From sequence record NC_047885.1: a DNA stretch of 64,000 nucleotides, one strand, 5' to 3'. The notes beneath the pieces are model-generated. The model was not told the origin of the DNA. It did not search any database and worked only from the letters and a program-made list of their open reading frames with translations. Positions 1 to 64,000 of the stretch are shown here, in pieces. The DNA is from Escherichia phage chee24. The position numbers were made by a program, and so were the translations under genes. Position 1 is the first letter of the stretch, and the number at the start of each line of letters is the position of its first letter.

Positions 1-16
1 ATTTCAACTTTAATTA

Positions 17-751
17 TTACGCAACTTTTAATTTCTCAATATATTGTTGCGGGCTGCAACTATATTCTGCGCGTTCTTCTTCGGTCATACCTTCCCAACA
101 TAATTGCAGGCGGTCGGCTAGGAACTGATAATCATTATCATCCTCAAGAGATTCATCAATAAAGGTTTCACCTATCAATGTCACGCCGATTGATAGAATA
201 TCGTTAACGGCTTGTGCGTCCAGCGTTTTAAATCCGTATGACGCTGCCGCTGATAGCACGCCTTTATGATCATCAATCATTGTAAAATCAGCGTTCGGAT
301 ATAATTGTTTGAATAGCCCAAAATAGTAACTTTTATAAACTGCGTCTTTGCTGTGGTATATCTCGCTAACTTTATCAGCCTCAAAATATTTGTGTAGTGT
401 ATCGCGGGAAAATACACGGATATTACTATCACCACGACCGCGCAAGCCTTGTTTGCGCAAATAATAATAGTCCGACTTGCTCATCAGTCGAGCGGTGCAA
501 ATAATGTTTAATGTATTTGCGTCATTCATGCACTGGCGCATATATGTAACAAGGGGCAATAAAGTATCTTGCATTATTAAATCATGTTTGCAGGCTTCAT
601 TTTTATACTTATTTAAATCTAAATTGCCCTCGCTATCAAAGCAAGGCGCTACACGATGGAAAGAATTAATGATAGTGCCGTCCAGATCCCAAATCATGAC
701 GCGGGAAATATGCGGGAAATTACGGGTAATATTCATTTTAACTTGATTCAT
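17..751 (-). CDS. dmp: 5'-deoxyribonucleotidase (Dmp-like HAD-family phosphatase)
   Basis: 244 aa ORF; N-terminal HAD motif IWDLDGTI; first gene of a T5-type pre-early block; RBS-like GGAGAA upstream. Confidence 0.7.
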   Translation of the reverse strand: MNQVKMNITRNFPHISRVMIWDLDGTIINSFHRVAPCFDSEGNLDLNKYKNEACKHDLIMQDTLLPLVTYMRQCMNDANTLNIICTARLMSKSDYYYLRKQGLRGRGDSNIRVFSRDTLHKYFEADKVSEIYHSKDAVYKSYYFGLFKQLYPNADFTMIDDHKGVLSAAASYGFKTLDAQAVNDILSIGVTLIGETFIDESLEDDNDYQFLADRLQLCWEGMTEEERAEYSCSPQQYIEKLKVA

Positions 752-831
752 TTTGTTACGTTCTCCATTAAAGGGATTAGATTAATTCAGCATTACCCGC
801 TATTTATAAGCGGGTAATAATAAATTAACTA

Positions 832-1224
832 TTAAAGACCATACGCCAACGCATCAGCAATAAAACTAATATCTTCACCAGATACACCGGAACGAATCCC
901 CGCACAAGTATATACCTTTGCGCTGGTCAATTGATCATCGAGGCAAGCGGGGCAAGGTGCGACTACTGCGAAAGCTAAACCAGATTTTACCGCGTCAATA
1001 ATGATGGTTTCTTGTTTCACCGTATCAACATAAACGCCTGCGGCCTTAATGTAACTACTTGCGCGGCCTTGCGTATAGGCAAAGGTAGTAACCTGCAAAG
1101 CGTCATTGAAATCTAATAGGTCATCAATAACGTGCCCCGCCTCGACGTGGTAACGTTCGCCATTAGAATAAACCAGAACAATTGAGGATTGAGCGCGATC
1201 GAATGGAATATTTTGCTTTTTCAT
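832..1224 (-). CDS. hypothetical protein (130 aa; HxE and PCxxC motifs)
   Basis: ORF co-directional with pre-early block; HVEAGH and PCPAC motifs, spacing atypical for a deaminase. Confidence 0.5.
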   Translation of the reverse strand: MKKQNIPFDRAQSSIVLVYSNGERYHVEAGHVIDDLLDFNDALQVTTFAYTQGRASSYIKAAGVYVDTVKQETIIIDAVKSGLAFAVVAPCPACLDDQLTSAKVYTCAGIRSGVSGEDISFIADALAYGL

Positions 1225-1262
1225 ATTTATAAAACTCCAATTAGTTTAATAAGGGGTTTAAT

Positions 1263-1553
1263 TTACTTGATAATAATTTGCATTTGATACGGCGTTAATT
1301 CACCGTTTACGGGTAAATTATTATCGCTTAGCCACTCATAAAAAGCACCATCATCATCAAAAGGGACAATATCGTTATCACGGGAATCGACGGAAATAAT
1401 ACCATCCGTATTAGTTTTGGCGGCTAGGATAGGCCCGAAGCTGTAAACTTTATCAGATTCCATTTCATCCGGTGAAATGAATACTTTTTCGTCCAATGTT
1501 TTGGGTAATGTAACTTTCATTTTTTGACTCCTATAATAGCGGCTATATTTCAA
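1263..1553 (-). CDS. hypothetical protein (96 aa)
   Basis: ORF in pre-early block, tight spacing with neighbours. Confidence 0.45.
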   Translation of the reverse strand: MKYSRYYRSQKMKVTLPKTLDEKVFISPDEMESDKVYSFGPILAAKTNTDGIISVDSRDNDIVPFDDDGAFYEWLSDNNLPVNGELTPYQMQIIIK

Positions 1554-1573
1554 GCCGCTAGGGTATTAATTAT

Positions 1574-3238
1574 TTACGCGAAAAATTTACCGTTTTTAAA
1601 GTCGATCAAAGTGCGCTGACCGTTTGCATAGGTAATAACATGCGTTTGCGTCCAGCTTGACGCGCCAACGTTGTAACCCATGTCCAGACTACCAGACACG
1701 CCAGCGGTGTATACGCCGCCGTAAATGCTGGCGGTATGAGTGTGCCCCGTGTTTAATTTGCCCAATTTCTTAAACTGTTTCGGATTGCCACGGCTCCCGT
1801 TTATGCCATTGTGACCGTGTACGCCGCATTCAATACCTGCAATCTTGAAAGATTGATCAGTGGTCAGAAAAATGGCGTTAAATTCACAACCTGCAACCTT
1901 GCGCAGCGCATAATCTAGCACGTTGAAAGTATCGTCATGATCACCGATTGCCGCGTAAATTGCAGCATTTAGGCGGTGATATAGTTCCGCGTTTGCTGGA
2001 TCGTCTTTAATGTTAGCATTACGATCATCTAACCAGCGGGATAGCGCCAGATCATGATTAGACTCAACAATGATTGTTTGCGAAAAATCGCGCTCCATTG
2101 ACTCCAGCACGCGACCGGTATCGATAAGATCATCCAGAACTTTATCACGTCCGGCGGCATACTGTTTTGCTAGGAATACACCCGAAGCGCGGTTGTGATG
2201 GTTGCGTGATGTAAAGTCGTGAACGTCATGGATAAACTGATATTTTGGTTTAAGAATATCAAGCAAGCTATTTTCGCCAGCCCATGACGCAACGGCGCAA
2301 GCGTCATCCAATTTTTCGGCGTGTACGTCGCCATATTGTAAACCTAAAACGTGCCCCGTTGTTTCATAACATCCGGCGGGAGTGGCGCAAACATTCAGAT
2401 CATAAAACACCCCGCTTTCGTCCATTGTTTCAAGCTGGCGCACAAAAAACTCACCGTCTTCGTCGAACTCAACAATCAGCGCCCCGAAATTATGCAGTGC
2501 TTCCGCTTTCTGTCCTGCTTTCTGCTGAATGTAGTTTTTAAGCGTTGCCGTTCCGGTTGAATACATACGGCGCACAATTTCACCTTTTAAAGCTGGAACG
2601 CTTTCGGCGGTAATTTTTGCCGCTCCAATTGCCAGACCTTCGATATTTAAAGCCGTTGCAGTTTCTGCAAATCCAGAAAGCGGATAATCTGCGGTTGGCA
2701 AAACATTAATTTCAGCCATGAAAGCAAAGCGGCGGTTATTTAAAAACACGTTTTTGCTGCAAATATATTTATCGAACGCGGAATCATATTTGATTCCGTC
2801 GGCGCCCTCGCCATTTTGAAAACCGTTTTTATTATAAATATACTTGCTAACTAGCAAATCAGCACCAATAAATTGGGCGTATTGTTCAAGCGAGGCTAAA
2901 AAGTTTTTATGAGGGAACGTATTATTCTGAATCGATGTAATAATAAAGCGTTTACCCTGCTTTACTTCCCATTGTTCAACCGTGCTAGAAACAATCCCCG
3001 CCGCTTCTGGGCGCTCATCGTTTTTAATGGCTTTTGCTACTTTCGCCGCTTTCGGTTTCGCTGGTTTATTTGCTTCCAGCCAATCGCAAATTGCGGTGGA
3101 GTGTTTTGTTGTATCATAAACCGCTTTAGAAATATCGTCGCACACTTCCAGCTTAGTAGCGCGCAGGCGTTTACCGTAGAAATTGAAATCAGCGGCCATT
3201 TTCAGGATAACGGTTTGTTTTTCTGCGGAAATAACCAT
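1574..3238 (-). CDS. A1: A1-like pre-early protein with calcineurin-like metallophosphoesterase domain
   Basis: 554 aa; phosphoesterase motifs GDVHAE and GHTHT; size and position match T5 A1. Confidence 0.75.
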   Translation of the reverse strand: MVISAEKQTVILKMAADFNFYGKRLRATKLEVCDDISKAVYDTTKHSTAICDWLEANKPAKPKAAKVAKAIKNDERPEAAGIVSSTVEQWEVKQGKRFIITSIQNNTFPHKNFLASLEQYAQFIGADLLVSKYIYNKNGFQNGEGADGIKYDSAFDKYICSKNVFLNNRRFAFMAEINVLPTADYPLSGFAETATALNIEGLAIGAAKITAESVPALKGEIVRRMYSTGTATLKNYIQQKAGQKAEALHNFGALIVEFDEDGEFFVRQLETMDESGVFYDLNVCATPAGCYETTGHVLGLQYGDVHAEKLDDACAVASWAGENSLLDILKPKYQFIHDVHDFTSRNHHNRASGVFLAKQYAAGRDKVLDDLIDTGRVLESMERDFSQTIIVESNHDLALSRWLDDRNANIKDDPANAELYHRLNAAIYAAIGDHDDTFNVLDYALRKVAGCEFNAIFLTTDQSFKIAGIECGVHGHNGINGSRGNPKQFKKLGKLNTGHTHTASIYGGVYTAGVSGSLDMGYNVGASSWTQTHVITYANGQRTLIDFKNGKFFA

Positions 3239-3336
3239 AATAATAAAACTCCATTAAAGGGATTAAAAAACGTTTGTTATTGGCAAATATTGCCAAATAT
3301 AACGCCGCTCATTTACAGCGTTATAATTTGCAACAT

Positions 3337-3582
3337 TTAACTAATTGGCACTAGGCTAGAACTAACACCACAAACAACGGCAGCAATAAAACAAAGTAAG
3401 CCCAAACGCTTTGCTAATTTAGATTTACGTTTAAAATAATACGAATCTAAATCATTTTGAAAATAAGCGAACAATAGGGAGGCCGCTACAATAAATAAGC
3501 CTAAAATTAGCGATTCAGTGGGAAAGAAAACCATTTTAATAACTCCAGTCAAAGGGAAATTATAGTGGGGAATATTCCCCAC
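3337..3582 (-). CDS. small hydrophobic membrane protein (81 aa)
   Basis: ORF with two hydrophobic segments; in pre-early operon. Confidence 0.45.
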   Translation of the reverse strand: MGNIPHYNFPLTGVIKMVFFPTESLILGLFIVAASLLFAYFQNDLDSYYFKRKSKLAKRLGLLCFIAAVVCGVSSSLVPIS

Positions 3583-3591
3583 TAATTAAAT

Positions 3592-3999
3592 TTATTCGCC
3601 TGCGGCTTGTTTTACTTCATCGGCAACGCCTAACAGTTGCGCCACGGCGTCCAGCGTTTCTAATTTTGCGCTTTCCAGCGATGCCAGATCGTCGGCGTCT
3701 TTGATAATGCCGGAATCAATAGCATGTTTAGCGATAACGCGCACATAGTGAGCCTTACGAATTGAACTGCCGCCGCCAACTTTGCGCGGCTTATCGCTTT
3801 TCTGGTACGCTTTTGCGCTGGTCAATTTTGAGCGAACAGACACGGGAGAAGCCGCACCAACTGTTTTTGCGATCTCTTTCAGGCCGTCGCTGTTGGCGAA
3901 CTCCAAGCCGTTTTCATTGATCAACTGTTGATACATGGTAACAGCCTGCTGGGTGTTTTCTTCATTCCAAGAGAATTTTGCGGTTTTAGCGTTAGTCAT
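3592..3999 (-). CDS. A2: A2-like pre-early protein (135 aa)
   Basis: 135 aa ORF immediately downstream of A1 on same strand; size and position match T5 A2; no catalytic motif seen. Confidence 0.55.
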   Translation of the reverse strand: MTNAKTAKFSWNEENTQQAVTMYQQLINENGLEFANSDGLKEIAKTVGAASPVSVRSKLTSAKAYQKSDKPRKVGGGSSIRKAHYVRVIAKHAIDSGIIKDADDLASLESAKLETLDAVAQLLGVADEVKQAAGE

Positions 4000-4097
4000 G
4001 ATTATAACTCCTATTGATTTAATTTAAGGGATAAGATTAACATAATGTTAATCGTTATATACCCCGAACTACTGGGGTATATAAAGTTAACACTAAA

Positions 4098-4349
4098 TTA
4101 TAAAACAGCTTCCCATTTTTCGTTGCGCTGGGCAACCTTTACAACGTCGCCGGATTTAACCCGAACGCTATAAATAGTTTTCCCGTTGTTACTCCGTTCC
4201 GTTTCAGCGTATACCGCATCAATTACATCAAACGGCATAAGCGCCGCGCCTTTAATGCGTTCGGCCTTTCCGGTTAATTCGTCCGTTTTAGTAACGAAAG
4301 GAATAAAAACGGATTGACCAATTTTTGGCGCATTAGTAACGTTTTTCAT
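4098..4349 (-). CDS. hypothetical protein (83 aa)
   Basis: ORF in pre-early block. Confidence 0.45.
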   Translation of the reverse strand: MKNVTNAPKIGQSVFIPFVTKTDELTGKAERIKGAALMPFDVIDAVYAETERSNNGKTIYSVRVKSGDVVKVAQRNEKWEAVL

Positions 4350-4577
4350 GGTATAAACTCCAGTTTATTCAGTGGATTGTTCCGCATTACCTGCTAGAAA
4401 GTAGCAGGTAATAAGCAACAATCCGCTCGCCATTATAATCAATTTAAAGAACTCCACTCAGGCCGCTATATCCCAGTTAGGGGGCGGGACACATTATGGT
4501 AAGTGCCGACCGTCAAATTTTATCAAGTTATCGCTCTCATCGAACTGGGTACATCTTAAAGCCTATCGGCTAGGGTG

Positions 4578-4781
4578 TCAAACAGTTTTTTGCAGTTTTT
4601 TATGATTTTCTTTCAGGTCAATCATAATATTGCGCCAGATCATTTCCAAACCTTGCTGGCGGCCTTTCTTGTACTGCATGAATCTGAATTTTACGGATTG
4701 TTGAGCTATTGTCAACAGCTTTCTAGTATTGCCATCCAATTTTTTGGCGGGTTTACCAGTGATTAATAAAGTTTGTTTCAT
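4578..4781 (-). CDS. hypothetical basic protein (67 aa)
   Basis: ORF with GGAGGG RBS; start ATG overlaps stop of upstream small ORF (ATGA). Confidence 0.45.
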   Translation of the reverse strand: MKQTLLITGKPAKKLDGNTRKLLTIAQQSVKFRFMQYKKGRQQGLEMIWRNIMIDLKENHKKLQKTV

Positions 4782-4936
4782 TCCACGCCCTCCAGTGCAT
4801 ACAGACCTTTACCATCATTACAGAATACAACCGCTTCTGAATGGTTGGCGTGATATTCGTTTGCCGCTTTTACCCATTGCTCGATCTTTTCGATCGTGTC
4901 ATGGGTTGCTGGATGATCGTTATATATTGTTTGCAT
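4778..4936 (-). CDS. hypothetical small protein (52 aa)
   Basis: Hand-translated ORF (below track cutoff) with AAGGAA RBS; translationally coupled to 4578-4781. Confidence 0.35.
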   Translation of the reverse strand: MQTIYNDHPATHDTIEKIEQWVKAANEYHANHSEAVVFCNDGKGLYALEGVE

Positions 4937-5372
4937 ATCTGCGATTCCTTATAATGAATAAGTTTACCGCCGATAGACTTTAAGATATACCCAATTTTTA
5001 AAGAGCGCGGCGGTAAACTTCCCGCCGTGTAGTTCGTCATTGCCGCCCTACGTGATAAATAATAGGGTATTCCCGAAAATGGCGCAACCTTATTTTTGTA
5101 AAGAAACGTAAAGAAAGCAACACGTTCGGCGCTCACCTAAGTTTAAAGGAAACGGGCGCGCGAATACCATAAAACCAAGCAGATAGGCAAGTAATTTTTT
5201 CATTTATATTTGCCTTGCCCTACTTGACAAAATCTAAAAAGCTCGTGGTAGCGATAAACGGCTTATCCCCTTATGATGGGATGGCTAAAAACTTCATCGC
5301 GTTCTAGGACGTTTTAGGCGCATTCTAGCCTTGTTGATAACTTATCCCCAAAAGCAAAAATGAAATTTTCCT

Positions 5373-5410
5373 AGTTATCCACTTGACTTTTATTTTCCAG
5401 TGGATAACTA
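5373..5410. repeat. inverted repeat containing two facing DnaA-box-like sequences
   Basis: AGTTATCCAC ... GTGGATAACT, perfect 10-bp arms. Confidence 0.6.
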
Positions 5411-5720
5411 CTTATTTTATAAAATTAATTAATTGACTTTTATTTGTTAGTGTGTATCGGAAAGATAGCAGACTAATAATTGTTAGGATTATAATCATGC
5501 TGGTGGATTGTAACAGCCTGAACTATTAGCAGACTATTAATCTCGGAAAATCTCATTAGCCAACTAACTATTTCATATTATATAATATACATATAAATTA
5601 ATGAGAAATAATAATTATAAGAAATCGTAACCGATAGAAATAATAACTACAAAAATAATCACCGTTATAATAATAACGATAAGAAACTATCGGCCTAAGT
5701 GAGAACCACTATCATTTAAG

Positions 5721-5813
5721 TTATTCACAAAGTTATCCACAGCACAAAATGATTTGACACGATAGGCGGCGATATAAGGACTTATCCACAGACTTATCCA
5801 CATGTTATCCTAC
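5721..5813. promoter_or_regulatory. cluster of five DnaA-box-like 9-mers
   Basis: TTATTCACA, TTATCCACA (x3), TTATCCTAC within about 90 bp. Confidence 0.6.
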
Positions 5814-5828
5814 TGTATATTTATACAG
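5813..5828. repeat. 16-bp perfect palindrome CTGTATATTTATACAG (copy 1)
   Basis: Exact palindrome adjacent to DnaA-box cluster; identical copy at 9368-9383. Confidence 0.7.
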
Positions 5829-6094
5829 GGTAAAAAGGTAGTGTTAACAACTGCAATCAATTTTAAGCGGCCTAAAACGCTTTCTAACGAGCAAAACGCT
5901 ATAGGGTAATATTAAAGTAAAGCCTCAACGCGTCGCCCTGGTGACTTCGCCGTGTTTTGCTCTTTACTATACCGCTGCGCGTTTAACATAAAAATAAGCG
6001 TTAGGCAAGGAAAATAAAAAGGTAAAATAATATTTGCCCCTAGAAAGAAAATACCTTTATCATTCACTCACCGATTAACGAGGGAGGCCAACAA

Positions 6095-7087
6095 ATGCGG
6101 CTATATAAACCAGATAACGCAACCGTCTTAAAAGGTGCGTTGCGTAACCTGCTGGATGGTAGCAGAACAACCAGCATTAAACATTTTGTTTTCAATATTG
6201 AAACACTTCATCGTAATTTTCTTGATGATTACGATGCTTATAATATGAATAGTTTTCTACCGTTATATAATCAAGGGGCAACGCTTGTTTTATATAATCA
6301 GGAATCTCACTTGCTTACTAGTCGAGGGCCAGATACTGATTTTATTATAGTGAAAGGCAGTACAGTAAAAGCCTATGATGCGGGGGCGGGCTTAGAAGTT
6401 TTCACGATAGAAAATTATGAGCCTTATGATAAGGATCTTTATGACGTAGAAAATTTTCTCGATTCATTTTGGCGTTATTTATCAATTGGGTGGAATCGAT
6501 CAGATTATCACGGGTATCGTTTTGCGGCTATAATGGCTTTTGATGATAACGGTAATTTTTTGCTACCGTCGGAATTATACCCGTATGTATATAATGATTT
6601 AATAGAGGAGGCTGGTTTTACTTTCTGGAAAGATGAAGATCAGCCTATTGACAACACGGAAAAACATGCTGTAAATTCTAACACTCAAAGCGTTAACACT
6701 CAAATTACTGAAAACAAAGGAAAAAATACCATGACCAAGATCGCTAATATCGTTGCCGCCAATAAGTCTGCTGTTGTAAATGCTGCAAAACTGGAAGCGG
6801 GTAAAATTGCATTAACTCAAATCACGAAAGTAGCGGCTAAAAAAGCGCCGTTTATGATTAAAGGTTATATTGATACGCCGATTGGTCGGGTAGTTATTGC
6901 CAACCTGCTGAGCGTAGCGGTTGACCAGTACGCCCCAGCTAACCAGAAAGCGAAAGCGGTAGCAGGTGCAGCTATGGAAGCGGCTATGTTAGAAATGGTG
7001 CAAAGTTTTAACATCGCTGAAATGATCGATGAAATGGTGAAAGGTATTGATATTTCTACTTTTACCACTAGCACCGAAAGCGAGTAA
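6095..7087 (+). CDS. hypothetical protein (330 aa, Ala/Lys-rich C-terminal region)
   Basis: ORF with GAGGGAGG RBS; first gene of rightward cassette bounded by inverted DnaA-box/palindrome repeats. Confidence 0.6.
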   Translation: MRLYKPDNATVLKGALRNLLDGSRTTSIKHFVFNIETLHRNFLDDYDAYNMNSFLPLYNQGATLVLYNQESHLLTSRGPDTDFIIVKGSTVKAYDAGAGLEVFTIENYEPYDKDLYDVENFLDSFWRYLSIGWNRSDYHGYRFAAIMAFDDNGNFLLPSELYPYVYNDLIEEAGFTFWKDEDQPIDNTEKHAVNSNTQSVNTQITENKGKNTMTKIANIVAANKSAVVNAAKLEAGKIALTQITKVAAKKAPFMIKGYIDTPIGRVVIANLLSVAVDQYAPANQKAKAVAGAAMEAAMLEMVQSFNIAEMIDEMVKGIDISTFTTSTESE

Positions 7088-7151
7088 TAATATTAAGCGG
7101 GGATTGTTACCCCGCTTTACTATTCCCTTGTTAATTAATAGGAGGCTAATT

Positions 7152-7646
7152 ATGCCAGAAGAAAAATATGGCTTCTCACTGGGAGAAGTGAGTACGGCTA
7201 AACATGATATGATTGTTTTAGTCGATTGCCATACCGGTTATTGCGGGGAAGGGAATACTGAGGAATATTTTGTTCCTGCTGGTACGGATCTCGACGCTTT
7301 CGCCCATGAAATGGCTGTTGATAATGCTTCTCGTTTTGGTAGCGATGGTTACGAAGACGAAGAAACGGGCGATTGGTATGAGAATGATAATGTATATGCA
7401 AGCCTTTATCATTATCAATTAAGTAAATCCGGCACATATGTAAACGGCGGTGATCCTATTAATTCCGTCATGAAATTAATTATTAAATATGGCGGCGTCG
7501 AGATAGTCGATAACAAAGCGGTAATATATGCAAACCGATTAAAACAGCTTGTTTATATCCCTGATAGTACCCGATGGGAGGAATATGCTGTTTTGCATGA
7601 TGAATTAAAACGATGTTTCAATATTGAAACCTTACAAGTAGTTTAA
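7152..7646 (+). CDS. hypothetical protein (164 aa)
   Basis: In-frame ATG with GGAGG RBS inside track ORF 7047-7646; followed by hairpin plus T-run terminator. Confidence 0.6.
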   Translation: MPEEKYGFSLGEVSTAKHDMIVLVDCHTGYCGEGNTEEYFVPAGTDLDAFAHEMAVDNASRFGSDGYEDEETGDWYENDNVYASLYHYQLSKSGTYVNGGDPINSVMKLIIKYGGVEIVDNKAVIYANRLKQLVYIPDSTRWEEYAVLHDELKRCFNIETLQVV

Positions 7647-7661
7647 TGTAAAGTTTTGTAA

Positions 7662-7690
7662 AGGCCGCCTCTTATGGTGGCCTTTTTTGT
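7662..7690 (+). terminator. rho-independent terminator
   Basis: Hairpin AGGCCGCC..GGTGGCCT followed by TTTTTT. Confidence 0.65.
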
Positions 7691-7754
7691 TATAATGCCT
7701 TTACACCGTTTAAGGACGGTTGAAAATTTTCCCAAAAAATTTTGGAGGCTTATA

Positions 7755-7985
7755 ATGGTTGCTTATTCTTCTTCTGACGCTCTTTTCACTGGAAAAGGCT
7801 GGGTATCAAATCGCTGGATCATTCAAGAAATGGTGCAAGAATATGGCATTGCTAAAACTTACACTACCATTCAGGCGCTTTATGATAATGATCAAATTGA
7901 TCAGCAAACGGCGGGCTTTTTGCTGGATACCCTAAAAGCGGAACACTGCACCAAAAAACAAGCTGCAAAAATTGTTTTAATGTAA
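7755..7985 (+). CDS. hypothetical protein (76 aa)
   Basis: In-frame ATG with GGAGG RBS inside track ORF 7674-7985. Confidence 0.5.
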   Translation: MVAYSSSDALFTGKGWVSNRWIIQEMVQEYGIAKTYTTIQALYDNDQIDQQTAGFLLDTLKAEHCTKKQAAKIVLM

Positions 7986-8181
7986 TTAATAAAGGGGGAT
8001 ACTATATCCCCCACTAACTAGAGAGAATAAAAATGGTTATTTTTCGAGCTATTCTAGCAGGTATCTTGGGCGCTATTTTATCACTTTTTGCAATAGCTTT
8101 CGGCGTTCACGCGGTTATTATTGGCGCGGGGATTGCCGTTTTTTCTTATCTGCTGGGCTGCATGAATAAAGGAGAATAAAA

Positions 8182-8394
8182 ATGATCCGCAACGTTTCCC
8201 TTGCCCGCTCCAAAGGCTTTAAGCTGGTGGACGTTAACACGTTTGAGCGGGAGGATTGTAAAATCGAATATGTAGCACGCAACAAAAATGCCTTTCGTGT
8301 TACAGAAAAGAAATTTGACAAGCGCGGCAACGTGATCGCTGAAACGGTTAAACACTTTGCCACCTTTTACGCTGCGTTTCGTGGGGTGTTATAA
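8182..8394 (+). CDS. hypothetical protein (70 aa)
   Basis: ORF with AAGGAG RBS. Confidence 0.5.
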   Translation: MIRNVSLARSKGFKLVDVNTFEREDCKIEYVARNKNAFRVTEKKFDKRGNVIAETVKHFATFYAAFRGVL

Positions 8395-8395
8395 A

Positions 8396-8740
8396 ATGGT
8401 TATTTATGAGGGCAATCGTTTTGTTGCTAATTGCCGTCCGGCATTACTAGCAAACTATTTAAATCAGGTTTCACCTGAATATAAAGGCGTCATTAATATT
8501 TACGAGGGTAAGGCGCACTATAAAATTAATGCGGTCGTTGCCCGTGAATTAGCATTTCAATTTTTGACCTTTGCATCTTGTGACGTTCAGGTTATGGGTG
8601 AAGCATTAATTGCAGAAAATGAAGATGATTTTATTAATATTTTCCGCAAGATATGCACCGAGCGCCTGATCATGAAAGGCGCATATATTCAATCCACTGC
8701 GGATAGCATTGAAACAGCGTTTCGAAAGGTGGCGCAATGA
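8396..8740 (+). CDS. hypothetical protein (114 aa)
   Basis: In-frame ATG overlapping upstream stop (coupled); inside track ORF 8357-8740. Confidence 0.5.
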   Translation: MVIYEGNRFVANCRPALLANYLNQVSPEYKGVINIYEGKAHYKINAVVARELAFQFLTFASCDVQVMGEALIAENEDDFINIFRKICTERLIMKGAYIQSTADSIETAFRKVAQ

Positions 8741-8913
8741 AAAAGTTTTTAATAGCTGGTATGTTTCCTTTGTTGCCTTATGTAATTTGCTGGGCTTTAT
8801 ACGCTCATGGTGCTAGTGTTCCCGGTGTGGCCTCGTTTGGTGTATCGGCTGGTTTTCTAACCGGACTATTGGCAAGCGTATATCTGCGCAAATAATTAAT
8901 AACGGGAGTTATT

Positions 8914-9108
8914 ATGAGCAATAAAATTGTTGTAACCAAAATCAGTACAATGGTTGACGTTTTTTATGTGCCCGATACGCCGGAAAACCGGCAAGCGGTC
9001 GAGCGTGGCGAGTATGATAAAGTGATTTATGATCACGATGGTTACTATCAACATTTGGTGGATTCCTACGGGGAGGGGGAAAAAATCACGCATCGACTAC
9101 CAGACTAG
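8914..9108 (+). CDS. hypothetical protein (64 aa)
   Basis: ORF with GGGAG RBS; last gene of rightward cassette. Confidence 0.45.
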   Translation: MSNKIVVTKISTMVDVFYVPDTPENRQAVERGEYDKVIYDHDGYYQHLVDSYGEGEKITHRLPD

Positions 9109-9367
9109 TAATCACGGGGGCGCAACTACCAGGGAGTGCCCCCAATTCTCAAATGAGAATGATTCTCATTTGACCGCGCCCGCGATGGTTAGCCTGCTAA
9201 TGATTAGGGTGTTACGTGTCGCCTTGTGTGATCGTTAGCAGGCTAACTAATTTTTAAGCCTCCTCCAATTTTGCCCTTGTTTTAGTATCCCCATCAAAAT
9301 TAAACGCGTTAGAATGCGATTCAGGACGTTTTAGGCCTATATTAGAATTATTCACTACATAGGAGTA

Positions 9368-9383
9368 CTGTATATTTATACAG
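9368..9383. repeat. 16-bp perfect palindrome CTGTATATTTATACAG (copy 2)
   Basis: Identical to 5813-5828; followed by reverse-orientation DnaA boxes. Confidence 0.7.
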
Positions 9384-9405
9384 TAGAATAACCTGGGGAT
9401 AAGTC

Positions 9406-9475
9406 TGTGGATAACGCCTCAAAATGGCTAGGATTCTGTCAAGTCAAATCGTGCTGTTGATAAGTCTGTGGATAA
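9406..9475. promoter_or_regulatory. two DnaA-box-like sequences in reverse orientation (TGTGGATAA)
   Basis: Each within the motif GATAAGTCTGTGGATAAC, mirroring 5781-5803. Confidence 0.6.
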
Positions 9476-9500
9476 CTTAAATAACAGTGTTTCTCACTTC

Positions 9501-9680
9501 CATTTTTAAATGCGAATCATTATCATTTGCATTTCACTGTCTAACTGATAATCATTTCACTTTTTAAATGAGAATCATTTCACTTTTTGAATAGTTCTCA
9601 TTCCGCTTTTTAAATGAGAATAATTATCATTCGCATTTCACTTTTTAAATGAGATTGATTCTCATTATCATTCGCATTTA
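9501..9680. repeat. AT-rich repeat array (five copies of CACTTTTTAAATGAGAAT-like unit with palindromic AATGAGAATCATT cores)
   Basis: Visible repeated units at roughly 20-40 bp intervals. Confidence 0.6.
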
Positions 9681-9709
9681 GGCGAGCAGGGCAATTGCCC
9701 TGCGCTTTT

Positions 9710-9932
9710 GTGCAAATCCGACATTGCTCCACGGGTGTTACGTGCGGGCGTGTATGTGCGAATCCGACAATTTTTGGTAGTGTGCGAATCCGACCCGAAA
9801 AATTTTTATAGTGTGCAAATCCGACAATGAATTTTCCCAAAAACTCCAGCAATCTCGAACTGCGTTCGAATCCTGTGGAATTAGCTAGAATATGTGCAAA
9901 TCCGACATGTGTTGAGATGTGCGAATCCGACA
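9710..9932. repeat. iteron array: six direct copies of GTGC(A/G)AATCCGAC(A/C)
   Basis: Copies at 9710, 9756, 9782, 9813, 9894, 9919; irregular spacing. Confidence 0.75.
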
Positions 9933-10261
9933 AGATTTTTGTGACTTCGATTGGAGGGTGTGTGATTGTATGGGTTTGAGGAGAAGGTGAGAGAGCGAGA
10001 GAAATTTTGGTACTAGAAGGGTGTGGGCGCAGGATTGGTGCGGAGCACCTGATTTGCGGGGATTTTGGGGAAGATGTAAGATAATTTGGGAAGATTTGAG
10101 ATAGGTGCAGAAAAAGTGAAATTTTATTAGCAAAATGGGGCAAAATAGCTTGACAAGTGAAAATTCCTGTGGCTCTAAAAACTCAGGCAATCATGGGCCT
10201 TCGGCCCGAAATAATGCTGCTATTTTCAGGGGAGTAAAAGTTCCTAAAAACTTAGGCGTTT

Positions 10262-10310
10262 GTGCAAATCCGACCATAAATTTCTAGAAATGCAGTGTGC
10301 AAATCCGACA
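10262..10310. repeat. two further copies of the GTGCAAATCCGAC iteron
   Basis: Copies at 10262 and 10297, each followed by a TTCTAGAAA or TTCTGGAAA palindrome-like motif. Confidence 0.7.
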
Positions 10311-10339
10311 GTAATTTCTGGAAATGTGTTTTCAAAAAA

Positions 10340-10440
10340 TGTCTTCTAGAAATAACCGCCCTCCCTATAACCGCCCTGTATTAACCGCCTAGTATATGTT
10401 CCTAGAAACTTAGGAGAACCGCCCACTAGAAGTGTGATAT
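10340..10440. repeat. AACCGCC short direct repeats (four copies) interleaved with TTCTAGAA-type palindromes
   Basis: ATAACCGCC, ATAACCGCC, TTAACCGCC, GAACCGCC seen within 100 bp. Confidence 0.55.
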
Positions 10441-10787
10441 TTCGTGAGAACTCTGGAGTTTCTAGGAAAGTGTTATGCCATCCTAGCAGATGAGCGACAA
10501 CAGGTGTATCATCTTGAATGTAAATTATGTGGACAAAAGTTTTACCTTTTATTTAAATAAAAGATCCCCCAATCTCGTAAGTCTGCTGCTCTAGGCGTTC
10601 AAGATCTGTATGCTAATCCCGTGAAAACTGCTGCAGAATACATCCTAACGCCAGGGGCGCTGGTGTACTCTTCGAGTTGGGATAGCAATAATCTTGTTGC
10701 CTAGAGCTAAAAACAGAAGTTGTTTTTAATCTATGAGATTATTATAACATGTGCCTTAATGAGTTGTCAAGAAGATTTTGTTAACGT

Positions 10788-11519
10788 TTATTCCTTCCGC
10801 TTGTATTTGAGAACGATACCCTTCGAGACCATGAAGAGGAAAGTTGCAAGATAGGAATGTGGGGATTTTAGCGCATCATAATCTACAGTTCCGAAAGAAC
10901 CTTCGCCAAATACCTCAGAGTTCTCAAATGTAGGAAGTAAACGTGCCAATCCTACAGCTCCTATAATCTTAAAGAATTGATCCCAGTCATTTAACATTGC
11001 TTTATGTGCAGACTGTAAGATTAATGGCATCTCTAGGTTCTTTTCGAGACATAGATGAACCTGCGCAATCGTAGAAGCAATCCCTAGCAACACTTCATCT
11101 TTTGTATAAGGGAATCCAGTATCTTTTCTTTGGAGTCTAGGAAGATGATCATATTCACAACGTTTAGGTGGGATGAACTTTTCCTCGGGATATAATTCTA
11201 ATGCAACTCTAACGTTTCCTTCTTTAAATACTGGAAGTTCCTGATCTGCAAAGACATGATATGAATCTGCCTTGAACCCTACAATCTTATCACCAACAGA
11301 ATTGATGATCTTTCTCATTGCAATATAAGAAGGGGATAGAGTTACGAATTTTTCTTCTTTATTATATTTAACAATTCCAGCTTCTGTATAAGCTGCGGGA
11401 TGAAACTCAGAACAGAATGCTACTGCATGAGCTTCATCAGGAGTTAGTTCAGAAACACATTTGCCGTCAGCATTCTTAGCCAGCTTAATAATAGTCTTTA
11501 AATTCTCACTAATACTCAT
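10788..11519 (-). CDS. hypothetical early protein (243 aa)
   Basis: ORF; first in a run of tightly packed leftward ORFs. Confidence 0.6.
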   Translation of the reverse strand: MSISENLKTIIKLAKNADGKCVSELTPDEAHAVAFCSEFHPAAYTEAGIVKYNKEEKFVTLSPSYIAMRKIINSVGDKIVGFKADSYHVFADQELPVFKEGNVRVALELYPEEKFIPPKRCEYDHLPRLQRKDTGFPYTKDEVLLGIASTIAQVHLCLEKNLEMPLILQSAHKAMLNDWDQFFKIIGAVGLARLLPTFENSEVFGEGSFGTVDYDALKSPHSYLATFLFMVSKGIVLKYKRKE

Positions 11520-11875
11520 ATATCGCTCGCTTGTTCTTCTAATGGGTTGGTAGGGGAGGTTTTCTTCTGTTGACTAGGTTTCTTAATTGTACTTGGCTGT
11601 TTACCTCTAGAAGTTTCAGCGTTATAAACATCTGCACCTCTGTTTCTAAGAACACTAGCAATCCCTGCTAGTGTTGGCCAAGCATATTCTGGCATTTCAA
11701 CAATCTGAGAAACAATATCTTCCATAACTAGATCTTCTGTAAATACAATATATTGAGGCCAATCTATATCTATCTCATCCTCTTTCCAATATTTATTAAG
11801 CGTCCAGCCATTTTCAGAGAATCTCTCTATTTTGAACTTTCCTTCTTTAATATAGCTTGTTAACTTTTTATTCAT
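11516..11875 (-). CDS. hypothetical protein (119 aa)
   Basis: ORF overlapping neighbours by 1-4 nt (operon-like). Confidence 0.55.
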   Translation of the reverse strand: MNKKLTSYIKEGKFKIERFSENGWTLNKYWKEDEIDIDWPQYIVFTEDLVMEDIVSQIVEMPEYAWPTLAGIASVLRNRGADVYNAETSRGKQPSTIKKPSQQKKTSPTNPLEEQASDI

Positions 11876-12489
11876 TAACTACCTCTCTTATTCTCGTCAA
11901 TAACAGCTCCCAATGCCTCCATAATAGTATCTTCTAAGCTTCCATGTTTACTAGGATTATTAAAATGAATAGTATAAACAGAGTTCCTAGAAACTCCAGC
12001 ATCCGCAGGTGCTACGCTTCGCATATCAGATTCAAAAGCTTCTTGGGTATGTTGCAGCTGTACAGAAGGGCCGTAATCTTCACCAAACTTATATGACTTC
12101 GTACTACTTACCACACCCCCACAAGGAACATTGTGCATATCCGACATTAATCTTTTATCGGAGTTATTCAGCATTGAGATTGTCCCTGACTGCCACGGAT
12201 CTCTAATAGTCACTGGAGTACTAGGGCGGTTCACCTCAGTCTTCACAAGTTTGTATCCTGCATCGATCAGTGCATTAATCAGGTTATCCGCCGGGATGCG
12301 AGCCGTACCAAAAATCTTACGAGCGTCCTCGAGCTTACCTTCAAGATCTTTACATGCTCTAAGGTCAGTGTGTGCAAATGTTAGCTTCATAGATTTGAAT
12401 TGTACAGTAGCAGTCAAATCTTTAAAGCTATAATCCCATGTGTTCAGTTCATGGTCTGGTACTACTTGAATAGGTTGTTGTGTAAACAT
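11875..12489 (-). CDS. hypothetical protein (204 aa)
   Basis: ORF in leftward operon. Confidence 0.6.
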   Translation of the reverse strand: MFTQQPIQVVPDHELNTWDYSFKDLTATVQFKSMKLTFAHTDLRACKDLEGKLEDARKIFGTARIPADNLINALIDAGYKLVKTEVNRPSTPVTIRDPWQSGTISMLNNSDKRLMSDMHNVPCGGVVSSTKSYKFGEDYGPSVQLQHTQEAFESDMRSVAPADAGVSRNSVYTIHFNNPSKHGSLEDTIMEALGAVIDENKRGS

Positions 12490-12674
12490 TATTTATTCTC
12501 CAGTTTGTCTAATAGTTTATGGGCTGCTAGGTTATATTGCTCAAGTTCACGATTAAGGATTTGGTTTTCACACTTTAGCTCTAGATTCTTATTATTAAGA
12601 ATATTGCAGATCAGTAGAAGTGCTAATATAACTAGCAAGGAACCTACGAGCATTAAAATAAAAAGAGTTTCCAT
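12489..12674 (-). CDS. small membrane protein (61 aa)
   Basis: ORF with N-terminal hydrophobic helix. Confidence 0.45.
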   Translation of the reverse strand: METLFILMLVGSLLVILALLLICNILNNKNLELKCENQILNRELEQYNLAAHKLLDKLENK

Positions 12675-12907
12675 TATTTAATTCCCATATAACGTTTGAG
12701 ATATATGATGAAGTCTTCTGCTGTATGCTCTACGCTACCTTGAGCTACAAATAGCTTGAGGGCTTCACGTTGTAGTTTAAGAGCAGCCAACTCACCACGT
12801 AATTTTATTAGATCTTCTGCTAGTTCTCTAGCTCTACGCATAATAGCAAAAGATACAAGTACTACGATGAATAACATAACTACTAAAATAATTGCTATGA
12901 TTTCCAT
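12674..12907 (-). CDS. small membrane protein (77 aa)
   Basis: ORF with N-terminal hydrophobic helix. Confidence 0.45.
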   Translation of the reverse strand: MEIIAIILVVMLFIVVLVSFAIMRRARELAEDLIKLRGELAALKLQREALKLFVAQGSVEHTAEDFIIYLKRYMGIK

Positions 12908-13185
12908 ATTAACATCCAGCTTTTATCACACATTTGGGCATGATCTATCAGTTCATTCATTGATGTATTGTTATCATAAATGCACTCTAGTATATACCTT
13001 CTGTCAAATTCGTCAACCAAATATTCTACATTATTTATTACTACTTTATACAGATCTGGGACTAGAGAGCATGTATTTGGTATTGGTCGACTGCTTAAGT
13101 CTATTTCATTATAGCCCCATGTTGTTTTAAATAGTTTGTTACTAAGTGCTGCTAATGGATTTGACCATATAATATAGCTACTCAC
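12895..13185 (-). CDS. hypothetical protein (96 aa)
   Basis: ORF in leftward operon. Confidence 0.45.
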   Translation of the reverse strand: MSSYIIWSNPLAALSNKLFKTTWGYNEIDLSSRPIPNTCSLVPDLYKVVINNVEYLVDEFDRRYILECIYDNNTSMNELIDHAQMCDKSWMLIWKS

Positions 13186-13726
13186 TACTTATCTCCATTC
13201 TTAGCTTTGAAAACTTATTATACCAAACTATGTGATTATCGTCAATTACAAATTTATGGTAACATGCTGGTACGGTATAAGTTCCATAATCCGTGACACG
13301 CTGCACAACCTTGTGTGCACACAGTCGACAACCATGACCTTCTAAATGAGATCTAGCAGTTTGCCAGTAATAACCATTATGGTCTGGACAATAGATCTCG
13401 ACTTGCTGTTGCATTGTCTTATAATTTACACGCTCATACCCGAAGAAAGCTCCATGAGCTGCAACAGCTTTCTTGATAAATATAAGGTTTAGCGCTTCTT
13501 GCTGGAAGTCGGGATGTAGTTGCTTAATCTTAGTTCTATTAATAGACCCATCCGATTTTACGAATCTATTTATAGGGAAGTTGTTAGCTTCCTCGATTAA
13601 TAATTCATTTACTTTTTCTCTCATACTAAATAGTCTCACAGCTAAGGTGGAAACATTCGTAAGCATCTCCAGTAAACTCTTTATCTTGTAGTATACACTT
13701 AGCCTGGTCTTCCGGTACTCCAACAT
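13178..13726 (-). CDS. hypothetical protein with Cys/His cluster (possible HNH-type nuclease fold)
   Basis: 182 aa; CPDHNGYYW ... GHGCRLCAHK Cys/His motifs. Confidence 0.45.
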   Translation of the reverse strand: MLEYRKTRLSVYYKIKSLLEMLTNVSTLAVRLFSMREKVNELLIEEANNFPINRFVKSDGSINRTKIKQLHPDFQQEALNLIFIKKAVAAHGAFFGYERVNYKTMQQQVEIYCPDHNGYYWQTARSHLEGHGCRLCAHKVVQRVTDYGTYTVPACYHKFVIDDNHIVWYNKFSKLRMEISSE

Positions 13727-13850
13727 CTAATAATTGTTGTTTACTTGGCTTTTCAGCGAATACTTTTACAAAATACTCACCATCCTGATTATACTCATTT
13801 ATATCTCTAGTAAGAACATACACTTGCATTTGAAGTTCCTTGAAACACAA
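13626..13850 (-). CDS. hypothetical protein (74 aa)
   Basis: ORF; overlaps upstream gene end. Confidence 0.4.
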   Translation of the reverse strand: MCFKELQMQVYVLTRDINEYNQDGEYFVKVFAEKPSKQQLLDVGVPEDQAKCILQDKEFTGDAYECFHLSCETI

Positions 13851-13883
13851 AAGGCCAGAACAATTAAGTCCTGGCCTCTAGAA

Positions 13884-14255
13884 TTAATGAAGTTGTTTAC
13901 CACTTCTTAACATAGTGGCCGTTTCCATAAGACCTAGCGTAGCATCACGCTTATTGATCTGTTTACCAAGTTCATCAGTACGTTTACTGATGTAAGCATT
14001 AATAGCCATATTCATAGCTGTAGCGAGATCTTCTTTGGTTATCTCTTCATCGTCTAAAGCTAATTTAGCCAAAGAATCAAATGTGTTAGAGAGTCCTATA
14101 AGATCTGAGGTTTCTCCAGCCAAAATAGGATTAATATTATCTACTGTTACTTCTAGCATGGAGTTGACAATATCTTCACCGTCTATTAGACCAGTTTCAA
14201 TATTACTCTCCCACTCCTTCATCTGCTCCAATAATGGATTTTTCTTTTCTGTCAT
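13884..14255 (-). CDS. hypothetical acidic protein (about 123 aa)
   Basis: Track ORF 13884-14321; internal ATG (MTEKK) preferred because it avoids overlap with 14203-14664; printed text and track differ by one base near 14220. Confidence 0.5.
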   Translation of the reverse strand: MTEKKNPLLEQMKEWESNIETGLIDGEDIVNSMLEVTVDNINPILAGETSDLIGLSNTFDSLAKLALDDEEITKEDLATAMNMAINAYISKRTDELGKQINKRDATLGLMETATMLRSGKQLH

Positions 14256-14664
14256 GGTAGAGGTTTCCTGTGTCAGTCGGTAAGAAGGATGATTGCGTTT
14301 TAGGTGGATGTTGCTTAGCAATCCAGTTAAGAATCAGCACGCGACTAGGAACAATATCGGTGTTATACCAAAAATCGTGAACCCATTGACGAGCGTCTTC
14401 AAACTTACCAAATTTATATGCTTTCTTAAACAATTCAAATCCAAAACAATCTGGTGTAAAGTCTACTTCGCGATATTGAATTACTTTAGAACCAGTTAGG
14501 TCTTGGATCGCTGCATTAATTTCTGTATGTGAGAATTTTGTTTCATGAAACTTATTAAAGAATCGGTAGTTGAAGCGTCCGTTCGTTTCGACAAACAACT
14601 GGATGAAAAGATCGTTAAATTGGTTATCAAACCAGTAATTCTGTAGTTGTTGTAGTGCTGTCAT
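14203..14664 (-). CDS. hypothetical protein (153 aa)
   Basis: ORF in leftward operon. Confidence 0.55.
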   Translation of the reverse strand: MTALQQLQNYWFDNQFNDLFIQLFVETNGRFNYRFFNKFHETKFSHTEINAAIQDLTGSKVIQYREVDFTPDCFGFELFKKAYKFGKFEDARQWVHDFWYNTDIVPSRVLILNWIAKQHPPKTQSSFLPTDTGNLYHDRKEKSIIGADEGVGE

Positions 14665-14861
14665 TTACGAACCCCGTTAATTGCCATAATGATGCCTTCG
14701 TACATAAAAGGAAGTAACCCAGAAGTATAGAATATATTTTCCGTTATTCCTAGATGTCGAAAAAGTATATTAAATAATGCTGTTAGAAATACAATCTGAG
14801 GCAGTAATACAAAATACTCAGTTACAATCTTTGGTGCCTGATAAACAAGACGTTTTACCAT
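14661..14861 (-). CDS. small membrane protein (66 aa)
   Basis: ORF, hydrophobic. Confidence 0.4.
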   Translation of the reverse strand: MVKRLVYQAPKIVTEYFVLLPQIVFLTALFNILFRHLGITENIFYTSGLLPFMYEGIIMAINGVRK

Positions 14862-14960
14862 TGTTTTTAAGTCTCCTTATTACTTTGGCCTGCTCCACAA
14901 TAATGAAAACTGCGAGCACTAATAGTGCTATTAGTCCCGCAGTAACTGGTACTAGATCAA

Positions 14961-15338
14961 TCATGGTAGACGCCATACATAATTAGCTGTCTGTAGAACT
15001 TCGGAAACACCATCATGTTGCATCACTACAGACGTTGGAGAGTAACTATTCGCCAGTTCTGTACGAACCATCTCACGTTCTTCTCCAGTTTCAATATTTT
15101 TAACAACCACCTTCATTTTGAGAGGTGTCAGTTCAGAGAGCGGTTTCCAAGAGTCCTCAATTTCAATTCCTACCTTTTTCTCGATTACCATGAGAACTTC
15201 TAGTGTGTCATCTGGAATACTAATATTATTATTTACAAACTGTAACAGCTCATGCAAAGTATTTAATTCGTTAAAATTAAGTTTCATCTTTAAGAATATC
15301 CTCAACCATATCACAGGACTGTTGCAATTCGTCAGCAA
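14961..15338 (-). CDS. hypothetical protein (125 aa)
   Basis: ORF. Confidence 0.5.
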   Translation of the reverse strand: MLTNCNSPVIWLRIFLKMKLNFNELNTLHELLQFVNNNISIPDDTLEVLMVIEKKVGIEIEDSWKPLSELTPLKMKVVVKNIETGEEREMVRTELANSYSPTSVVMQHDGVSEVLQTANYVWRLP

Positions 15339-15522
15339 TGCGCTTAATATCGGTCTTCGTCACTTTACCGATTAACATCACCAGTAACATAGAAAGTATA
15401 ATAAGTGGGACTGGAATAACAAATAATGCTACCTTAGCTATATTCTTTGGTGTCCATGTGTGATACTTAGTAACTATAACTCCTACCACGATTAGGTAAA
15501 ATGCTAGAATAAACATCATCAT
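15277..15522 (-). CDS. small membrane protein (81 aa)
   Basis: ORF with two hydrophobic helices. Confidence 0.45.
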   Translation of the reverse strand: MMMFILAFYLIVVGVIVTKYHTWTPKNIAKVALFVIPVPLIILSMLLVMLIGKVTKTDIKRIADELQQSCDMVEDILKDET

Positions 15523-15800
15523 TTTTTAATCTCCGTGATTACCTGTGCACGCATTACTTTAGCAGGTAATTTATTATTCCCGACTATTGCTTCTATACTA
15601 TTTAGTTTTTTCTTAAGAATATCCGAGCGTCTTTGTGCTAATTCAATATCTTGCTCTTGCTCTAGTAAGCGGTGGTGTAGTCCATCATTAGTAATAAGCA
15701 TGCTTTCCATGTTTTTTCGTGCGTTTACAATCCCAATAACTCCACCAATCGCTACTAGCGTAGTAAGAATTAGTAACCCAATAAGAATTTCAATCAACAT
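15519..15800 (-). CDS. small membrane protein (93 aa)
   Basis: ORF with N-terminal TM helix then charged region. Confidence 0.45.
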   Translation of the reverse strand: MLIEILIGLLILTTLVAIGGVIGIVNARKNMESMLITNDGLHHRLLEQEQDIELAQRRSDILKKKLNSIEAIVGNNKLPAKVMRAQVITEIKK

Positions 15801-15963
15801 TAAATATCCTTACATTTTTCATTGTTTGGAACTAGGTTACATAACTCCACATTTAACTCGTGGATAGAATTGTCTAGTTCTGCTAAACGTGTGTGAAGAG
15901 AAACTATACTATATATTAACACTCCTAAAAGGAGTGACAACATAAAAATGGATAGTCTTTCCA

Positions 15964-16233
15964 TTATTTCTTACCTTTCAGTTGTTTAACTTCACGCTCA
16001 AAAGATGCCGCACGACGTTCGGCAGTTGCCTGATGCTCTTTAGCAAAACGTGCTTCTTGTTTTGCAAGGTTGAATGCCATAGCATTCTTGTTAAGAGAAT
16101 CGTACATCTTTTTCATTGCCGGAATAGACATCTTCATGAGCTGTCCTTCAAAACCCTGCATATCGAGGAGAATTGCCAGAACGTTAGCCATTTCATTTTT
16201 AGTCATGTTTTCCATTAGAATTTCCTCTCTCAT
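15964..16233 (-). CDS. hypothetical protein (89 aa)
   Basis: ORF preceded by T5-type promoter at 16248-16276. Confidence 0.5.
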   Translation of the reverse strand: MREEILMENMTKNEMANVLAILLDMQGFEGQLMKMSIPAMKKMYDSLNKNAMAFNLAKQEARFAKEHQATAERRAASFEREVKQLKGKK

Positions 16234-16247
16234 TAATTTATGAACTT

Positions 16248-16276
16248 ATTATACAGAATTTTAAGGCTTAAAGCAA
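16248..16276 (-). promoter_or_regulatory. sigma70-type early promoter (-35 TTGCTT, 17-nt spacer, -10 TATAAT)
   Basis: Reverse complement of ATTATA-N17-AAGCAA; A/T-rich upstream tract. Confidence 0.6.
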
Positions 16277-16293
16277 CTGAATTTTTTAATTAT

Positions 16294-16725
16294 TTACCAA
16301 TCGTTAACAACACCAGAGAACTCAGAAGCAAAAACTTTTTCAAATTTTTCTGCAATTTCAGGATGATCTTTACAGATCAACTCAATACATGCTTCTGGAG
16401 TCATTCCTTCGTCTTCAGGATCACCGTAATATTTGTCCCAAAGATCATCAGGGATGATGTGCTCTGCCAAATCTTGGAAAGAGATTAACTGATAACGTTC
16501 TGCTTCCTCGGCGATAAGGATTTCACAAAGATCTTTACCTATATCGCTACGGTAATCAGCAATTAGCAGGGCATTGCAAGCATGACATTCCCAGACCATC
16601 AAACGTTCAGAGATAGGATTAGACTTATCCTGAACGTAAGACTGGAACAAGGTTCGGAAAGTTGCCTTAACTTGTTCAAACTTATCTGCTGCTGCGAAAA
16701 CTAGAGCTTTATCAACTTTGTTCAT
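16294..16725 (-). CDS. hypothetical acidic protein (143 aa)
   Basis: ORF preceded by promoter at 16756-16784. Confidence 0.55.
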   Translation of the reverse strand: MNKVDKALVFAAADKFEQVKATFRTLFQSYVQDKSNPISERLMVWECHACNALLIADYRSDIGKDLCEILIAEEAERYQLISFQDLAEHIIPDDLWDKYYGDPEDEGMTPEACIELICKDHPEIAEKFEKVFASEFSGVVNDW

Positions 16726-16755
16726 TTTGATTCCTTCTCATCAATTTATAAAGTA

Positions 16756-16784
16756 ATTATACAGAAACTTAAGCATTTTAGCAA
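16756..16784 (-). promoter_or_regulatory. sigma70-type early promoter (-35 TTGCTA, -10 TATAAT)
   Basis: ATTATA-N17-TAGCAA on plus strand. Confidence 0.6.
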
Positions 16785-16892
16785 ATAAAACTTTCAATTA
16801 AAATGCCTAACCCTGTACCAACAGCAATACAAATAATTATAAGTATTGCAACTAATTGTACTACTCGTTTAATAATAGCCTCAGCTATATAC

Positions 16893-17414
16893 TTAGACAT
16901 TTAACATCCAGCTAGTTTTACCATGTGAAGTATACTTACCACTCATGATGTCTTCCAGTCGTACTGGTGATTTTGCATACTCAACACAAATGTTAATATA
17001 ACGAGGGTCTCCCATTAACTCAAAGTGAGTATGCCCATGTAAGTTCTTTTTACCCCTCAGCTCCTCTGGATGTACTGGAGCATGGGAAAGCCAAAAGTTT
17101 TTATATTTAACTAGTGATTGTATGTTATCTACAACTCCTACTAAGTCTTTGAAAGATAATCCTTCTCGCTCTAAGTCGTGGTTCCCCAAAACTAATGTAG
17201 TTCTAACATTGCTAAAGAGTTTTTCGAACTTCTCCAAGCCATTTCTAGATACAAATGCATCTCCTAAAATATAAAATACTGTACGCTTATCTTTCATGGA
17301 TGTAATAGTATCCATAATAAATTCATCATGCTCTTCCATAGTAGAGAAGATTGGTCTGAATTTAGTAATATTTGCATGTCCTAAGTGGAGATCACTCCAA
17401 AAGCAAACTTTCAT
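16893..17414 (-). CDS. metallophosphoesterase (calcineurin-like)
   Basis: 173 aa; motifs DLHLGH, GDAF, LGNHD, GHTH. Confidence 0.65.
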   Translation of the reverse strand: MKVCFWSDLHLGHANITKFRPIFSTMEEHDEFIMDTITSMKDKRTVFYILGDAFVSRNGLEKFEKLFSNVRTTLVLGNHDLEREGLSFKDLVGVVDNIQSLVKYKNFWLSHAPVHPEELRGKKNLHGHTHFELMGDPRYINICVEYAKSPVRLEDIMSGKYTSHGKTSWMLNV

Positions 17415-18289
17415 TAAAGAATCCTCTGTATGCCACAGCTATCTTCTCGAAGCGTGGTAAATGTTGTGATTTTCCCAGTTTCATCATTAACTTGCGCAAC
17501 CGTCAACTGCCCGTTGAAAACACCGCCAGTATCTAAGTAAACACGATTTTGGTGTAAAATAGGGTAAGGTACTCCAGTATGTCCATGAAACACAAAGTCT
17601 ACCCCACTAACTGGAGGTACTTCTACCATGTATTTTTCTTTAAACCCAGAATAACGCTGGAAATAGGGGTGTTCCTCACCATTTTTGGACAAATGGAAGC
17701 CTATTTCTTGTACTACATCTCGATCCCATAAATATGGCTCAACATGGTATCCAGGATGGTCATGTGGGTCTTCCTTAGCTGCTTCTACTTGTGCAATAAG
17801 GTTATCCCATACTGGAGTTTCTACTTCGTTACCACATTCTTTGTATGTAAAAGGTACACCACCATGAACAACACCATACTTCTTGCCACGATGCAGCACA
17901 GTCAGAAATACTGGAAGTTTTTCAGCCATGTCTTCGGCAATATTTTTAATGGTATCTGCGTCCAGCTCATTCATAGCCCACATACCACCATTATACATCC
18001 AGTTAGCCCAATCTCCTACAATCATAAACTGGTCATGATTTCCACGAACGCTACAAAAACGTGGATTATATAAGAATTTAGCTAAAACTTGTAGGTTCTG
18101 CGTGCCTCGATCAATTAAGTCACCAACACATACTACGCAATCTTTCTTGCCGTTATAGCCAGCTAATTGTAGGGCATCTTCTAGCAAATCATTGCATCCA
18201 TGAATATCGCCAACAAAGAATAAGTTAACATCATCAGGTACTACTAGTGTTTTATGCACATTAAATTCTTTTTTCATAATTATTCCCAA
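17414..18289 (-). CDS. serine/threonine protein phosphatase-like metallophosphatase
   Basis: 291 aa; motifs GDIHG, GDLIDRG, GNHD typical of PPP-family phosphatases. Confidence 0.7.
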   Translation of the reverse strand: MGIIMKKEFNVHKTLVVPDDVNLFFVGDIHGCNDLLEDALQLAGYNGKKDCVVCVGDLIDRGTQNLQVLAKFLYNPRFCSVRGNHDQFMIVGDWANWMYNGGMWAMNELDADTIKNIAEDMAEKLPVFLTVLHRGKKYGVVHGGVPFTYKECGNEVETPVWDNLIAQVEAAKEDPHDHPGYHVEPYLWDRDVVQEIGFHLSKNGEEHPYFQRYSGFKEKYMVEVPPVSGVDFVFHGHTGVPYPILHQNRVYLDTGGVFNGQLTVAQVNDETGKITTFTTLREDSCGIQRIL

Positions 18290-18525
18290 ATAACATTTAA
18301 AATAGTTGTGCCATATTCATTAGATAGTTGGAGAGTATAACCCTCTTTATAGAGGGTTTTTATAGCTTCATAACTAATTTCGTCACGATTAAGCTGTACA
18401 AAAGAACCTCCAATCTCTACAGAAGATACTATCCTCCGCTTAACCCATCTATACGTTTTCTTTCGGCTCTTAAGGGACGCGGCTCTATTTATCCTAGCTA
18501 AACGTTTTGCTTGTTCCGCTAACAT
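18280..18525 (-). CDS. hypothetical protein (81 aa)
   Basis: ORF. Confidence 0.45.
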   Translation of the reverse strand: MLAEQAKRLARINRAASLKSRKKTYRWVKRRIVSSVEIGGSFVQLNRDEISYEAIKTLYKEGYTLQLSNEYGTTILNVIWE

Positions 18526-18529
18526 TTAA

Positions 18530-18964
18530 TTATCTCCAATGGTTAGTATGTTTTTCAGCCTCTTCATCATTAGGCTCAAATACTACGTGGCAATCTACAG
18601 CTTCCCAAAAGGCTTCACGGATTAAGGAGTTTTTAGCTGAGATATCTAACTCTTCCCACTCCTCCAAAGTCTCTAAGTCTGTATCAACTTCGGTATCACA
18701 GCCAACCAAACCCAGAGACACAACAAGAGTAAGACGATCTTCACGTTCTTCGGGATAAACCTCAGCATACTCCCAAGCAGCTTCTTCAACATAATATTGT
18801 TGTTCCTTTTCTGGAAGTGACTTATACTTTTCCTCTGTAATACCCATCTCAACAGCGCGAGTACCACAAACTACGTTATTATTAATAATTAGATATGCAT
18901 AGTTCATTGGAATACTCCTATTTCTTGTAGTGCGTAGATAGCCCTTAGTATGACTAGAACCCAT
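18530..18964 (-). CDS. hypothetical acidic protein (144 aa)
   Basis: ORF preceded by promoter at 18998-19026. Confidence 0.5.
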   Translation of the reverse strand: MGSSHTKGYLRTTRNRSIPMNYAYLIINNNVVCGTRAVEMGITEEKYKSLPEKEQQYYVEEAAWEYAEVYPEEREDRLTLVVSLGLVGCDTEVDTDLETLEEWEELDISAKNSLIREAFWEAVDCHVVFEPNDEEAEKHTNHWR

Positions 18965-18997
18965 ACGAAGATAGCCTTCTCATCAATTTATACAAAT

Positions 18998-19026
18998 ATT
19001 ATACCAAAATTTTTAGCAAAAAGCAA
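18998..19026 (-). promoter_or_regulatory. sigma70-type early promoter (-35 TTGCTT, -10 TATAAT)
   Basis: ATTATA-N17-AAGCAA on plus strand. Confidence 0.55.
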
Positions 19027-19067
19027 GTAAAATAAAAGCCTGATCCGCTAAGATCAGGCTTGGTTTA

Positions 19068-19358
19068 TTAATCCTCTGGATTATCATCCAGGAAATTTTT
19101 AATAGCTTCGTGCATAGTTTCTTTACGAAGCTGACGTCCAATCAAAATATGATTAGCTTCTACTCGACCATTAGGTAAGCGATCCGCTAGAACTACTACA
19201 GGAACTTGGCGTACGCCAAATTTCTGCATTAATTCTGTATTATCAGTCTCTTTATGGACTTCCAAATTATACTCATTGACTACTTTATCAAATACTGGCT
19301 CAAACATTTTGCAAGGATTGCAAGTAGAACCTTTCAATAGATATACTAATTTACTCAT
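19068..19358 (-). CDS. thioredoxin/glutaredoxin-like protein
   Basis: 96 aa; CxxC redox motif (CNPC); thioredoxin-fold size. Confidence 0.6.
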   Translation of the reverse strand: MSKLVYLLKGSTCNPCKMFEPVFDKVVNEYNLEVHKETDNTELMQKFGVRQVPVVVLADRLPNGRVEANHILIGRQLRKETMHEAIKNFLDDNPED

Positions 19359-19782
19359 AATTATTAATGGCCTCTAAGAAGTTTTTCATAGTTTTTACGG
19401 TTGCGGTGCTCAGATCAAGATTTACACCCAAACACTCGGTTAATGCTTTCTGATAAGGAGCCTTTAATCTGCCTTCTGGGACTTCTACCTTCTTATATTC
19501 TTTATTTTTGACCTTTTTAATCATAGTCTCTAGTACAAGAAGTGGTAATTTAGCACCTTCAATATCAGTACCCAAAAGTTCAGTTAAAATTTTATTAAGA
19601 TCAAGACGAGTTAACTTTTTGCCCTTAGACATAGATGCACCTACCTTTGTATCAATAGATTTTTCCGCTTTCTTTTCGAGCTTTTTGTACTCAGGAGAGT
19701 CATGATCACGGAGTGCAATGTTTAGCTCGTAATGTGGTATACGAAAATGTTCCGCCATTTGAGTGTAGAAACGATCAGACAT
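19351..19782 (-). CDS. hypothetical protein (143 aa)
   Basis: ORF. Confidence 0.5.
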   Translation of the reverse strand: MSDRFYTQMAEHFRIPHYELNIALRDHDSPEYKKLEKKAEKSIDTKVGASMSKGKKLTRLDLNKILTELLGTDIEGAKLPLLVLETMIKKVKNKEYKKVEVPEGRLKAPYQKALTECLGVNLDLSTATVKTMKNFLEAINNYE

Positions 19783-19857
19783 AATATATACCTCTCTTAA
19801 CTAATTTATGTATATATTATATAATAACTAGGGCTAAAAGTCAACTACTTTTTTATC

Positions 19858-20274
19858 TTAATCTACTGCATGTATAAATCTTTTCCTAACTAGATACATA
19901 GTTATTGGGTAAATTGAGTACATAAGTATCGGGGAGAAAAGGGTGAAATACGCTGTAACTCCCCCAGCTAACATCAAAGGTATTAATGCTAGAGTAAGGG
20001 CCATAAGAATCATACCGAATGAAACAGCCAAAGCTATGGATATAGGATTCTCTAGTTCCATCCATAACCAACAATATTTCGTATCTCTATGGCAATTGCA
20101 TTTACAAACGCCGAATGAACCCATAATTATATACTCTAGTCCGTGAATAACCTTTATTAATAAGCTATTTCGGGTAGTTAATGCAACGATAGTAAAGACT
20201 ATCATTAAAACGAATACTACTAGACTTATTTTCCAGATACCTAGTAGCATCATAGTGAATAGTTCTGCAAACAT
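19858..20274 (-). CDS. multi-pass membrane protein (138 aa)
   Basis: ORF with 3-4 hydrophobic helices; directly downstream of endolysin. Confidence 0.5.
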   Translation of the reverse strand: MFAELFTMMLLGIWKISLVVFVLMIVFTIVALTTRNSLLIKVIHGLEYIIMGSFGVCKCNCHRDTKYCWLWMELENPISIALAVSFGMILMALTLALIPLMLAGGVTAYFTLFSPILMYSIYPITMYLVRKRFIHAVD

Positions 20275-20351
20275 GGCTTTCTCCTATCTTCAAAAGTTAT
20301 TAAAGCCCCCTTTGCCTAAAAAGGCGGGAATATTCCCGCCTAAGTTATTAA

Positions 20352-20765
20352 TTAAACTAGTTCGACATGACCGCCATCATAGGTACCACGTTTTATTTCA
20401 TCGTGATAATCTCCCGAAGCATTCCAATCAGCACCAAAACGAAGTTTAATGCCTAGTTCTTTACCTGCTTGTTCAAAAGCCTTTTTAACTGCCCAAAATG
20501 CTTCTAAATCATTCCAATCAATCTTACCATTAATGTATGGAGCAAAATCAAGAGCATCCCCAGTAATATGCTTGCTTTTACTAGGATCTTTTAAGAATGA
20601 AGTACCATTAGCAATATTCTGGGCACTTTGTGCTACTGTACGAATACCCTGTACGATCGTGAAATCATAAGGAGATAATTCTAAAGCTCTACGAGCTACT
20701 TTTTGTAGCTCTGGCTTAACGGTAGCTAATTGTTTTTCGCTATTTTTACCAAATTTAAAACTCAT
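20352..20765 (-). CDS. lys: endolysin, L-alanyl-D-glutamate peptidase
   Basis: 137 aa; peptidase M15-like residues (H..D..H); size matches T5 endolysin; adjacent holin-like gene. Confidence 0.75.
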   Translation of the reverse strand: MSFKFGKNSEKQLATVKPELQKVARRALELSPYDFTIVQGIRTVAQSAQNIANGTSFLKDPSKSKHITGDALDFAPYINGKIDWNDLEAFWAVKKAFEQAGKELGIKLRFGADWNASGDYHDEIKRGTYDGGHVELV

Positions 20766-21418
20766 ATTGATCTACCTAAAGATCTCTGTTGTGGGGAACA
20801 GAGCTTTGTTAAATACTCGTTAAATTTCTCAGAATCGGCTGCATCTACAGGATTATCTTTCCAAGCAATACCAATATATCCAGCATAGATATTGTTTAGA
20901 TTGAAGTACGGACAAGTGTATATGTAATTAAAAGTAACGTTCTTAAACGCAGGTATATTTAACCCCATGTATTTATTTACTTTTACACTTAAATCCGATG
21001 CGTAGTTAAAGCCGTCTAAGTGACGTCTATATAGCTCAGACGTCTTATTTACCGCTTTATCGGCCAAGTCAGCCCTATCTAATTGCGCATTGCTTTCCCA
21101 TGCAATAATGTTAGAATAATCATTAATGGCATCGGGTTTATACTTGACTACAAAAACAGCATCCGCACCCGTTTGGGAAAAAAGCACCATGCTCTTTTCT
21201 CTAGCTACGTTAGGAAAATTACTTATCCTTTGAGTTTGAACATCCTGTAGAACCGCAGACGTGGAGAAAGTCTTTAAGAACGACATCACCTCACTAGTAT
21301 TACTAACAAATAAGAAAATAATGACAGCAACTAAGATAGTTAGCAGACGTTTAAGAAGCGATGCTGGATCTTTCGCTTCTTGGAGCAGTACCGTTAATAA
21401 TTGTAAGAACTTTTCCAA
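20762..21418 (-). CDS. putative holin (single-TM membrane protein)
   Basis: 218 aa; N-terminal TM helix; overlaps endolysin start by 4 nt. Confidence 0.5.
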   Translation of the reverse strand: MEKFLQLLTVLLQEAKDPASLLKRLLTILVAVIIFLFVSNTSEVMSFLKTFSTSAVLQDVQTQRISNFPNVAREKSMVLFSQTGADAVFVVKYKPDAINDYSNIIAWESNAQLDRADLADKAVNKTSELYRRHLDGFNYASDLSVKVNKYMGLNIPAFKNVTFNYIYTCPYFNLNNIYAGYIGIAWKDNPVDAADSEKFNEYLTKLCSPQQRSLGRSI

Positions 21419-21574
21419 TTGTAACCTCCTCTAACCAGTACCATTATACTAATTTTGGAGGAAAATTACAATGTGTTTTTAAAGATCACTTCTGGAGCAT
21501 AAAATTTTGTCGTTGTCAAGAAGAATTTTAGATAAAAGAAAAGCCAGGGTCGTTAAACCCTGGCTTAAAATTAC

Positions 21575-22174
21575 TTACTCTTCGTTATGCTCCTCGGATT
21601 GAGGTAACTGGGCTTTATTATATTGCTCAGATCGATATTTTGCCAAGATTTCAATACGCTTATGGATTTCTTTGCTATCTAGATAGATATTTTTGTTGTC
21701 TTTTACCATCTCGTCGATTTCGTCTATAGAGAAGAACGGATAGTAGACATCTAGCATCATATCTTCTACGAACTTGTTGTAAGATTCATAAGCTTTCTTG
21801 ATTTCTTGACCCTTCTCACAGAATCCGCCAGAGAACGTGTGTCCCATTAGCGTAGCATGTGGATGTACTACCCATCCATGACAGGATAGGAAAATTGTGC
21901 AGTAAGCAGAAGCACTAGGACCAATCAGGTGTCCTATAACTGTTCCACGGCAATTAGCAATTAAGTTAGATAACTGTGCAGCAGTATCAACATAACCACC
22001 AGGGCCATTAATCATCAGATTAATTTCGTCGTCCTCATTTGCTTGCATAAGTACCATTGATAAATCACGGTATTCATCCGGCGGGCCTAATTCTTCATCA
22101 AAGAAAAAGGTATACTCATTAGATTGGCGAATGGAGTGAAACAGGTTAGTCTTTTCTTCTTTTTTATTAGTCAT
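21575..22174 (-). CDS. ClpP-like serine peptidase
   Basis: 199 aa; ClpP-family motif INGPGG plus Ser/His region. Confidence 0.6.
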   Translation of the reverse strand: MTNKKEEKTNLFHSIRQSNEYTFFFDEELGPPDEYRDLSMVLMQANEDDEINLMINGPGGYVDTAAQLSNLIANCRGTVIGHLIGPSASAYCTIFLSCHGWVVHPHATLMGHTFSGGFCEKGQEIKKAYESYNKFVEDMMLDVYYPFFSIDEIDEMVKDNKNIYLDSKEIHKRIEILAKYRSEQYNKAQLPQSEEHNEE

Positions 22175-22186
22175 AGCGATCCTTGA

Positions 22187-22939
22187 TTATCCAACTAGTG
22201 GTTCTAGCTCTAAGTCACAGAAGTTATAAACTTCTAGTTTAAGGTTATTGATACCATCGAATTTATTAACTAATTCGTGAGTAATATATTTTGCAGGAAT
22301 ACCACTTTCAGATGGATGATCTGATTTAATAGTGAACTTCTGCTCAGCGGGTACTACATTTACTATCAAAGAATCCATATCTAAATGATTTGTTTCTCTG
22401 AGTAACTCTCCTTCATTGGGGAATCTAACATCTGTTATTACGGCGACATCTGGGTCGTCTTTAGCGATGGATTGCTCCAGAATTATGAGCCAAATGCGTT
22501 CATGCACCAGCTGCCTTCCTAGCTCTGTTCCTACGAGCTGTAACATTTTTCTCGGAGAAATAAATAAACTATAAAGTCCGTCTTTTTTATTCTCTGAGAT
22601 AAGTTGTTGAGGATTAAGATATTTTTCCTCAAAAATAGGCCAAACGTACGAGAAGTCTTCAAACTTATCGATACCGTACTTAAACCACACATCTCTGGCT
22701 CGCTCCAGTTGAGATTGTGTGACCGTAAACCATTGGTCAATCTCTTTTCCCCTGCGCTCTCCTAGAAACTCTGGAGTTACACCGAGGATTACGGATGCAA
22801 GTTCATAAACGGGCTTAGCAAAACTATAACGACGGGATAAACACGTTGGATACGTGTCATTACACCAATCGATAATTAATTTTGCAACGGTATCTTTTCC
22901 CGAACCAGCTTCACCATGTAAACCGACTAATACTGACAT
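22187..22939 (-). CDS. deoxynucleoside monophosphate kinase
   Basis: 250 aa; P-loop GEAGSGKDT at N-terminus. Confidence 0.65.
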   Translation of the reverse strand: MSVLVGLHGEAGSGKDTVAKLIIDWCNDTYPTCLSRRYSFAKPVYELASVILGVTPEFLGERRGKEIDQWFTVTQSQLERARDVWFKYGIDKFEDFSYVWPIFEEKYLNPQQLISENKKDGLYSLFISPRKMLQLVGTELGRQLVHERIWLIILEQSIAKDDPDVAVITDVRFPNEGELLRETNHLDMDSLIVNVVPAEQKFTIKSDHPSESGIPAKYITHELVNKFDGINNLKLEVYNFCDLELEPLVG

Positions 22940-23292
22940 TAATCTTTCCTATTGTTAATTGGTGGATAATATACTAAACAACGTTTTTCATGCAAATCTT
23001 GGCGGTAGAAGCAAACCATACTTGTCAGTCGTGAGATATATGAATATTCTGCCTCACGGCATTTTGCCAACATATTCCAATCTTTATATGGTACGACTAC
23101 TACTACGCCATCTTCCCCATCTGTAGCTAATTTCTTTTCAAACTTAAAGTCAAAGCTACAAGGTTGAAGTCCTTTAGGCCAATCTACGTGAGCTGTTGGT
23201 AGCTCATGTGTAGGTTCTGGCTTTATTTCTTGTGCACAGCCTGTGATTGTGATTGCGGCTGCGAGCAGTATTCCAAGTTTCCAGTTAAACAT
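22939..23292 (-). CDS. lipoprotein, candidate o-spanin
   Basis: 117 aa; signal peptide with lipobox ITGC; start embedded in end of upstream TM/coiled-coil gene. Confidence 0.4.
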   Translation of the reverse strand: MFNWKLGILLAAAITITGCAQEIKPEPTHELPTAHVDWPKGLQPCSFDFKFEKKLATDGEDGVVVVVPYKDWNMLAKCREAEYSYISRLTSMVCFYRQDLHEKRCLVYYPPINNRKD

Positions 23293-23672
23293 GCTAATCT
23301 TTCCTCGAACTCCTTACTCTGCTTTTTAGCAATTAATGTAACCAATCCAGGCTTTGCAGCTATAATATCTTGACGACTAAGTGCTTTATCAAGCTGATTA
23401 ATTTTCTTGTCTAGATCTGCTTGCGAAACATTATTCATTGTGAAATACTGATTCATTCTAGTCTCACGAAGTTCGCTTTCAGCTTTCACCTTATTGAGGG
23501 AAGTCTCTAGAGAAGAAATCTTTTTAGTAGCTACCGCAAGATCTCCTGCTAAAGTCTCCACTTTATCTACTAAGTGATAAGCACCGAACCCGATGCCTAT
23601 CGCTAGACCTGCTCCCAGGATATACCACTTACCGTGCCATATTCCTGAAAGAAGTTTTTGTATCAAATCCAT
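23223..23672 (-). CDS. TM plus coiled-coil protein, candidate i-spanin
   Basis: 149 aa; N-terminal TM helix then predicted coiled coil; 70-nt overlap with lipoprotein gene. Confidence 0.4.
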   Translation of the reverse strand: MDLIQKLLSGIWHGKWYILGAGLAIGIGFGAYHLVDKVETLAGDLAVATKKISSLETSLNKVKAESELRETRMNQYFTMNNVSQADLDKKINQLDKALSRQDIIAAKPGLVTLIAKKQSKEFEERLACLTGNLEYCSQPQSQSQAVHKK

Positions 23673-24327
23673 GCGCTGCTAACCTGTCTTTATCTGATAC
23701 TTTAATCATATCAGGCTCACCAGTTCCTAGTACACCGAAGATATACTGTTCGAGAACTTGGTGTAAACGGTATAAGTTACTTTCAATTTCCTGCCACGGA
23801 ATACCGGACTGATGGAAACGAATGTTAGTCTGAATTACGAAGTTACGAACATCATCGTTATCGTTCTTCTTAATACCTTTCACATATGCAATTGGTACAC
23901 GCAGTTCGGATAAGATACGTTCTGCTTTAGGTTTTGCTTCAGCGAGCAAATCACGCATTGTTTCACGAACATCTCCGCGACTCTTATCCATTAAGTAAGA
24001 GCGAGCATGTAATCCCATCTCTTCCATTTTATCGAACATAGTGTCGAGGTTGAACGTTTTGAAGCTAAATGCTGGATGCCAGCAGTATAGCTCGTGTAAC
24101 CAGTAAACTTCACCTGCAACAAATAGTGGGTTTACAAAATATTCGAAATCACCACGGAAAGATAGCGAACCATCACGAAATACCTGGCGACTATGCACGA
24201 TGTTCTTTTCTGCATCATCAGTTACTTTAACTAGTAGCTCTTCAGTTTTACGCTCCCAAACACGATCTGGGTCGAACAAACTGTTCTGCAAATCATACAC
24301 ATCGGCGAACTTAGAAATAATCCTCAT
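23629..24327 (-). CDS. hypothetical protein (232 aa)
   Basis: ORF. Confidence 0.55.
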   Translation of the reverse strand: MRIISKFADVYDLQNSLFDPDRVWERKTEELLVKVTDDAEKNIVHSRQVFRDGSLSFRGDFEYFVNPLFVAGEVYWLHELYCWHPAFSFKTFNLDTMFDKMEEMGLHARSYLMDKSRGDVRETMRDLLAEAKPKAERILSELRVPIAYVKGIKKNDNDDVRNFVIQTNIRFHQSGIPWQEIESNLYRLHQVLEQYIFGVLGTGEPDMIKVSDKDRLAAHGFDTKTSFRNMAR

Positions 24328-24481
24328 ATTTAATCCTCTTGCCTCAATCTATAAACATATTATACAAAAGTTTGGGCATCTAAGCAACTAAAATTTTATT
24401 ATAAAAATAGCCCAGTCGCAAAAGTGCAGGCTGGGCTTTGTCATTATTTGCTTTTGCTAGTAAGCTGACTTAGTGTCAATC

Positions 24482-24862
24482 TTATGTAATATTAGTTTTT
24501 CTAGCTTTGTGCAGTACCCCTGCATTTCTCCATAACTTAATATCGTCTACTGTTTCTTTATAAGGAGCTATGGTAAAACCTAGTGGGCCAGCACTAAATA
24601 ATCCTAAGAATCCTATTGCACGCATATAGAATACGCATTCTTCGCCTGTCATTTCTTCAACTGCTTTTCTTTGTTTTTCGTTTTCAAACTCGTGCTCCTT
24701 GTTGTCTATACGAAGGTGTTTAATGAACCATTCAGCAGAATATTCATCTAAATGTCTAAGTATAGCTACTGCATACCCAGCGCCGATTAAAAACCAAGTG
24801 GTAACAAGAATTAGTACTATAGTCATATAATCTCCAGTTAAGGTCAGCGACCAACTCACCAC
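24482..24862 (-). CDS. membrane protein (126 aa)
   Basis: ORF with hydrophobic helices. Confidence 0.5.
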   Translation of the reverse strand: MVSWSLTLTGDYMTIVLILVTTWFLIGAGYAVAILRHLDEYSAEWFIKHLRIDNKEHEFENEKQRKAVEEMTGEECVFYMRAIGFLGLFSAGPLGFTIAPYKETVDDIKLWRNAGVLHKARKTNIT

Positions 24863-24936
24863 TTACCGCACTAAGGGGCACGACTCCCTTATCCGTAACA
24901 GTTGCAGGTGACGCAACTCGGTCCTACGCGAGTTCT

Positions 24937-25221
24937 TTAATTATTCTGCATTTCTGCTTTAAATTTTTTCATATTACGAGTTTTTCGGTAATAGAAAAAT
25001 ACAGATGCTGGTCCTAGCAGAATATCCATAATAAATATCACAGACATACCACATCTTAATAGTGTTTTATCATCAAGAGGTGCTAGATCTAGTGGACGTG
25101 TTTTATGTATAACATATAAAAGTACATCTTTGTTCTTAGAGATATACAGATCATCAATCAAGCTGTAAATAGCAACTATAGACCCAATGACGAACCAAAG
25201 AGCAAATGGAGAGATAATCAT
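24937..25221 (-). CDS. membrane protein (94 aa)
   Basis: ORF with hydrophobic helices. Confidence 0.45.
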   Translation of the reverse strand: MIISPFALWFVIGSIVAIYSLIDDLYISKNKDVLLYVIHKTRPLDLAPLDDKTLLRCGMSVIFIMDILLGPASVFFYYRKTRNMKKFKAEMQNN

Positions 25222-25514
25222 TTCAGATCCTTTTCATTAACTAGAATATTTGTAAATAATGGAGTATTTCCTAAGCACATGGTAGGCCCAAAGGTTTGCA
25301 TAGCTATCCACAACTGCATAGTAATCATACCATCCTTAATCTCTGGATCTTTATACTCCTCAATACGTTTTTTGGCAAAGGCAACTACATCTGGATTATT
25401 TTTATTTTCCTGAATATAGTCATGCCAAAATTGTGTATTCTCACTACGCAGGAATGTTAAGACATCCTTAGTTGCTGGAATCTGCACTGTGCTATTGATG
25501 TTTAGCTTTTTCAC
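25218..25514 (-). CDS. hypothetical protein (98 aa)
   Basis: ORF. Confidence 0.45.
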   Translation of the reverse strand: MKKLNINSTVQIPATKDVLTFLRSENTQFWHDYIQENKNNPDVVAFAKKRIEEYKDPEIKDGMITMQLWIAMQTFGPTMCLGNTPLFTNILVNEKDLK

Positions 25515-25911
25515 GTTCTTCTCTCCGACGTTTGCATTCTTTCATCATATGAGCTGCTACAACTTCATGGTAGTAGTCATTAATGTTATCTTCTGGCAAG
25601 AAATGCTTAATAGTCTCTAGCTGACAAATAACTCGATGAAGATGGTTATTTGGTAGACACAATTTTATACCTGCAACAAATCCAGAGAAGCCTGGAACAC
25701 TGAACATGGGTTGGGCTTCTACTCTACCTTCAGAGTTGATATTAAGCTCAATTGAGATACCCATTTTCATGCTATAAAGCTGGCAATATTCTCCATTACC
25801 AGACCTTGACCAAACGGTGAAGTCCTCATCAATTTGATCTTGGATTTCTGTAATTGCAAATTTAATTCTAGGATCTAAATTATTCATCTTCACCTTCAAA
25901 GTCGCAATCAT
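25492..25911 (-). CDS. hypothetical protein (139 aa)
   Basis: ORF. Confidence 0.5.
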   Translation of the reverse strand: MIATLKVKMNNLDPRIKFAITEIQDQIDEDFTVWSRSGNGEYCQLYSMKMGISIELNINSEGRVEAQPMFSVPGFSGFVAGIKLCLPNNHLHRVICQLETIKHFLPEDNINDYYHEVVAAHMMKECKRRREEREKAKHQ

Positions 25912-26290
25912 AACGACAAGTAAAAGAACTAGAGCTATTAGTACGTTGAGTAGTTATCTCACCACGTTTGCTAACAGTAACAGCCGGAGTAGAGAAGTTT
26001 TTATTAGTATATATTTCTACTTTGCCGTTACGTTCCTTAACATCACGCACTTTACCATACTCAGTAATGATGCCGTTTTGTTGGACTTTAACATTGCCGT
26101 TTTTCATAAAAACTTTGGTAGATGCTAGAGAACCGAAACTAACTGCCGAAACCATCAGTGCAATAATAAACTTATTCATCATGATCTTCCTCATTACAGT
26201 CACGGCATACATCATAATCGTTGAAGGAATGTTCGTGAGCTTCACACCACCAAGAACAAGAATCACAGAGGAATATTTCGGTTTTCTCAA
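25880..26290 (-). CDS. secreted/periplasmic protein (136 aa)
   Basis: ORF with signal-peptide-like hydrophobic N-terminus. Confidence 0.45.
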   Translation of the reverse strand: MRKPKYSSVILVLGGVKLTNIPSTIMMYAVTVMRKIMMNKFIIALMVSAVSFGSLASTKVFMKNGNVKVQQNGIITEYGKVRDVKERNGKVEIYTNKNFSTPAVTVSKRGEITTQRTNSSSSFTCRYDCDFEGEDE

Positions 26291-26453
26291 GTGCTTGGCC
26301 TAAAAGATCATCAGCTTCCTCAGCAGTAATCTTCAATCCACACACATCTGCCACACGTTCTTTAATTAAGCGACCTGCTTCATGGTAAGACATACAGGTT
26401 CCAACAACACTATGCTCGACAACGTGAATAGCACAGTCTAGACGAGTTTTCAT
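26172..26453 (-). CDS. Cys-rich zinc-finger-like protein (93 aa)
   Basis: ORF with CxxC..CxxC arrangement; promoter at 26484-26512. Confidence 0.45.
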   Translation of the reverse strand: MKTRLDCAIHVVEHSVVGTCMSYHEAGRLIKERVADVCGLKITAEEADDLLGQALEKTEIFLCDSCSWWCEAHEHSFNDYDVCRDCNEEDHDE

Positions 26454-26483
26454 TTCAAACCTCTCTCATCAATTTATATAAAT

Positions 26484-26512
26484 ATTATAACAAGAAAAGA
26501 GAGGTTTAGCAA
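26484..26512 (-). promoter_or_regulatory. sigma70-type early promoter (-35 TTGCTA, -10 TATAAT)
   Basis: ATTATA-N17-TAGCAA; shares 27-nt core AATTTATATAAATATTATAACAAGAAA with two other sites. Confidence 0.6.
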
Positions 26513-26529
26513 ATGAATTATTTCAGAAA

Positions 26530-26877
26530 TTAGTCATAGCACCACCATAATCCACGCTTACGCATGTCATGATCGCGATTATAGTCGTAATTTTCTGGAT
26601 CTTTCATCACGCGGTGGAGTTCTTGACGATTTCCTTGACGAACCATTTTATTAGAATGCCACTTAACATTCTTACTAATGGAATTCCAGTTATAACCATC
26701 CTTTTTCTCATTACGAATGGTTGCTTCCTTCATTTCTTTTTTGATGTCGTCCCAGGATTTAGCATAAGTAACACGAATCCAGTAGCCATTTTCTTTGAGG
26801 AAAGAATATTCTTGAGAGAATTGTTCTTTAGACTTCCACCACTGATCACCAGATTGTTTACGATAAGTACGGCTCAT
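26530..26877 (-). CDS. hypothetical protein (115 aa)
   Basis: ORF. Confidence 0.5.
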   Translation of the reverse strand: MSRTYRKQSGDQWWKSKEQFSQEYSFLKENGYWIRVTYAKSWDDIKKEMKEATIRNEKKDGYNWNSISKNVKWHSNKMVRQGNRQELHRVMKDPENYDYNRDHDMRKRGLWWCYD

Positions 26878-26998
26878 ATTACCTCCATTAAGTCTTTTAA
26901 ATTAACCTAATGTGGATGAATTTTATTATACATAAATTATTTACCTGTATATAGAAAAACCCCAGACTACTTATTCAATAGCTGGGGTTTGTTGTTAA

Positions 26999-27313
26999 TT
27001 ACAGATCGGGGTGGTCATCTTCGAAACAGCCTGAGCTAATTCCTTCTCCGAATCCTACGAAGCCATCAAATTCATCATTTGAAATATCCGTAATCATTGC
27101 TTCCATTTTCCTAATCTCCGAGGTTTTCATCCCTGCTTTACTATTCTTAAAGTGTTTGCGAGGATTCCCGCACATCCAACAAGAACAGATACAAGGAGTA
27201 GTAGTGATAATACCTAACCGTTTAGGGCTTTCTTCATGTGGGAAGACTGTCCAATACTTCTTGCGGTTGTTCTTTACACGTTGCCGGTGATGACGTCTTA
27301 ATGCTCGATCCAC
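26999..27313 (-). CDS. Cys-rich protein (104 aa)
   Basis: ORF with CICSCWMC Cys cluster. Confidence 0.45.
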   Translation of the reverse strand: MDRALRRHHRQRVKNNRKKYWTVFPHEESPKRLGIITTTPCICSCWMCGNPRKHFKNSKAGMKTSEIRKMEAMITDISNDEFDGFVGFGEGISSGCFEDDHPDL

Positions 27314-27394
27314 ACATTTCTCCTAAAACTTGGGAGATAAATGGAGTTTGCTCGACTACCTTACGTAGTTCGTAGAAACCGTATCCAAGCCCCA

Positions 27395-27763
27395 TTACAT
27401 CGCCTGAGTAAATGTACGACTAATAACGTCGTTCTGCTGTTCACGCGTCAGTGAGTTAAAACGTACAGCATACCCTGAAACACGGATAGTTAATTGAGGG
27501 TATTTTTCAGGATGTTTCTGTGCATCCAAAAGCTGATCACGACTTAACACATTGACATTTAGGTGCTGACCTCCCTCGATTTGAGGAACTACTTCCACCT
27601 TGACTTCACGGAAGGATTCGGGGTCAAAATGTGGTGTGATACCTTCTAGATCCTCAACTAGAACTTTTTGTTTAAGTTCACCATCTTTAGAGTACAGTTG
27701 AATAATCTGATTATCATGAACAAGATTAATTACGCCAGACTTAAGATTTTGATATGCTTTCAT
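27395..27763 (-). CDS. grcA: autonomous glycyl radical cofactor (GrcA/YfiD-like)
   Basis: 122 aa; C-terminus [11 protein letters not shown]...[32 protein letters not shown] closely matches GrcA as recalled, including the RVSGYA glycyl-radical motif. Confidence 0.8.
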
Positions 27764-27805
27764 TAGCTCTCCCCGATGTTAGAAATTGGCTCAGCTCTTT
27801 ATTCT

Positions 27806-28000
27806 TTATAGTTTACCACGATATACAGAAACTGTCTTACCAGTTTGGTTCATAACGTATGCTACTTCATCTTCTTTTAAGAAGATTGCTTGATCTATTC
27901 CAGAAATAGCTATGCTTTTATTTCTGGGATTAAACCCTACGCTTTTACCAACATGAATCTGCTCACCACCATCAGTGGACATTATTTTAACTGTTAACAT
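27806..28000 (-). CDS. hypothetical protein (64 aa)
   Basis: ORF. Confidence 0.4.
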   Translation of the reverse strand: MLTVKIMSTDGGEQIHVGKSVGFNPRNKSIAISGIDQAIFLKEDEVAYVMNQTGKTVSVYRGKL

Positions 28001-28027
28001 AATTGCTCCTATATTTAGCTATCTCTA

Positions 28028-28104
28028 GCTCTTTTAATGGTAGTTAGTAGTGGATTTGAACCACTATAGTCGCTCCGTATGAAGGAGGTGCATAACCACT
28101 CTGC
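28028..28104 (-). tRNA. tRNA-Met (anticodon CAT; could be fMet, Met or Ile2-type)
   Basis: Hand-folded cloverleaf: 7-bp acceptor, T-loop GGTTCAAATCC, anticodon loop TTCATAC, encoded CCA. Confidence 0.7.
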
Positions 28105-28209
28105 CAACTAACTATTATGTTTTACTAGACTAAGTAAGTATTCTTTGTACTCTTTAGGCCAATTAGCTTTTTTAAACTTTCCTGGACGCATAGTCTTAAT
28201 TCCTAAATT

Positions 28210-28286
28210 TGGTACTCCGGGAGGGATTTAAACCCCCGATCTCTCGGTTATCAGCCGAGTGCTTTAGATCGCTAAGCTACCGAAGC
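28210..28286 (-). tRNA. tRNA-Ile (GAT)
   Basis: Hand-folded; anticodon loop CTGATAA; acceptor with G-U pairs; CCA encoded. Confidence 0.65.
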
Positions 28287-28287
28287 A

Positions 28288-28494
28288 TTAATATTTGGTT
28301 GCAGAACGTTTACCATTTCTAGGCGCACCGGGAAGTCGGGCACATTCCGCCATTTTTCTTTTTATTTTGCGGATGTTTTCAGGTGTTTGATCTTCTGGTT
28401 TTAGGCCAGATACATTACACCATAGTTTACCCTCCCATGCTGTAATGATCATTACGCCGTTACACATAATCTTTTCTGTAAAAGAAATTCTCAT
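28288..28494 (-). CDS. hypothetical protein (68 aa)
   Basis: ORF between tRNA genes. Confidence 0.4.
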   Translation of the reverse strand: MRISFTEKIMCNGVMIITAWEGKLWCNVSGLKPEDQTPENIRKIKRKMAECARLPGAPRNGKRSATKY

Positions 28495-28787
28495 TATCGT
28501 ATCTCGTTTAGGTAAGAAGTATAATGGAATTTAGCTTCTCCAGTCTTATCTATTTCTACCTCAGTTCGTGGTACTTGACGAACTACATCATGAATCATCT
28601 TATAGCGAATGCCTTTAGCTGGTTCATGATCTTTTGGAAATACCTGTTTAACCGTTACTACTTTATACTCTTCACGCGGTGTTAACACAACTACTTGATC
28701 ACCTTCTTTGATTTTCCAAGAAGATGGAAATTCATAGGTATATCTTTGGCCACCAGTTTGGAATACTACAGAAAGATAACGCTTCAT
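28494..28787 (-). CDS. hypothetical protein (97 aa)
   Basis: ORF preceded by promoter at 28818-28846. Confidence 0.5.
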   Translation of the reverse strand: MKRYLSVVFQTGGQRYTYEFPSSWKIKEGDQVVVLTPREEYKVVTVKQVFPKDHEPAKGIRYKMIHDVVRQVPRTEVEIDKTGEAKFHYTSYLNEIR

Positions 28788-28817
28788 TTGGTTTCCCTCC
28801 CATTAATTTATATAAAT

Positions 28818-28846
28818 ATTATAACAAGAAATAAGAGAGAAGGCAA
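28818..28846 (-). promoter_or_regulatory. sigma70-type early promoter (-35 TTGCCT, -10 TATAAT)
   Basis: ATTATA-N17-AGGCAA; same 27-nt conserved core. Confidence 0.55.
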
Positions 28847-28861
28847 ATGAATTTTTAAATT

Positions 28862-28936
28862 TGGTGCTCCCACCAGGAATCGAACCCGGTTCAGATGCTT
28901 ACAAGGCAACTGCATCGCCAGCAATGCTTTAGGAGC
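28862..28936 (-). tRNA. tRNA-Thr (TGT)
   Basis: Hand-folded; T-loop GGTTCGATTCC; anticodon loop CTTGTAA. Confidence 0.65.
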
Positions 28937-29103
28937 GATAATCCCATTATTTCAATGGGATTTCTTTTTCAAATACAGGGGATTTATCTGACATTACTGT
29001 CATTGCCAACTGCTGAAGAAACTCGAAAGTTAGCTTTAAACGTTCTTCGCCTAATTCAATCTCAACGTATTTCTTTTGTTTGTCAACCTTTAATTTTAGG
29101 TTA

Positions 29104-29325
29104 TCAGCCATCTTCGGATTCTCGTTGCTTGGCTACTGCTAGCCAGTCTGGTAAAAGAAACTTAGTACGAAACTCTTCATACGTTTCTTCTGGGTAAAAG
29201 CTAAAACCTCCTTTCTCATCATTCAAGATAACAGAGCCGTCAGTTTGTTCATAAGCTCGGTATGTTTCCCCAATAATGATAACTCGTTTATCGGTACTTT
29301 TATTACGAAACTCAAAAACGTGCAT
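29104..29325 (-). CDS. hypothetical protein (73 aa)
   Basis: ORF between tRNA genes. Confidence 0.4.
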   Translation of the reverse strand: MHVFEFRNKSTDKRVIIIGETYRAYEQTDGSVILNDEKGGFSFYPEETYEEFRTKFLLPDWLAVAKQRESEDG

Positions 29326-29339
29326 AGAGATTCCTTATT

Positions 29340-29414
29340 TGGTGCGGGATACGAGAGTCGAACTCGTGTCTACTGGTTGGAAGCCAGTTATTCTAACCAC
29401 TGAACTAATCACGC
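29340..29414 (-). tRNA. tRNA-Gly (TCC)
   Basis: Hand-folded; anticodon arm ACTGG-CTTCCAA-CCAGT; T-loop TTCGACT. Confidence 0.65.
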
Positions 29415-29421
29415 ATTAATT

Positions 29422-29497
29422 TGGCTGGAGAAGGAGGAATCGAACCTACCATTAACGGAGTCAAAGGCCGTTGTGCTAACCGTTACACTACTCTCCA
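29422..29497 (-). tRNA. tRNA-Gln (TTG)
   Basis: Hand-folded; anticodon loop CTTTGAC; T-loop TTCGATT. Confidence 0.6.
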
Positions 29498-29503
29498 ATA
29501 ATT

Positions 29504-29579
29504 TGGCTGGGATGCCACGGATCGAACGTGGAACCTTCGGAGTCAGAGGCCGACGATCTGCCAATTGATCTACATCCCA
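29504..29579 (-). tRNA. tRNA-Gln (CTG)
   Basis: Hand-folded; anticodon loop CTCTGAC; perfect T-stem CCACG/CGTGG. Confidence 0.65.
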
Positions 29580-29592
29580 ATAATTCTTTACT

Positions 29593-29787
29593 CTACGGAA
29601 GTGGAGTAGTTGGCTCAGGTTCTTCAAGGCGCTTACCTTCATGATCTACTCGAATGACTCCGCATCCTTCGCAAACCACAACTGCACCATAACCTTCTTT
29701 GACTTCGGCTTCTGTAATCAGACCAGATAAGTCACCAGTATCTCTGCCCCACATATCAAGGGAGCATTGCTTGCAGAAATCAGCCAT
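29593..29787 (-). CDS. Cys-rich small protein (64 aa)
   Basis: ORF with CxxC..CxxC; between tRNA genes. Confidence 0.4.
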   Translation of the reverse strand: MADFCKQCSLDMWGRDTGDLSGLITEAEVKEGYGAVVVCEGCGVIRVDHEGKRLEEPEPTTPLP

Positions 29788-29811
29788 ATTTTATTTCCTA
29801 TTTAAGTTAAT

Positions 29812-29889
29812 TTGGGGTGGCTAGTGGAATTCGAATCCACATAGGCCTGATTCACAATCAGGATCATTAACCAATTATGATATAGCCAC
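29812..29889 (-). tRNA. tRNA-His (GTG)
   Basis: Hand-folded; anticodon arm CCTGA-TTGTGAA-TCAGG; extra 5' G typical of tRNA-His. Confidence 0.7.
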
Positions 29890-30117
29890 AATTGAAAACT
29901 CGCAGGGTTAGCGAAACCATCCTCAATTAGCATGTTCTAGAATACTAATCAAGTTATCTCCTATTGCACGCAGCTCAAGACGAGTACGAATTTTCAATTG
30001 TGGCGGCTCTCAGAAACTCTTCTATTCTAGCCCCAGAAGCTTACCCCCGAACGCATGTCGGGAAAGTCTTTCCAAGCGCATCAAATAGCACCGTTACACT
30101 TTGAGCCATTGATATAT

Positions 30118-30203
30118 CAAGGAACAGAAGGAGTTGAACCTTCACGAGATAGACCATTTATCTCAACCGCTTTTAAGGTATATTTCTAGGAGTGGATGTT
30201 CCT
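30118..30203 (-). other. tRNA-like element (perfect acceptor and T-arm, non-canonical D/anticodon region)
   Basis: Acceptor AGGAACA/TGTTCCT, T-arm GAAGG-TTCAACT-CCTTC, internal hairpin GAGATA..TATCTC; no standard anticodon loop found. Confidence 0.35.
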
Positions 30204-30257
30204 AGTAAACCTATTCGGCAGTCCCGTCTACCAATTCCGGCATATTCCAAGAATTTT

Positions 30258-30431
30258 TTATAAACCAGCAGAAGCCTCATTTAAAGCATCAACAATAGCT
30301 TCACGCTGGGTCATTCCGTACCCGGTGGAATCTAGGTGCGGCAAATAAGCCATCCACCCCTTATCTGTTTCATGAAGACATGCTTTAAATTTTTTACCAT
30401 CCTTCATTGTTACAGTAACTGTTTTGCTCAT
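30258..30431 (-). CDS. hypothetical small protein (57 aa)
   Basis: Hand-translated ORF with AAGGAAG RBS. Confidence 0.35.
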   Translation of the reverse strand: MSKTVTVTMKDGKKFKACLHETDKGWMAYLPHLDSTGYGMTQREAIVDALNEASAGL

Positions 30432-30451
30432 AAGACTTCCTTATAGTTAAT

Positions 30452-30541
30452 TGGCAGAAGATAATGGAGTCGAACCATCACCGTATCACTACAGCGGGCT
30501 GGTTTTCAAGACCAGTTACGTACCACTACGTCCTATCTTCT
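30452..30541 (-). tRNA. tRNA-Ser (TGA), class II
   Basis: 90 nt; anticodon arm CTGGT-CTTGAAA-ACCAG; long variable arm. Confidence 0.65.
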
Positions 30542-30554
30542 AGTATTTATTATA

Positions 30555-30902
30555 CTAATAGTCACTCGTACTAGTGAAATCTTCTACTTTTCCACAAATT
30601 TTACAAGTCCTACGATGATAGTAGGTAATTTTTACTTTAGACCAGCCATCGTGATCATTACCTAGGTTTTCTGTTACTCCCCAAGTATGGGAACACTCAT
30701 TTTCAATTTGCTTAGTAAGAGCGTTATAGCGAGTATAAAACTCCTCCTGGGCAATAGCAAACTCTTTCTGTAGTTTATCACGAGCAATAATAGCACGTTC
30801 CAGATATGTTAAATCGGGCATTCCAGCTTTTTCAGCAGCATCTATAACCTTATCTTCATCTAAAGATGCTAAAAACTCTAGAGCTTTATCTTTTGCTAAC
30901 AT
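30555..30902 (-). CDS. hypothetical protein (115 aa)
   Basis: ORF. Confidence 0.5.
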   Translation of the reverse strand: MLAKDKALEFLASLDEDKVIDAAEKAGMPDLTYLERAIIARDKLQKEFAIAQEEFYTRYNALTKQIENECSHTWGVTENLGNDHDGWSKVKITYYHRRTCKICGKVEDFTSTSDY

Positions 30903-30924
30903 TATTATTATTACCTCAAGTGTT

Positions 30925-31015
30925 TGGCGGAAGAGGAGAGATTTGAACTCTCAAGCCGTTTTACCAGTCAGCCACTTTCCAAGCGGTTTTCGTCGCCAAT
31001 TCGATTTGCTCTTCC
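30925..31015 (-). tRNA. tRNA-Ser (GGA), class II
   Basis: 91 nt; perfect T-arm GAGAG-TTCAAAT-CTCTC; anticodon loop TTGGAAA; long variable arm; resembles E. coli tRNA-Ser architecture. Confidence 0.55.
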
Positions 31016-31127
31016 AATAATAAGATGATGCCTCTATCACGCCAGACAGTTACGCCTCGCTGGGATTCGAACCCATTAAAACAGCTCAACCGAGATAGTA
31101 GGTTTAATTTACTCTGACCATCAAATT

Positions 31128-31204
31128 TGGTGCGTGACAAGGGATTCGAACCCTCAAAACCCGACTTCTAAGGACGGTATGTATGCCAATTCCATCAATC
31201 ACGC
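31128..31204 (-). tRNA. tRNA with anticodon TAG (Leu-type anticodon, class I shape)
   Basis: 77 nt; 7-bp acceptor, T-loop TTCGAAT, anticodon loop CTTAGAA, discriminator A; short variable arm. Confidence 0.5.
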
Positions 31205-31209
31205 GTATT

Positions 31210-31288
31210 TGGTGGAGGATAACGAATTCGAATCGTTCTGATGTCCTCGGTGCAAGCGAGGTGTCCACTCCCAGCAGACCCATCCCCC
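31210..31288 (-). tRNA. tRNA-Ala (TGC)
   Basis: Hand-folded; anticodon arm CCTCG-CTTGCAC-CGAGG; G3-U70 pair in acceptor stem. Confidence 0.65.
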
Positions 31289-31546
31289 AAAATCTTTAGT
31301 TTACTAAGGCTATTAGCTCGGCGTAACTACAGCACCTTCGCTTCGAGCGGAAGGAACTGCGTCATCTCGCAAACCCGATACACTATTCAGTTGCCATGAA
31401 TCTAGTGGACTAATCTAGAACTTCTCCCAAATCGTAGGGATCGTGCTTTTTGGCAGCCAGTCCTAGGTCGAGCTAATACCTTAGTGAACTATGATGAGGA
31501 TTTCTCCCCATCAATTTATATAAATATTATAACAAGAAATTAAGCA

Positions 31547-31906
31547 TTAAGCAAGTACATTTTTGCAGATTTCTTGTAATTCCTTTACATCACGAACGTA
31601 AAGGTAGTCTGAACTTCCAGAGTGCATACTTTGCATAAACACACCCTCATCTGGCGCAGTATCCTTCAGAGTAATTCCTAACCAAAAAGCGGCAAAACGA
31701 GGTGTTACCTCACCTTGACTTGCCTTGAATACATCGGCTTCTGTGATCTCCTGACCAGTAGAAAGTCCCATATACGGTACGTTCAGATCAATATCTTTGT
31801 AGAATTCAGCTAGGTCTTGTTCGAAGTCCCAACCTTTAGAGATAGCGAACTCTATTGTTACATGACCGAAATAGCCTTGAACCTTGCTTGATAATTGCAT
31901 TTGCAA
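31547..31906 (-). CDS. hypothetical protein (119 aa)
   Basis: ORF. Confidence 0.5.
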   Translation of the reverse strand: MQMQLSSKVQGYFGHVTIEFAISKGWDFEQDLAEFYKDIDLNVPYMGLSTGQEITEADVFKASQGEVTPRFAAFWLGITLKDTAPDEGVFMQSMHSGSSDYLYVRDVKELQEICKNVLA

Positions 31907-31925
31907 TTCCTTATTTTGAGTTAAT

Positions 31926-31999
31926 TGGTACTCGGTGATAGAATCGAACTATCGCAACCGCCGTGTAAAGACGGGGTTCTCCCATTAAACTAACCGAGC
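31926..31999 (-). tRNA. tRNA-Val (TAC)
   Basis: Hand-folded; perfect T-arm GATAG-TTCGATT-CTATC; anticodon loop TTTACAC. Confidence 0.6.
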
Positions 32000-32132
32000 A
32001 AAAGATTTGCTACTAAAAATGCTTCGAACAGAAATTCACAAAATCCCGCTAAAAACATACCTATTGTAAAATCGGCAGAAAATACATAGGAATCTTTTAT
32101 TTTCTGCTTCATTAAGTAAAACCAGATAGTCA

Positions 32133-32450
32133 TTAAAATCTCTCCATTCTAAAGCCAATGAAGTAAGGTGCATTACACGGAACATGCTTAAGATCTTTAA
32201 GAGTAATTTTACGTCCTAAGCGTCGTTCCATACAAGTGAAACATAGAACAATATCTTTGGGCTGCTCTTTTCTTATCTGATCCCAGACCCAATCTTCAAC
32301 CATACACATTTCATGGTATTGTTCACAGTCTCGACAATAATGACACTGATGTTCTGGTACTTTTTGATTTTTAATACACAGTTCAGTAAAGCGTTTTCCG
32401 GCTCTGCCAGACATTTCTGATATTGTTTCTAGAACTTTGTTAATATTCAT
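32133..32450 (-). CDS. Cys/His-rich protein (105 aa)
   Basis: ORF with several Cys/His clusters. Confidence 0.45.
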   Translation of the reverse strand: MNINKVLETISEMSGRAGKRFTELCIKNQKVPEHQCHYCRDCEQYHEMCMVEDWVWDQIRKEQPKDIVLCFTCMERRLGRKITLKDLKHVPCNAPYFIGFRMERF

Positions 32451-32467
32451 AACAAATTCCTTTAAAT

Positions 32468-32546
32468 TGGTAGATCGCCTGGGACTCGAACCCAGAACCT
32501 TCCGATTAAAAGTCGGATGCTACTAAACCTATTGAGCTAGCGACCT
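32468..32546 (-). tRNA. tRNA-Lys (TTT)
   Basis: Hand-folded; anticodon arm TCCGA-CTTTTAA-TCGGA; T-arm CTGGG-TTCGAGT-CCCAG. Confidence 0.7.
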
Positions 32547-32739
32547 ATTAGTAGCCATTATATACTTCTTTAATAGAATAGACTTTTAGGTAAGAATGAT
32601 TAATCCCAAACTCCGCCATTACTTCTTTTTCATTTTTTCCATAATGTGCAAGTAAGAATCTTGAGGTATTATTACCTAAACGTTTGTCACTTACTACTAA
32701 TCGAAATACTTTCATTTCGAAATCCTCTATTAAAAGGGA

Positions 32740-32813
32740 AGCGGGTGCAGGAATCGAACCTACCTCTTTCTAGCTTATGAGACTAGCGATCTCTACCAGA
32801 GATCTAACCCGCA
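32740..32813 (-). tRNA. tRNA-Met/Ile2 (CAT)
   Basis: Hand-folded; anticodon arm CTAGT-CTCATAA-GCTAG; CCA not encoded; acceptor register uncertain. Confidence 0.55.
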
Positions 32814-32819
32814 ATTGTT

Positions 32820-32895
32820 TGGTCAGTGCGGCAGGACTCGAACCTGCGACCCGAAGCATCCAAGGCTCCCACGCTACCAACTGCGCTACGCACTG
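32820..32895 (-). tRNA. tRNA-Pro (TGG)
   Basis: Hand-folded; perfect acceptor; D-arm GCGC-AGTTGGTA-GCGT; anticodon loop CTTGGAT. Confidence 0.7.
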
Positions 32896-33347
32896 TTAAT
32901 TTTGTTAACTCACTTTATAAGATATATTATACAGAGAATTAAGTAAAATAGCAAATGAATTTTTAATAAATTTACTTATTATGTAGGCCGCCTGGAGGCT
33001 ACCAACCCCACGGCTGACAAAGAAGTTTGCGAGACTTCTCTTAAAAGCCAGAATAGACCCGCCGGTCTATCGGAACCTACATAATAAGTAAACTTTATAG
33101 TGTCATTCTAGGCAGGACTCGAACCTGCTATCACTTGTGCGGACTTACGAGAACCATTCTTTCACTCGAATCGAACGAGCTTCTGCCCTCGCCAAGCTGG
33201 TTTCCCCCATCAACCACGCTAGAATGTTAGATTGTTTTCAGTGCAAGAGTCCGAGTCTTGGACACGACCGCTTCGCAAGTACATAGGCAGCTTATCATGA
33301 GTCAGCACTTCCGAATTGCTAGCTCCGTGTTCTGCACTGAAATTTTA

Positions 33348-33695
33348 TTAGTTTAATCGTAAAGTATTATCTACTTCACCATTAATTGTTCGGCATTCCT
33401 CTGGAATTGCCGGGGTGGCCTTGTATTCCCACCATTCAGCACCGTCATATTCCCCACGTTCTAGCCAAGTTCCATCGGCAAACCATACATTACCATAAAG
33501 TAATTGTCCGCCGTATCCAGAATCATATTCAAAGTCTAGGTTATTAAGAAAATCCTCAATATCTTCTTCTGTATAGCCTAAAGGTAATACCCAGACTTTT
33601 TTGTCCCCATAATACCCAAATTCTATTTTAATACACTTAACTTCAGAATTAGTATTTTTTAAGGCAAGTAACAGCTCTTCTTTAGCATTACGCAT
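33348..33695 (-). CDS. hypothetical protein (115 aa)
   Basis: ORF. Confidence 0.5.
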   Translation of the reverse strand: MRNAKEELLLALKNTNSEVKCIKIEFGYYGDKKVWVLPLGYTEEDIEDFLNNLDFEYDSGYGGQLLYGNVWFADGTWLERGEYDGAEWWEYKATPAIPEECRTINGEVDNTLRLN

Positions 33696-33720
33696 AATAT
33701 ATTCTCATACTGAATTAATT

Positions 33721-33797
33721 TGGCGCGACCGATGGGATTTGAACCCACATTCTCTCCCGTGACAGGGGAGTACCATTACCAAGCCAGCCCCGGTCGC
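33721..33797 (-). tRNA. tRNA-Asp (GTC)
   Basis: Hand-folded; anticodon arm CTCCC-CTGTCAC-GGGAG; T-loop TTCAAAT. Confidence 0.7.
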
Positions 33798-33806
33798 ATA
33801 ATTTAT

Positions 33807-33992
33807 TTACTCAGCTTTGAGTTTTTCAATAGCTGCATTAAGTTCTTTAAGAAACTCTTTTCGTACATTAAGACGATTGAGACTTACTAGTATATCATGT
33901 TTAAGTTCTTCGATGTATTTCTTCTCAACTTCAATATTGTTGATAGTACTATCACGATGAACTTCTAGCTGCGCAATCACATTCTTGGACAT
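33807..33992 (-). CDS. hypothetical protein (61 aa)
   Basis: ORF. Confidence 0.4.
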   Translation of the reverse strand: MSKNVIAQLEVHRDSTINNIEVEKKYIEELKHDILVSLNRLNVRKEFLKELNAAIEKLKAE

Positions 33993-34094
33993 GCTTGTTT
34001 CCTCAGTTATTAATGAAAATGGTATCTGTGGCTGAATTCGATGTCAGCAATGATAGCTGGTTGGCTACCGGTTTACTTAACTCTACACAGAATT

Positions 34095-34172
34095 TGGCGG
34101 TTCCTGCTGGATTCGAACCAGCAACCCTCAACTTAACAAGATGCCGCTCTAACCAATTAGAGCTAAGGAACC
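34095..34172 (-). tRNA. tRNA-Asn (GTT)
   Basis: Hand-folded; perfect T-arm GCTGG-TTCGAAT-CCAGC; anticodon loop TTGTTAA; anticodon stem imperfect. Confidence 0.55.
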
Positions 34173-34667
34173 ATATAAGTCAGAACTAGAGTTAATACGT
34201 CCTAGATATTTACTAAGATCCCTAGAATTTATACTAAACCACTCATGTTCTTTTAAATCTTTGAAATACTGGTGAATTAGTTTTTCACCTTTTCGTTTGT
34301 CAAACCAAAAAGACCAATGCTCTAACTTATAATCCCTATAGGGGGAATAAGTCTGATATTGAGCTAATCTCTCTTTTGGATTTTGACTCATACCTATTTT
34401 ATACTGATTTTTCCATGCAGGATTACTAATACAGTATACAAAACCTTCGGAAATAGGAAGTTTATTTTCCTGCTTAAACTTTATAAAGGAAAGTGCAGCA
34501 AGTTTTCTTGAATACATAGTATTCGTATTCTTTTTGGTATTACCATTGGTTCCTGAAAGATTTATATATTCTTCTATAAATCTCTGGATTAGTTCTGCGG
34601 TTATATAGAAGGGCTCATTAGTAACAACGCCTTTCTTTACCAAACTATCAAAAACTTTTGTATGCAC
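34149..34667 (-). CDS. T5orf172-domain (GIY-YIG-like) protein
   Basis: 172 aa; the Pfam T5orf172 family is named after a 172-aa ORF of phage T5; 3' end overlaps tRNA-Asn call by about 24 nt. Confidence 0.6.
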   Translation of the reverse strand: MHTKVFDSLVKKGVVTNEPFYITAELIQRFIEEYINLSGTNGNTKKNTNTMYSRKLAALSFIKFKQENKLPISEGFVYCISNPAWKNQYKIGMSQNPKERLAQYQTYSPYRDYKLEHWSFWFDKRKGEKLIHQYFKDLKEHEWFSINSRDLSKYLGRINSSSDLYGSLALIG

Positions 34668-34688
34668 TACTTCTTTCCTTTAGTAATT

Positions 34689-34764
34689 TGGACGACCGCA
34701 TGAGATTTGAACTCACATAAAAAGGATTTGCAATCCTTCGCCTAAGCCATTCAGCCAACGGTCG
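34689..34764 (-). tRNA. tRNA-Cys (GCA)
   Basis: Hand-folded; anticodon arm AAGGA-TTGCAAA-TCCTT; T-loop TTCAAAT. Confidence 0.7.
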
Positions 34765-34942
34765 ATTTATCTTGTTTTTCGAGATCTTCAAATTCTAAAT
34801 CATTGAAGTTCCCTAGAGTACGGGAGTAGAACCCGTCTCCTACGTCATAGCCTGATTTACCACAATCACACATTTTAAACTCTCTATAACGAGTGAAAAT
34901 ATGTTCAGAACCACAACACTTAAATTTAACTAACATTTTCAT
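34751..34942 (-). CDS. Cys-containing small protein (63 aa)
   Basis: ORF. Confidence 0.4.
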   Translation of the reverse strand: MKMLVKFKCCGSEHIFTRYREFKMCDCGKSGYDVGDGFYSRTLGNFNDLEFEDLEKQDKSTVG

Positions 34943-35181
34943 TTAACACGCTCCGGTAAATCTTCGAGTTTATATTGGGTAGCCACATTAGCAGCATCTA
35001 GTAACAAACCCATATGTTTAAGAATCCTGGTGATAGCCTCGCCTTCTGCTTCTTCTACAAAGCAACGTAGATTAACGAAGTCAATACCACCATCCATACC
35101 AGAGAAAATGTTTAGTAAGCGAAACATTACCAGCTTACGTTCTTTCAATTCTTGTTCTGTCATGTTGCTTCTCCAGTTCAA
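34939..35181 (-). CDS. hypothetical protein (80 aa)
   Basis: ORF. Confidence 0.45.
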   Translation of the reverse strand: MNWRSNMTEQELKERKLVMFRLLNIFSGMDGGIDFVNLRCFVEEAEGEAITRILKHMGLLLDAANVATQYKLEDLPERVK

Positions 35182-35213
35182 TTTATGTAATTATTATATA
35201 GAACTTTTGGAAA

Positions 35214-35501
35214 CTAAGCAACTACATTTTTTAGGAATTTGATCCCTTTCTTTTTCTTCTTATATTTCCACGTTAATGGATTCTGTCGATTATGAACGCT
35301 TGAGATCTTTGTCTCGTCAAAGTTCTTCAATATCATGTAATCACAGGATAATTGTTCTAGTGGAATGTGATCACCGTCAAAAGCGTATACATAAGGCTGT
35401 TGACTAGCACGATAATGATAGACTTTGTTAATTCTACGTTTCAGCGACTTATCCGCGCAGTAAATAAAGAAGTTTTCAGGATGCATCAGCATCTCCTTCA
35501 A
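35214..35501 (-). CDS. hypothetical protein (95 aa)
   Basis: ORF. Confidence 0.45.
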   Translation of the reverse strand: MKEMLMHPENFFIYCADKSLKRRINKVYHYRASQQPYVYAFDGDHIPLEQLSCDYMILKNFDETKISSVHNRQNPLTWKYKKKKKGIKFLKNVVA

Positions 35502-35503
35502 TT

Positions 35504-35578
35504 TGGTGCACCCTGTTCGTATCGAACGAACCTCTCAAGCTCTTCAGGCAAGCGCTAATCCATCTCAGCTAAAGGTGC
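35504..35578 (-). tRNA. tRNA-Phe (GAA)
   Basis: Hand-folded; anticodon loop CTGAAGA; T-arm GTTCG-TTCGATA-CGAAC; anticodon stem has mismatches. Confidence 0.5.
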
Positions 35579-35584
35579 AAATTT

Positions 35585-35660
35585 TGGCAAACCCACTAGG
35601 ACTCGAACCTAGACCGTACGGTTTTGGAGACCGACATGCTGTCCAGTAACACTCTAGGAA
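35585..35660 (-). other. tRNA-Trp-like 3' portion (anticodon CCA) lacking a pairing 5' acceptor strand
   Basis: T-arm CTAGG-TTCGAGT-CCTAG, CCA end and CGGTCTCCAAAACCG anticodon region resembling tRNA-Trp; no complementary 5' acceptor found. Confidence 0.35.
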
Positions 35661-35669
35661 TGCAGAAAT

Positions 35670-35763
35670 TGGTACACCCACGGAGAATTGAACTCCGATT
35701 CTCAGATTGAACTCCGATTCTCAGATTGAAATCCTGATGTCCTAGCCATTAGACGATAGGTGT
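35670..35763 (-). tRNA. tRNA-Glu (TTC) carrying a 19-nt tandem duplication
   Basis: 94 nt; acceptor, D-arm and anticodon arm TCAGG-ATTTCAA-TCTGA intact; unit ATTGAACTCCGATTCTCAG repeated at 35687-35705 and 35706-35724. Confidence 0.5.
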
Positions 35764-35771
35764 ATTAAATT

Positions 35772-35859
35772 TGGTGGGCGTTAATGGAGTCGAACCACTC
35801 GAGTCGCAATGACCAGGGATTTACAATCCCCTCCGCTACCACTTACGGAATAAACGCCC
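35772..35859 (-). tRNA. tRNA-Tyr (GTA), class II
   Basis: 88 nt; anticodon arm GGGGA-TTGTAAA-TCCCT; long variable arm; perfect acceptor. Confidence 0.65.
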
Positions 35860-35987
35860 ATATTTAGAAGCATTCAAATACTTGTTTAAACACTTTTAAA
35901 TATGTTTCCGAATTAGATAACTATTATACCAAGTTTTAAGGCACTGAGCAAGTCAAATTTTAAAGAACTTGCTCAGTGCTGTATTAG

Positions 35988-36263
35988 TTAGTCGAACTTA
36001 GGAGTGATAGTTAAGGAGAACGGAAGTTCGAAAACTTCTTCGCCCTCATTACTAACGGTAACTACACGACCTTTAAGTTCAGACATTAAAATATCAATAT
36101 CAGCTTTTGCATCTGGAGCCATGCCAGCTTCAATACATTTAGCTTTAACTTCCGGTAAAAGCTCTACGTTATAGAGATAGAGCCACTCAATCTCACCTTC
36201 CCAGTCTTCCCAGGATTTGCAGATTGCACTTTCAATACCAGTTGCTACAACACGATTTTGCAT
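35988..36263 (-). CDS. hypothetical protein (91 aa)
   Basis: ORF. Confidence 0.5.
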   Translation of the reverse strand: MQNRVVATGIESAICKSWEDWEGEIEWLYLYNVELLPEVKAKCIEAGMAPDAKADIDILMSELKGRVVTVSNEGEEVFELPFSLTITPKFD

Positions 36264-36353
36264 TAATTAACTCCTTCATCAATTTATATAACTATTATAC
36301 CAGAAATTTAAAGTAAAAGGCAAGTACATTTTTAAAAATTCTGTTTGGAGGAG

Positions 36354-36560
36354 CTAAACTCCAGATTTTTCGGCCAAGTCTAGACTAATAAGAGTTATAG
36401 CCATAATTGCTGCACCGTGTTCTTTTTCTCCGGTGTTTTTAGCAGAGTCTATAATATCCTTAATCTGTTCGTAATAACTTTTTACTTCTTGTTCAATGCC
36501 TGCCTCGGCTATCATGCCTTTAGCCATGAATCGTTGCATGGTAATTTCAGGATTAGCCAT
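36354..36560 (-). CDS. hypothetical protein (68 aa)
   Basis: ORF. Confidence 0.4.
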   Translation of the reverse strand: MANPEITMQRFMAKGMIAEAGIEQEVKSYYEQIKDIIDSAKNTGEKEHGAAIMAITLISLDLAEKSGV

Positions 36561-36735
36561 GTTGTTTCTCCAGTTTCATTTTTAATAGTTTACAGATGAA
36601 ATCAACGTCTTCATCTGTGCCTAAGTCTCTATCCTCAAGGGTCGCCTTGAAGTTTTTCGTCAATTCCATGAGGATGACTTCCCTAGAACGACGTGTTGGC
36701 GGAGGTGGATGTCTATACATCTTATTTCCTTAATT

Positions 36736-36812
36736 TGGTAGGGGTGGTGGGATTCGAACCCACAAAACCTGAATTTTAAGTCCAGTACCTATGCCAATTC
36801 GATTACACCCCC
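36736..36812 (-). tRNA. tRNA with anticodon TAA (Leu-type anticodon, class I shape)
   Basis: Hand-folded; acceptor GGGGGTG/CACCCCT, T-arm GTGGG-TTCGAAT-CCCAC, anticodon arm CTGGA-CTTAAAA-TTCAG, discriminator A. Confidence 0.5.
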
Positions 36813-37107
36813 ATGTAATCAGTTTATTAGTTGATACATATTATAGCCTAAAGAAAACCCTACTACTAATCCTACGAACCAACCAATATAATAATCTTTT
36901 AATTTCACGGGTGTCAACCTCGTTCAATATCTAGAGAAATACCACAGGTAGGATTAATGCCTGTGCCTTTGCACGTCGGACAAACCCAGATATTACAGAA
37001 TGTATCCCCTGCTTCTGCATCAGAACTTTTCCAACTCCTAGACAGTTAGGACAGGCACATTCTTCTAGCTCTTGCTTGAGTTCTTGAAACTTAGACATAT
37101 AGTTTCC

Positions 37108-37296
37108 TTATTCAATTACTTTTGAGGCTTCAAGGGAGTCGATATAGTGTACGTTTTCTACCATGATCATATAATCTGCCACTTTATCCATAGCCTGAGC
37201 TTCAGAGGTAGCCCTGGCTAACCTATATCCTTTTTTATATTCATCCGGGTATTCCCTATCTGGAATAAACACAACACAAACTAGGTATAGTTCCAC
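37108..37296 (-). CDS. hypothetical protein (62 aa)
   Basis: ORF. Confidence 0.4.
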   Translation of the reverse strand: MELYLVCVVFIPDREYPDEYKKGYRLARATSEAQAMDKVADYMIMVENVHYIDSLEASKVIE

Positions 37297-37317
37297 TTGT
37301 AACCTCTCTAATCAAGA

Positions 37318-37395
37318 TGGTGGCTCCCCGAGGATTCGAACCTACGTACCTTCCGGTTATGAGCCGGATGCTCATACCATATGAGCTTGAGAACC
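37318..37395 (-). tRNA. tRNA-Met/Ile2 (CAT)
   Basis: Hand-folded; perfect anticodon arm TCCGG-CTCATAA-CCGGA; D-arm GCTC..GAGC; T-stem weak. Confidence 0.6.
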
Positions 37396-37401
37396 AGAAT
37401 T

Positions 37402-37490
37402 TGGCGGAAGAAGTGGGAATCGAACCCACAAGGCTATATTTCAAACCGACAGATTAGCAATCTGCTGCAATACCGTTATGCTATTCTTCC
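37402..37490 (-). tRNA. tRNA-Ser (GCT), class II
   Basis: 89 nt; perfect acceptor GGAAGAA/TTCTTCC; anticodon arm GCAGA-TTGCTAA-TCTGT; long variable arm. Confidence 0.65.
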
Positions 37491-37511
37491 GAATTTATAA
37501 GATATATTATA

Positions 37512-38030
37512 TTAGAAATTTAGCTTCATAGCAAGAAAATTTTTCAAGTTTTCGGTAGACATCTCATCCACATCTACAGGAGAAACAAATCCATTTAATT
37601 GTCTAGCAAATTTTTCACCAGCAGGATCATTATCCCCAACAGCTACCAATTTAAAAGGTAGTAATTTCAATTGCTTTAACAACGCTTTTCCTGGAGAAGA
37701 ACCCAACATTGCCAGGGCTGGATAACCAGCGTTATGTAATGCTACGGCCTTAAATACAGATTCCGCAACCAATACTACTTTTTCATCCCCATTGAGAGTT
37801 TCCAGCCCCCATACACACTGTGTAGTAGAATAAGTAAAATACTTAGCTTCAAAAGGAGATTTACCATGACCTTTTGGAGCAGAAGGATTATAAGTCTGAT
37901 AGCCTCTCAACATCCCAGAGAAGTCATACAATGGGACTGTTAGCCATCCTTCCGGACTTAACCAGCAATGATATTTATCTGTATCAAACCCTCTAGATAA
38001 GAGATGTTCTGTTAGTTCATCAACAGTCAT
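37512..38030 (-). CDS. Toprim-like domain protein
   Basis: 172 aa; VVLVAES ... VAVGDNDPAGEKFARQL resembles Toprim acidic motifs; promoter at 38059-38087. Confidence 0.5.
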   Translation of the reverse strand: MTVDELTEHLLSRGFDTDKYHCWLSPEGWLTVPLYDFSGMLRGYQTYNPSAPKGHGKSPFEAKYFTYSTTQCVWGLETLNGDEKVVLVAESVFKAVALHNAGYPALAMLGSSPGKALLKQLKLLPFKLVAVGDNDPAGEKFARQLNGFVSPVDVDEMSTENLKNFLAMKLNF

Positions 38031-38058
38031 ATTAGATTCCTCTCAAATTTATAAATAT

Positions 38059-38087
38059 ATTATACAGAGGATTTAGCATTCAAGCAA
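38059..38087 (-). promoter_or_regulatory. sigma70-type early promoter (-35 TTGCTT, -10 TATAAT)
   Basis: ATTATA-N17-AAGCAA; drives 37512-38030. Confidence 0.6.
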
Positions 38088-38203
38088 TTGAATTTTTTAA
38101 CTTTTTAGAGGAAAATCACAGGATGCTTACGGGTAGCAGGTAAGTGGTCAGGACCGAAATTTGTGACCCCACTAAAAATCTGGGGTCAATTTTTAAAGAC
38201 CCC

Positions 38204-38232
38204 TTGACATTTTTGCCGGGGTAGTGTAAAGT
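38204..38232 (+). promoter_or_regulatory. sigma70 promoter (-35 TTGACA, 17-nt spacer, -10 TAAAGT)
   Basis: Consensus -35; preceded by overlapping GACCCC/GGGGTC hairpins. Confidence 0.55.
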
Positions 38233-38294
38233 ATATGTTATGGATGAGTGATCAAAGAGACACACATTTTCTATATACTAGGAGGTGTCAAAAA

Positions 38295-39275
38295 ATGACA
38301 GAAGAAGTAGCTAAGAGTCCTGAAACCGTCGCTAGCGTAGCAGCAGAACTGCATCGTCACGAGGAATCAGATAAGAAAAAGTGGGAGAAAGTCAAAGCCT
38401 ACGAAGAAGAACATCGTGAACACGATGATAAAGATGAAGAAGATGACGATGATGAACATTGTCATAAATATGGAAAACATAAAATGCAAGAACCAGTAAA
38501 CGTATTTACTAATGGCTTCCCTGGCATGGGTGCATTCCCAGCTAACGCAAGTGCTTTCGGTGGAGAAGGTATGGGTCTATTCGGAGCTATCCTAATCGGT
38601 GCTCTATTAACAGGCGGATTTGGTGGTTTTGGTGGTTTTGGCCGTGGTGCTGGCGTTGCCGCTGAAGGGACTGCTGTGGACGCGATCCTTTCTAACCAAG
38701 ATACTGCAAGTATTCTAGCTGCAATCAATACTACTCGTACAGAAGCTAACCAGGGCACTGGGGCTGTTCTAAGCGCAGTAAACGGTGTGGGAGCTGCTCA
38801 AGCTGCTAGCACTCAGCAAGTTCTGACTACTATCTACGGTACAGGTGCTAATCTGTCAAACCAGATCTGTGCTGAAACTCGTAACGTTATTCAGGGTCAG
38901 TTCGATCTTTCTCGTCAGATGGATCAATCTTTCGCTGCTAACCAGATCGCACGTGCTCAAGATAAGTTTGACTCTGCTCAGATTGCTTTCCAGCAGTCTA
39001 TTCAGACCAATAACCAGTTTGCCGCTGTTCAGGCTCAGATGTGTGCTAACCAGAATGCTATAGAGCGTCAGCTTGCTGAATGTTGCTGTGAACTTCAGAC
39101 TGCGATCGCTGGTGTAACTACTGCGCGTATCCAGGACGAACTGAATGAATGCCGTCTGCGTGAAGCAATCGCTCAAGGTAGTGGTGCTAACGGTCAGGTA
39201 ATTAACCAAATCGCTGTAAGTCTTGGTGCTATCACTCAGACTCTGGCTGGTCTGCAGGCTAAACTGCCGGCTTAA
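38295..39275 (+). CDS. low-complexity protein: acidic N-terminus, Gly-rich hydrophobic segment, Gln/Ala-rich C-terminus
   Basis: 326 aa from ATG with AGGAGG RBS inside track ORF 38235-39275; consensus promoter at 38204-38232. Confidence 0.6.
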   Translation: MTEEVAKSPETVASVAAELHRHEESDKKKWEKVKAYEEEHREHDDKDEEDDDDEHCHKYGKHKMQEPVNVFTNGFPGMGAFPANASAFGGEGMGLFGAILIGALLTGGFGGFGGFGRGAGVAAEGTAVDAILSNQDTASILAAINTTRTEANQGTGAVLSAVNGVGAAQAASTQQVLTTIYGTGANLSNQICAETRNVIQGQFDLSRQMDQSFAANQIARAQDKFDSAQIAFQQSIQTNNQFAAVQAQMCANQNAIERQLAECCCELQTAIAGVTTARIQDELNECRLREAIAQGSGANGQVINQIAVSLGAITQTLAGLQAKLPA

Positions 39276-39296
39276 AATTAAGGGGAGGAGCCCATT

Positions 39297-39713
39297 ATGA
39301 GTAAATATGGTTTTGTAAACAACGGATTTAATCAACAAATGGGCTCCCAGCAGCCCGTTCCGGGTCTGGATAATCCTTACCTACAACAGTTGCAACAGCG
39401 TTTAGCAGAAGCGCAACAGATGCAGCAACAACTCCAGCAAAACCCTGGAAGTGTGAGTCCTATGCAAATGATGCAGCAAATGAGCGGGCAGTCGCAAATG
39501 CCTCAACAAATGCAGCAACAGGTGCCTCAGCAGCAAGTTCAGCAACAAACCCAACAACCGCAGGTTTCTGCGGAAGGACAGGCAGTACTAGCTCTTTTCG
39601 AAGATTTCGCAAAGACAGAGGATGGGAAACAGCTTGTATCACTTATGGGTAAGTTTAATAGCTTCTGCCAAAGCCAGGTTGCAAAAGCTCAAAATGGTGA
39701 TAATAACTCCTAA
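39297..39713 (+). CDS. glutamine-rich protein (138 aa)
   Basis: ORF with GGGGAGGAG RBS; second gene of rightward operon. Confidence 0.55.
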   Translation: MSKYGFVNNGFNQQMGSQQPVPGLDNPYLQQLQQRLAEAQQMQQQLQQNPGSVSPMQMMQQMSGQSQMPQQMQQQVPQQQVQQQTQQPQVSAEGQAVLALFEDFAKTEDGKQLVSLMGKFNSFCQSQVAKAQNGDNNS

Positions 39714-39722
39714 GGAGGAATT

Positions 39723-39917
39723 ATGTGTTGCAGAAAATCTGTTTCGTGCTGCCCAATGCCTGTAGCACGTTGTTGCTCTCCAGCAATGTTTACACAAATA
39801 CCGGCGTTCAATCCCTTTGCCTTTAAGCCTACTCTTATCCTGCCCCCTAGAGTAGATTTTCAGTCAAGATTGGCCTCCCGTATGGGTGGTTGCTGTAACA
39901 AGAGTATATGGTTCTAA
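39723..39917 (+). CDS. Cys-rich small protein (64 aa)
   Basis: ORF with AAGGAGG RBS; contains 8 Cys including CC pairs; followed by hairpin terminators. Confidence 0.5.
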   Translation: MCCRKSVSCCPMPVARCCSPAMFTQIPAFNPFAFKPTLILPPRVDFQSRLASRMGGCCNKSIWF

Positions 39918-39933
39918 AGAACCAATAATAAAA

Positions 39934-39968
39934 AGCCCCTAGTCGAAAGACTTAGGGGCTTTTCTCTT
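39934..39968 (+). terminator. rho-independent terminator (possibly bidirectional)
   Basis: Hairpin AGCCCCTAGTC..GACTTAGGGGCT flanked by AAAA upstream and TTTT downstream. Confidence 0.65.
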
Positions 39969-39984
39969 ATCTTAAATACAGAAA

Positions 39985-40016
39985 AGCCCTGCGCTCTCCA
40001 GGGAACGCAGGGCTTA
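39985..40016 (-). terminator. rho-independent terminator for leftward SPFH gene
   Basis: Hairpin AGCCCTGCG..CGCAGGGCT with T-run on minus strand. Confidence 0.6.
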
Positions 40017-40038
40017 CTTCGAATATTACGTGTGGGTA

Positions 40039-40986
40039 TTACTTGTTACGCATATCCATAATCATCTGGCCATCATAACCAGTGCCAACCACAGTCTGCG
40101 GTACACCACCTTGATACTTCTGAGCACGAATCATTTCAACTTCTAGTTGCTTCCAGCGAATCATCTCAGGAGTAATGGTACGTTGCAGAGCAGCGTTAGC
40201 TTCAGCTTCTTTCTTAGCTGCATACAGTTTAGCATCTGCATCACGTTCGTTTGCAATAGCTTGGTTGTTACGAGCTTCACGATCTGCTTCTGCTTGTTTA
40301 ACCTTCTGCTGTGCTTCTTGTTCAACGCGAGCTAATTCAGCTTTCGCAGCATTAACTTGTTCTTCGCGAACTTTGGTATTCTGTACCTGTTCCATAATTA
40401 CCGGTGGCAATGTAATATCCTGAAGGAACACTTGCTTAACTGTGTAACCATAGGGGCGTGCATACTCTTCAACTTCCTGTTGAATTGCAGTTTGCAATTG
40501 TGCTTGAATTTTAGCATCAAACAAATCTTGTGCTTTAGGTACAGACTTACCAAACTCACGAATAGTAGACAGTAATTTTTCAGTTACATACTTATCTAGA
40601 GCCTGATCTTGAGTACCCGCATTAATACGGTTGATCGGTGCCTTAGAACCATCAAACTGCAACATAACAGTCAGGTCAACAGTGGATTTAAACTTATCCT
40701 GGCTAGGAACCTGAAGTTTATCTAATTTTACAGCAATATCTTTTGTACTAAAAGTATCGAAAGATGCAAATGGGTTTACAAGATGGAAACCAGGTAATAC
40801 TGGGTTAGGATCTACTTTACCTAGAAATGTTTGGGTTTTAACCGTACCATCAGAAACAATAGTATATGAATTAAAAGCTAGGATTAAACCTGCTAAACCA
40901 ACTACAGCACCAATACTCCAACGTTTAATAGTGCGAATTACTTTTTGCTCAGAAGTCAGTTCTTTCATATTTTTAGTATTAGACAT
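40039..40986 (-). CDS. SPFH/band-7 (prohibitin/HflC-like) membrane protein
   Basis: 315 aa; N-terminal TM helix, SPFH-like core, charged coiled-coil C-terminus. Confidence 0.6.
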   Translation of the reverse strand: MSNTKNMKELTSEQKVIRTIKRWSIGAVVGLAGLILAFNSYTIVSDGTVKTQTFLGKVDPNPVLPGFHLVNPFASFDTFSTKDIAVKLDKLQVPSQDKFKSTVDLTVMLQFDGSKAPINRINAGTQDQALDKYVTEKLLSTIREFGKSVPKAQDLFDAKIQAQLQTAIQQEVEEYARPYGYTVKQVFLQDITLPPVIMEQVQNTKVREEQVNAAKAELARVEQEAQQKVKQAEADREARNNQAIANERDADAKLYAAKKEAEANAALQRTITPEMIRWKQLEVEMIRAQKYQGGVPQTVVGTGYDGQMIMDMRNK

Positions 40987-41020
40987 ATATTTCCTTTGTT
41001 TTAGTTACAGTTAATAAAAT

Positions 41021-41095
41021 TGGCCGAGGTGACAGGATTCGAACCTGCATAAAGGAATTTAGAAGACTCCTGCCTCTCCCTTAGACTACACCCCG
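41021..41095 (-). tRNA. tRNA-Arg (TCT)
   Basis: Hand-folded; anticodon arm GGAGT-CTTCTAA-ATTCC; T-arm GCAGG-TTCGAAT-CCTGT. Confidence 0.65.
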
Positions 41096-41597
41096 TTTAA
41101 GTATTTTTAAGAACTCTCGTAAAAACTCTTAAAAATACAGACGATACCGGGAGAGTCATAAGTCTCACTCATTAAGTATTTCAAGACAAAATACAGTAAC
41201 GTCTATTATTTTCCAGTTTAAGTCAAGGTGACTTAGTGGTTATGTCCTGCGGTATACTGAGGACTAGGTTAGGTTAGGGTCATGACTCCCCACCTTTTTG
41301 CTGCTACTCAACAGGAGTTATCGCGAATTACCTGTGCTATTGTGCACCATTAGTGGCATCTCTCATGCCAGCATTTCCCACTTTGTGGATAGTTTGAAAA
41401 ACTACTCCGATATGGAGAAAGAACTTCACTATCCTAGAATACCTTCTAAAGTTCTTCTTTAGCCTGGACATAGTTAAATCGTAATAAAACTATTCAGCAG
41501 ACTGGTTGGTTAGTCTGGAACCAACTACCGCGTGGTTTAGGCAGTGCGCAACTAACCTCGGAAGCTTTTACATTAAAAGCACCAGTTATCCAGTTCT

Positions 41598-41670
41598 TAC
41601 CGACCGTAGGATTCGAACCTACATCTTCCACCAGTTACGGCTTGATAATACCGTTTTATACTAGATCGGC
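41598..41670 (-). other. tRNA-like element (acceptor and perfect T-arm; anticodon arm unresolved)
   Basis: T-arm GTAGG-TTCGAAT-CCTAC and acceptor GCCGATC/GGTCGGT; CCA not encoded. Confidence 0.35.
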
Positions 41671-41893
41671 AGTGTTACTACATAAGTGATTTCCACACCC
41701 CACTATCAGTAAATTAGAGAAGAGTTTAGGGGAGAGGTTTCAGACGCCCCATTTTACACGTTCTAGCCACTAACCGGGATTGCCGCCCCCTGTGTACTAG
41801 TTTTCCAACTAACCCACCGACTCTATTCAATGCGCTCCGGTTGGGATTCTGCACTCAGCGTAATCGGCTCGCTGTTCTCTAATTTATGAATAT

Positions 41894-41922
41894 ATTATAC
41901 AGAATTTATAAGCATTTAGCAA
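41894..41922 (-). promoter_or_regulatory. sigma70-type early promoter (-35 TTGCTA, -10 TATAAT) facing an ORF-free region
   Basis: ATTATA-N17-TAGCAA; downstream leftward region 41100-41880 has no ORF of 60 aa or more. Confidence 0.6.
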
Positions 41923-41930
41923 ATAAATTT

Positions 41931-42374
41931 TTAATTAAATTCGCCAGCAATCTGAGCAGCAGTACCACCATCATAACGCCCAGGAAATTCTTCCTTAATC
42001 GCTTTCATCAGCATACCTTTTGTAATTCCAGGGTTTAGCTTAACTAATTCTGCAAAGTATTTACGAATCTCAGTATCAGATAACTGAGGAGGCAGATACT
42101 CCTGCAACCACTTATTTAGAATGTATTCATACTGAGTGGACTGCAAGCTATAACTATCAAGATCTTGACCATGAAGTTTAGCTTTCATCTGGTTAATGCT
42201 TTTTAGTTGAGCTTTGAGATAAGACACAAATTGTTCAGAAGTGATGAAATCTTTATCAATACGCTGAAGATCCCCGATTATGGTCTGATAGCTTTTAGCG
42301 ACTTCTTTATCAGAACCATTAAACTTAGAATCCTGCAAAGCTCTACGCAAAACATCTAAAATATTCTCTTCCAT
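41931..42374 (-). CDS. hypothetical protein (147 aa)
   Basis: ORF; T5-type promoter motif upstream near 42560-42600. Confidence 0.5.
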   Translation of the reverse strand: MEENILDVLRRALQDSKFNGSDKEVAKSYQTIIGDLQRIDKDFITSEQFVSYLKAQLKSINQMKAKLHGQDLDSYSLQSTQYEYILNKWLQEYLPPQLSDTEIRKYFAELVKLNPGITKGMLMKAIKEEFPGRYDGGTAAQIAGEFN

Positions 42375-42612
42375 TATTTCATTCCTAACGCTTGGTTAAA
42401 AGATTGTTCTGTCATAACTGCTGAGACTTTGGCGAAATCAAACTTTTTAGGGTTCGTAGTGATCTCAGCAACGTTGGAAGTTTTAACAGTTTTCGTAGTA
42501 CGAATACCGCGAGTATTAACACCAATAATTACAACTGATTTCATATTTCGCTTCCTCTCATTAATTTATGAAAGTATTATACAGAAGTTTAAGTATTTAA
42601 GCAAATAAATTT

Positions 42613-43080
42613 TTAAGTTTTAGTGACAACAGGCTTATAAAATGTATGTCCCTTAATCTTAGTTGTTTTCTTAAACTTCTTTGTCCAGTATGGTTTATCT
42701 TTACCACTATGGAAGTATAAAGCTCCATGTGTAGGATCTTGTGGTAAATCAACGTAGTATATCACTCTAGCTAAATTCTTGGCGGTTTGCCAAGCCTCAT
42801 CAGTTTTATCAACTTTTGGTCTCTTAGATACCCAAGAGAACTGGTTAGACTGATATACTACTTTACAGTAGGAATCTGGGAATTTACCGGAGTTTACACG
42901 GTTTTTAGTAACATGTGCAATCGCCGTCATTCCCTTTATGCCCTCACCACGACTTTCGAAATAGATATTTTTAGCAATGCAATCTATTTCTTTTGCATCG
43001 TGCGATGCCTGACTACTAAAGCTGAAGGTAAGGGCAGCTACTAAAAGCAAAGCTGCCTTCATTCTTTTTACTCCTGCCAA
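42613..43080 (-). CDS. secreted cell-wall hydrolase (SleB-like)
   Basis: 155 aa; signal peptide; SleB-like hydrolase signature. Confidence 0.6.
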   Translation of the reverse strand: MAGVKRMKAALLLVAALTFSFSSQASHDAKEIDCIAKNIYFESRGEGIKGMTAIAHVTKNRVNSGKFPDSYCKVVYQSNQFSWVSKRPKVDKTDEAWQTAKNLARVIYYVDLPQDPTHGALYFHSGKDKPYWTKKFKKTTKIKGHTFYKPVVTKT

Positions 43081-43385
43081 TCATATTCAACACGATTGGG
43101 ATTTTCTTTATACCCTAAGTCAAGCAAATCATTACGCATAGTTTGCTTAGCTACGGGATTCGAGGTTACTAGTACCACTTTCTTTGGTCTCTGCCCAAAT
43201 TCTAAGAGTAAACGAAGAATTTGATAACCTTCCATACCATCTACAGCCAAGTCATTATCCATATAAACAAAGTGGCCTGTGGTATCAGTTTTATTCAGAA
43301 ACTCGACAGCGGCTTCTGGGGTTCGAATGATAATGTCCATTCCATGAAGATTACGCACATCATCAATCAAAATATGAAAAGTCAT
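43068..43385 (-). CDS. receiver-like domain protein (105 aa)
   Basis: ORF; ILIDDV ... DGMEGYQIL resembles CheY-like receiver fold. Confidence 0.45.
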   Translation of the reverse strand: MTFHILIDDVRNLHGMDIIIRTPEAAVEFLNKTDTTGHFVYMDNDLAVDGMEGYQILRLLLEFGQRPKKVVLVTSNPVAKQTMRNDLLDLGYKENPNRVEYDWQE

Positions 43386-43827
43386 AATAGCCTCGTTTCA
43401 TCAATTTAAAAATATATTATACAGAAAACTTAATAAATTAGCAAATACATTTTTAAATTGTGAAACTAGTAAACCGATAAACAGCCTAGAGGCGCCACAG
43501 GCCATATCTTACGAGCCATGTACCTTTGATCTAGGGTTTGAATCATCAACGAATACTTTGCATCTTTTAGCTTTAGAAGTTTAGAAGTTTGAGTTCTTTA
43601 AACTTTTCAGCTTTCATACTTAAATGTTGATCTTTGAAGTTGTGTCGGTAATATCAACGACGCTTTGTTTTTACGTGTCAGATTAAATGTCTGATGTAAT
43701 AAACATAATCTCCAATAGATTATACTTTATAGTATGGTCAGCGGTCTTATTTAACCTCGTATTTCAACCGCTGCTGCGAGGTAAGATGCTTGGGCTTTCG
43801 TCTACCGATTTACTAGCTTTTAAATTA

Positions 43828-44466
43828 TTACTCTACTTCAATGAAGGTAGAGGCGTTAGACTCGGACAGAACAAAGTCAACATTTGTTGCAAAGTCCTGA
43901 TATTCCTCGTCATGCTGCTTAATCAGCTTCTCCAGTTCCAGCGGATCAATCAAGAATGGAGTATTCTTGAGTTCCAGCAGGTTGAGCTGCATTTTAACTT
44001 CATCTTCGGAAGTTTTCTTATCGCGGGTAGCCATGCTATCCTGCAAACGCTCATATTTAGCATCAAACTGTGCTTTCTGCGTATTAAACTTAACCGTAGC
44101 GGCATGGAACTGCTTACGCATGTTAGCCAGCAGCTGAGCTTTAAGCTCCATAGAACGCTTAGCTTCAATTGCTTCCGCAACAGTCATCTTACGAGAACCA
44201 ATCTCAACTACTGTTTCCGCATTGCTCTTAATCAGAGCAGCTTTGATACGATCACGCTTGGACATCATATCCATGAGAGATTGGAAATCTGCCTTAATAC
44301 GTGCAGACAGATCGTCTACTTCGATTGCAGCGCCAACTACAACCTTATTTTTATCCTTACCTTCACCAACAGCGATCAGAAGCTGTTGTTCAGTAGCTTT
44401 ACGGATTTTAGCTTCCAGAGATTTGATAGTTGCCAGAGCGCGAGTTTTAGAGATACGAGTAGTCAT
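43828..44466 (-). CDS. hypothetical coiled-coil protein (212 aa)
   Basis: ORF with protein-like composition; antisense ORF 43687-44499 rejected. Confidence 0.55.
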   Translation of the reverse strand: MTTRISKTRALATIKSLEAKIRKATEQQLLIAVGEGKDKNKVVVGAAIEVDDLSARIKADFQSLMDMMSKRDRIKAALIKSNAETVVEIGSRKMTVAEAIEAKRSMELKAQLLANMRKQFHAATVKFNTQKAQFDAKYERLQDSMATRDKKTSEDEVKMQLNLLELKNTPFLIDPLELEKLIKQHDEEYQDFATNVDFVLSESNASTFIEVE

Positions 44467-44519
44467 TATTTGCTTCCTTATATGAAGTTTGAGATTTGAA
44501 TTTGTTTAAATTTGGTATA

Positions 44520-44702
44520 TTACAGACCAATTGCCAGCAGAGTGCGCAGAACAGTATCATTACTGTTATCAATTTTAGGATTAGCACGATTTAACAGATC
44601 AAAGATTTTCTGGATACCTGATTGACGTTCAGCCATACGACGTATACCAAGATTACGAGTAGCTTTCTTACCATTTTTACGAACATTTTTAGATACTGGC
44701 AT
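44520..44702 (-). CDS. hypothetical basic protein (60 aa)
   Basis: ORF; promoter at 44743-44771. Confidence 0.4.
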   Translation of the reverse strand: MPVSKNVRKNGKKATRNLGIRRMAERQSGIQKIFDLLNRANPKIDNSNDTVLRTLLAIGL

Positions 44703-44742
44703 ATTTGTTTTCCTTTTATTGTTTTCTCAAATTTATGAATAT

Positions 44743-44771
44743 ATTATACAGAATTTTGGAGCCGGAAGCAA
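44743..44771 (-). promoter_or_regulatory. sigma70-type early promoter (-35 TTGCTT, -10 TATAAT)
   Basis: ATTATA-N17-AAGCAA. Confidence 0.6.
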
Positions 44772-44772
44772 A

Positions 44773-45474
44773 TCAAATTTTCATTTTTTCGATCATAGCT
44801 GCAACACAATAGCTTTCAACTAAGGCATCAAATGCAGGATCATGCTTAACCGGATATATCCCATAACGAATGGTGTCCATCTTCTCCATTTTAGCTATTG
44901 CCCAGCTAACACCTTCGGTCTCTAGAGCCTTATAACTGTATCCAGCTTGCATCCAGAGATTACGAAGAGATCGAACATTACCCAAATTCCAGAATTTCCA
45001 CGGAACTACCTCTTCATTGGTTCCAGCATGGAACGTGTTTGCAGAGTAGATAGTCATATCAAACTCTGGGCCATTGCCATAATACAAAGCATTTTCGCCT
45101 AGAGCCAACTCCATAATATTTTGGGCCATAGAGAAGGCAGCATAGTTTGAGCCTAATTTATTAGTGCAATGATGTTTACCATTTTGGAAGGCAATCAGTT
45201 TTGGATTACGTTCCTTCATAGCTTCCATAATATGTAGAGCTGATGGGCTATTCTTAGCTTGATCCATCCAGAATGCTAGAGTAGATGCCGTAACTTTAGC
45301 TCCAGAATTAAGCTGATCCTGCACATCCAAAGTAACAAATACTAAGTCAGGGTCTTTATCAATCCCATGCATAGCCACAAAAGCGAAAGAAGGCATTGCG
45401 ATATGAGTAGTACCACAATCTCCTGGAGTTCCTAGAGATTCAATATCTAGCATACCAAATGGTTTTACTTTCAT
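44773..45474 (-). CDS. DEDD-type 3'-5' exonuclease-like protein
   Basis: 233 aa; N-terminal MLDIESLG resembles DnaQ-like Exo I motif. Confidence 0.5.
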   Translation of the reverse strand: MKVKPFGMLDIESLGTPGDCGTTHIAMPSFAFVAMHGIDKDPDLVFVTLDVQDQLNSGAKVTASTLAFWMDQAKNSPSALHIMEAMKERNPKLIAFQNGKHHCTNKLGSNYAAFSMAQNIMELALGENALYYGNGPEFDMTIYSANTFHAGTNEEVVPWKFWNLGNVRSLRNLWMQAGYSYKALETEGVSWAIAKMEKMDTIRYGIYPVKHDPAFDALVESYCVAAMIEKMKI

Positions 45475-45502
45475 AACTTATCCTTTATTGTGTAGAAAAC
45501 TA

Positions 45503-45739
45503 TTAAAGAGCTGTCTCTTTAATAGACTCCCACTTCTTGGGGTCTTTAAAACCAGGAAGCATATCCTCACTGACATCCCAGTTCTCTTCCATAGAGAAGT
45601 CGGGCCATTCATTCCAGCTACCTTCCAGCTCTTCATAACAGGTATCCATTACCTCATGACTAGAAAGTCGTGTATAATCCCTAGCTGACTTATGGGTGCT
45701 AGCACGGTTAAAATCATTCTTTGCTACAAAATTACGCAT
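45503..45739 (-). CDS. hypothetical protein (78 aa)
   Basis: ORF. Confidence 0.45.
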   Translation of the reverse strand: MRNFVAKNDFNRASTHKSARDYTRLSSHEVMDTCYEELEGSWNEWPDFSMEENWDVSEDMLPGFKDPKKWESIKETAL

Positions 45740-45780
45740 AGTTTCTCCAAATAAGAGGGGCTTTCGCCCCCTGATTTAAA

Positions 45781-45996
45781 TTACTTGCCCAGCAGTTTAA
45801 GGATATTTTCCATAATAGTTTGGGCAGATTTTTCACTCTTGTTGGTTTCAGCCAACTTTAAAGCGAGTTCTTCCTGCTGTTTCTGAATATCCGCAGCAAT
45901 TTTTTGATCAGCCTCAATACGAGCTTGAAGCTCATCAGTGATAGTGGTAAAGGAAGCAACGATTTCAGTAACGGAACGTGGTTTCTTAGAGAACAT
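45781..45996 (-). CDS. hypothetical protein (71 aa)
   Basis: ORF. Confidence 0.45.
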   Translation of the reverse strand: MFSKKPRSVTEIVASFTTITDELQARIEADQKIAADIQKQQEELALKLAETNKSEKSAQTIMENILKLLGK

Positions 45997-46060
45997 AAAA
46001 AATATCCTTGATTAGTTAGAGAATCAGTAGATTCTAGGGGCTCTCGCCCCTATTTATCTA

Positions 46061-46576
46061 TTACTTCGCTTTACGCTTGCGAGCTGGTTTAGCAGATTTA
46101 CGAGCAGAATCACCCGTGAACTTAATGCCTACACCGTAACACAGAGCACGAACATTATCTTTACTATACTCTACGCCAAAGATATTTGGCTTAACAGAAC
46201 CAAACTGTCCACGAGTATCACGCAATACATCTGCTGTTGGTTTACGCTTCTGGTTAACTGCCTTCTCATAGTCTTTCATAGACATACCATTACGAGAGAA
46301 CAATTCAGCCCCAGCGTTGAAGCTCAGGGAAACTGGGACAGATTTGTGGCCGTAATTTTCTACATACATAACCATTTTGTAGGATTTACGGGTAGCATTT
46401 TTAGCTTTAGGCTTCTGACGAATCGGAGCCGGATTATTCAGTGCTTGCGCAGCCTGAGCATCGGTAGGATGCTTACGCAGGTGACGTTCCAGGCGAGCTT
46501 TGCGATTAGCCTCAGTCTTCGGGAAAGTTTTAACTGCCGGAGCTGCTTGAGTTTTTGCGTTTTTCTGCTTAGCCAT
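46061..46576 (-). CDS. hypothetical basic protein (171 aa), possible nucleic-acid binding
   Basis: ORF with Lys/Arg-rich termini. Confidence 0.5.
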   Translation of the reverse strand: MAKQKNAKTQAAPAVKTFPKTEANRKARLERHLRKHPTDAQAAQALNNPAPIRQKPKAKNATRKSYKMVMYVENYGHKSVPVSLSFNAGAELFSRNGMSMKDYEKAVNQKRKPTADVLRDTRGQFGSVKPNIFGVEYSKDNVRALCYGVGIKFTGDSARKSAKPARKRKAK

Positions 46577-46659
46577 TATTTATTTTCCTTTTTGTTTATC
46601 AATTTATGAAGTATATTATACGAGAATTTGAAGCGTTTAGCAACTGAATTTTTTAAAAA

Positions 46660-46938
46660 TTATCTACCAACCATCTTGGCTTGTTCTGCATCGGAAACAT
46701 ATTGATACGCTCCTTTATTATACGCTGGAGCAGTACACATTTTCTTACGCTCAATCTCTTCTTGAGCTTTTCTTTCGCGTTCAGCTAATTCTTCATCCAG
46801 ATAAACTAAACGTTGTTCTGGAGGAGGTGGAAGACGTGTTTCTGGCTCACCAATATTAGCCTTTCTTATTTGACGAGGTGATTGTGCACGTTTTCTCAAC
46901 GGTTTAAATCCTAATGAATTTGAGTTATAAATTCGCAT
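46660..46938 (-). CDS. hypothetical protein (92 aa)
   Basis: ORF. Confidence 0.45.
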   Translation of the reverse strand: MRIYNSNSLGFKPLRKRAQSPRQIRKANIGEPETRLPPPPEQRLVYLDEELAERERKAQEEIERKKMCTAPAYNKGAYQYVSDAEQAKMVGR

Positions 46939-47014
46939 AAAGCCCTCCTCACTTTCAATACGAATATTATACTAAATTAGAGGGCTTTAAGCAAGAAGAT
47001 TTTTAATTTATTTA

Positions 47015-47503
47015 TCACATCTCGGCCATTTCAGCTTCAGTAATAACTGTGTTACACAGTGCATCTACAGCTTCATTACCACTAATACCAGAATGTCCTT
47101 TAACCTTAATAAAGGTAGGATTAGTATTATGAAAGTTGATATACTTCTGTGTTAATTTAAATGCTTCCTGCCAAAGTTCTAGATTAAGAGGAACTTCACC
47201 ATCTGCTTTCTTCCAGCCTTTCCTTTGCCAAGAAAACATCCAACTTTCCATACCATTTTTGCAATAAGCAGAGTCAGTATAGATAATAATTGGTCTATTA
47301 TCTTTTTTAACGGACCAACGTAGAGCTTCTACAATAGCTGTGAGTTCCATCTCATTATTTGTAGTTTTAGGACTATAACCAGATTTAGAGCCTAAACGAT
47401 CATCGTTATCATCATAGACAATAAAGCCCCAAGCACCCGGGCCAGGGTTGGACTTACAAGCACCATCTGTGTAAATGTGGAAAACCGACATTATACCTCC
47501 CAA
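47015..47503 (-). CDS. rnhA: ribonuclease H
   Basis: 162 aa; RNase HI motifs YTDGAC, ELTAI, YTDS, GHSG. Confidence 0.8.
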   Translation of the reverse strand: MGGIMSVFHIYTDGACKSNPGPGAWGFIVYDDNDDRLGSKSGYSPKTTNNEMELTAIVEALRWSVKKDNRPIIIYTDSAYCKNGMESWMFSWQRKGWKKADGEVPLNLELWQEAFKLTQKYINFHNTNPTFIKVKGHSGISGNEAVDALCNTVITEAEMAEM

Positions 47504-47772
47504 CTAATTTTAAGACCCATGTCTACAAAGGCGGCTTCTCGGTAGTATTGTGAGAGATGATACCCCTTATCCGATAAGGTTTTTAGTACCGATTTAGCGG
47601 CTCCTGGCATTTCTCTAGGATTATATAGCCACCTAGCGTAAGGATTATCTCGAATAATTACTTCTGTATTTCCAGACTTAGCAGCTTCTACAATCTTTTC
47701 TTCTATAAACTTTAGAAATGCGGGTACTTCTGTTAATCCTGCAAGTTCTTGGGCTTCTTTGGCTGAAATCAT
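47491..47772 (-). CDS. hypothetical protein (93 aa)
   Basis: ORF. Confidence 0.45.
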   Translation of the reverse strand: MISAKEAQELAGLTEVPAFLKFIEEKIVEAAKSGNTEVIIRDNPYARWLYNPREMPGAAKSVLKTLSDKGYHLSQYYREAAFVDMGLKISWEV

Positions 47773-47865
47773 TGTATACCTCCAATTTATAAAATATATT
47801 ATATTTAAATTTCACTAAATAAGCAAATGAAATTTAAATATAATAGCCCCGAAGGGCTATTTAAG

Positions 47866-48705
47866 TTAAGAGGACATTTTAGCTTTAAGAGCTGGATGAG
47901 GATCGTACCCCTCTAAATGGAATGACCATGCTGCCGTATTATTTTCTAGTAAGTCGTAAAGATCTACAAACTCTGGCATTACTAGAGTTGGCAGAGGGCG
48001 TGGCTTGCGTTTTACCTGTTCTTCTACCTGTTCCATGTGGTCATTATAGATATGAGTATCACCGCCACTAAAGATAAGATAACGAGGTTTTAATCCTGTC
48101 AGTTTTGCTAATATATGCGTTAATAAAGCATAACTAGCAATATTGAAAGGTAAACCGAGGAAACAATCCACAGAGCGTTGTGTCCATTTAAGATCTAGGT
48201 ATCCATCGTTACTTACATAGCACTGGAAGCCATAGTGACACGGTGGTAGTGCCATTTTATCAAGTTCAGCTACGTTCCACGCAGAAACTAGGTGTCTACG
48301 ACCATGTGGATTATTCTTGAGTCCCTCAATGAGTTCTAAAATCTGATCTCGTCCGCCAAAGTTGCGCCATTGTTTACCATATACTGGTCCTAGATTACCA
48401 TTGTCATAACCCATGCTTATAGCTTGGTCTTCATAATTTGGGGTCCAGATAGTCCACTGTCCTTCGTCACGCCCAAATGTGAATATACGCAGATCATGGA
48501 GATTTGTAGACCCAGATAGGAACCATAAGAGTTCTCCAACTACCGATTTCCAAGCTAGACGTTTAGTGGTTACGGCAGGGAATCCCTCACGTAGATCGAA
48601 CTTAGCATAGGAATCAAAAATTGAAACTGTGCCTGTTCCTGTACGGTCATTACGGGGTTCACCTAGTAAAATTACATCTGTCAAAATTTTTAAGTATTGT
48701 TGCAT
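47866..48705 (-). CDS. thyA: thymidylate synthase
   Basis: 279 aa; ThyA N-terminal signature NDRTGTGT and conserved core. Confidence 0.9.
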   Translation of the reverse strand: MQQYLKILTDVILLGEPRNDRTGTGTVSIFDSYAKFDLREGFPAVTTKRLAWKSVVGELLWFLSGSTNLHDLRIFTFGRDEGQWTIWTPNYEDQAISMGYDNGNLGPVYGKQWRNFGGRDQILELIEGLKNNPHGRRHLVSAWNVAELDKMALPPCHYGFQCYVSNDGYLDLKWTQRSVDCFLGLPFNIASYALLTHILAKLTGLKPRYLIFSGGDTHIYNDHMEQVEEQVKRKPRPLPTLVMPEFVDLYDLLENNTAAWSFHLEGYDPHPALKAKMSS

Positions 48706-49238
48706 TAATAAGTAACCAATTCCTGTACAAATCGCAGGCTGTTATCACTGTTTGCGCCAACTGCATAGACTAATCGAGTGGATTCATAGTTATAATCCAG
48801 TATCATACTATCTAGGTATGTATCTGCCTCTAGCTTCTGTTCGCTAAAGATTGTAGATACAAAAGCACTTTCAATATGCCCATGTTGGTACATTTCTAGA
48901 AGAAGATTAGCTCCACCTAGAACTACTGTTTGCTGATCTTTTAGAAAAGTAGGTAATGTATCACCTATCATTGATATGGGAGTGTAAATATCGTGTGTAA
49001 TATCATCTGGCAGTGGACGATCAGCACGAATAAATAGGTCAGAAGCTCCAATCATACGTTCCCTAACGGCGTATGGAAGAGCTAAATAAGTACCTGCCCC
49101 AATAATAATATTATCAGGATTTAGTACATCTAATTGTGAATAAAAAGCATCTAGTTCTTCTTTAAAAGAACCCCAGGGAAGCTTACCTCGGAGGCCGAAC
49201 TCCCCATTCGGCCCAACTGCATACATTGCTGTAATCAT
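48705..49238 (-). CDS. dihydrofolate reductase
   Basis: 177 aa; DHFR-like GKLPW and VLGGANLL motifs; between thyA and nrdB. Confidence 0.7.
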   Translation of the reverse strand: MITAMYAVGPNGEFGLRGKLPWGSFKEELDAFYSQLDVLNPDNIIIGAGTYLALPYAVRERMIGASDLFIRADRPLPDDITHDIYTPISMIGDTLPTFLKDQQTVVLGGANLLLEMYQHGHIESAFVSTIFSEQKLEADTYLDSMILDYNYESTRLVYAVGANSDNSLRFVQELVTY

Positions 49239-50380
49239 AGGAAATCTCCAAATTCATTGCCCAGATCTTTCAGAGTATCAGTAGAGGTCTCAGTTACCTG
49301 ACCTACACGGTAAGCTGCACCAATCTGGATTTCTTGTGGAGCAGGCTGTAGAGAAGTAGTATCCAACCAGTTCATGATCCACGGAATAGGGTTTTTGGTG
49401 ATTACTGGTAAGTGACTAGGCCATTCTACACCAATGTGCATAAATGCGTTACGTCCCACAAAGTACAAGTATTCTTCTAGAAGTTCTGCATTCAAACCAA
49501 TCAGACTACGACCTTTGAAGATGAAATGACCCCATTCAATTTCAGTTTTCAGAGTTTTCAGGAGCTGTGCTGGTGCTTTAGCCACTGCTTCATCTACCAG
49601 ATCTTTGTCAAACTGCTGGAACATAATCTGGATGATTGTTTTAGACATCTGAGTATGTAGGGCTTCATCTTTAGCAATCAATTGCAGATTTTTAGCAATA
49701 CCTTGCAGAATATCGTTCTCTGCTAACGCAAAGGTACATGCAAAGGATGCGTAGAACTGCATTGCTTCCAGACCGTAGATTGCAAAATAAGCATCTAACA
49801 GTTTAGCCTGAGTTTCACGCTTAACTTCAGGGAACTCAGTTTCTGGATATGTATTGTCACCACGATGATCACGTACTGCAATGAAATACTGACCTAACTG
49901 GTACAGTTCATCAAACAGTTCAACAGAATCTGCGATACGTGCAAATGCTTCTTGGTTTTTAGTTACAGAATCAATAAATTCTGCCGGATCAGTCAGCACA
50001 TTACGGATAATGTTGCTATACGCACGGCTATGCAGGTCTTCGAAGTAGCTCCACTGTTTTAGCATTCCTTCCAGTTCAGGGCGGCTTACAAGCGGCATAA
50101 TAGCTGCTTCAGGCGCTCGACTGATAAAGGAATCAGTTTGAGTCTGCCATGCTAAGTTCAGGAGTGTAATTTCCTGAATTTCACGTGGGAGGTTAGGCCA
50201 TTGTTTCTTATCTGCTTCCAGACTGATTTCAGTTTCAGTCCAAAATTGAGAGCGTTGCAGAAGTGCCAGACGCTCTAATTCTGGATGTGCTACACGTACA
50301 TAATCTGCGATACCTAGAGAATCGCCCAGGAAAAGATCAGCGTTAGTATGATCCCAATTCAGGTTTAGTAAAGTAGTCAT
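49235..50380 (-). CDS. nrdB: ribonucleotide reductase class Ia small subunit
   Basis: 381 aa; ferritin-like R2 fold; adjacent to nrdA. Confidence 0.85.
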   Translation of the reverse strand: MTTLLNLNWDHTNADLFLGDSLGIADYVRVAHPELERLALLQRSQFWTETEISLEADKKQWPNLPREIQEITLLNLAWQTQTDSFISRAPEAAIMPLVSRPELEGMLKQWSYFEDLHSRAYSNIIRNVLTDPAEFIDSVTKNQEAFARIADSVELFDELYQLGQYFIAVRDHRGDNTYPETEFPEVKRETQAKLLDAYFAIYGLEAMQFYASFACTFALAENDILQGIAKNLQLIAKDEALHTQMSKTIIQIMFQQFDKDLVDEAVAKAPAQLLKTLKTEIEWGHFIFKGRSLIGLNAELLEEYLYFVGRNAFMHIGVEWPSHLPVITKNPIPWIMNWLDTTSLQPAPQEIQIGAAYRVGQVTETSTDTLKDLGNEFGDFL

Positions 50381-50487
50381 TGATTTTCCTCTTTCTCACT
50401 ATTTCAGGAATATTATAGCAAATCAGGTAGCGATTAGCAAGTAAAATTTCAAAGAAAAAGGAGACCCGAAGATCTCCTTGTTTTTTA

Positions 50488-52818
50488 TTATAACTGGCAA
50501 CCACCAGAAGCACAACCCGCTGCTTCTTCACCAGCTCCTCCACCATTCGCAGTGTTAAAGTTAGCATAATACCAAGTTTTTATACCGTACTTAACAGCAG
50601 TCATGAAATCACGAACTACTACTGGGCCAGGGATGATTTCATTCTCGAATTTAGAGTAATCATAATACATCTGGAAACTTGATGACTGATTCAAGAATTT
50701 TTGGTAAACGGCGTTCCACTTGATCCACTCAGTGCGATCAATATCATAGGCCAGTTTATAGCTCATGAGAGTATCCCAATCGGTTGCACCTGGAGCAATT
50801 GCAATTACTTTATTCACTGCACTACCCTTGATAGATACAATCTTACGAGGTGGCTCAATTGAGTTGGTAACACCCAATAGTACAGAAGAGCTTTCTCCCG
50901 GCATCTGCGCAGTCAGAACAGAGTTACGCATACCGTATTTCAGAATATCTGCACGCAGAGATTCCCAGTCCATTTCTAGACCTACGGATACCAGTTCATC
51001 AACAGTTTTCTTGTACGTGTCGATTACCAGAGTTCCTTTAGATGGTTTAGTACGATCGAACCATTCACATGCACCTTGCTCTTTGGCTAGACGTACAGAG
51101 GCTTTATGCAGGAAGTAAGACAGTTTTTCAGCCTCACGATGAATCCAGTTACGTGCTTCAACACCTTCGTAGGCCAAACCTTCCGCCGCCATTGCACCTG
51201 CTGCGTTCATCAGACCAATACCAACATTACGACGTTTCTTAGCCGTATATTCCATAGTTGGGAACGGATAATCCTGAATTTCAATGATGGTATCAACGAA
51301 TTTCAGAAGAATATAGCAAGTCTTTTCCCACTCAGCCAGAGATTCCATGCGTCCTAGTACAACACCACCTAAGTTACACAGAGATACTTCCCCAATATCC
51401 TCCGGCTTCATTTGATCAAGTTGTTCTTTTGTTTTATACAGCTCTGTAATGTGGTGGAATGGGCGTGTAGGCTGAGTAATTTCAACACAAAGGTTTGTCA
51501 TACGGATTGGATCAAGGAAGTTACCGTGACGATTAGATTCCCCGATGTGGTGCGCATACATACGTCCTGTTTCCATTCGGATACGTAGCCAGGTATCTAG
51601 GATTTCTTTTGCAGAGACTTTAGGAGCTGCTGGAACTGTTTTTCCTTCGTGGTCGATCTTTGTAAGAGATGCCACACGTTTCTCCGCTGCCACATAAATT
51701 TCTTCAAATTTAGCCTCGTCATCACTATAAAACGCTTCATGAACTTCTGGAGCATAGAAGTATGACATTAGCGTAATATCTTCATTTTTCAGATAACGTT
51801 TTAACAAAAGATTGTTGAAGCTCAGAGAATAATCCATCTTATCGATTTTATTCTCGTCTGTAGCACGTTGTTGCTTAACCTGCATCAACTGGATGATTTC
51901 AGGGTCAAAGTAAGGATAGGATACAGTAGCAGAACCACCACGAGTTTGCTGAGTATTAGCCTTTACTGATCGGTCAATGTGTCGATAATATGGCAGTTTT
52001 CCGGAATGCGGGAATGCCCCATTTCGCACCGGATCAGCAATTGATCGGCTTTCAAGATGATACCCGATTCCCGCTCTGGCTGCGACCATTTTAAAAACGA
52101 TGTGCTCGGCTGTGTCGATTGAATCCAATGTGTCAGTGGAATCAACGAGGCAACAACTAGCAAATCCACGATCACTAGAGCGCAAGCCAACCAATGGCGG
52201 CGTAGGAACGTTGATCTTGTGGAGCGACATTGCATTGTAGAGATCGATTGCATCTAGAATTGTCCAGTTAGGTTGAGATAACATCGCCATTGCCATACCC
52301 ATATAGGCGAATTGCGGAGTTTCGTAAATTTCTCCAGTTGCTATATTACGGCGAGAATACTTATCAAAGAATTGTTTCAGTCCTCCACTAGTGAAAAGAC
52401 GGTCACGATCATGGTCAATAACCTGATTCAAAGCCTCAAACTGCTCATCGGTAATCCATGCACTCATGTCTTCCCATGCACCTACACTAACCATATGATC
52501 ATGGAAGAAGCGTAGAGAAGGTGGTTCAAAGGAATCATAAAGGCGTTTACGCATCTGCGCAAGACGTAATTCCTTTGCTGGCACGTCGTATGCTGGATTA
52601 TCTTTGATAAGACTTTCAGCAGCCTTAATTAAAGCATCCATCAGAGTGTCGGAATCTACAACCCCTTTGGGCAGAGTTTTTTGAGCAGCCATAGTAATGG
52701 CTGACCAACTTACATCAACTGTTTTGCAACCATACTCCGCCCAACCATTGAGTTTTTCAGGAGCAAAGTCTTCTACAGTACCGTCACGTTTAATTACTTT
52801 TTCAATGCGATGGCTCAT
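50488..52818 (-). CDS. nrdA: ribonucleotide reductase class Ia large subunit
   Basis: Start at internal ATG (MSHRIEKVIKRDG, ATP-cone) with AAGGAAA RBS; track ORF extends to 52923; C-terminal Cys pair. Confidence 0.9.
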   Translation of the reverse strand: MSHRIEKVIKRDGTVEDFAPEKLNGWAEYGCKTVDVSWSAITMAAQKTLPKGVVDSDTLMDALIKAAESLIKDNPAYDVPAKELRLAQMRKRLYDSFEPPSLRFFHDHMVSVGAWEDMSAWITDEQFEALNQVIDHDRDRLFTSGGLKQFFDKYSRRNIATGEIYETPQFAYMGMAMAMLSQPNWTILDAIDLYNAMSLHKINVPTPPLVGLRSSDRGFASCCLVDSTDTLDSIDTAEHIVFKMVAARAGIGYHLESRSIADPVRNGAFPHSGKLPYYRHIDRSVKANTQQTRGGSATVSYPYFDPEIIQLMQVKQQRATDENKIDKMDYSLSFNNLLLKRYLKNEDITLMSYFYAPEVHEAFYSDDEAKFEEIYVAAEKRVASLTKIDHEGKTVPAAPKVSAKEILDTWLRIRMETGRMYAHHIGESNRHGNFLDPIRMTNLCVEITQPTRPFHHITELYKTKEQLDQMKPEDIGEVSLCNLGGVVLGRMESLAEWEKTCYILLKFVDTIIEIQDYPFPTMEYTAKKRRNVGIGLMNAAGAMAAEGLAYEGVEARNWIHREAEKLSYFLHKASVRLAKEQGACEWFDRTKPSKGTLVIDTYKKTVDELVSVGLEMDWESLRADILKYGMRNSVLTAQMPGESSSVLLGVTNSIEPPRKIVSIKGSAVNKVIAIAPGATDWDTLMSYKLAYDIDRTEWIKWNAVYQKFLNQSSSFQMYYDYSKFENEIIPGPVVVRDFMTAVKYGIKTWYYANFNTANGGGAGEEAAGCASGGCQL

Positions 52819-53161
52819 TTGGCTTTCCTTTTTATGGTTATCAGGATTTAAGGAATATTCTACTTTATTATTGGTCATTAGGCAAATAAAATTTTCTGAT
52901 AGAAAAGGCCCGAGTATTTTCATACCCAGGCCTTCTGTGTTGTCAGTCTAGTTTTTGGCCACTTAAGTTCTCAGCAGAATATCTATTGAGGTACTTAGTT
53001 CATTATAATTGAAGGGCCGATTTGGATTTGAGGTTACAATTTTCCACGCTAGGGTAGTCTTAGGACTTTCTTCCCCTTCCTTACGTGTAATCATATTAGC
53101 AGCACTCAGTGAAGTACGATGTATTTTAGTTTTACGGTGTAGATGTACAACGTCTCCCATA

Positions 53162-53923
53162 TTACACCTTCCCCATGTCTTTAAAAATATCGTAGAATGC
53201 TTTAGACTCAACAGAACGAACGTTATCAATCAATTCGATCATTGAGAATGGAGCATTTTCATATTTCTCATAAACTTCCATAAGAAGTGCTAGACCTGAG
53301 TCACCTTTAATGTCTTTCTGAGCTATATCCCCGCAGATAATTAAACGGCAGTCTTGTCCTACACGAGTTAGGAGACAAATCATTGCCTCAACGGAAATAT
53401 TCTGAGCTTCATCGACAATTACATAGGAGTTGTTGAAAGTTCTGCCACGAGCATGTTCTATAGCCAAAAATTTAATTTTCTGACGTTCGACATACCCCTT
53501 ATAGGCATGATCACCGATGGCCCATTTCATACCATCAGCTATTGGCTCTAACCAAGGCTCTAGCTTTTCTGCTAGATCACCAGGAAGCATACCAAGAGAC
53601 TTACCTAGAGGTTCATTAGGACGTACGAGGATCACTTGCTCAATATCTGAGTGAATGTCTACGAGTTCCTGAGCTGCAAGAACAGACGGGATAAAGGTTT
53701 TACCAGTACCTGGCTCACCAATACCCACAGTCACTGTGTTGTTCTTGATCATATTGATATATGATTTTTGCTCTCGGTTTTTACCTACTAGGGATTTAGC
53801 AACTGGGTTAGCGTAATCATTAGAAAAATCAGCCTGAATTACGTTATTCTCATATTTGTTGCCACGCTTTCTTGAACCATTGCGGTTCTCTCTTTTTTGA
53901 CGTGCTTTTCCCATAAATAACAC
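53162..53923 (-). CDS. phoH: PhoH-like ATPase
   Basis: 253 aa; Walker A GEPGTGKT and PhoH-like core. Confidence 0.8.
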   Translation of the reverse strand: MLFMGKARQKRENRNGSRKRGNKYENNVIQADFSNDYANPVAKSLVGKNREQKSYINMIKNNTVTVGIGEPGTGKTFIPSVLAAQELVDIHSDIEQVILVRPNEPLGKSLGMLPGDLAEKLEPWLEPIADGMKWAIGDHAYKGYVERQKIKFLAIEHARGRTFNNSYVIVDEAQNISVEAMICLLTRVGQDCRLIICGDIAQKDIKGDSGLALLMEVYEKYENAPFSMIELIDNVRSVESKAFYDIFKDMGKV

Positions 53924-54226
53924 TCCTATAGTGTACTTCGCTAACAGAGGATCAACAAAAAGATCTTGTTTATCAACTTACAAATATATTATACCAGTAT
54001 ATGCAGTAAAAAGCAACTACAATTTTAAATAAGCCTATGATATTGCATTTAAATAAAAAATTTGCTTGCTTTTAACGGGAAATGTATGGTATTAGATAAT
54101 CATTTTATACCGCGTACATAGGCGCGTGATTATACTATTTTAAGTACAAAATAGCAAATAAATTTTTTAACAATTTGCTAACCTTTTAGCACAGATCAAA
54201 ATACAATATCTAAGAGAAAAATTATA

Positions 54227-54255
54227 TTGACATTTGCCCTTGAATAAGCTATAAT
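54227..54255 (+). promoter_or_regulatory. consensus sigma70 promoter (TTGACA-N17-TATAAT) for nrdD
   Basis: Perfect -35 and -10 hexamers with 17-nt spacer, about 30 nt upstream of nrdD ATG. Confidence 0.75.
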
Positions 54256-54284
54256 AGTAGTCTTAGTTAGAGAAGGAGAGTATA

Positions 54285-56159
54285 ATGAATCGTAATGAAG
54301 AACTAAAGTATAAAGAAATGCAGGCGTTAATTAGAAACTGCAAAGAGATTATCGAAGGATCAGCAGATGAAGAGCTGCTGTTTAATAATGCCAATAAACC
54401 CTCAGAACGTTTCCCTACACAAAGGGATATGCTTGCAGGTGAATTGAGTAAGTATCTGATTCTAGAAGAAATGCCAATTCAGATTCGAAATGCTCATATG
54501 ATTGGGGATATTCATTTCCATGATGCTGATTATGCCGCGTTAGGCATGACTAACTGTTGTCTGGTAGCTCTGGAAGATATGTTGAAGAATGGTATGAAGG
54601 TTGGTAATGCTGAAATTAGCACTCCAAACTCTATCACTACTGCTGCTGCTATTACAGCTCAGATTATCACACAGGTTAGCTCCCATCAGTATGGTGGTAC
54701 TTCTGTAGACCGATTAGATGAAGTATTAGCCCCTTATGTTCGTAAGTCCTATGATAAAAATCATGCGTTTGCAAAACGTTGGACTAAGGATGAAGCCAAA
54801 GCATCCGTAATGGCTACGGAGATGACTGAAAAAGAAGTCTATGACGCTTGTCAGGGTTTAGAATATGAAATCAATACCATGTTCAACTCTAATGGTCAGA
54901 GTCCATTTATTACCTTTGGTTTTGGTCTAGGAACTTCTTGGGAAGCACGTCTAGTACAGAGGGCAATACTGAAAGTACGCATGGATGGTTTAGGTATCAA
55001 TAAACGTACAGCTATCTTTCCTAAACTGGTATTTGTACTTCGTGATGGCGTAAATATGAAACCAGGAGATGTTAATTATGACATCAAGAAGTTAGCTATG
55101 AAATGTACTGCTGAACGTATGTATCCAGATTATATCAGCTATGACAAAGTTGTAGAAGTTACTGGAGACTACAAAGTTTCTATGGGCTGCCGTTCATTCC
55201 TAGCTGCTGCAGAAGATGGTGAAACTGCTGGCCGTAATAACTTAGGTGTTGTTTCTGTAAACTTGCCTAGAATTGCTATCGAAGCTGAAGGAAATATTGA
55301 TCTATTCTTTGATTTGCTTGAGCTACGTGTGGATACAGCGTTAAAAGCATTGGAGTGGAGAGTTGATCGCTTAAAATACATCCAAGCTAAAGCTGCACCC
55401 ATCCTCTATATGTCAGGAGCCTTTGGGTTACGCTTGGAGCCTGATGAATATGTATTTGATCATTTTTATAACCGTGCTTCTGTATCTCTGGGGTATATTG
55501 GTTGCCATGAAATGCTACAGTTCATGTTTGGCAAAGATGTAGACACAATGTCCGAGACCTGCATCAAGTTTGTTCAGCGTGTATTGCAGTACATGCGGGA
55601 TAGAGTCGATCAGAAGAAGGAAGAAACTAAGTTAGGTTATAGCCTGTATGCTACACCATCAGAATCCCTATGTGACCGTTTTTGTCGTCTAGACCGTGAA
55701 TATTTCCCGGAGCATGAAGATATTCTGTCCAAAGGATACTACACTAACTCTCACCACCTTGATGTGGAACGTAAAGTTGCTCCTAACGTGAAATTTGATT
55801 ATGAATCTAATTTTACTCCAATTGCATCTGGTGGGTGTATTTCCTACGTGGAATTACCAGACATGAAACGATTCCCGGATGCACTGGAATGGGTTATTAA
55901 CTATGCTGCTAGTAAGGTTCATTACTTTGGTATTAATACTCCAGTGGATTCTTGTGGTAAATGTGGATTCTTGGGTGAGACAGTAGCATCCGAAGATGGA
56001 TTTAAGTGCCCTATCTGTGGTAATCATGACCCTGAAACTCTTGAAGTAACTCGTCGAGTTTGTGGGTATCTTGGAAATCCAGGCGCTCGTCCGTTTAACC
56101 CAGGCAAACAACATGAGGTTATGGGCAGGGTGAAACATCAGGATATTCGAGCTAAATAA
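54285..56159 (+). CDS. nrdD: anaerobic ribonucleoside-triphosphate reductase (class III)
   Basis: 624 aa; C-terminal Cys cluster and glycyl-radical motif RRVCGY; consensus promoter and RBS upstream. Confidence 0.85.
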   Translation: MNRNEELKYKEMQALIRNCKEIIEGSADEELLFNNANKPSERFPTQRDMLAGELSKYLILEEMPIQIRNAHMIGDIHFHDADYAALGMTNCCLVALEDMLKNGMKVGNAEISTPNSITTAAAITAQIITQVSSHQYGGTSVDRLDEVLAPYVRKSYDKNHAFAKRWTKDEAKASVMATEMTEKEVYDACQGLEYEINTMFNSNGQSPFITFGFGLGTSWEARLVQRAILKVRMDGLGINKRTAIFPKLVFVLRDGVNMKPGDVNYDIKKLAMKCTAERMYPDYISYDKVVEVTGDYKVSMGCRSFLAAAEDGETAGRNNLGVVSVNLPRIAIEAEGNIDLFFDLLELRVDTALKALEWRVDRLKYIQAKAAPILYMSGAFGLRLEPDEYVFDHFYNRASVSLGYIGCHEMLQFMFGKDVDTMSETCIKFVQRVLQYMRDRVDQKKEETKLGYSLYATPSESLCDRFCRLDREYFPEHEDILSKGYYTNSHHLDVERKVAPNVKFDYESNFTPIASGGCISYVELPDMKRFPDALEWVINYAASKVHYFGINTPVDSCGKCGFLGETVASEDGFKCPICGNHDPETLEVTRRVCGYLGNPGARPFNPGKQHEVMGRVKHQDIRAK

Positions 56160-56166
56160 GCTAATC

Positions 56167-56200
56167 AGCCGGGTTGCTAGTCGACCTGGCTTTTATTTTA
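56167..56200 (+). terminator. rho-independent terminator after nrdD
   Basis: Hairpin AGCCGGG..CCTGGCT followed by TTTTATTTTA. Confidence 0.55.
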
Positions 56201-56201
56201 T

Positions 56202-56230
56202 TTGCTTTCAGCTAAAAATATATGTATAAT
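56202..56230 (+). promoter_or_regulatory. sigma70 promoter (TTGCTT-N17-TATAAT)
   Basis: Upstream of 56258 ORF; preceded by A/T tract. Confidence 0.6.
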
Positions 56231-56257
56231 AGATTTATAAATTTGAGAGGAGGGTAT

Positions 56258-56617
56258 ATGGAACTAAAACCATTTATTGTTGTATCTAAGTTAGGACATT
56301 ATCACTTAGGAGTAGATACTATTCAGGAAGCTATTTTTGCTGCTACAGGTGATTACTCATTACTAGAAGGTATTGGATATCCTACATTACTAGGTGACTT
56401 TGTAGAGCAAGAATTAGATATTACTGTCTATAATCCTATATATGAAGAACCTGAAGACTTAAAAGAGACTCTAGAATTTGTATATTGGAACCACTTACAA
56501 GTATTTAATGTTACCACCAATGGCACAGAGGATTTCTCTTCTGCTATTAAATATCATATTAAGCAAGTTTACTACGATTACTTCTATGAGGATATTGGAG
56601 CGGAGCTAAAAGTATGA
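56258..56617 (+). CDS. hypothetical acidic protein (119 aa)
   Basis: ATG (MELKPF) with GAGAGGAGGG RBS inside track ORF 56222-56617; promoter at 56202-56230. Confidence 0.55.
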   Translation: MELKPFIVVSKLGHYHLGVDTIQEAIFAATGDYSLLEGIGYPTLLGDFVEQELDITVYNPIYEEPEDLKETLEFVYWNHLQVFNVTTNGTEDFSSAIKYHIKQVYYDYFYEDIGAELKV

Positions 56618-56844
56618 AAAACGTAAAACATCTTAAATATCGCTTAATCTATAACGGACGTATGGAAACTGAAGAGCTAGCTCAATTAGCTATTAACTCT
56701 AATGAGGTTATGGTGCGTGCGCTGGCAATTGAAAAGTTGCGGGCTTCTTATGAAAGCCGTATTATGCGGCTGGAGGAAACCCTTTATGGACTTCTTGAAT
56801 CAGAAGCTAAAAGCAACCCAGAGGACAGGCCTACTAAGCAATAG
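56614..56844 (+). CDS. hypothetical protein (76 aa)
   Basis: ORF overlapping upstream stop by 4 nt. Confidence 0.45.
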   Translation: MKNVKHLKYRLIYNGRMETEELAQLAINSNEVMVRALAIEKLRASYESRIMRLEETLYGLLESEAKSNPEDRPTKQ

Positions 56845-56898
56845 AAGGTATGCATATAGGGAATAATTTTACTCCCAAAACATTATCGAAGGATTTAA

Positions 56899-57738
56899 GT
56901 GAGGAATTGTACAGTGCGTAGATTAATTATTATCAGTGGTGCAGGTTTGAGTGTTGAAAGTGGTGTACGAGCCTTCCGTACTGATACTGCTAGTGGTAAA
57001 GCATTGTGGGATGATTATGACTTAGAAGAGGTATGTAATATTCATGCCTTTCGTGGTAACTTTTATCATAAAACCCATATGTTTTACAACAAGCGACGTG
57101 AAGAGCTAGAAACTGTTGAACCTAACCTTGCGCATCTTCGTATTGGTGAGTGGTATAAGAAATATCCGGGTCAAGTAGTAAATTTGACTACTAACGTTGA
57201 TGACCTTATTGAGCGTGCTGGTGTTCCCCATAATGATATTCTCCACATTCATGGATACTTAAAGGAGGTTGTTGTAGCTGATAGCTATAATAGTAGCAAT
57301 AAACGAGTTATTGATGTTGGGTATAGCTCTATTGACCCAGATGATTATAAATGGGTTAAACCTAATGTAATCTTCTTTGGTGAGCATGCTCCAGCGTACG
57401 CAGAAATGTACAATATTTTTGATGGTATTACTAGTCAAGATATGATCGTTGTAGTTGGTTGCTCTAACCAAGTAATTAATTTCTACTGGGAATTATTTCC
57501 TATTCTTAACCGTACTGCTGCGAAACTTATGGTGGTTAACTACTACGATAGTGCCCTAGCGGCAGAACCAGGCTATCAAGGTATGACTCGTAGTGATATG
57601 TACCAGTTGGAAGATCGTGGTATTCCTTACTGGAGTAAAGGTGCGGTAGATGCTTTCAGTGATCCTGGTTTTATTGCTCGTGTAGAAGCTCATCTAGAGG
57701 GTAGACCTTATATGCCGGGAAAACAAATATGTCCATAG
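56899..57738 (+). CDS. Sir2-family NAD-dependent deacetylase/ADP-ribosyltransferase-like protein
   Basis: 279 aa; N-terminal Rossmann motif GAGLSVESGVRAFR matches sirtuin GAGIS.ESG..FR; true start may be GTG at 56914 (RBS GAGGAA). Confidence 0.7.
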   Translation: MRNCTVRRLIIISGAGLSVESGVRAFRTDTASGKALWDDYDLEEVCNIHAFRGNFYHKTHMFYNKRREELETVEPNLAHLRIGEWYKKYPGQVVNLTTNVDDLIERAGVPHNDILHIHGYLKEVVVADSYNSSNKRVIDVGYSSIDPDDYKWVKPNVIFFGEHAPAYAEMYNIFDGITSQDMIVVVGCSNQVINFYWELFPILNRTAAKLMVVNYYDSALAAEPGYQGMTRSDMYQLEDRGIPYWSKGAVDAFSDPGFIARVEAHLEGRPYMPGKQICP

Positions 57739-57897
57739 TTAAATCTGTATATACACATCCCGATGATATATTTGTATGGGCGGATGGTAGTTGGTGCTAT
57801 CGATGTGAGCTATGGGAAATGGACTATAAATCCGATGACTATGGTGTCATATATGTTGATACGGTTGAGTATGATACGTTCTTAGAAAGGGACAAAA

Positions 57898-58404
57898 ATG
57901 GAAATAAGTAATACTCCAATTATTTTTCTAGATATTGATGGGGTGCTCAACTCTAGCATCTCCCATCACCATGCACCTGATGATGAGAAGATTTTCTTCG
58001 GAAGTGACTGGGTTTTTAAGCCGCTTCTCAAGGCTTTTCAGGACTTTATTCGTCCTTCTCCAATAATGATTGTTGGGGTATCTTCATGGTTCTCTGTCAG
58101 GAATGAGATGGAGAACGTTCAGATTATGACCGGATTAGATCTTATCGATCGTTTTCTTGGTACAACGGATTTTACTGGTGGTGGGCTATCTAGGGGTAAT
58201 TCTGTTCTTCGCTTCGTTGAAAAGCATAAGCTCAAACATTGGTGTGTGCTGGATGACGCTGGTGCTATGATGTATCAGTATCCAACGGTTATAGTCAACG
58301 GTAGAACTGGAATAAATCTTCAAGATTTAAGAGCTGTTAGCTATATGTTAGAATTTAGTCCAGATCTTGAAATGTGTAAAGCCCTACAACAATTTAAGGT
58401 GTAA
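57898..58404 (+). CDS. HAD-superfamily phosphatase-like protein
   Basis: 168 aa; N-terminal motif IIFLDIDGVLN (DxDG) and C-terminal WCVLDD. Confidence 0.6.
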   Translation: MEISNTPIIFLDIDGVLNSSISHHHAPDDEKIFFGSDWVFKPLLKAFQDFIRPSPIMIVGVSSWFSVRNEMENVQIMTGLDLIDRFLGTTDFTGGGLSRGNSVLRFVEKHKLKHWCVLDDAGAMMYQYPTVIVNGRTGINLQDLRAVSYMLEFSPDLEMCKALQQFKV

Positions 58405-58406
58405 AT

Positions 58407-58835
58407 ATGTTCAATAATGTATTTTCTAAAGAAGCTAACCCAATATTGGTTAATTTTTGGCGTACTCTTCCAGCCAATCTGTACAATGAGGCTATTAACT
58501 CCTTGAAAATATGGTGTGAGAATAACGAAATCTCCTTTGCTTTTAAAGATGATATTGATGAGGCTCCCTGTATTGGTTTAATTGTTCAGGTAGAGGAGGG
58601 TCTTGAAGAAATTGTCGGTTGGAAAGAGTTAGATGAAATGGGCTTAGTTTTTGCGTTAAACTATAAGCTGTTTATGCCTGCTAAGCATCGCCTCGTTGTT
58701 AACTATAAAACTAGTGAATCTCCTGGTTTTCAGGTTAATGAACGTTATGGTTGGTCTTACTCACCGGAAGAAGTAAATGAGGGGATTCAGAAACTTCGAC
58801 ATTTCGGGTATATGATCCCAGGTTTAACTGCTTAA
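58407..58835 (+). CDS. hypothetical protein, paralog A (142 aa)
   Basis: ORF; shares DDxPCIG, ELxxMGLxxALN, YxPGL motifs with the next ORF. Confidence 0.55.
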   Translation: MFNNVFSKEANPILVNFWRTLPANLYNEAINSLKIWCENNEISFAFKDDIDEAPCIGLIVQVEEGLEEIVGWKELDEMGLVFALNYKLFMPAKHRLVVNYKTSESPGFQVNERYGWSYSPEEVNEGIQKLRHFGYMIPGLTA

Positions 58836-58844
58836 GGAGGCAGA

Positions 58845-59237
58845 ATGGAACAAGTATATTGGCGTCAGATTGACCCTAGTTTGGTGAAACGTGCGGAGAA
58901 GCTGCTACAACGTTGGTTGGGGGTAAGACAAGTCTCCTTCACTTTTCCGGAGCAGCAAACGGATGATCCATGCATTGGCGTTTTCCTGTCTGGATATGCC
59001 GGGGAATGGGAATTGGATTGGAATGAATTGTCTGCTATGGGCTTGATTGTTGCCCTAAACTTCTCTTTGTTCCATCCACGTGGTTTGGCCATATGTCGTG
59101 TGCCTGATGATGGTTGTTCGCCCCATCTTTTACAGGTGGAAGATGATATTTGGGAGTACACTCCAGATATTCTCACAGAAGCTAAAGAACAATTAAATCG
59201 TGTTGGGATTTATGTTCCGGGCTTAAATGATGAATGA
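58845..59237 (+). CDS. hypothetical protein, paralog B (130 aa)
   Basis: ORF with AAGGAGG RBS; paralog of 58407-58835. Confidence 0.55.
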   Translation: MEQVYWRQIDPSLVKRAEKLLQRWLGVRQVSFTFPEQQTDDPCIGVFLSGYAGEWELDWNELSAMGLIVALNFSLFHPRGLAICRVPDDGCSPHLLQVEDDIWEYTPDILTEAKEQLNRVGIYVPGLNDE

Positions 59238-59328
59238 TTTTTATTAGCTGAACTCTGATTACCGAGTCATTTTGGCTCGGTTTTATCCGTACTCAAGACC
59301 AATGATAGCACCATCCGGAAAATTTTAC

Positions 59329-59357
59329 TTGCATGATGCCCAAAATCTTGATATAAT
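59329..59357 (+). promoter_or_regulatory. sigma70 promoter (TTGCAT-N17-TATAAT)
   Basis: Starts a 500-nt ORF-poor leader upstream of the helicase-like gene. Confidence 0.55.
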
Positions 59358-59856
59358 ATTTATATTGAATTGAGAGACATTAGTAAAAATTGATTTTGCT
59401 AATTTTTCTTGTTTACAATCCGCGATACGGAACAGTTAGGCTGCCCCATTAAGGGTTGTTTTAACTGTTACGTGTTAGTTTTTAAACAAATAGTTAATAG
59501 AATACTTAGCGATCTGCGTCCCGTAGGAACCCTGGTAAGGCCTCGAAGCAACCTAGATAGAGGTGGTTGTGAAGTGAGACGGGAGGAGTGAAAAACTCCG
59601 AGACGTGATTCTGTAAGTTATATTGCATCTAGTATGAGCTAGTATATGAAGCATTAGGTGAGCAAATCTGGCTTAGCGGCCATCCTCAAGGATTTGTGCG
59701 GTATAGCAAAGCAGCAGCGCAGCGTGAAAGTGGAAGTTGCCACCCCACTTCAGTATTTGCGATTAATTTGTTGAGAAATTGACAGTAACAGTTGTTCTAT
59801 TCTTTCTGAATAGTCCTAAAGAAAACTTATTTCATTTCCAACACAGGAGTATTGTT

Positions 59857-62646
59857 GTGTTTTCAATCCTACAAGGTCATGCAGGATTTCATCGCGATTT
59901 AGCCACAGGCAATTGGCGAGAAGTTAAAGCAGAAGATTATCTTTTTGCTAAAAGATTTTCCTCAAAGCATCCTGAAGGTAAACCAGCTTCAATGCCCTTC
60001 AAGTTTGATGTAATTGACGAAGTTGATCCTCAAACCCTAGTAGAAATGCTTCCTCTTATGAGACGTTTAACGTCTGACCCTCATATCGTTGCGGTACGAG
60101 GTCGATGTCTTGCACCTAAAAATAATGTGCGACGTAAGAAGGGCAACTTTAATGTATCTAATCCAAGTCATATAATCGCAATGGATGTGGATGGTATTGT
60201 AGATACAGGAGGTTGTAACAAGTTTGATCTTGTTGGCATGGCGCGTCATATTATTAGGATGTTGAATAGTATTAGTGAGGATATGTTTCCTCTTGATGCA
60301 GGGTTTATTGCTCATGCATCATCTTCGGCTGGACTAAAACCAGGTATCCGAATGCACTTAATACTAGAATCTAATGTTAAAGTTACACAGGGCCAGATCA
60401 AGTTCTTATTTACATCTATCAACGAAAGTAGTAGACAAAAGTATGGTTTTGATATTGCCGACTTAGCTTATTACTCTTCCGTACAGCTCCACTATTTTGC
60501 AGATCCTTTATTTACTGATGGTATAGTTGATCCGTTTAAAGCGGAGAGTGCTTCACGTCTGGTATTTGTTAAAGGCTCAAAAGTAAATTTACCTAATAAT
60601 CTAGTTGACTATGAAACAACTAGAGGAGAGTTTAAAGAGGAATTCTACTCTTTACTCGATCAAATTAAAGGTAAAAAAGCTGCCTCTGATAAAGTAGAGG
60701 AAACTATCAGTGAGCTAGAAGAGGCTGATGATGGGGTATACTTACGTATTATTCCAAAGCTATATCACCGAGCGTTAGAGGATGGGGTAGATTTTGGTTG
60801 GCTAGAGAAAGAAATCCGCCCAGCTTTATCAGAATATATTGCAACTAAAGATAATAGCCGTAATATTCAGGATTATTTCAATAACGGACGGAAGCAGGCA
60901 TTAAAAGCCTTTGTGAATAACTCTAAGCGTGAGATCCCTGAAGTATTAAAAGGTATCCCCCTTAAAAAGCTAGAAACTAACTCACTAGAGACCGACAACT
61001 TCTTGAAATTAAATACTGTACCACCAGAAGGCTATATGACTTTTGTAAAAGCAAGTCTAGGTACAGGTAAAACCACGGCTGTTGTTCGTTGGCTGGATTC
61101 AGGGGTTATTAAAGGTAATTTCTTAGCAATTACCAATACTAGGGCACTAGTGTCTTCAAATGCTAAGAAATTTAGCGCAGGTCAATATGATAAATCTGTA
61201 GATATGCTCAACTTTAAACGTGGGGCTATTGATCGTATGTCCACAACCATTCACTCTTTGCATAAGTTTAAGAGTTTTATTGGTCAAATTGATGCAATCT
61301 TTATAGATGAATGTGATGCAGTAATGAATGACCTATTATTCGCCCCGGTTGTTAAGCAACGTCGCGAGTGTATTCAGGTTCTTCGAGATATTCTTGCAAC
61401 TGCAAAAATAATTATATTATCTGATGGAGATATTAGTGCAGAAACAATTGAAGCATATGGTTCTTTGATTGAGTTTGATAAACCAGTTGCATTTTACAAT
61501 CACCACCGTAAAATGTTATCAAAGGCTCATGCTTATGAGTTTCCTGATGAATCCAGTATTTGGGTTGCACTTCAAACATCACTAGAGATGGGTGAGAAAT
61601 CTATTCTAGTATCTGATTGTGGCCCTGATGAGCTGAATGAGAAGGGTATGGCACTACGTCGTAATACTGGTGCGTTAGTTAAGGAAATCCATTCAAACTC
61701 TACCTCAGATGTGGATATTCGACGTATTCTGGATTATACAACTAATGAGCTAATTGATCAACAAATTGATTGCTTATTATGTAGTCCATCCGTAACGAGT
61801 GGTGTTGACTTCAACTATTTTGATAACGTATTCGTTATTACTAGAACCAGTAATCAAGCGCCAAACATGCGTTTTCAAGCAATCAGGCGCGACCGTGGTG
61901 CTCAGAACATCTATTATTTTATTGATAAATCCACTAGTGGATTCTCCGCAGGTTCTGAACAATATAATATTGATGAAGGTTGGCTGGAGTTAGCACAGCA
62001 ATTATACGCACGTCGCAGGGAGCTGGAATCTAGAAACTATACTAGTACCTTACGTTATTACTTGCTTGATCAGGGTGCAACTATTGATATTTTCAGCGAA
62101 AGCTGGGGAACTATTGAAGGTGCTGGTAAAGAGTACACAGAAGAGCGAATCAAAGCTATTCTACATTCAACCCCGGATTATTGTGCTCCACGTCATGCGG
62201 ATGCGTATGAAGCTAAACTACTTCTTGTTCGCTATTATCATCTTGAGTCTATTAAAGATGTAACAGTTGAGCATGTTGAACAATATATCAAAGATAAACC
62301 GAATGATCGAGCTGCATTCTTCCATAAGATGCACGAGATGTTCTGGGAAGATATTAAGAAGTGTTCAAATATAACCATTAAACCATTCATAGAAGCTCTA
62401 AAAGGTAAGAAAAAGGACTTCTTCCTTAAAACAGGTCAGAGTGCTAACCCAAAATATGCTAGAATGTATCTTGGTATGATGGGTATCGGTAAGGATATGA
62501 ACACTGAAAATATCGTAGACTGGTATAGAACCTACTGCAAAATCGAGTGTATGCCAATTCCTTATAAGTTCATGACTGATGAGGAAAAACATATGCACGA
62601 TGAAGCAATGTCAGAACTAGGTGCTAGAAATGACAGTGAAGAATAA
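59857..62646 (+). CDS. P-loop NTPase/helicase-like protein (candidate replication origin-binding helicase)
   Basis: GTG start with AGGAG RBS inside track ORF 59779-62646; Walker A GTGKTT and Walker B FIDECD in central region. Confidence 0.65.
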   Translation: MFSILQGHAGFHRDLATGNWREVKAEDYLFAKRFSSKHPEGKPASMPFKFDVIDEVDPQTLVEMLPLMRRLTSDPHIVAVRGRCLAPKNNVRRKKGNFNVSNPSHIIAMDVDGIVDTGGCNKFDLVGMARHIIRMLNSISEDMFPLDAGFIAHASSSAGLKPGIRMHLILESNVKVTQGQIKFLFTSINESSRQKYGFDIADLAYYSSVQLHYFADPLFTDGIVDPFKAESASRLVFVKGSKVNLPNNLVDYETTRGEFKEEFYSLLDQIKGKKAASDKVEETISELEEADDGVYLRIIPKLYHRALEDGVDFGWLEKEIRPALSEYIATKDNSRNIQDYFNNGRKQALKAFVNNSKREIPEVLKGIPLKKLETNSLETDNFLKLNTVPPEGYMTFVKASLGTGKTTAVVRWLDSGVIKGNFLAITNTRALVSSNAKKFSAGQYDKSVDMLNFKRGAIDRMSTTIHSLHKFKSFIGQIDAIFIDECDAVMNDLLFAPVVKQRRECIQVLRDILATAKIIILSDGDISAETIEAYGSLIEFDKPVAFYNHHRKMLSKAHAYEFPDESSIWVALQTSLEMGEKSILVSDCGPDELNEKGMALRRNTGALVKEIHSNSTSDVDIRRILDYTTNELIDQQIDCLLCSPSVTSGVDFNYFDNVFVITRTSNQAPNMRFQAIRRDRGAQNIYYFIDKSTSGFSAGSEQYNIDEGWLELAQQLYARRRELESRNYTSTLRYYLLDQGATIDIFSESWGTIEGAGKEYTEERIKAILHSTPDYCAPRHADAYEAKLLLVRYYHLESIKDVTVEHVEQYIKDKPNDRAAFFHKMHEMFWEDIKKCSNITIKPFIEALKGKKKDFFLKTGQSANPKYARMYLGMMGIGKDMNTENIVDWYRTYCKIECMPIPYKFMTDEEKHMHDEAMSELGARNDSEE

Positions 62647-62863
62647 AAAATGGGAAACAAGGAAGTTTCCAGTGAAAGAGCGTAAAGTTCCTGTTTATGA
62701 TACTTCGGAAAAGCTATGTAGGGTGGTACCACATAGATTAGCTGGTATCCCTAACATATCCGAGTGGTTACTTAAACAACGGAGGACTAACGTATCTCTT
62801 CGCATAGGGTTTGAGTTAGATAAAGTATATGCTGAACTTTCTTCTTTGCTCAAGGAATCGTAA
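62621..62863 (+). CDS. hypothetical protein (80 aa)
   Basis: ORF overlapping end of helicase-like gene. Confidence 0.4.
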   Translation: MLEMTVKNKKWETRKFPVKERKVPVYDTSEKLCRVVPHRLAGIPNISEWLLKQRRTNVSLRIGFELDKVYAELSSLLKES

Positions 62864-62871
62864 AAATTTAT

Positions 62872-62900
62872 TTGCTTTCAGGAAAATTTTTCTGTATAAT
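62872..62900 (+). promoter_or_regulatory. sigma70 promoter (TTGCTT-N17-TATAAT)
   Basis: Near-identical to promoter at 56202-56230 including flanking AAAATTTATTTGCTTTCAG. Confidence 0.6.
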
Positions 62901-62931
62901 AGATTCATAAATTTGAGAGAGGAGTTTAAAT

Positions 62932-63636
62932 ATGGCTGGTTCTCGCAGAAAGAAACATATCCATGAAATCCCTGATGAAGTCTTTAAAAAAGTTATAGAG
63001 CATCTGGAGAACGGTGGTACCAAGAAAGCAGCTTGTGAAATGCTCGGCGTATCATCCAATCCAACTATGGAAAGGATGATTGAAGAATGGCAAGATCGCC
63101 AAATTCAAGTTGCCGAGATGAAGAAAAAGAAACGTGGTACACTCATTGAAGGTATTGAGTTGGCCAACGTTATTGAACAGTATCTATCTGGCGATTCTTT
63201 TGAAGAGATTGCCGATCGTAATTACCGCTCTGTAGCAATGGTTAAATCTGTTCTGGAACGATATGGTGCTCTACTTCGTTTGAACGATATTGTAGACCCA
63301 TTGAATCCTCCAATTATCCCTGACGATGCTGTAGCAGAAGAATTTGAAGTTGGAGAACTAGTTTGGGTTCCTGGATACCAGTGTATCGGTGAAATCAAAA
63401 AAGCAATGGATAATCCTGTTGGTTGTTATCGAGTCTGGTTACTATCGGAAGGAAAACAACAGAACGTTCATTATATGAATTACGAGCTGGCTTCTGTTAA
63501 ACATCTGGAAAAGTTAGGGGTTGACGTAAAATCTCTGGGGTACAAGTGGACTCGTGAAGAAGTTATTACGTTGATTAATGAAGCTGTTAAGGCTGCCTTG
63601 AAACTTGATAAAGAAAAAGGAAAACGCCGTGAGTAG
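62932..63636 (+). CDS. putative DNA-binding protein with helix-turn-helix (234 aa)
   Basis: ORF with GAGAGGAG RBS; HTH-like segment KKAACEMLGVSSNPTMERMI; promoter at 62872-62900. Confidence 0.55.
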   Translation: MAGSRRKKHIHEIPDEVFKKVIEHLENGGTKKAACEMLGVSSNPTMERMIEEWQDRQIQVAEMKKKKRGTLIEGIELANVIEQYLSGDSFEEIADRNYRSVAMVKSVLERYGALLRLNDIVDPLNPPIIPDDAVAEEFEVGELVWVPGYQCIGEIKKAMDNPVGCYRVWLLSEGKQQNVHYMNYELASVKHLEKLGVDVKSLGYKWTREEVITLINEAVKAALKLDKEKGKRRE

Positions 63637-63880
63637 ACTAACTGATTTACTTAAAGATGGAGAAGTAAAAACTCTGTATCGTAGAAGCTGGGATAATGAT
63701 AATAATGGCTTAGTGTTACTAACTTTAGATGCTGACTCGGATGTAGCTACTCAGCATACCTGGGTAGCCGGTAACTATCCATATAGCGAGGTTGTTTCAT
63801 TAACAGTATGCGAAGCTATTGCAGACGATTGGGAGGTTGCCAGCATCGAGGATATGCTCGCTGTTGGCCTGGTGGAGTAA
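63605..63880 (+). CDS. hypothetical protein (91 aa)
   Basis: ORF overlapping upstream gene end. Confidence 0.45.
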   Translation: MIKKKENAVSRLTDLLKDGEVKTLYRRSWDNDNNGLVLLTLDADSDVATQHTWVAGNYPYSEVVSLTVCEAIADDWEVASIEDMLAVGLVE

Positions 63881-63897
63881 CTACTTAAAAATTTCAG

Positions 63898-63926
63898 TTG
63901 CTTAATCCTATAATTCTTGATATAAT
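63898..63926 (+). promoter_or_regulatory. sigma70 promoter (TTGCTT-N17-TATAAT)
   Basis: Upstream of ATG at about 63984, start of a gene running off the window. Confidence 0.55.
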
Positions 63927-64000
63927 ATTCTCATAGTTTGAAAGAACTATTCTGTTTAATTCTTAATTAAGGAAATATAAAATATGACTACTCCAACTCA

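What the first reader, a model, noticed from the sequence alone, without database searches (positions are those of the whole stretch)
32975..33345. Inverted-repeat-bracketed structured elements and a 121-nt tRNA-like RNA between tRNA genes
Two about 100-nt segments are closed by long inverted repeats (CTTATTATGTAGG/CCTACATAATAAG at 32980-33092; TCAGTGCA/TGCACTGA at 33238-33340) and contain internal hairpins. Between them, 33105-33225 pairs a perfect 7-bp acceptor-like stem (ATTCTAG/CTAGAAT) around two T-arm-like hairpins. No ORF explains these; they look like stable small RNAs or processing scaffolds.
Basis: seen in the sequence. Interest (0 to 1): 0.5.

Follow-up and report, generated by a model that had tools for sequence, protein, structure and literature searches.

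The report
Known T5 tRNA-like stable RNAs
This stretch holds two small RNAs already catalogued in phage T5 (stable RNA IV and the tRNA-like RNA 2) plus a third, equally conserved neighbour that I found annotated as an RNA in none of the records examined; the two catalogued ones are shown here to be real structured RNAs, and the job of all three is still unknown.

Summary
The window is a T5-like phage, 100% identical to 'T5-like pork27'. All 26 tRNA genes, and this region, read on the minus strand. The three segments closed by inverted repeats are real (perfect arms of 17, 10 and 8 nt, beyond shuffles).

- **32980-33082** is rnaIV, annotated in the T5 and BF23 GenBank records as 'stable RNA with unknown functions'.
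- **33101-33226** is rna2, annotated there as 'tRNA-like RNA with unknown functions'.

Covariance models and covariation support both folds, RNA IV in three lineages and RNA 2 in four (a fifth was found later). RNA IV is a four-way junction with near-invariant GGCG and CUCGCA(A) loops. RNA 2 is a complete tRNA frame whose anticodon loop carries a 27-53-nt structured insert. That insert pairs with the would-be anticodon. With the insert removed in silico, ARAGORN calls tRNA-Arg(CCG) in four of seven sequences.

- **33236-33342** is not annotated as an RNA in any record examined. It sits in a tRNA slot and is as conserved as true tRNA genes (99.4%), but shows no covariation.

Rfam has none of the three. 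The region is dispensable in the laboratory.

Verdict: observation confirmed, interpretation right, largely already known. My best guess at function is non-decoding tRNA mimics cut out by the tRNA-processing machinery.

The parts
32975..33088 (-). Element A = homolog of T5/BF23 rnaIV. The annotated mature 103-nt RNA maps to 32980-33082. The fold is a four-way junction. The closing stem P1 pairs 33088-33072 with 32992-32975. H1 is 33070-33053 (7 bp, GGCG loop). H2 is 33051-33014 (5+8 bp). H3 is 33010-32993.
   Evidence: 98% identical to T5 rnaIV. BF23 note: 'stable RNA with unknown functions'. CM R1 hits at 135 bits. Covariation: 96.4% of cells paired, 20 of 42 pairs changed on both sides, 0/500 shuffles. 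Fold z = -5.9.
33027..33033 (-). Seven-nt apical loop CUCGCAA of RNA IV hairpin H2. It has the shape of an anticodon loop (U at position 2, A at positions 6-7).
   Evidence: Columns C56-A61 (CUCGCA) are invariant in alignment A4, which includes My1 and L009, while the stem beneath covaries. ARAGORN at an 80% threshold reads it as anticodon CGC.
33101..33226 (-). Element B = homolog of T5/BF23 rna2, a tRNA frame with an interrupted anticodon loop. Acceptor stem: 33225-33219 with 33111-33105. D arm: 33216-33198. Anticodon-stem equivalent: 33197-33193 with 33137-33133. T arm: 33128-33112.
   Evidence: 96% identical to T5 rna2. BF23 note: 'tRNA-like RNA with unknown functions'. CM R2 hits at 156 bits and also matches true tRNAs end to end at 14-24 bits. 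Covariation: 98.4% paired, 21 of 31 pairs changed on both sides, 0/500 shuffles.
33144..33191 (-). 48-nt insert in the anticodon loop of RNA 2 (cgagggc...ctcgtaag). It contains a second T-arm-like hairpin at 33180-33164. Its GGGC pairs with G + UCC of the downstream UCCGCA (33143-33138), masking the would-be anticodon CCG.
   Evidence: ARAGORN in relaxed intron mode. With the insert removed, default ARAGORN calls tRNA-Arg(CCG) in the window, T5, Epseptimavirus and My1 sequences. The hairpin shows a full compensatory swap in My1 and KPN4 (helix 5). The insert is only 27 nt in L102.
33236..33342 (-). Element C: a ~107-nt segment, not annotated as an RNA in any record examined, closed by the 10-11-bp stem UUUCAGUGCA(G)/(U)UGCACUGAAA. 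It occupies a tRNA slot between the upstream ORF (or a tRNA in other phages) and RNA 2.
   Evidence: Present in 218 phage records. In every listed row the feature under the match is 'none', 'hypothetical protein' or an unannotated record. Mean identity to the window is 99.4%, against 99.5% and 99.0% for true tRNAs and 92.9% for the neighbouring ORF. No pair covaries. Fold z = -1.2.
32926..32954 (-). Sigma-70 promoter (TTGCTA-17-TATAAT), equivalent to T5/BF23 promoter P13a. It starts the next transcription unit (tRNA-Pro, tRNA-fMet), so RNA IV is the last element of the upstream unit.
   Evidence: Promoter scan, 10 of 12 matches. Aligns to the annotated P13a of BF23 and T5.
33348..33695 (-). 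115-aa ORF, the homolog of T5p065 / BF23 ORF trn 2.10. It lies immediately upstream on the same strand and is presumably co-transcribed with C, B and A.
   Evidence: ORF list. Same position as T5p065 and trn 2.10. No Pfam family.

Best explanation
Three consecutive non-coding RNA genes lie on the minus strand of a T5-like phage tRNA cluster. In order of transcription they are element C (33342-33236), RNA 2 (33226-33101) and RNA IV (33088-32975).

Shown:
- A and B are the homologs of the GenBank-annotated T5/BF23 genes rnaIV and rna2.
- Both have RNA-level structures kept by compensatory change across Demerecviridae lineages.
- RNA 2 is a tRNA body with a 7-bp acceptor stem, a D arm with a GG loop, a 5-nt variable loop and a canonical T arm. 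Its anticodon loop carries a 27-53-nt structured insert that pairs with the would-be anticodon, so it cannot decode as transcribed.
- RNA IV is a cloverleaf-order four-way junction with near-invariant GGCG and CUCGCA(A) loops.
- C is as conserved as real tRNA genes and sits in a tRNA slot.

Inferred:
- The three are transcribed with the upstream ORF from an early promoter further upstream, as one polycistronic RNA that ends before promoter P13a.
- The host tRNA-maturation machinery cuts them out. RNase P would cut at the 5' side of the acceptor-like stems. RNase E and exonucleases would work in the short A/U-rich spacers.
- They accumulate as stable, non-decoding tRNA mimics.
- They serve an accessory role, engaging a tRNA-recognising factor and/or punctuating and protecting the transcript. 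They have no essential role in translation.

My confidence differs by layer: about 0.97 for the identity of A and B, about 0.9 for their RNA folds, about 0.65 that C is an RNA gene, and about 0.4 for the processing-and-mimic mechanism.
For: **Identity**
- The window is 100% identical to T5-like phages.
- A and B are 98% and 96% identical to the T5 features rnaIV and rna2.
- The BF23 record calls them 'stable RNA with unknown functions' and 'tRNA-like RNA with unknown functions'. The T5 record annotates the same features.

**Structure**
- R1 was built without My1 yet finds My1 full length at E = 3e-6.
- On alignment A6, 96.4% of cells pair and 20 of 42 pairs changed on both sides. Shuffles reaching this: 0/500. 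Slid controls pair 38-50%.
- R2 was built from T5 and Epseptimavirus sequences only. It finds the My1-like, Sugarlandvirus and metagenomic copies at 84-94 bits and a fifth lineage, L102, at 41 bits.
- On alignment A9, 98.4% of cells pair and 21 of 31 pairs changed on both sides. Shuffles: 0/500. Slid controls: 27-44%.
- Many conserved G-U pairs exist only on the minus-strand reading.

**tRNA-likeness of B**
- R2 matches genuine tRNAs end to end, including the window's tRNA-Pro at 20.6 bits.
- Its T arm shares an 18-nt exact match with the tRNA-Pro gene.
- With the insert removed, default ARAGORN calls tRNA-Arg(CCG) in 4 of 7 sequences tested.

**Slot logic**
- C, B and A are separated by 9-12-nt A/U-rich spacers.
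- In other phages the same elements follow a tRNA's CCA end by 3-7 nt.
- TrudiGerster's copy of C ends in an encoded ...CACUGAA-A-CCA.

**Constraint on C**
- Mean identity is 99.4%, against 99.5% and 99.0% for tRNA-Pro and tRNA-Asp and 92.9% for the ORF.

**Accessory role**
- The viable T5Mos deletion 30661-38625 spans this region, since C lies at 33090-33202 of AY543070.
- Phage tRNA clusters are known counter-defence loci.

**Parallel**
- T4's tRNA cluster is followed by the small stable RNAs rnaD and rnaC.
Against: - No transcript, processing or binding data were available here. 'Stable RNA' rests on a GenBank note.
- The original 1980s papers could not be retrieved.
- RNase P processing is inferred only from geometry and position.
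- B and C do not fold better than shuffled sequence (z = -1.0 and -1.2). That is also true of real tRNAs.
- C has no compensatory change. Some single variants break pairs in every fold I could draw.
- No CCA is encoded after B in the T5 group (GACA).
- Invariant unpaired motifs (CUCGUAAnUCCGCA, GAUGGGGAA) imply a specific partner that I cannot name.
- Dispensability in the laboratory is equally compatible with no important function.
Confidence: 0.6

Rival explanations
1. The elements are decaying tRNA pseudogenes: neutral relics of duplications and insertions in a recombination-prone tRNA cluster, with no function of their own.
For: - B is a tRNA frame with an insert.
- By eye, C's ends resemble the tRNA-Pro acceptor strands and trailer: CAGTGC...GCACTGA, then AACAAT.
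- The window's own tRNA-Glu carries a fresh 19-nt internal duplication.
- Presence and absence in the cluster is mosaic.
- The region can be deleted.
Against: - Helices are kept by compensatory changes across lineages whose loop sequences stay invariant.
- C is as conserved as working tRNA genes and more conserved than the adjacent ORF.
- BF23 depositors list rnaIV as a stable RNA.
Confidence: 0.1
2. The elements act at the DNA level. The inverted repeats and T-arm-like sequences would be recognition or recombination sites, for example for the homing endonucleases that populate phage tRNA clusters, and RNA structure would be incidental.
For: - T4 SegB recognises a 27-bp site that contains the conserved T-stem-loop motif of tRNA genes.
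- T5-like tRNA regions carry HNH endonuclease genes.
- The window has a T5orf172/MUG113-domain ORF overlapping tRNA-Asn.
- L019 has a deletion that joins rna2's 3' end to the tRNA-Pro trailer.
- C's near-identity across genera could reflect recent spread.
- A is strongly structured on both strands.
Against: - Compensatory substitutions, and many G-U pairs that would be A-C mismatches on the other strand, point to selection on a minus-strand RNA.
- A 113-nt stretch of uniform conservation is far longer than a homing-endonuclease site (SegB's is 27 bp).
- Several single changes in C give G-U on the minus-strand reading.
Confidence: 0.07
3. RNA 2 is a split-reading tRNA gene. The 27-53-nt insert would be removed by an endonuclease plus an RNA ligase such as host RtcB, or by an unknown phage activity, to give a functional tRNA-Arg(CCG).
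For: - Relaxed ARAGORN models a 74-nt tRNA-Arg(CCG) with a 48-nt intron.
- With the insert removed, default ARAGORN calls tRNA-Arg(CCG) in 4 of 7 sequences tested.
- The loop N-U-CCG-C-A can be drawn in all seven, and UCCGCA is invariant.
- The window otherwise has only tRNA-Arg(UCU).
Against: - No Rfam intron family matches.
- From general knowledge: 27-53 nt is far below known self-splicing group I introns, bacteria lack the archaeal/eukaryal tRNA splicing endonuclease, and position 37 is almost always a purine in working tRNAs. Here it would be C.
- The KPN4, L037 and L102 sequences are not called even after removing the insert.
- The insert itself carries invariant sequence and a covarying hairpin. 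That fits a functional unspliced RNA.
Confidence: 0.04
4. The elements are mainly cis-acting transcript elements: a 3' stabiliser, terminator or insulator at the end of the upstream early operon, just before promoter P13a. In this view they are not trans-acting RNAs.
For: - RNA IV is the last element before P13a.
- It is exceptionally stable (-48.9 kcal/mol, z = -5.9).
- Its H1 hairpin followed by CUGGCUUUUA scores as terminator-like.
- The three follow an ORF directly.
Against: - The terminator-like hairpin lies inside the annotated 103-nt stable RNA, so transcription passes it.
- The closing stem has an A/U-rich base and no U tract.
- Invariant loop sequences (GGCG, CUCGCA) and the tRNA-type elbow of B are not needed for simple end protection.
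- In other phages the elements sit between tRNAs, not after an ORF.
Confidence: 0.15

Closest known systems
Phage T5 / BF23 rnaIV ('RNAIV, stable RNA with unknown functions'; GenBank AY692264, AJ604530)
   Same: Element A is 98% identical to it. It has the same neighbours (rna2 upstream, promoter P13a downstream) and the same strand.
   Different: Nothing material. The window copy has a perfectly paired closing stem, whereas most relatives carry an A-C mismatch at pair 7, next to the annotated mature 5' end.
Phage T5 / BF23 rna2 ('RNA2, tRNA-like RNA with unknown functions')
   Same: Element B is 96-98% identical to it, in the same position.
   Different: The window copy has one extra G in the D loop. 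The window and T5 lack the tRNA-Gly(GCC) and the ~147-nt element that follow rna2 in BF23; tRNA-Gly(GCC) also follows rna2 in Epseptimavirus and My1.
Phage T4 small stable RNAs rnaC (species 1, 139 nt) and rnaD (species 2, 119 nt)
   Same: These are small stable RNAs placed at the transcriptional end of a phage tRNA gene cluster, on the tRNA strand. T4 rnaC ends with a canonical T arm next to its 3' end. R2 scores it at 13.9 bits, in the range it gives true tRNAs.
   Different: No detectable homology. R1 finds nothing in T4 (best 9.5 bits), and R2's score is no better than for any tRNA. This is an analogy of layout, not family membership.
Canonical bacterial/phage tRNA (Rfam RF00005)
   Same: B has a 7-bp acceptor stem, a D arm with a GG loop, a 5-nt variable loop and a T arm GCAGG-UUCGAGU-CCUGC, all covarying. 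After in-silico removal of the insert it is called tRNA-Arg(CCG).
   Different: There is no free 7-nt anticodon loop, and the would-be anticodon is paired in helix P4. It is not called by default ARAGORN or by Rfam even at E up to 10. C8 replaces U8. No CCA is encoded in the T5 group.
tRNA-like processing modules such as the mascRNA element of MALAT1, and the tRNA-like domain of tmRNA (comparison from general knowledge)
   Same: In both, a tRNA-shaped acceptor/T-arm module without decoding function recruits tRNA enzymes such as RNase P.
   Different: ARAGORN finds no tmRNA and there is no tag reading frame. B keeps a full D arm. Processing by RNase P is not shown here.

Membership tests
T5-family rnaIV gene | Sequence homology to the annotated rnaIV feature of T5/BF23 | tested here: met
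   98% identity over 101 of 103 nt to T5 rnaIV. R1 scores 135 bits.
T5-family rnaIV gene | Same genomic position: downstream of rna2, immediately upstream of promoter P13a, on the tRNA strand | tested here: met
   Alignment to BF23 and the T5 feature table. The promoter is found at 32954-32926.
T5-family rnaIV gene | Accumulates as a discrete stable ~103-nt RNA in infected cells | not testable with these tools
   Only the depositors' note 'stable RNA' is available. No expression data were accessible.
T5-family rna2 gene | Sequence homology to the annotated rna2 feature, and conserved position | tested here: met
   96% identity over 125 nt to T5 rna2 and 97.6% to the BF23 copy. R2 scores 156 bits.
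tRNA (RF00005) | 7-bp acceptor stem, D arm with GG, and T arm with a UUCRA loop | tested here: met
   Helices 1, 2 and 6 of A9 are 98-99% paired with compensatory changes. R2 aligns end to end with true tRNAs.
tRNA (RF00005) | 5-bp anticodon stem closing a free 7-nt anticodon loop | tested here: not met
   The stem (29-33/94-98 of A9) closes a 55-nt domain in the window copy. UCC of the potential anticodon loop pairs with GGG of the insert.
tRNA (RF00005) | Reaches detection thresholds of standard tRNA finders | tested here: not met
   No ARAGORN call at default settings. No RF00005 match over B even at E up to 10. It is called only with relaxed score and intron settings, or after deleting the insert.
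tRNA (RF00005) | 3' CCA and aminoacylation | not testable with these tools
   The T5 group has GACA after the acceptor stem, KPN4 has UCCA, and L037 has ACUA. Charging cannot be assessed.
tmRNA | tRNA-like domain plus a tag-peptide reading frame | tested here: not met
   ARAGORN tmRNA search is negative. No Rfam tmRNA match.
tRNA gene with group I intron | A self-splicing group I intron in the anticodon loop | tested here: not met
   The insert is 27-53 nt. No Rfam intron family matches at E up to 10.
T4 species 1 / species 2 RNA (rnaC / rnaD) | Sequence or structure homology to T4 rnaC or rnaD | tested here: not met
   R1's best hit in the T4 region is 9.5 bits. R2 gives 13.9 bits on rnaC, the same range as T4 tRNAs.
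Intrinsic terminator | G+C-rich hairpin immediately followed by a U tract at the end of the unit | tested here: inconclusive
   One weak terminator-like site (H1 of RNA IV) lies inside the annotated RNA. There is none after the closing stem.

The most novel reading that the evidence does not exclude
Element C is a genuine, previously unrecognised RNA gene. The C / RNA 2 / RNA IV array would be a set of anticodon-less or anticodon-masked tRNA mimics. These would titrate or distract a host factor aimed at tRNAs, such as a tRNA-cleaving or tRNA-modifying defence effector or a tRNA-processing enzyme. That would extend the known counter-defence role of T5 tRNAs (PARIS, retron Eco7) to non-decoding RNAs.
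Probability: 0.1. Interest if true: 0.75.

Novelty: already known. Interest (0 to 1): 0.3.

Why it matters
Two of the three elements have been in the T5 and BF23 GenBank records for about two decades. Their function has never been worked out, and modern pipelines miss them. Among the listed phage records with a match, only the old BF23 tRNA-region record carries RNA names; the rest show 'none', 'hypothetical protein' or a neighbouring tRNA. One record even places ORFs over the region.

This work adds several things.
- A covariation-backed fold for each of the two known RNAs.
- The finding that RNA 2 is a tRNA-Arg(CCG)-type frame whose anticodon is masked by an insert.
- Their spread over several Demerecviridae lineages: RNA IV in Tequintavirus, Epseptimavirus and Myunavirus; RNA 2 also in Sugarlandvirus and one uncultivated contig.
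- A third element with tRNA-grade conservation that is not annotated as an RNA in any record examined.

T5 tRNAs are now known to neutralise tRNA-cleaving defences. That makes these non-decoding neighbours a concrete target for deletion and defence-panel experiments.

Tried and rejected
- **Rfam.** At gathering thresholds over the whole window, and at E up to 10 over the region, only tRNAs and two meaningless weak hits appeared.
- **Host mimicry.** blastn of the region against 5,426 E. coli genomes found nothing.
- **Pattern search for RNA IV.** ACCGGCGGGT-N(12-40)-CTCGCAA in viral contigs gave 47 loci. R1 matched none of the new ones, so they are chance matches.
- **L009 copy of RNA IV.** L009 has a by-eye homolog, with the GGCG and CUCGCA loops kept and the stems swapped. 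Neither R1 nor nhmmer found it, so I did not count it.
- **Metagenome scan for RNA 2.** It added one new variant (L037). Four of the 15 hits were chance matches.
- **Remote homologs of C.** nhmmer found none. The ~60-nt hairpin element at the same place in My1, L009 and L034 is not detectably related.
- **Covariation for C.** There was too little variation, and no pair changed on both sides.
- **CGAG/CUCG pairing inside RNA 2.** The single-sequence minimum-energy fold predicts it, but G36 varies without compensation, so I rejected it.
- **ARAGORN's 80%-threshold cloverleaf for RNA IV.** I rejected it because it destroys the covarying hairpin H1.
- **Literature.** No accessible paper describes these RNAs.
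- **MAFFT alignment of C with tRNA-Pro.** It was uninformative. The end similarity is a by-eye observation only.
Full report
**What the window is.** The 501 bases around the finding are 100% identical to five 'Bacteriophage T5-like' isolates (pork27, pork29 and others). They are 96-98% identical to many Tequintavirus genomes, and 486 phage records match in all. ARAGORN finds 26 tRNA genes between 28 kb and 41.7 kb, all on the minus strand. None lies between tRNA-Pro (32820-32895) and tRNA-Asp (33721-33797). Everything below is therefore read on the minus strand.

**Check of the observation.**
- The three long-range inverted repeats exist. Their arms are 32968-32987/33076-33095 (20 nt, 95% complementary), 33236-33245/33333-33342 (10 nt, perfect) and 33104-33111/33219-33226 (8 nt, perfect).
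The other two are exact.
- In 300 shuffles of the region, an arm of 10 nt or more occurred in 3.3%, one of 13 nt or more never, and three or more arms of 8 nt or more in 0.7%.
- No ORF above 49 aa overlaps the region.

**Two of the three elements are already annotated.** The BF23 tRNA-region record (AJ604530) and the T5 st0 genome (AY692264) both carry misc_RNA features here.
- rnaIV (103 nt) is noted as 'stable RNA with unknown functions'.
- rna2 (125 nt) is noted as 'tRNA-like RNA with unknown functions'.
- They lie between ORF trn 2.10 / T5p065 and promoter P13a.
- Mapped onto the window, rnaIV is 32980-33082 (98% identical) and rna2 is 33101-33226 (96% identical).
- The newer complete BF23 genome does not annotate these RNAs. 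Nor does almost any listed record among the 466 that match.
- BF23 carries tRNA-Gly(GCC) plus ~147 nt between rna2 and rnaIV. tRNA-Gly(GCC) also follows rna2 in Epseptimavirus and My1. Both are missing from T5 and from this window.

**RNA IV (element A).**
- The minus strand folds at -48.9 kcal/mol with z = -5.9.
- I wrote a structure with five helices. These are a 17-bp closing stem with one bulge, hairpin H1 (7 bp, GGCG loop), hairpin H2 (5+8 bp, seven-nt loop CUCGCAA) and hairpin H3 (5 bp).
- I built covariance model R1 from 19 Tequintavirus and Epseptimavirus sequences.
- R1 finds the Pectobacterium phage My1 copy, which was not in the seed, full length at 35 bits and E = 3e-6. It finds nothing in about 40 unrelated contigs.
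- On the resulting alignment, 96.4% of cells pair and 20 of 42 pairs changed on both sides. No shuffle out of 500 reaches this, and slid controls pair only 38-50%. That alignment is fitted to the model, which favours it. The My1 stems are nevertheless almost wholly re-written while the GGCG and CUCGCA loop letters stay.
- Pair 7 of the closing stem is an A-C mismatch in 20 of 27 distinct sequences, right at the annotated mature 5' end.
- The helix order is that of a cloverleaf: closing stem, short arm, long arm with a seven-nt loop carrying U at position 2 and A at positions 6-7, then a short arm. There is no D-loop or T-loop signature.
- ARAGORN reads it as tRNA-Ala(CGC) only at an 80% threshold, with a fold that contradicts hairpin H1.

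**RNA 2 (element B).**
- Model R2 was built from 14 Tequintavirus and Epseptimavirus sequences.
- It finds My1-like copies at 93-94 bits, Klebsiella Sugarlandvirus KPN4 at 87 bits and a metagenomic variant at 84 bits. It later finds a fifth lineage on a 109-kb uncultivated contig at 41 bits.
- On alignment A9, 98.4% of cells pair and 21 of 31 pairs changed on both sides. Shuffles: 0/500. Slid controls: 27-44%.
- The fold has these parts:
  - a 7-bp acceptor stem, completely re-written in KPN4;
  - two unpaired bases, then a 5-bp D stem with a GAUGGGGAA loop;
  - a 5-bp stem in the place of the anticodon stem;
  - a 4-5-nt variable loop (U)GAUA;
  - a canonical T arm GCAGG-UUCGAGU-CCUGC, which shares an 18-nt exact match with the window's tRNA-Pro gene.
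- R2 also aligns end to end with genuine tRNAs at 14-24 bits.
- In place of an anticodon loop, the stem encloses 55 nt in the window copy.
  - GGGY pairs with RUCC, and one of those pairs covaries (C-G to U-A).
  - A short purine/pyrimidine helix follows: AGAA/UUCU in T5, GAGA/UCUC in KPN4, GAAGU/ACUUC in L102. I read this helix by eye.
  - A second T-arm-like hairpin, GCUCG-UUCGAUU-CGAGU, has four of its five pairs swapped in My1 and KPN4.
  - L102 lacks that hairpin altogether.

**RNA 2 read as an interrupted tRNA.**
- ARAGORN, allowed long introns and a 90% threshold, models B as a 74-nt tRNA-Arg(CCG) with a 48-nt insert between loop position 32 and U33.
- When I delete the insert in silico, default ARAGORN calls tRNA-Arg(CCG) in the window, T5, Epseptimavirus and My1 sequences. 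It does not in KPN4, L037 or L102.
- RNA 2 is thus best described as a tRNA gene whose anticodon loop has been invaded by a structured insert. The first three letters of the invariant UCCGCA (U33, C34, C35) are paired with the insert.
- I do not think the insert is spliced. It is far too small for a group I intron, no Rfam intron family matches, position 37 would be C, and the insert itself is under sequence and structure constraint.
- The window's tRNA-Glu (35670-35763) carries a 19-nt tandem duplication inside the gene. This shows how such insertions can arise in this cluster.

**Element C (33236-33342).**
- It occurs in 218 phage records, at 99% identity or more in 163 of them. In every listed row the feature under the match is 'none', 'hypothetical protein' or an unannotated record.
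- Over 31 loci that hold all three elements, mean identity to the window is as follows.

| Feature | Mean identity to the window |
|---|---|
| C | 99.4% |
| tRNA-Pro | 99.5% |
| tRNA-Asp | 99.0% |
| RNA 2 | 97.0% |
| RNA IV | 94.7% |
| Upstream ORF | 92.9% |

- In three Epseptimavirus genomes, C follows the ...CCACCA end of a tRNA-like gene by 3-4 nt and precedes RNA 2 by the usual spacer. It therefore occupies a tRNA slot.
- TrudiGerster's copy reads ...CACUGAA-A-CCA, an encoded CCA after a 7-bp stem and a discriminator base.
- By eye, its two ends resemble tRNA-Pro: CAGTGC...GCACTGA followed by AACAAT.
- RNAalifold finds no pair with changes on both sides.
- Five single transitions give G-U in one minus-strand model. 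Others, at my positions 8, 75 and 85, break pairs.
- The A-to-T changes at positions 90-91 favour a GUCC/GGAC hairpin over a T-arm-like one.
- The folding z-score is insignificant on both strands.
- The closing stem and the conservation are solid. The internal fold, and even the RNA nature of C, are inferred.

**Context and likely mechanism.**
- The order on the transcript is ORF (33695-33348), 5 nt, C, 9 nt, RNA 2, 12 nt, RNA IV, then promoter P13a (TTGCTA-17-TATAAT, 32954-32926).
- In relatives the same modules sit 3-7 nt after the CCA ends of tRNAs.
- I infer, but have not shown, that each module is released like a tRNA. RNase P would cut at the acceptor-like stem, and nucleases would work in the A/U-rich spacers. 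RNA 2 would present a normal acceptor, T-arm and D-arm elbow to tRNA-binding proteins while being unable to decode.
- The viable T5Mos deletion 30661-38625 removes the whole region (with T5 coordinates), so the role is accessory.
- T5 tRNAs are known to rescue infection from tRNA-cleaving defences (PARIS; retron Eco7).
- T-even tRNA clusters behave as counter-defence loci that a homing endonuclease can amplify.
- A decoy or sponge role for these non-decoding mimics is therefore attractive but untested.
- A purely cis role in transcript punctuation or end protection is the main alternative.

**Comparison with what is known.**
- Membership in the T5 rnaIV and rna2 gene families is established by sequence and synteny.
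- RNA 2 fails two defining features of a tRNA: a free anticodon loop and detection thresholds. It should be called tRNA-like.
- T4 has the same layout, with a tRNA cluster followed by the small stable RNAs rnaD and rnaC. My models detect no homology to them.
- None of the three elements has an Rfam family, and none resembles E. coli DNA.

**Verdict.** The core of the finding, RNA IV and RNA 2, is already known and annotated, with function unknown. The new pieces are the covariation-backed folds, the masked tRNA-Arg(CCG) reading of RNA 2, the spread across lineages, and the tRNA-grade conservation of element C.

Noticed in passing
window 35670-35763 (minus strand): ARAGORN calls tRNA-Glu(UUC) at 94 nt because the gene contains a perfect 19-nt tandem duplication (ATCTGAGAATCGGAGTTCA twice). 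The duplication spans the anticodon-stem, variable-loop and T-stem region. The BF23 gene is 77 nt. It may be an inactivated tRNA, or a snapshot of how inserts like that of RNA 2 arise.
   Followed up: partly
window 29891-29996, 30001-30107, 30108-30251, 31308-31478, 34020-34092 (all minus strand): The other small RNAs annotated in T5/BF23 are also present in the window at 97-100% identity: rnaIII, rnaI, rna1, rna2H and rna3. None is detected by R1 or R2, so they are not detectable paralogs of RNA IV or RNA 2.
   Followed up: partly
L001 3184-3330 (BF23); also L034, L022, L005, L009: BF23 carries tRNA-Gly(GCC) followed by a ~147-nt unannotated segment between rna2 and rnaIV. It has a conserved core (CAAGGCGAT.AGTTTCCGGCCGGTTCT.GTCGCTGAAAATCC) and a GTAAAC-GAAA-GTTTAC hairpin. 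The core recurs in Epseptimavirus loci and in the My1-like L009. The window and T5 lack the whole block. It looks like another structured RNA candidate.
   Followed up: no
L007 ~935-1000, L009, L034 ~6480-6550: In My1, a My1-like contig and one Epseptimavirus, the slot upstream of rna2 holds a different ~60-nt hairpin element (ACAGAGT...ACTCTGT closing stem) in place of element C.
   Followed up: partly
L019 ~5860-5880 (IMG/VR UViG_2706796320): This phage has a deletion that joins the 3' end of rna2 directly to the trailer of tRNA-Pro (CTAGAATGACCAAACAATTGCGGG). RNA IV, P13a and most of tRNA-Pro are removed. This looks like recombination between the near-identical T arms.
   Followed up: no
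L015 ~8350-8450; L093 ~1120-1205: Further long tRNA-like genes that standard annotation skips sit in these clusters. One has acceptor GTGGAGA...TCTCCAC + ACCA with about 100 nt between. Another is an ~88-nt GGGGTCT...AGACTCC + ACCA element just upstream of C.
   Followed up: no
window 34149-34667 (minus strand): A 172-aa ORF with MUG113/T5orf172 domains (E = 1e-15 and 6e-12) overlaps the 3' part of tRNA-Asn (34095-34172). From general knowledge these domains are related to GIY-YIG nucleases, so it may be a mobile nuclease-like gene embedded in the tRNA array.
   Followed up: partly
window 41597-41671 (minus strand): ARAGORN calls a tRNA-Ser with the unusual anticodon ACT. Rfam scores it only 34.5 bits, the second-weakest tRNA match in the window.
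   Followed up: no
L095 663-889 (Salmonella phage vB_Sen_I1, MT233524): This GenBank record places plus-strand 'hypothetical protein' ORFs directly over RNA 2 and element C. Many other listed records also show 'hypothetical protein' under the match. These small RNAs are being mis-annotated as coding.
   Followed up: partly
L102 1050-1153 (IMG/VR UViG_3300032322_002195, 108.8-kb contig): A divergent 103-nt RNA 2 homolog (41 bits) has only a 27-nt insert, a simple GAAGU-AGUU-ACUUC hairpin. The second T-arm-like hairpin is therefore not universal, whereas GGG...UCGUAAUUCCGCA is kept.
   Followed up: partly

What the first reader, a model, noticed from the sequence alone, without database searches (positions are those of the whole stretch)
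34149..34667. T5orf172-type (GIY-YIG-like) protein embedded in the tRNA array
The 172-aa ORF matches the namesake T5orf172 domain family and sits amid tRNA genes, overlapping the tRNA-Asn 5' end. The location is reminiscent of freestanding homing-endonuclease-like genes, so it may be mobile or a site-specific nuclease.
Basis: partly seen in the sequence, partly recalled or inferred. Interest (0 to 1): 0.4.

Follow-up and report, generated by a model that had tools for sequence, protein, structure and literature searches.

The report
Mobile nuclease gene wedged between phage tRNAs
This is the T5-phage gene that very probably gave the "T5orf172" nuclease family its name, a small, dispensable, selfish-looking nuclease gene that fills the gap between two tRNA genes and travels with its own version of tRNA-Asn; the kind is known, but its tight link to tRNA genes has not been described in the papers I found.

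Summary
Window 34149..34667 (-) is a real 172-aa gene with a GTG start and a Shine-Dalgarno site. It matches Pfam MUG113 (1e-15) and T5orf172 (6e-12). Its last 24 nt lie inside tRNA-Asn.

The window is T5-like phage pork27. The gene is the 98%-identical ortholog of T5.069, almost certainly the eponymous "T5 ORF172".

It has two domains: a three-helix N-domain and a GIY-YIG-fold nuclease with conserved catalytic-type residues. It is under strong purifying selection (dN/dS about 0.07).

It is not universal. About 78 of about 425 related phage records carry it. Close relatives differ by a clean 509-bp presence/absence with no target duplication.

In sampled genomes it sits upstream of one tRNA-Asn allele (T1), never the alternative (T2). 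Recombination scars exist: a dead T1/T2 hybrid tRNA in EH7 and a chimeric gene in PK7.

Homologs sharing the N-domain lie inside tRNA arrays. In 15 of 18 cases they stop within -24..+4 nt of the next tRNA.

Best reading: a freestanding homing-endonuclease-type gene specialised for tRNA spacers, analogous to T4 SegB. Cleavage and homing are untested. It is a member of a known kind, of modest interest.

The parts
34149..34667 (-). ORF172 coding sequence (172 aa; P27_0066; ortholog of T5.069 and BF23 'ORF trn 2.8')
   Evidence: It is 98% identical to T5.069 and shares its 90% cluster. dN/dS is about 0.07.
34668..34688 (-). 21-nt leader AATTACTAAAGGAAAGAAGTA with a Shine-Dalgarno site; it fills the whole gap to the CCA end of tRNA-Cys
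   Evidence: A similar leader (CCA-AATTA(C)TAA(A)GGA...) precedes paralogs at other inter-tRNA sites.
34452..34667 (-). N-terminal domain (residues 1-72): three helices, one Cys in the whole protein and no Zn-finger motif; proposed target-recognition module
34188..34445 (-). T5orf172/MUG113 (GIY-YIG-fold) nuclease domain, residues 75-160
34095..34172 (-). tRNA-Asn(GUU), allele 'T1' (78 nt), found downstream of the gene in every sampled carrier
   Evidence: (55.4 bits)
34149..34172 (-). ORF/tRNA overlap: the last 8 codons (..SLALIG*) and the TAG stop are supplied by the acceptor and D-arm of tRNA-Asn
34689..34764 (-). tRNA-Cys(GCA), the upstream boundary of the insertion
34176..34684 (-). 509-bp segment absent from 'empty T1' genomes (smaug, S124), where tRNA-Cys and T1 tRNA-Asn lie 6-7 nt apart by the sequences; no target-site duplication
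   Evidence: The boundary is ambiguous by 1-3 nt.
34120..34674 (-). Cassette (ORF172 plus the 5' two-thirds of T1 tRNA-Asn) replaced in ORF-less T2 genomes by 0-152 nt of spacer plus a non-homologous 83-nt tRNA-Asn
34109..34119 (-). GGTTCGAATCC T-loop motif of tRNA-Asn: the point where homology with T2 genomes resumes and where the EH7 hybrid crossover lies
   Evidence: The same motif is the core of the T4 SegB recognition site (PMC2330249).

Best explanation
ORF172 is a freestanding homing-endonuclease-type gene of the T5orf172 branch of the GIY-YIG superfamily, and it belongs to a small two-domain subfamily that colonises the spacers between phage tRNA genes.

Shown:
- The gene occupies the whole tRNA-Cys/tRNA-Asn spacer. 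It brings its own 21-nt leader with a Shine-Dalgarno site and borrows its stop codon from tRNA-Asn.
- The protein is a three-helix N-domain followed by a GIY-YIG-fold nuclease domain with the family's invariant Tyr, Gly, Arg and Glu residues.
- The gene is sporadic among close relatives. It is a clean 509-bp indel, and it is linked to one of two non-homologous tRNA-Asn alleles.

Inferred:
- It is transcribed with the early tRNA operon.
- During mixed infection the protein cuts the gene-less allele at or near the Cys/Asn tRNA junction. By analogy with T4 SegB, the cut may involve the T-loop motif GGTTCGAATCC.
- Recombinational repair from the gene-carrying genome then copies ORF172, often together with its T1 tRNA-Asn.
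- The carrier is protected either because the insertion splits the site or because T1 differs from T2.

A side effect is that tRNA alleles hitchhike with the gene and that paralogous copies promote rearrangements of the tRNA array.
For: 2. A functional gene: dN/dS about 0.07-0.10.
3. Sporadic distribution: 78 records carry a copy at 90% identity or more, against 134 records with T1 and 291 with T2 tRNA-Asn. It is present and absent within both Tequintavirus and Epseptimavirus. IrisVonRoten lacks it despite 98.5% and 96.7% identical flanks.
4. Clean insertion against the smaug and S124 empty sites.
5. Linkage: 9 distinct ORF172+ genomes all carry T1; 13 T2 genomes have a Cys-to-Asn spacing of only 84 or 229 nt, too short for the gene; none has T2 plus ORF172. 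A 41%-identical homolog also sits upstream of T1 in Sugarland.
6. Scars: EH7 has ORF172 followed by a T1/T2 hybrid joined in the T-loop, which ARAGORN no longer calls a tRNA. The PK7 gene is a chimera of the S124-type paralog N-domain (100% identical) and the ORF172 nuclease domain (99%), with four tRNAs deleted.
7. Site preference: 15 of 18 family members at more than 10 different inter-tRNA sites stop within -24..+4 nt of the next same-strand tRNA. Distant hits that share only the T5orf172 domain have no tRNAs nearby.
8. Dispensable: T5.069 knock-down is scored 'Not Fit' (PMC11879866 supplement).
9. Precedents: T5orf172 homing-endonuclease genes are reported as abundant in T5-like phages (PMC10448857). 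T4 SegB is a GIY-YIG homing endonuclease in a tRNA cluster whose site contains GGTTCRANTCC and whose major cut lies in the T2L tRNA-Asn gene (PMC2330249).
Against: No cleavage or co-infection data exist for this protein or any close homolog, and I found none in the literature searched. The whole tRNA region is mosaic: neighbouring genes range from 68% to 96% identity between the same genome pairs. The higher identity of ORF172 (93% against about 80% backbone) is therefore not specific proof of horizontal spread. T-loop microhomology alone could generate the hybrids. Strong purifying selection is more than a purely selfish element needs and could indicate a benefit to the phage. The N-domain has no recognisable DNA-binding fold. 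The domain order is the reverse of the Seg/I-TevI enzymes. The T1 linkage could be plain physical linkage, because the ORF overlaps that tRNA.
Confidence: 0.65

Rival explanations
1. It is an ordinary accessory gene inherited vertically, perhaps a nuclease useful to the phage (host-DNA degradation or exclusion of competitors). On this view its patchy distribution and the hybrid or chimeric junctions come from deletions and general recombination between repeated tRNA motifs and paralogs, not from self-promoted homing.
For: The whole array is a mosaic of allelic cassettes with breakpoints at tRNA borders. tRNA-Glu, for example, also has two alleles, each found with and without a paralog. L019 shows a Tyr/Asn hybrid tRNA joined at the same T-loop with no ORF172 involved. 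dN/dS of about 0.07 fits a gene selected for a phage function.
Against: A precise 509-bp indel separates the gene-carrying and empty T1 genomes. The gene is present and absent among near-identical backbones in two genera. Knock-down has no fitness effect. The whole subfamily lands exactly between tRNAs at many different sites, which deletion alone does not explain.
Confidence: 0.2
2. It is a domesticated, non-cutting DNA-binding protein (a CapR-like regulator) that uses the T5orf172 fold to bind DNA, in line with the older InterPro label 'T5 Orf172 DNA-binding'.
For: UniRef and InterPro name the domain 'DNA-binding'. The literature treats PLE CapR as related to ICP1 T5orf172 homing-endonuclease genes and as involved in PLE's parasitism of ICP1 (PMC10448857; the bioRxiv title calls it a domesticated endonuclease).
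Against: The GIY/YIG-type Tyr, Gly, Arg and Glu positions are invariant across the family. The gene lacks the CapR/DUF723/DUF4397 Zn-finger modules. It is sporadic and dispensable, which is unlike a regulator.
Confidence: 0.07
3. It is a tRNA- or RNA-directed nuclease paired with a resistant tRNA. The protein would cleave host or rival tRNA-Asn, or pre-tRNA, while the linked T1 tRNA-Asn escapes.
For: There is a tight, ancient linkage of family members to a particular downstream tRNA allele. T1 has an unusual anticodon stem with two non-Watson-Crick pairs.
Against: To my knowledge, characterised GIY-YIG enzymes act on DNA, and every nuclease among the structural neighbours is a DNA nuclease. 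Paralogs precede many different tRNA species. The anticodon loops of T1 and T2 are identical, TTGTTAA.
Confidence: 0.04

Closest known systems
Phage T4 SegB, a freestanding GIY-YIG homing endonuclease in the T4 tRNA cluster (PMC2330249)
   Same: Both are freestanding nuclease genes of the GIY-YIG superfamily sitting between tRNA genes of a lytic coliphage and absent from close relatives. SegB recognises a site containing the T-loop motif GGTTCRANTCC, cuts mainly in the T2L tRNA-Asn gene, and drags neighbouring tRNA genes along. Here the cassette boundary and the EH7 crossover lie at GGTTCGAATCC of tRNA-Asn.
   Different: There is no detectable sequence relationship. The canonical GIY-YIG Pfam model is below its cut-off. 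The domain order is reversed: by my recollection of the Seg/I-TevI architecture, SegB has the nuclease at the N-terminus and the DNA-binding part at the C-terminus. Activity is demonstrated for SegB but not here.
T5orf172 homing-endonuclease genes of ICP1 and other phages (Barth, Dunham and Seed 2023, PMC10448857), including the nuclease Odn
   Same: They share the nuclease domain family. They are reported as enriched in T5-like phages, are modular (binding domain plus T5orf172), and recombine between paralogs. The PK7 chimera is an example of that behaviour.
   Different: Those genes mostly carry CapR, DUF723 or DUF4397 Zn-finger DNA-binding repeats and sit near terminase, nrd or capsid genes. 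This subfamily has a Cys-free three-helix N-domain and sits in tRNA spacers.
Phage T5 HNH endonucleases in the tRNA region: hegA (labelled F-TflIV in the BF23 record), hegC and hegD
   Same: They occupy the same tRNA array with the same layout: hegC and hegD also end inside the next tRNA gene. They are variably present; the pork27 window lacks them.
   Different: They use an unrelated HNH catalytic fold. There is no similarity to the ORF172 N-domain. From my recollection of Akulenko et al. 2004, cited in PMC10644984, the F-Tfl enzymes were shown to be site-specific nickases.
SLX1/HIGLE and other GIY-YIG nucleases (closest solved structures)

Membership tests
Pfam T5orf172 (PF10544) / MUG113 (PF13455), GIY-YIG superfamily | Profile score above the curated gathering threshold | tested here: met
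   T5orf172 46.4 bits (cut-off 20); MUG113 58.4 bits (cut-off 22.3)
Pfam T5orf172 (PF10544) / MUG113 (PF13455), GIY-YIG superfamily | GIY-YIG alpha/beta core fold | tested here: met
Pfam T5orf172 (PF10544) / MUG113 (PF13455), GIY-YIG superfamily | Conserved catalytic-type residues: Tyr of 'GIY', Gly of 'YIG', Arg, and metal-binding Glu | tested here: met
   G75, Y78, K90, G92, R100, E128 and E142 are invariant in 26 homologs. The second Tyr (Y89) is not invariant. Which Glu binds the metal is not resolved.
Pfam T5orf172 (PF10544) / MUG113 (PF13455), GIY-YIG superfamily | Being the eponymous T5 ORF172 | tested here: inconclusive
   It is 98% identical to T5.069, which is 172 aa and which UniRef names after the domain. 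The other 172-aa ORF of the region is Toprim-like. The naming paper (Iyer et al. 2002) could not be opened.
Canonical GIY-YIG catalytic domain (PF01541; Seg/I-TevI type) | Profile score above threshold, and an N-terminal nuclease followed by a C-terminal DNA-binding domain | tested here: not met
   13.6 bits against a cut-off of 22.6. Here the nuclease domain is C-terminal.
Freestanding homing endonuclease genes (functional class) | Presence/absence polymorphism at one locus among close relatives, with sharp boundaries and no transposon-like ends | tested here: met
Freestanding homing endonuclease genes (functional class) | Footprints of gene conversion or co-conversion of flanking markers | tested here: inconclusive
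   T1 linkage, the EH7 hybrid tRNA and the PK7 chimera fit this. The region is mosaic as a whole, however, and T-loop microhomology could act alone.
Freestanding homing endonuclease genes (functional class) | Site-specific cleavage of the gene-less allele and resistance of the carrier allele | not testable with these tools
   Needs purified protein and the empty-site DNAs.
Freestanding homing endonuclease genes (functional class) | Nuclease-dependent over-inheritance in mixed infection | not testable with these tools
   Needs phage crosses.
T5orf172 homing-endonuclease genes sensu Barth et al. 2023 | CapR/DUF723/DUF4397-type Zn-finger DNA-binding domain(s) fused to T5orf172 | tested here: not met
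   No such Pfam hit. There is one Cys in the whole protein. The N-domain is a three-helix bundle.

The most novel reading that the evidence does not exclude
The ORF172 subfamily (three-helix N-domain plus T5orf172 nuclease, about 97 clusters at 50% identity) may be a dedicated tRNA-gene-targeting lineage of homing endonucleases. Each lineage would be tied to a particular downstream tRNA allele, so it would drive allele replacement (T1 replacing T2 tRNA-Asn), hybrid dead tRNAs, and deletions in the tRNA arrays of Demerecviridae. Selfish nucleases would then shape the tRNA repertoires that phages are reported to use against host tRNA-cleaving defences. A second layer is also possible. Because the stop codon lies inside the next tRNA, RNase P processing would remove it from the mRNA, which would restrict expression of the nuclease to unprocessed transcripts.
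Probability: 0.3. Interest if true: 0.55.

Novelty: new member of a known kind. Interest (0 to 1): 0.35.

Why it matters
If the homing model holds, the founding member of the T5orf172 family would get its first functional assignment. T5-like phages would gain a counterpart of T4 SegB built from a different nuclease branch and a different recognition domain, which would be convergent targeting of tRNA genes. It would also explain why tRNA arrays of T5-like phages are so mosaic, and it would show that tRNA alleles can spread by hitchhiking with a selfish nuclease. That matters for interpreting phage tRNA repertoires as anti-defence tools, and for phylogenetics and engineering of T5-like therapeutic phages. 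As it stands, this is a well-supported but expected annotation refinement.

Tried and rejected
- A sequence search of the PDB with the family profile found nothing meaningful: one chance hit to a stathmin-like repeat, E = 2.1.
- The N-domain shows no similarity to the T5 HNH endonucleases hegA, hegC or hegD.
- The promoter/terminator scan was no better than shuffled sequence.
- NCBIfam had no hit. PADLOC gave only weak domain-level hits to candidate PDC-S57. PHROGs places the protein in phrog_5032, 'unknown function'.
- I looked for decayed ORF172 remnants in the 152-nt Cys-Asn spacer of IrisVonRoten and slur09 and in the 390-nt region upstream of T1 in My1. None were found.
- I tried to show recent horizontal transfer from identity and dS contrasts. 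ORF172 is 93% identical (dS 0.35) against about 80% for the backbone (dS 0.85 for one neighbouring gene), but another neighbour is 94-96% identical, so the test is not specific in this mosaic region.
- I asked whether T1 is a pseudo-tRNA. It is not: 55 bits in Rfam against 58 for T2.
- The paper that named the domain could not be opened, and literature searches found no study of this gene.
- A protein-only scan of IMG/VR found only near-identical orthologs until the family alignment was used.

Full report
**Identity of the window and the gene.** The 3-kb neighbourhood is 100% identical to Bacteriophage T5-like pork27 (MF431731; Tequintavirus chee24) and its four sister isolates. The ORF at 34149..34667 (-) is annotated there as hypothetical protein P27_0066. 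The same 519-bp CDS sits at the same place in three other phages:
- T5: T5.069, YP_006897.
- BF23: 'ORF trn 2.8', with an annotated ribosome-binding site.
- DaisyDussoix, where the BASEL authors call it 'putative homing endonuclease'.

The window protein and T5.069 fall in one 90%-identity cluster. UniRef names them 'Bacteriophage T5 Orf172 DNA-binding domain-containing protein'. T5.069 is 172 aa. The only other 172-aa ORF in the region (37512..38030) is Toprim-like. This gene is therefore almost certainly the eponymous T5 ORF172, although I could not open the naming paper.

**Checking the observation.** The ORF, its length, its GTG start behind AAGGAAAG and its TAG stop are as described. Pfam gives MUG113 (1.1e-15) and T5orf172 (6e-12), both above threshold. 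The canonical GIY-YIG model is below threshold. ARAGORN and Rfam place tRNA-Asn at 34095..34172, so the last 24 nt of the ORF are tRNA sequence. tRNA-Cys ends 21 nt upstream of the start codon. The gene is clearly coding:
- dN/dS is 0.025/0.345 against Epseptimavirus SB10, and 0.008/0.078 against T5.
- Homologs down to 35% identity conserve both halves of the protein.

The N-domain alone folds confidently (pLDDT 82) but matches only generic helical bundles. The protein has a single Cys, so it lacks the CapR/DUF723/DUF4397 Zn fingers described as typical of T5orf172 homing-endonuclease genes (PMC10448857). A profile of the N-domain finds just 97 clusters at 50% identity among 1.84 billion proteins, and in the listed hits the domain lies at or near the N-terminus. 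All 10 sampled hits carry T5orf172/MUG113 behind it. This is a compact two-domain family (phrog_5032, function unknown).

**Distribution.** In the phage collection, 78 records carry a copy at 90% identity or more. By comparison, 134 records carry the tRNA-Asn allele seen here (T1) and 291 carry a different one (T2).
- Carriers occur in Tequintavirus (T5, BF23, DaisyDussoix, pork27) and in Epseptimavirus (SB10, EH7).
- Non-carriers occur in both genera too: IrisVonRoten, slur09, GreteKellenberger, S124 and smaug.
- IrisVonRoten is 98.5% and 96.7% identical to the window on either side of the locus, yet lacks the gene.

**Anatomy of the polymorphism.** Five configurations occur between tRNA-Cys and tRNA-Asn:
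1. Cys, a 7-nt spacer, T2 (GreteKellenberger).
2. Cys, a 152-nt spacer, T2 (IrisVonRoten, slur09).
3. Cys, a 6-7-nt spacer by the sequences, T1 (S124, smaug).
4. Cys, ORF172, T1 (window, T5, BF23 and others).
5. Cys, ORF172, T1/T2 hybrid (EH7).

T1 (78 nt) and T2 (83 nt, long variable loop) are not alignable except for the T-loop GGTTCGAATCC and the 3' end. Both are good tRNAs (55 and 58 bits).

Configuration 4 differs from configuration 3 by a clean 509-bp insertion (34176..34684) with no target duplication. Against T2 genomes, homology stops 14 nt past the CCA end of tRNA-Cys and resumes exactly at the T-loop motif, 34109..34119.

Among sampled loci, 9 distinct ORF172+ genomes all have T1. 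Thirteen T2 genomes have a Cys-to-Asn spacing of only 84 or 229 nt, too short for the gene. None has ORF172 with an intact T2.

In Sugarland a 41%-identical homolog again sits directly upstream of T1, but it follows tRNA-Tyr; 39 Klebsiella phage records carry T1. Pectobacterium phage My1 has a 100%-identical T1 and no ORF.

**Scars.** In EH7 the T1 5' part is joined to the T2 3' part within the T-loop. The acceptor and T stems no longer pair, and ARAGORN finds no tRNA. In PK7 the gene is a chimera. Residues 1-73 are 100% identical to the S124-type paralog that normally lies between tRNA-Tyr and tRNA-Glu. Residues 74-172 are 99% identical to ORF172. The Glu, Trp, Phe and Cys tRNAs in between are gone. 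Both are what recombination initiated at or between such genes would leave. PK7 also shows that the two domains are exchangeable modules, as reported for other T5orf172 homing-endonuclease genes.

**A tRNA-spacer specialist.** I used the family alignment to pull loci from IMG/VR and exact-match contigs from metagenomes. Eighteen family members at more than ten different inter-tRNA positions were examined, upstream of Asn, Asp, Glu, Lys, Pro, Tyr and Leu tRNAs.
- In 15 of them the stop codon lies between 24 nt inside and 4 nt before the next same-strand tRNA.
- Where an upstream tRNA is adjacent, the leader is usually only 14-25 nt.
- Stops often use conserved tRNA positions, namely U8-A9-G10 or the D-loop TAG/TAA.
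- Several paralogs share the leader CCA-AATTA(C)TAA(A)GGA.
- Distant hits that share only the nuclease domain have no tRNA within 1.5 kb.
- T5's HNH genes hegC and hegD show the same 'end inside the next tRNA' layout.
- At the Tyr-Glu site, two paralog types are each tied to one of two tRNA-Glu alleles, and both alleles also occur empty.

**Mechanism.** The best-supported explanation is a freestanding homing-endonuclease-type gene. T4 SegB is a close functional analogue. It is a GIY-YIG enzyme encoded in the T4 tRNA cluster, it recognises a 27-bp site whose conserved core is GGTTCRANTCC, it cuts mainly in the T2L tRNA-Asn gene, and it carries the surrounding tRNA genes into the recipient (PMC2330249).

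Here the following are shown: the gene architecture, the conserved catalytic-type residues, the sporadic distribution, the sharp boundaries, the allele linkage and the scars. The following are inferred: expression from the early tRNA operon (T5 annotates promoter P14b upstream), cleavage of the gene-less allele, repair-mediated copying, and self-immunity. Knock-down of T5.069 has no fitness effect in single infection (PMC11879866 supplement), as expected for a selfish or competition-only gene.

**Caveats.** No biochemical or genetic data exist for this protein. The tRNA region is mosaic throughout, with identity between one genome pair ranging from 68% to 96% across neighbouring genes, so identity contrasts are not decisive. 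Another hybrid tRNA (L019, a Tyr 5' part joined to a T2 Asn 3' part at the same T-loop) shows that T-loop microhomology recombines without ORF172. Strong purifying selection leaves room for a benefit to the phage. I therefore give the homing model 0.65, a vertically inherited accessory nuclease 0.2, a domesticated binder 0.07 and an RNA-directed role 0.04.

**Novelty.** The domain family, its GIY-YIG affiliation and the abundance of T5orf172 homing-endonuclease genes in T5-like phages are published, and one annotation already says 'putative homing endonuclease'. In the papers I could search I did not find any of the following described:
- the distinct three-helix N-domain subfamily;
- its near-exclusive placement in tRNA spacers, with stops inside the next tRNA;
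- the ORF172/T1 tRNA-Asn linkage;
- the EH7 and PK7 scars.

This makes the gene an uncharacterised member of a known kind, with a plausible but untested extension: nuclease-driven turnover of phage tRNA alleles, and possibly expression coupled to tRNA processing.

Noticed in passing
window 35670..35763 (-): The tRNA-Glu of this phage is 94 nt because it carries a 19-nt tandem duplication (ATCTGAGAATCGGAGTTCA twice), spanning the 3' anticodon stem to the 5' T-arm, relative to the 75-nt allele of IrisVonRoten. Rfam still scores it 47.5 bits, but function is doubtful.
   Followed up: partly
window 34095..34172 (-): The T1 tRNA-Asn has two non-Watson-Crick pairs (G.A and U.U) in its 5-bp anticodon stem. 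The alternative T2 allele of ORF-less phages is 83 nt with a variable loop of about 12 nt, unusual for tRNA-Asn. T1 is 100% identical in Pectobacterium phage My1, which belongs to a different subfamily.
   Followed up: partly
L096 (Salmonella phage PK7, PV611632) 1177..1698: A chimeric T5orf172 gene: the N-domain is 100% identical to the S124 Tyr-Glu-site paralog and the nuclease domain is 99% identical to ORF172. tRNA-Glu, Trp, Phe and Cys are deleted between tRNA-Tyr and tRNA-Asn.
   Followed up: yes
L093 (Salmonella phage EH7, OR413347) about 1501..1578: A hybrid tRNA-Asn (T1 5' part, T2 3' part, crossover in GGTTCGAATCC) downstream of ORF172. ARAGORN no longer recognises it as a tRNA.
   Followed up: yes
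L019 (IMGVR_UViG_2974666860_000001), upstream of position 1897 (-): Another hybrid: a tRNA-Tyr-like 5' part (anticodon GTA) fused at the T-loop to the 3' end of T2 tRNA-Asn. This suggests the T-loop is a general recombination hotspot in these arrays.
   Followed up: no
window 37512..38030 (-): A second ORF of exactly 172 aa in the same array. It is Toprim-like (Pfam Toprim_2, 3e-5), corresponds to the CDS at the same position in T5 (T5.076, annotated 'DNA primase'), and is unrelated to T5orf172.
   Followed up: yes
L002 (phage T5) 2398..2979 and 4023..4607; window 28000..42000: T5's HNH endonuclease genes hegD and hegC also end inside the next tRNA gene (23 and 14 nt of overlap). The pork27 window lacks hegA, hegC and hegD and carries other small ORFs at those places, so ORF172 is the only recognisable nuclease gene in its array.
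   Followed up: partly
L005 (IrisVonRoten) 2958..3109; L006 (slur09), same position: A 152-nt, GC-richer, strongly folding spacer (about -43 kcal/mol for 165 nt) lies between tRNA-Cys and T2 tRNA-Asn in some ORF-less phages. It has no Rfam match and no ORF172 remnant. It may be one of the small stable RNAs known from T5.
   Followed up: partly
L100 (Logan SRR23622338 contig) 392..748 and 1501..1980: One metagenomic phage contig carries two T5orf172 genes in the same tRNA array. One stops 10 nt inside a tRNA-Asn and the other ends flush with a tRNA-Lys.
   Followed up: no
window 33807..33992 (-) and 34751..34942 (-): Small conserved array ORFs hit domains of unknown function: DUF7337 (4.8e-30) and, weakly, DUF7695. 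The 34751..34942 ORF also overlaps the 5' end of tRNA-Cys by 14 nt.
   Followed up: no

What the first reader, a model, noticed from the sequence alone, without database searches (positions are those of the whole stretch)
35670..35763. tRNA-Glu gene interrupted by a 19-nt tandem duplication
An otherwise canonical tRNA-Glu (TTC) carries two exact copies of ATTGAACTCCGATTCTCAG (35687-35705 and 35706-35724), duplicating the variable/T-arm segment. It may be a pseudogene in the making or a slippage product.
Basis: seen in the sequence. Interest (0 to 1): 0.55.

Follow-up and report, generated by a model that had tools for sequence, protein, structure and literature searches.

The report
Phage tRNA-Glu gene with 19-nt duplication
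A T5-like phage carries a glutamate tRNA gene in which one replication slip duplicated 19 bases, adding an extra hairpin that probably cripples a gene the phage can live without, so it is a real but ordinary mutation.

Summary
The window is a T5-like coliphage of the chee24 group. Its tRNA-Glu(UUC) gene (35670-35763, minus strand, 94 nt) contains two exact adjacent copies of a 19-nt unit. Removing one copy gives a 75-nt gene that is 100% identical over 74 nt to the tRNA-Glu of phages HildyBeyeler and MET_P1_100_107. About 68 GenBank records carry the unduplicated form. Only five near-identical sibling records from one study carry the duplication.

The duplication boundaries coincide with a 10-nt imperfect direct repeat spaced exactly 19 nt apart (GGAuUUCAAU in the anticodon arm, GGAgUUCAAU in the T arm). 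That is the signature of replication slippage.

The insert falls in the variable region. All four arms survive and a 5-bp extra hairpin can form, so ARAGORN and Rfam still call a tRNA that looks like a class II tRNA. However, a 4-nt variable loop lacking residue 47 is a major E. coli GluRS identity determinant, so charging is probably impaired. That step is inferred.

The gene is dispensable. Orthologues were broken independently by a 34-nt duplication in GSW6 and by a 9-nt inversion in about 12 Salmonella phages that have no tRNA-Glu at all.

Verdict: a real, lineage-specific slippage allele, probably neutral decay, of low to moderate interest.

The parts
35670..35763 (-). tRNA-Glu(UUC) gene, 94 nt, with encoded CCA (35672-35670). 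Acceptor stem ACACCUA/UGGGUGU, discriminator A73.
   Evidence: ARAGORN; Rfam tRNA 47.5 bits; annotated tRNA-Glu P29_t0021 in MF431732.
35706..35724 (-). Tandem copy A of the 19-nt unit (tRNA positions 40-58, CUGAGAAUCGGAGUUCAAU).
   Evidence: Exact identity of the two copies; TRF.
35687..35705 (-). Tandem copy B of the 19-nt unit (tRNA positions 59-77).
35725..35734 (-). Anticodon-arm member of the imperfect direct repeat (GGAuUUCAAU). With the T-arm repeat GGAgUUCAAU 19 nt downstream it forms the microhomology that primed the slippage.
   Evidence: TRF extends the array to 35734 as 2.5 copies. Repeat search on the reconstructed 75-mer finds 10 nt with 1 mismatch at offset 19, the second longest among 26 tRNAs.
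35728..35730 (-). Anticodon UUC (tRNA positions 34-36), within the intact anticodon arm at 35721-35737.
   Evidence: ARAGORN cloverleaf; position map.
35698..35720 (-). Enlarged variable region, 23 nt instead of 4. It has a predicted 5-bp stem UCGGA/UCUGA (35713-35717 with 35702-35706) and a 6-nt loop.
   Evidence: ARAGORN drawing; energy evaluation; Rfam places a 20-nt insert in the variable region.
35681..35697 (-). Functional-looking T arm (CGGAG UUCAAUU CUCCG) formed by the distal copy.
35772..35859 (-). tRNA-Tyr, the upstream neighbour in the same cluster, 8 nt from tRNA-Glu.
35504..35661 (-). tRNA-Trp (35585-35661) and tRNA-Phe (35504-35578), the downstream members of the Tyr-Glu-Trp-Phe cluster.
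35923..35951 (-). Probable promoter of the cluster: -35 TTGCTC (35951-35946), 17-nt spacer, TG-extended -10 TATAAT (35928-35923). It is the homologue of T5 promoter P14a.
   Evidence: Alignment to the T5 region carrying the annotated promoter P14a. The generic promoter scan did not call it because the -35 hexamer matches only 3 of 6. It is assigned by homology only.

Best explanation
The 94-nt gene is a lineage-specific mutant allele of the 75-nt tRNA-Glu(UUC) found in many T5-like phages. One slipped-strand mispairing event, or an equivalent unequal exchange, occurred between two nearly identical 10-nt stretches lying 19 nt apart: GGAuUUCAAU in the anticodon arm and GGAgUUCAAU in the T arm. 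This duplicated the 19 nt between them. The extra sequence lies where class II tRNAs carry their long variable arm. The acceptor, D, anticodon and T arms all stay intact, and the duplicated half-stems can pair into a 5-bp hairpin. The RNA is presumably still transcribed with tRNA-Tyr, Trp and Phe from the P14a-like promoter. Host GluRS needs a 4-nt variable loop without residue 47 and the U13.G22:A46 triple, so the 23-nt variable region most likely reduces or abolishes charging. The allele is tolerated because the host supplies tRNA-Glu and the phage copy is dispensable. Shown: the duplication, its restriction to one lineage, the flanking repeats and the retained cloverleaf. Inferred: the slippage mechanism, transcription, impaired charging and neutrality.
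For: Exact 19-nt tandem copies. The junction is found only in five sibling records, MF431731-35, and not in IMG/VR or metagenomes. The de-duplicated 75-mer is 100% identical over 74 nt to the HildyBeyeler and MET_P1_100_107 tRNA-Glu, and about 68 records hold the intact form. A 75-nt tRNA-Glu sits in the same Tyr-Glu-Trp-Phe synteny in IrisVonRoten. The direct repeat of 10 nt with 1 mismatch lies at offset 19. ARAGORN gives a cloverleaf with a 5-bp variable arm. Rfam tRNA scores 47.5 bits, against 53.6-54.7 for intact orthologues, with the insert in the variable region. The ancestor carries every major E. coli GluRS determinant and the duplication changes only the variable-region length, from 4 to 23 nt (identity rules from PMC9976931). 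The MFE of the 94-mer is a non-cloverleaf rod (-26.5 against -24.7 kcal/mol for the cloverleaf), whereas the 75-mer's MFE is the cloverleaf. Dispensability: the inversion allele is fixed in 18 records; the S147 tRNA array has 28 tRNAs and no tRNA-Glu; T5 variants with tRNA-region deletions are viable and T5Mos has lost 16 of 23 tRNAs (PMC11464382).
Against: No expression, processing or charging data exist. Apart from the duplication the allele shows no further decay. Its one difference from HildyBeyeler, G1 to A, improves the 1-72 pair, so it could still be under selection or simply be very young. This phage has no second tRNA-Glu, so loss of function would leave it fully dependent on the host. 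The T5-type tRNA-Glu has a 5-nt variable loop and a different D arm. If that tRNA is charged by E. coli GluRS, the residue-47 rule may not be absolute for phage tRNAs. The five records are 100% identical over 16 kb and come from one laboratory, so they amount to a single observation of the allele.
Confidence: 0.7

Rival explanations
1. The duplicated gene encodes a working tRNA-Glu with a long variable arm. It would be a natural class I to class II architectural conversion that is still processed, charged by GluRS and used in translation.
For: All four arms, the anticodon loop, the T-loop consensus and the encoded CCA are intact. The insert sits where natural long variable arms sit and can form a 5-bp stem. 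Both ends of the original variable loop are preserved: GAA on the 5' side and U next to the T stem. The allele is kept in all sequenced members of the lineage, shows no further damage, and is the phage's only tRNA-Glu.
Against: The absence of residue 47 and the A46 triple are listed as major GluRS identity determinants (PMC9976931). The predicted cloverleaf is 1.8 kcal/mol less stable than a competing rod fold that sequesters the anticodon, and the occupancy of the cloverleaf helices falls about five-fold relative to the ancestor. No other phage has such an arm, so there is no conservation or covariation to support it. Sister lineages lose the gene without obvious cost.
Confidence: 0.2
2. The duplication is an assembly or sequencing artefact and the phage really carries the normal 75-nt gene.
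For: All carriers come from one study and one pipeline, Nextera XT, NextSeq 2x150 and SPAdes. They are identical over the region. No independent collection holds the junction.
Against: The whole 38-nt repeat with unique flanks fits within a single 150-nt read, so nothing has to be resolved by the assembler, and assemblers tend to collapse tandem copies rather than create them. Five separately sequenced isolates with slightly different genome lengths (120,618 to 120,629 bp) all show it. The event has a clean microhomology explanation. Analogous rearrangements exist in unrelated laboratories' genomes.
Confidence: 0.04
3. The altered tRNA was selected for a non-canonical role, for example evading or decoying a host tRNA-cleaving defence, or being mischarged by a synthetase that recognises long variable arms (SerRS).
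For: T5-family tRNAs do act as counter-defence: tRNA-Lys against PARIS (PMC11464382), tRNA-Tyr against a retron (title and abstract seen), and tRNA-Thr against OLD. E. coli SerRS identity rests mainly on the variable arm and ignores the anticodon (PMC9976931).
Against: None of the defence tRNases in the papers read targets tRNA-Glu. The tRNA lacks the conserved Ser acceptor features G1-C72 and G2-C71 and has A73 rather than G73. LeuRS does not use the variable arm, so the duplication changes nothing for it. The allele occurs in one clonal lineage only.
Confidence: 0.05

Closest known systems
The 75-nt tRNA-Glu(UUC) of T5-like phages (e.g. HildyBeyeler bas33_0096, IrisVonRoten bas32_0095)
   Same: Same position between tRNA-Tyr and tRNA-Trp. 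The sequence is identical over 74 nt once one repeat copy is removed. It has the same anticodon, D arm, T arm and encoded CCA.
   Different: The window's gene has 19 extra nucleotides in the variable region (94 against 75 nt), and A1 instead of G1 relative to HildyBeyeler.
E. coli tRNA-Glu (host substrate of GluRS)
   Same: Identical D stem GUCU/GGAC (U11-A24 and U13.G22), A26, U34-U35-C36-A37, and, in the ancestral form, a 4-nt variable loop with A46 and no residue 47 (host sequence verified).
   Different: The acceptor stem is A1-U72 and C2-G71 instead of G1-C72 and U2-A71, with A73 instead of G73. The duplicated allele has a 23-nt variable region.
Class II tRNAs (Leu, Ser, bacterial Tyr) and nematode nev-tRNAs (PMC3333845)
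   Same: A stem-loop between the anticodon arm and the T arm. nev-tRNAs show that a long-arm tRNA can carry a 'class I' anticodon and still enter the ribosome.
   Different: Natural long arms are conserved and serve identity or structure. nev-tRNAs arose from tRNA-Leu by anticodon change. Here a class I body gained an arm by a recent duplication of its own half-stems, with no conservation and none of the Ser or Tyr identity elements.
Decayed tRNA genes and 'tRNA-like stable RNAs' of the phage T5 tRNA region
   Same: The T5 record annotates a pseudo tRNA-Gln and several tRNA-like RNAs inside the same array. Deletions of the region are viable. The window's allele fits this pattern of turnover.
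   Different: Those elements are old and diverged. This allele is a single clean event whose ancestor can be reconstructed exactly.
Independent rearrangements of the same gene: GSW6 (34-nt tandem duplication) and the S147 group (9-nt inversion)
   Same: They affect the same roughly 45-nt segment (anticodon-stem 3' half, variable loop, T arm), and each is bounded by short repeats inside the tRNA.
   Different: Different events with different outcomes. The GSW6 copy no longer aligns full-length to the tRNA model and has an intact second tRNA-Glu beside it. The inversion destroys the T stem and ARAGORN finds no tRNA.

Membership tests
tRNA (Rfam RF00005) | Cloverleaf with acceptor, D, anticodon and T arms scoring above the family threshold | tested here: met
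   47.5 bits against a gathering score of 29, model positions 1-71, with the insert in the variable region. ARAGORN gives a cloverleaf.
tRNA (Rfam RF00005) | The cloverleaf is the thermodynamically favoured fold | tested here: not met
   The MFE is a rod-like fold at -26.5 kcal/mol, and the class-II-like cloverleaf is at -24.7. The 75-nt ancestor's MFE is the cloverleaf. This is a weak test, because modifications and tertiary contacts are ignored.
tRNA-Glu recognised by E. coli-type GluRS | U34, U35, C36, A37 in the anticodon loop | tested here: met
   The anticodon loop is AUUUCAA. Determinants are from PMC9976931.
tRNA-Glu recognised by E. coli-type GluRS | U11-A24 pair and U13.G22 pair of the augmented D helix | tested here: met
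   The D stem GUCU/GGAC is identical to E. coli tRNA-Glu.
tRNA-Glu recognised by E. coli-type GluRS | Four-nucleotide variable loop: A46 available for the triple and residue 47 absent | tested here: not met
   The variable region is 23 nt in the window's gene and 4 nt (GAAU) in the reconstructed ancestor and in relatives.
tRNA-Glu recognised by E. coli-type GluRS | G1-C72 and U2-A71 (weak determinants) | tested here: not met
   A1-U72 and C2-G71. The same is true of the intact IrisVonRoten allele, and HildyBeyeler has G1.U72.
tRNA-Glu recognised by E. coli-type GluRS | Actual aminoacylation with glutamate | not testable with these tools
   Needs an in vitro or in vivo charging assay.
Class II tRNA (long variable arm) | Base-paired arm between the anticodon arm and the T arm | tested here: met
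   Predicted 5-bp stem UCGGA/UCUGA with a 6-nt loop.
Class II tRNA (long variable arm) | Arm conserved among relatives, and Leu, Ser, Tyr or Sec identity | tested here: not met
   No relative has the arm. The anticodon is Glu. The E. coli Ser features G1-C72 and G2-C71 are absent and the discriminator is A73 rather than G73.
Intron-containing tRNA gene | Insert with intron features (group I fold, or a bulge-helix-bulge motif, typically at 37/38) | tested here: not met
   The insert is 19 nt, lies 3' of the anticodon stem, and is an exact copy of the adjacent sequence.
T5-group 75-nt tRNA-Glu orthologues | Synteny Tyr-Glu-Trp-Phe and sequence identity | tested here: met

The most novel reading that the evidence does not exclude
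The 94-nt RNA is a stable, processed tRNA with a Glu anticodon and a long variable arm that still takes part in translation, charged with Glu or partly with another amino acid. That would be a natural one-step conversion of a class I tRNA into a class II architecture by duplication of its own half-stems.
Probability: 0.12. Interest if true: 0.6.

Novelty: new member of a known kind. Interest (0 to 1): 0.27.

Why it matters
On its own this is a small, probably neutral mutation in a dispensable phage gene. It has three modest points of value. First, it is a clean natural example whose ancestor can be reconstructed to the base. It shows how internal similarity between the anticodon arm and the T arm of a tRNA can, in one slip, produce a molecule with the outline of a class II tRNA, which bears on how long variable arms could arise. 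Second, with the GSW6 duplication and the S147-group inversion it shows that this tRNA-Glu is repeatedly broken at its own short repeats in T5-like phages. That is evidence that not every member of these large tRNA arrays is under strong selection. Third, it is a practical warning for annotation. tRNA finders call the 94-nt gene a normal tRNA-Glu, and at least one record (PMBT36) labels the inverted allele tRNA-Glu, so counts of phage tRNAs overstate the working set.

Tried and rejected
- Intron: rejected. The insert is an exact copy of adjacent sequence, is 19 nt long and is not at an intron site.
- Backup tRNA-Glu in the window: none. ARAGORN finds one tRNA-Glu among 26 tRNAs, and there is no T5-type tRNA-Glu within 3 mismatches.
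- Wider occurrence of the duplication: the junction is absent from IMG/VR and JGI metagenomes. A gapped length-census pattern in IMG/VR returned only four loci, all of intact length, too few to be useful.
- chee24, the sixth member of the group: the guessed accession MF431730 is not in the collection. From its published length, 120,622 bp, the same as pork29 and saus47N, it very probably carries the duplication, but this was not seen directly.
- Sekine et al. 1996, the primary source for the residue-47 determinant, is not held. The 2023 review was cited instead, so no quantitative effect size is given.
- The generic promoter scan did not find the cluster's promoter. It was placed by homology to T5 P14a instead.
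- 'Mutational hot spot': only partly supported. The repeats lie exactly at the breakpoints, but the gene's repeat content is high rather than extreme among the 26 tRNAs.
- Defence-evasion and mischarging readings: no supporting evidence was found.

Full report
**What the window is.** The region matches five GenBank records at 100% identity: Bacteriophage T5-like pork27, pork29, saus47N, saus111K and poul124 (MF431731-35). Window coordinates equal those of pork29, saus47N and saus111K. These are Tequintavirus phages of the chee24 group, isolated from meat in one study. They were sequenced with Illumina 2x150 reads and assembled with SPAdes (PMC5816814). ARAGORN finds 26 tRNA genes on the minus strand between 28 and 42 kb, which is the usual T5 tRNA region.

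**Check of the observation.** Positions 35687-35705 and 35706-35724 are identical. Tandem Repeats Finder reports a 19-nt period with 2.5 copies at 35687-35734. The junction string occurs once in the window and never in shuffled sequence. ARAGORN calls a 94-nt tRNA-Glu(UUC) at 35670-35763. Rfam's tRNA model scores it 47.5 bits against a threshold of 29. The GenBank record annotates it simply as tRNA-Glu. In tRNA sense the duplicated unit is CUGAGAAUCGGAGUUCAAU, at positions 40-58 and 59-77. It covers most of the 3' strand of the anticodon stem, the 4-nt variable loop, the 5' strand of the T stem and the first bases of the T loop.

**Ancestral state and distribution.**
- Deleting one copy gives a 75-nt gene that is 100% identical over 74 nt to the tRNA-Glu of phages HildyBeyeler and MET_P1_100_107. 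It differs at one D-loop base from that of IrisVonRoten, which also starts with A1.
- Those phages annotate a 75-nt tRNA-Glu in the same Tyr-Glu-Trp-Phe cluster.
- A 38-nt query across the copy junction, which can seed a megablast word only if the duplication is present, hits only the five sibling records.
- The exact junction is absent from IMG/VR and from the metagenome collection.
- The five siblings are 100% identical over 16 kb, and the next relatives are about 94-96% identical. The allele therefore belongs to one clonal lineage.

**How it arose.** In the reconstructed 75-mer, GGAUUUCAAU (end of the anticodon-stem 5' strand plus the anticodon loop) and GGAGUUCAAU (end of the T-stem 5' strand plus the T loop) match at 9 of 10 positions and lie exactly 19 nt apart. 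This is the second-longest internal direct repeat among the 26 tRNAs of the array. It is also the reason TRF sees 2.5 copies. Slipped-strand mispairing between these repeats gives exactly the observed product. The mechanism is inferred from the sequence and was not observed.

**What the RNA can do.**
- ARAGORN folds the 94-mer as a normal cloverleaf plus a 5-bp hairpin (UCGGA/UCUGA, 6-nt loop) in a 23-nt variable region.
- Rfam likewise treats the extra bases as a variable-region insert, at a cost of about 6 bits relative to intact orthologues, which score 53.6 and 54.7.
- Thermodynamically, the cloverleaf with the extra arm (-24.7 kcal/mol) is less stable than a rod-like fold (-26.5) that pairs part of the anticodon loop. 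The 75-mer's minimum-energy fold is the cloverleaf.
- The predicted probability that all four canonical helices coexist falls from 0.064 to 0.013. This is weak evidence, because modifications and tertiary contacts are ignored.

**Charging.** I verified the host tRNA-Glu sequence against 5,394 E. coli genomes and mapped positions. The ancestral phage tRNA has the same D stem as E. coli tRNA-Glu (U11-A24 and U13.G22), A26, U34-U35-C36-A37, and a 4-nt variable loop with A46. According to the tRNA-identity review PMC9976931, the strong determinants for E. coli GluRS are U34, U35, C36 and A37. [quoted passage not shown] The duplication leaves all of these untouched except the last feature, turning a 4-nt loop into 23 nt. 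I therefore infer reduced or lost glutamylation. No effect size can be given, because the primary paper was not available.

**Dispensability, and an unexpected pattern.** The same gene is rearranged independently in other lineages.
- *GSW6:* in Salmonella phage GSW6 the orthologue carries a perfect 34-nt tandem duplication covering the anticodon arm, the variable loop and most of the T arm. It occurs in that phage only. The gene now gives only a partial hit to the tRNA model, while an intact T5-type tRNA-Glu sits 8 nt downstream.
- *S147 group:* in 18 records, about 12 Salmonella Epseptimavirus phages from several laboratories, the segment GAAU-CGGAGUUCA-AUUC has become GAAU-UGAACUCCG-AUUC. 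This is a 9-nt inversion between the inverted repeats GAGAAU/AUUCUC. It breaks the T stem. ARAGORN finds no tRNA there, and Rfam drops to 35.2 bits with two non-pairs. Most depositors do not annotate it.
- *S147 array:* the whole 24-kb tRNA region of S147 has 28 tRNAs and no tRNA-Glu.
- *Overall count:* among 93 records holding this gene type, about 68 are intact, 18 are inverted, 5 have the 19-nt duplication and 2 (one phage) have the 34-nt duplication.
- *T5 deletions:* T5 variants with deletions in the tRNA region are viable, and T5Mos has lost 16 of 23 tRNAs (PMC11464382).

Together these results show that a phage-encoded tRNA-Glu is not required. They make neutral decay the most economical reading of the window's allele.

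**Rivals.**
- *A functional long-arm tRNA-Glu* cannot be excluded. The allele shows no further damage and is this phage's only tRNA-Glu.
- *An assembly artefact* is unlikely. The 38-nt repeat lies within single reads and was recovered in five separate assemblies of slightly different length. Only reads or PCR can settle it.
- *A selected role in counter-defence or mischarging* has no support. The defence tRNases described in the papers read target Lys, or Thr, Gly, fMet, Val and Pro, not Glu. The tRNA lacks the conserved acceptor features of E. coli tRNA-Ser, and LeuRS ignores the variable arm.

**Comparison with what is known.** The gene is a member of the T5-group 75-nt tRNA-Glu family by synteny and sequence. 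It meets the general tRNA model. It fails one defining feature of GluRS substrates, the 4-nt variable loop. It resembles class II tRNAs only in outline. The nearest structural precedent, the nematode nev-tRNAs (PMC3333845), are long-arm tRNAs with class I anticodons. They arose the opposite way, from tRNA-Leu by anticodon change. The T5 record itself annotates a pseudo tRNA-Gln and several tRNA-like RNAs in the same array, so turnover of tRNA genes here is already known.

**Verdict.** The duplication is real and arose by slippage in one lineage of T5-like phages. It is probably a neutral or mildly deleterious allele of a dispensable gene. It is a new instance of a known kind of event, and its interest is low to moderate. 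The interest is raised slightly by two things: the reconstruction is clean to the base, and the same gene has been broken three different ways at its own internal repeats.

Noticed in passing
L008 134-203 (= L012 about 2501-2610; Salmonella phage GSW6, NC_111398 / OQ362005): The orthologous tRNA-Glu carries an independent, perfect 34-nt tandem duplication (2.1 copies) spanning the anticodon arm, the variable loop and most of the T arm. An intact T5-type tRNA-Glu lies 8 nt downstream. The record annotates no tRNAs in this region.
   Followed up: partly
L007 41-114 (Salmonella phage S147, MH370386) and 17 further records: In the same gene the 9 nt CGGAGTTCA are inverted to TGAACTCCG between the inverted repeats GAGAAT/ATTCTC, which destroys the T stem. 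The allele is 100% identical in about 12 Epseptimavirus phages from several laboratories. S147 has no tRNA-Glu in its 28-gene array. One record (PMBT36) still labels the locus tRNA-Glu.
   Followed up: partly
Window 35585-35859, compared with L010 9178-9428 (T5), L012 and L011: The slot between tRNA-Tyr and tRNA-Phe is a mosaic of unrelated cassettes. T5 has a different, 77-nt tRNA-Glu (GUCCUGU...) where this phage has the ACACC-type, and GSW6 has both. Two different tRNA-Trp types are also exchanged among these phages, and ARAGORN does not call the T5/S147-type Trp in S147.
   Followed up: partly
L010 9258-9334 (phage T5 tRNAE): T5's own tRNA-Glu has a C.A mismatch in the T stem (GCGGG/CCCAC), whereas the GSW6 copy of the same type is perfectly paired (GCGGG/CCCGC). 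It also has a 5-nt variable loop and lacks the E. coli-like D stem, so it does not follow the E. coli GluRS identity rules.
   Followed up: no
Window 41597-41671 (-): ARAGORN calls a 'tRNA-Ser' with the unusual anticodon ACT. Rfam tRNA scores only 34.5 bits. ARAGORN also calls tRNA-Ser(act) in L002, and a tRNA in the same part of the S147 array (order only, not aligned) is called tRNA-SeC(TCA). It is probably an aberrant or decayed tRNA-like gene.
   Followed up: no
Window 35941-35979: A perfect 13-bp inverted repeat (GCACTGAGCAAGT ... ACTTGCTCAGTGC) lies just upstream of the tRNA cluster, conserved in T5 and IrisVonRoten. It overlaps the -35 element of the P14a-like promoter. It may be a terminator for the upstream operon.
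   Followed up: no
Window 9530-9673 and 10261-10326: Imperfect tandem repeats with periods of 23 and 35 nt, and 34 nt. Their function was not examined.
   Followed up: no
Whole window, against PMC5816814: The source paper reports 18 tRNA genes for the chee24 group. ARAGORN finds 26 in this window, and the GenBank record numbers its tRNA locus tags at least up to P29_t0023, so published tRNA counts for these phages are inconsistent.
   Followed up: no
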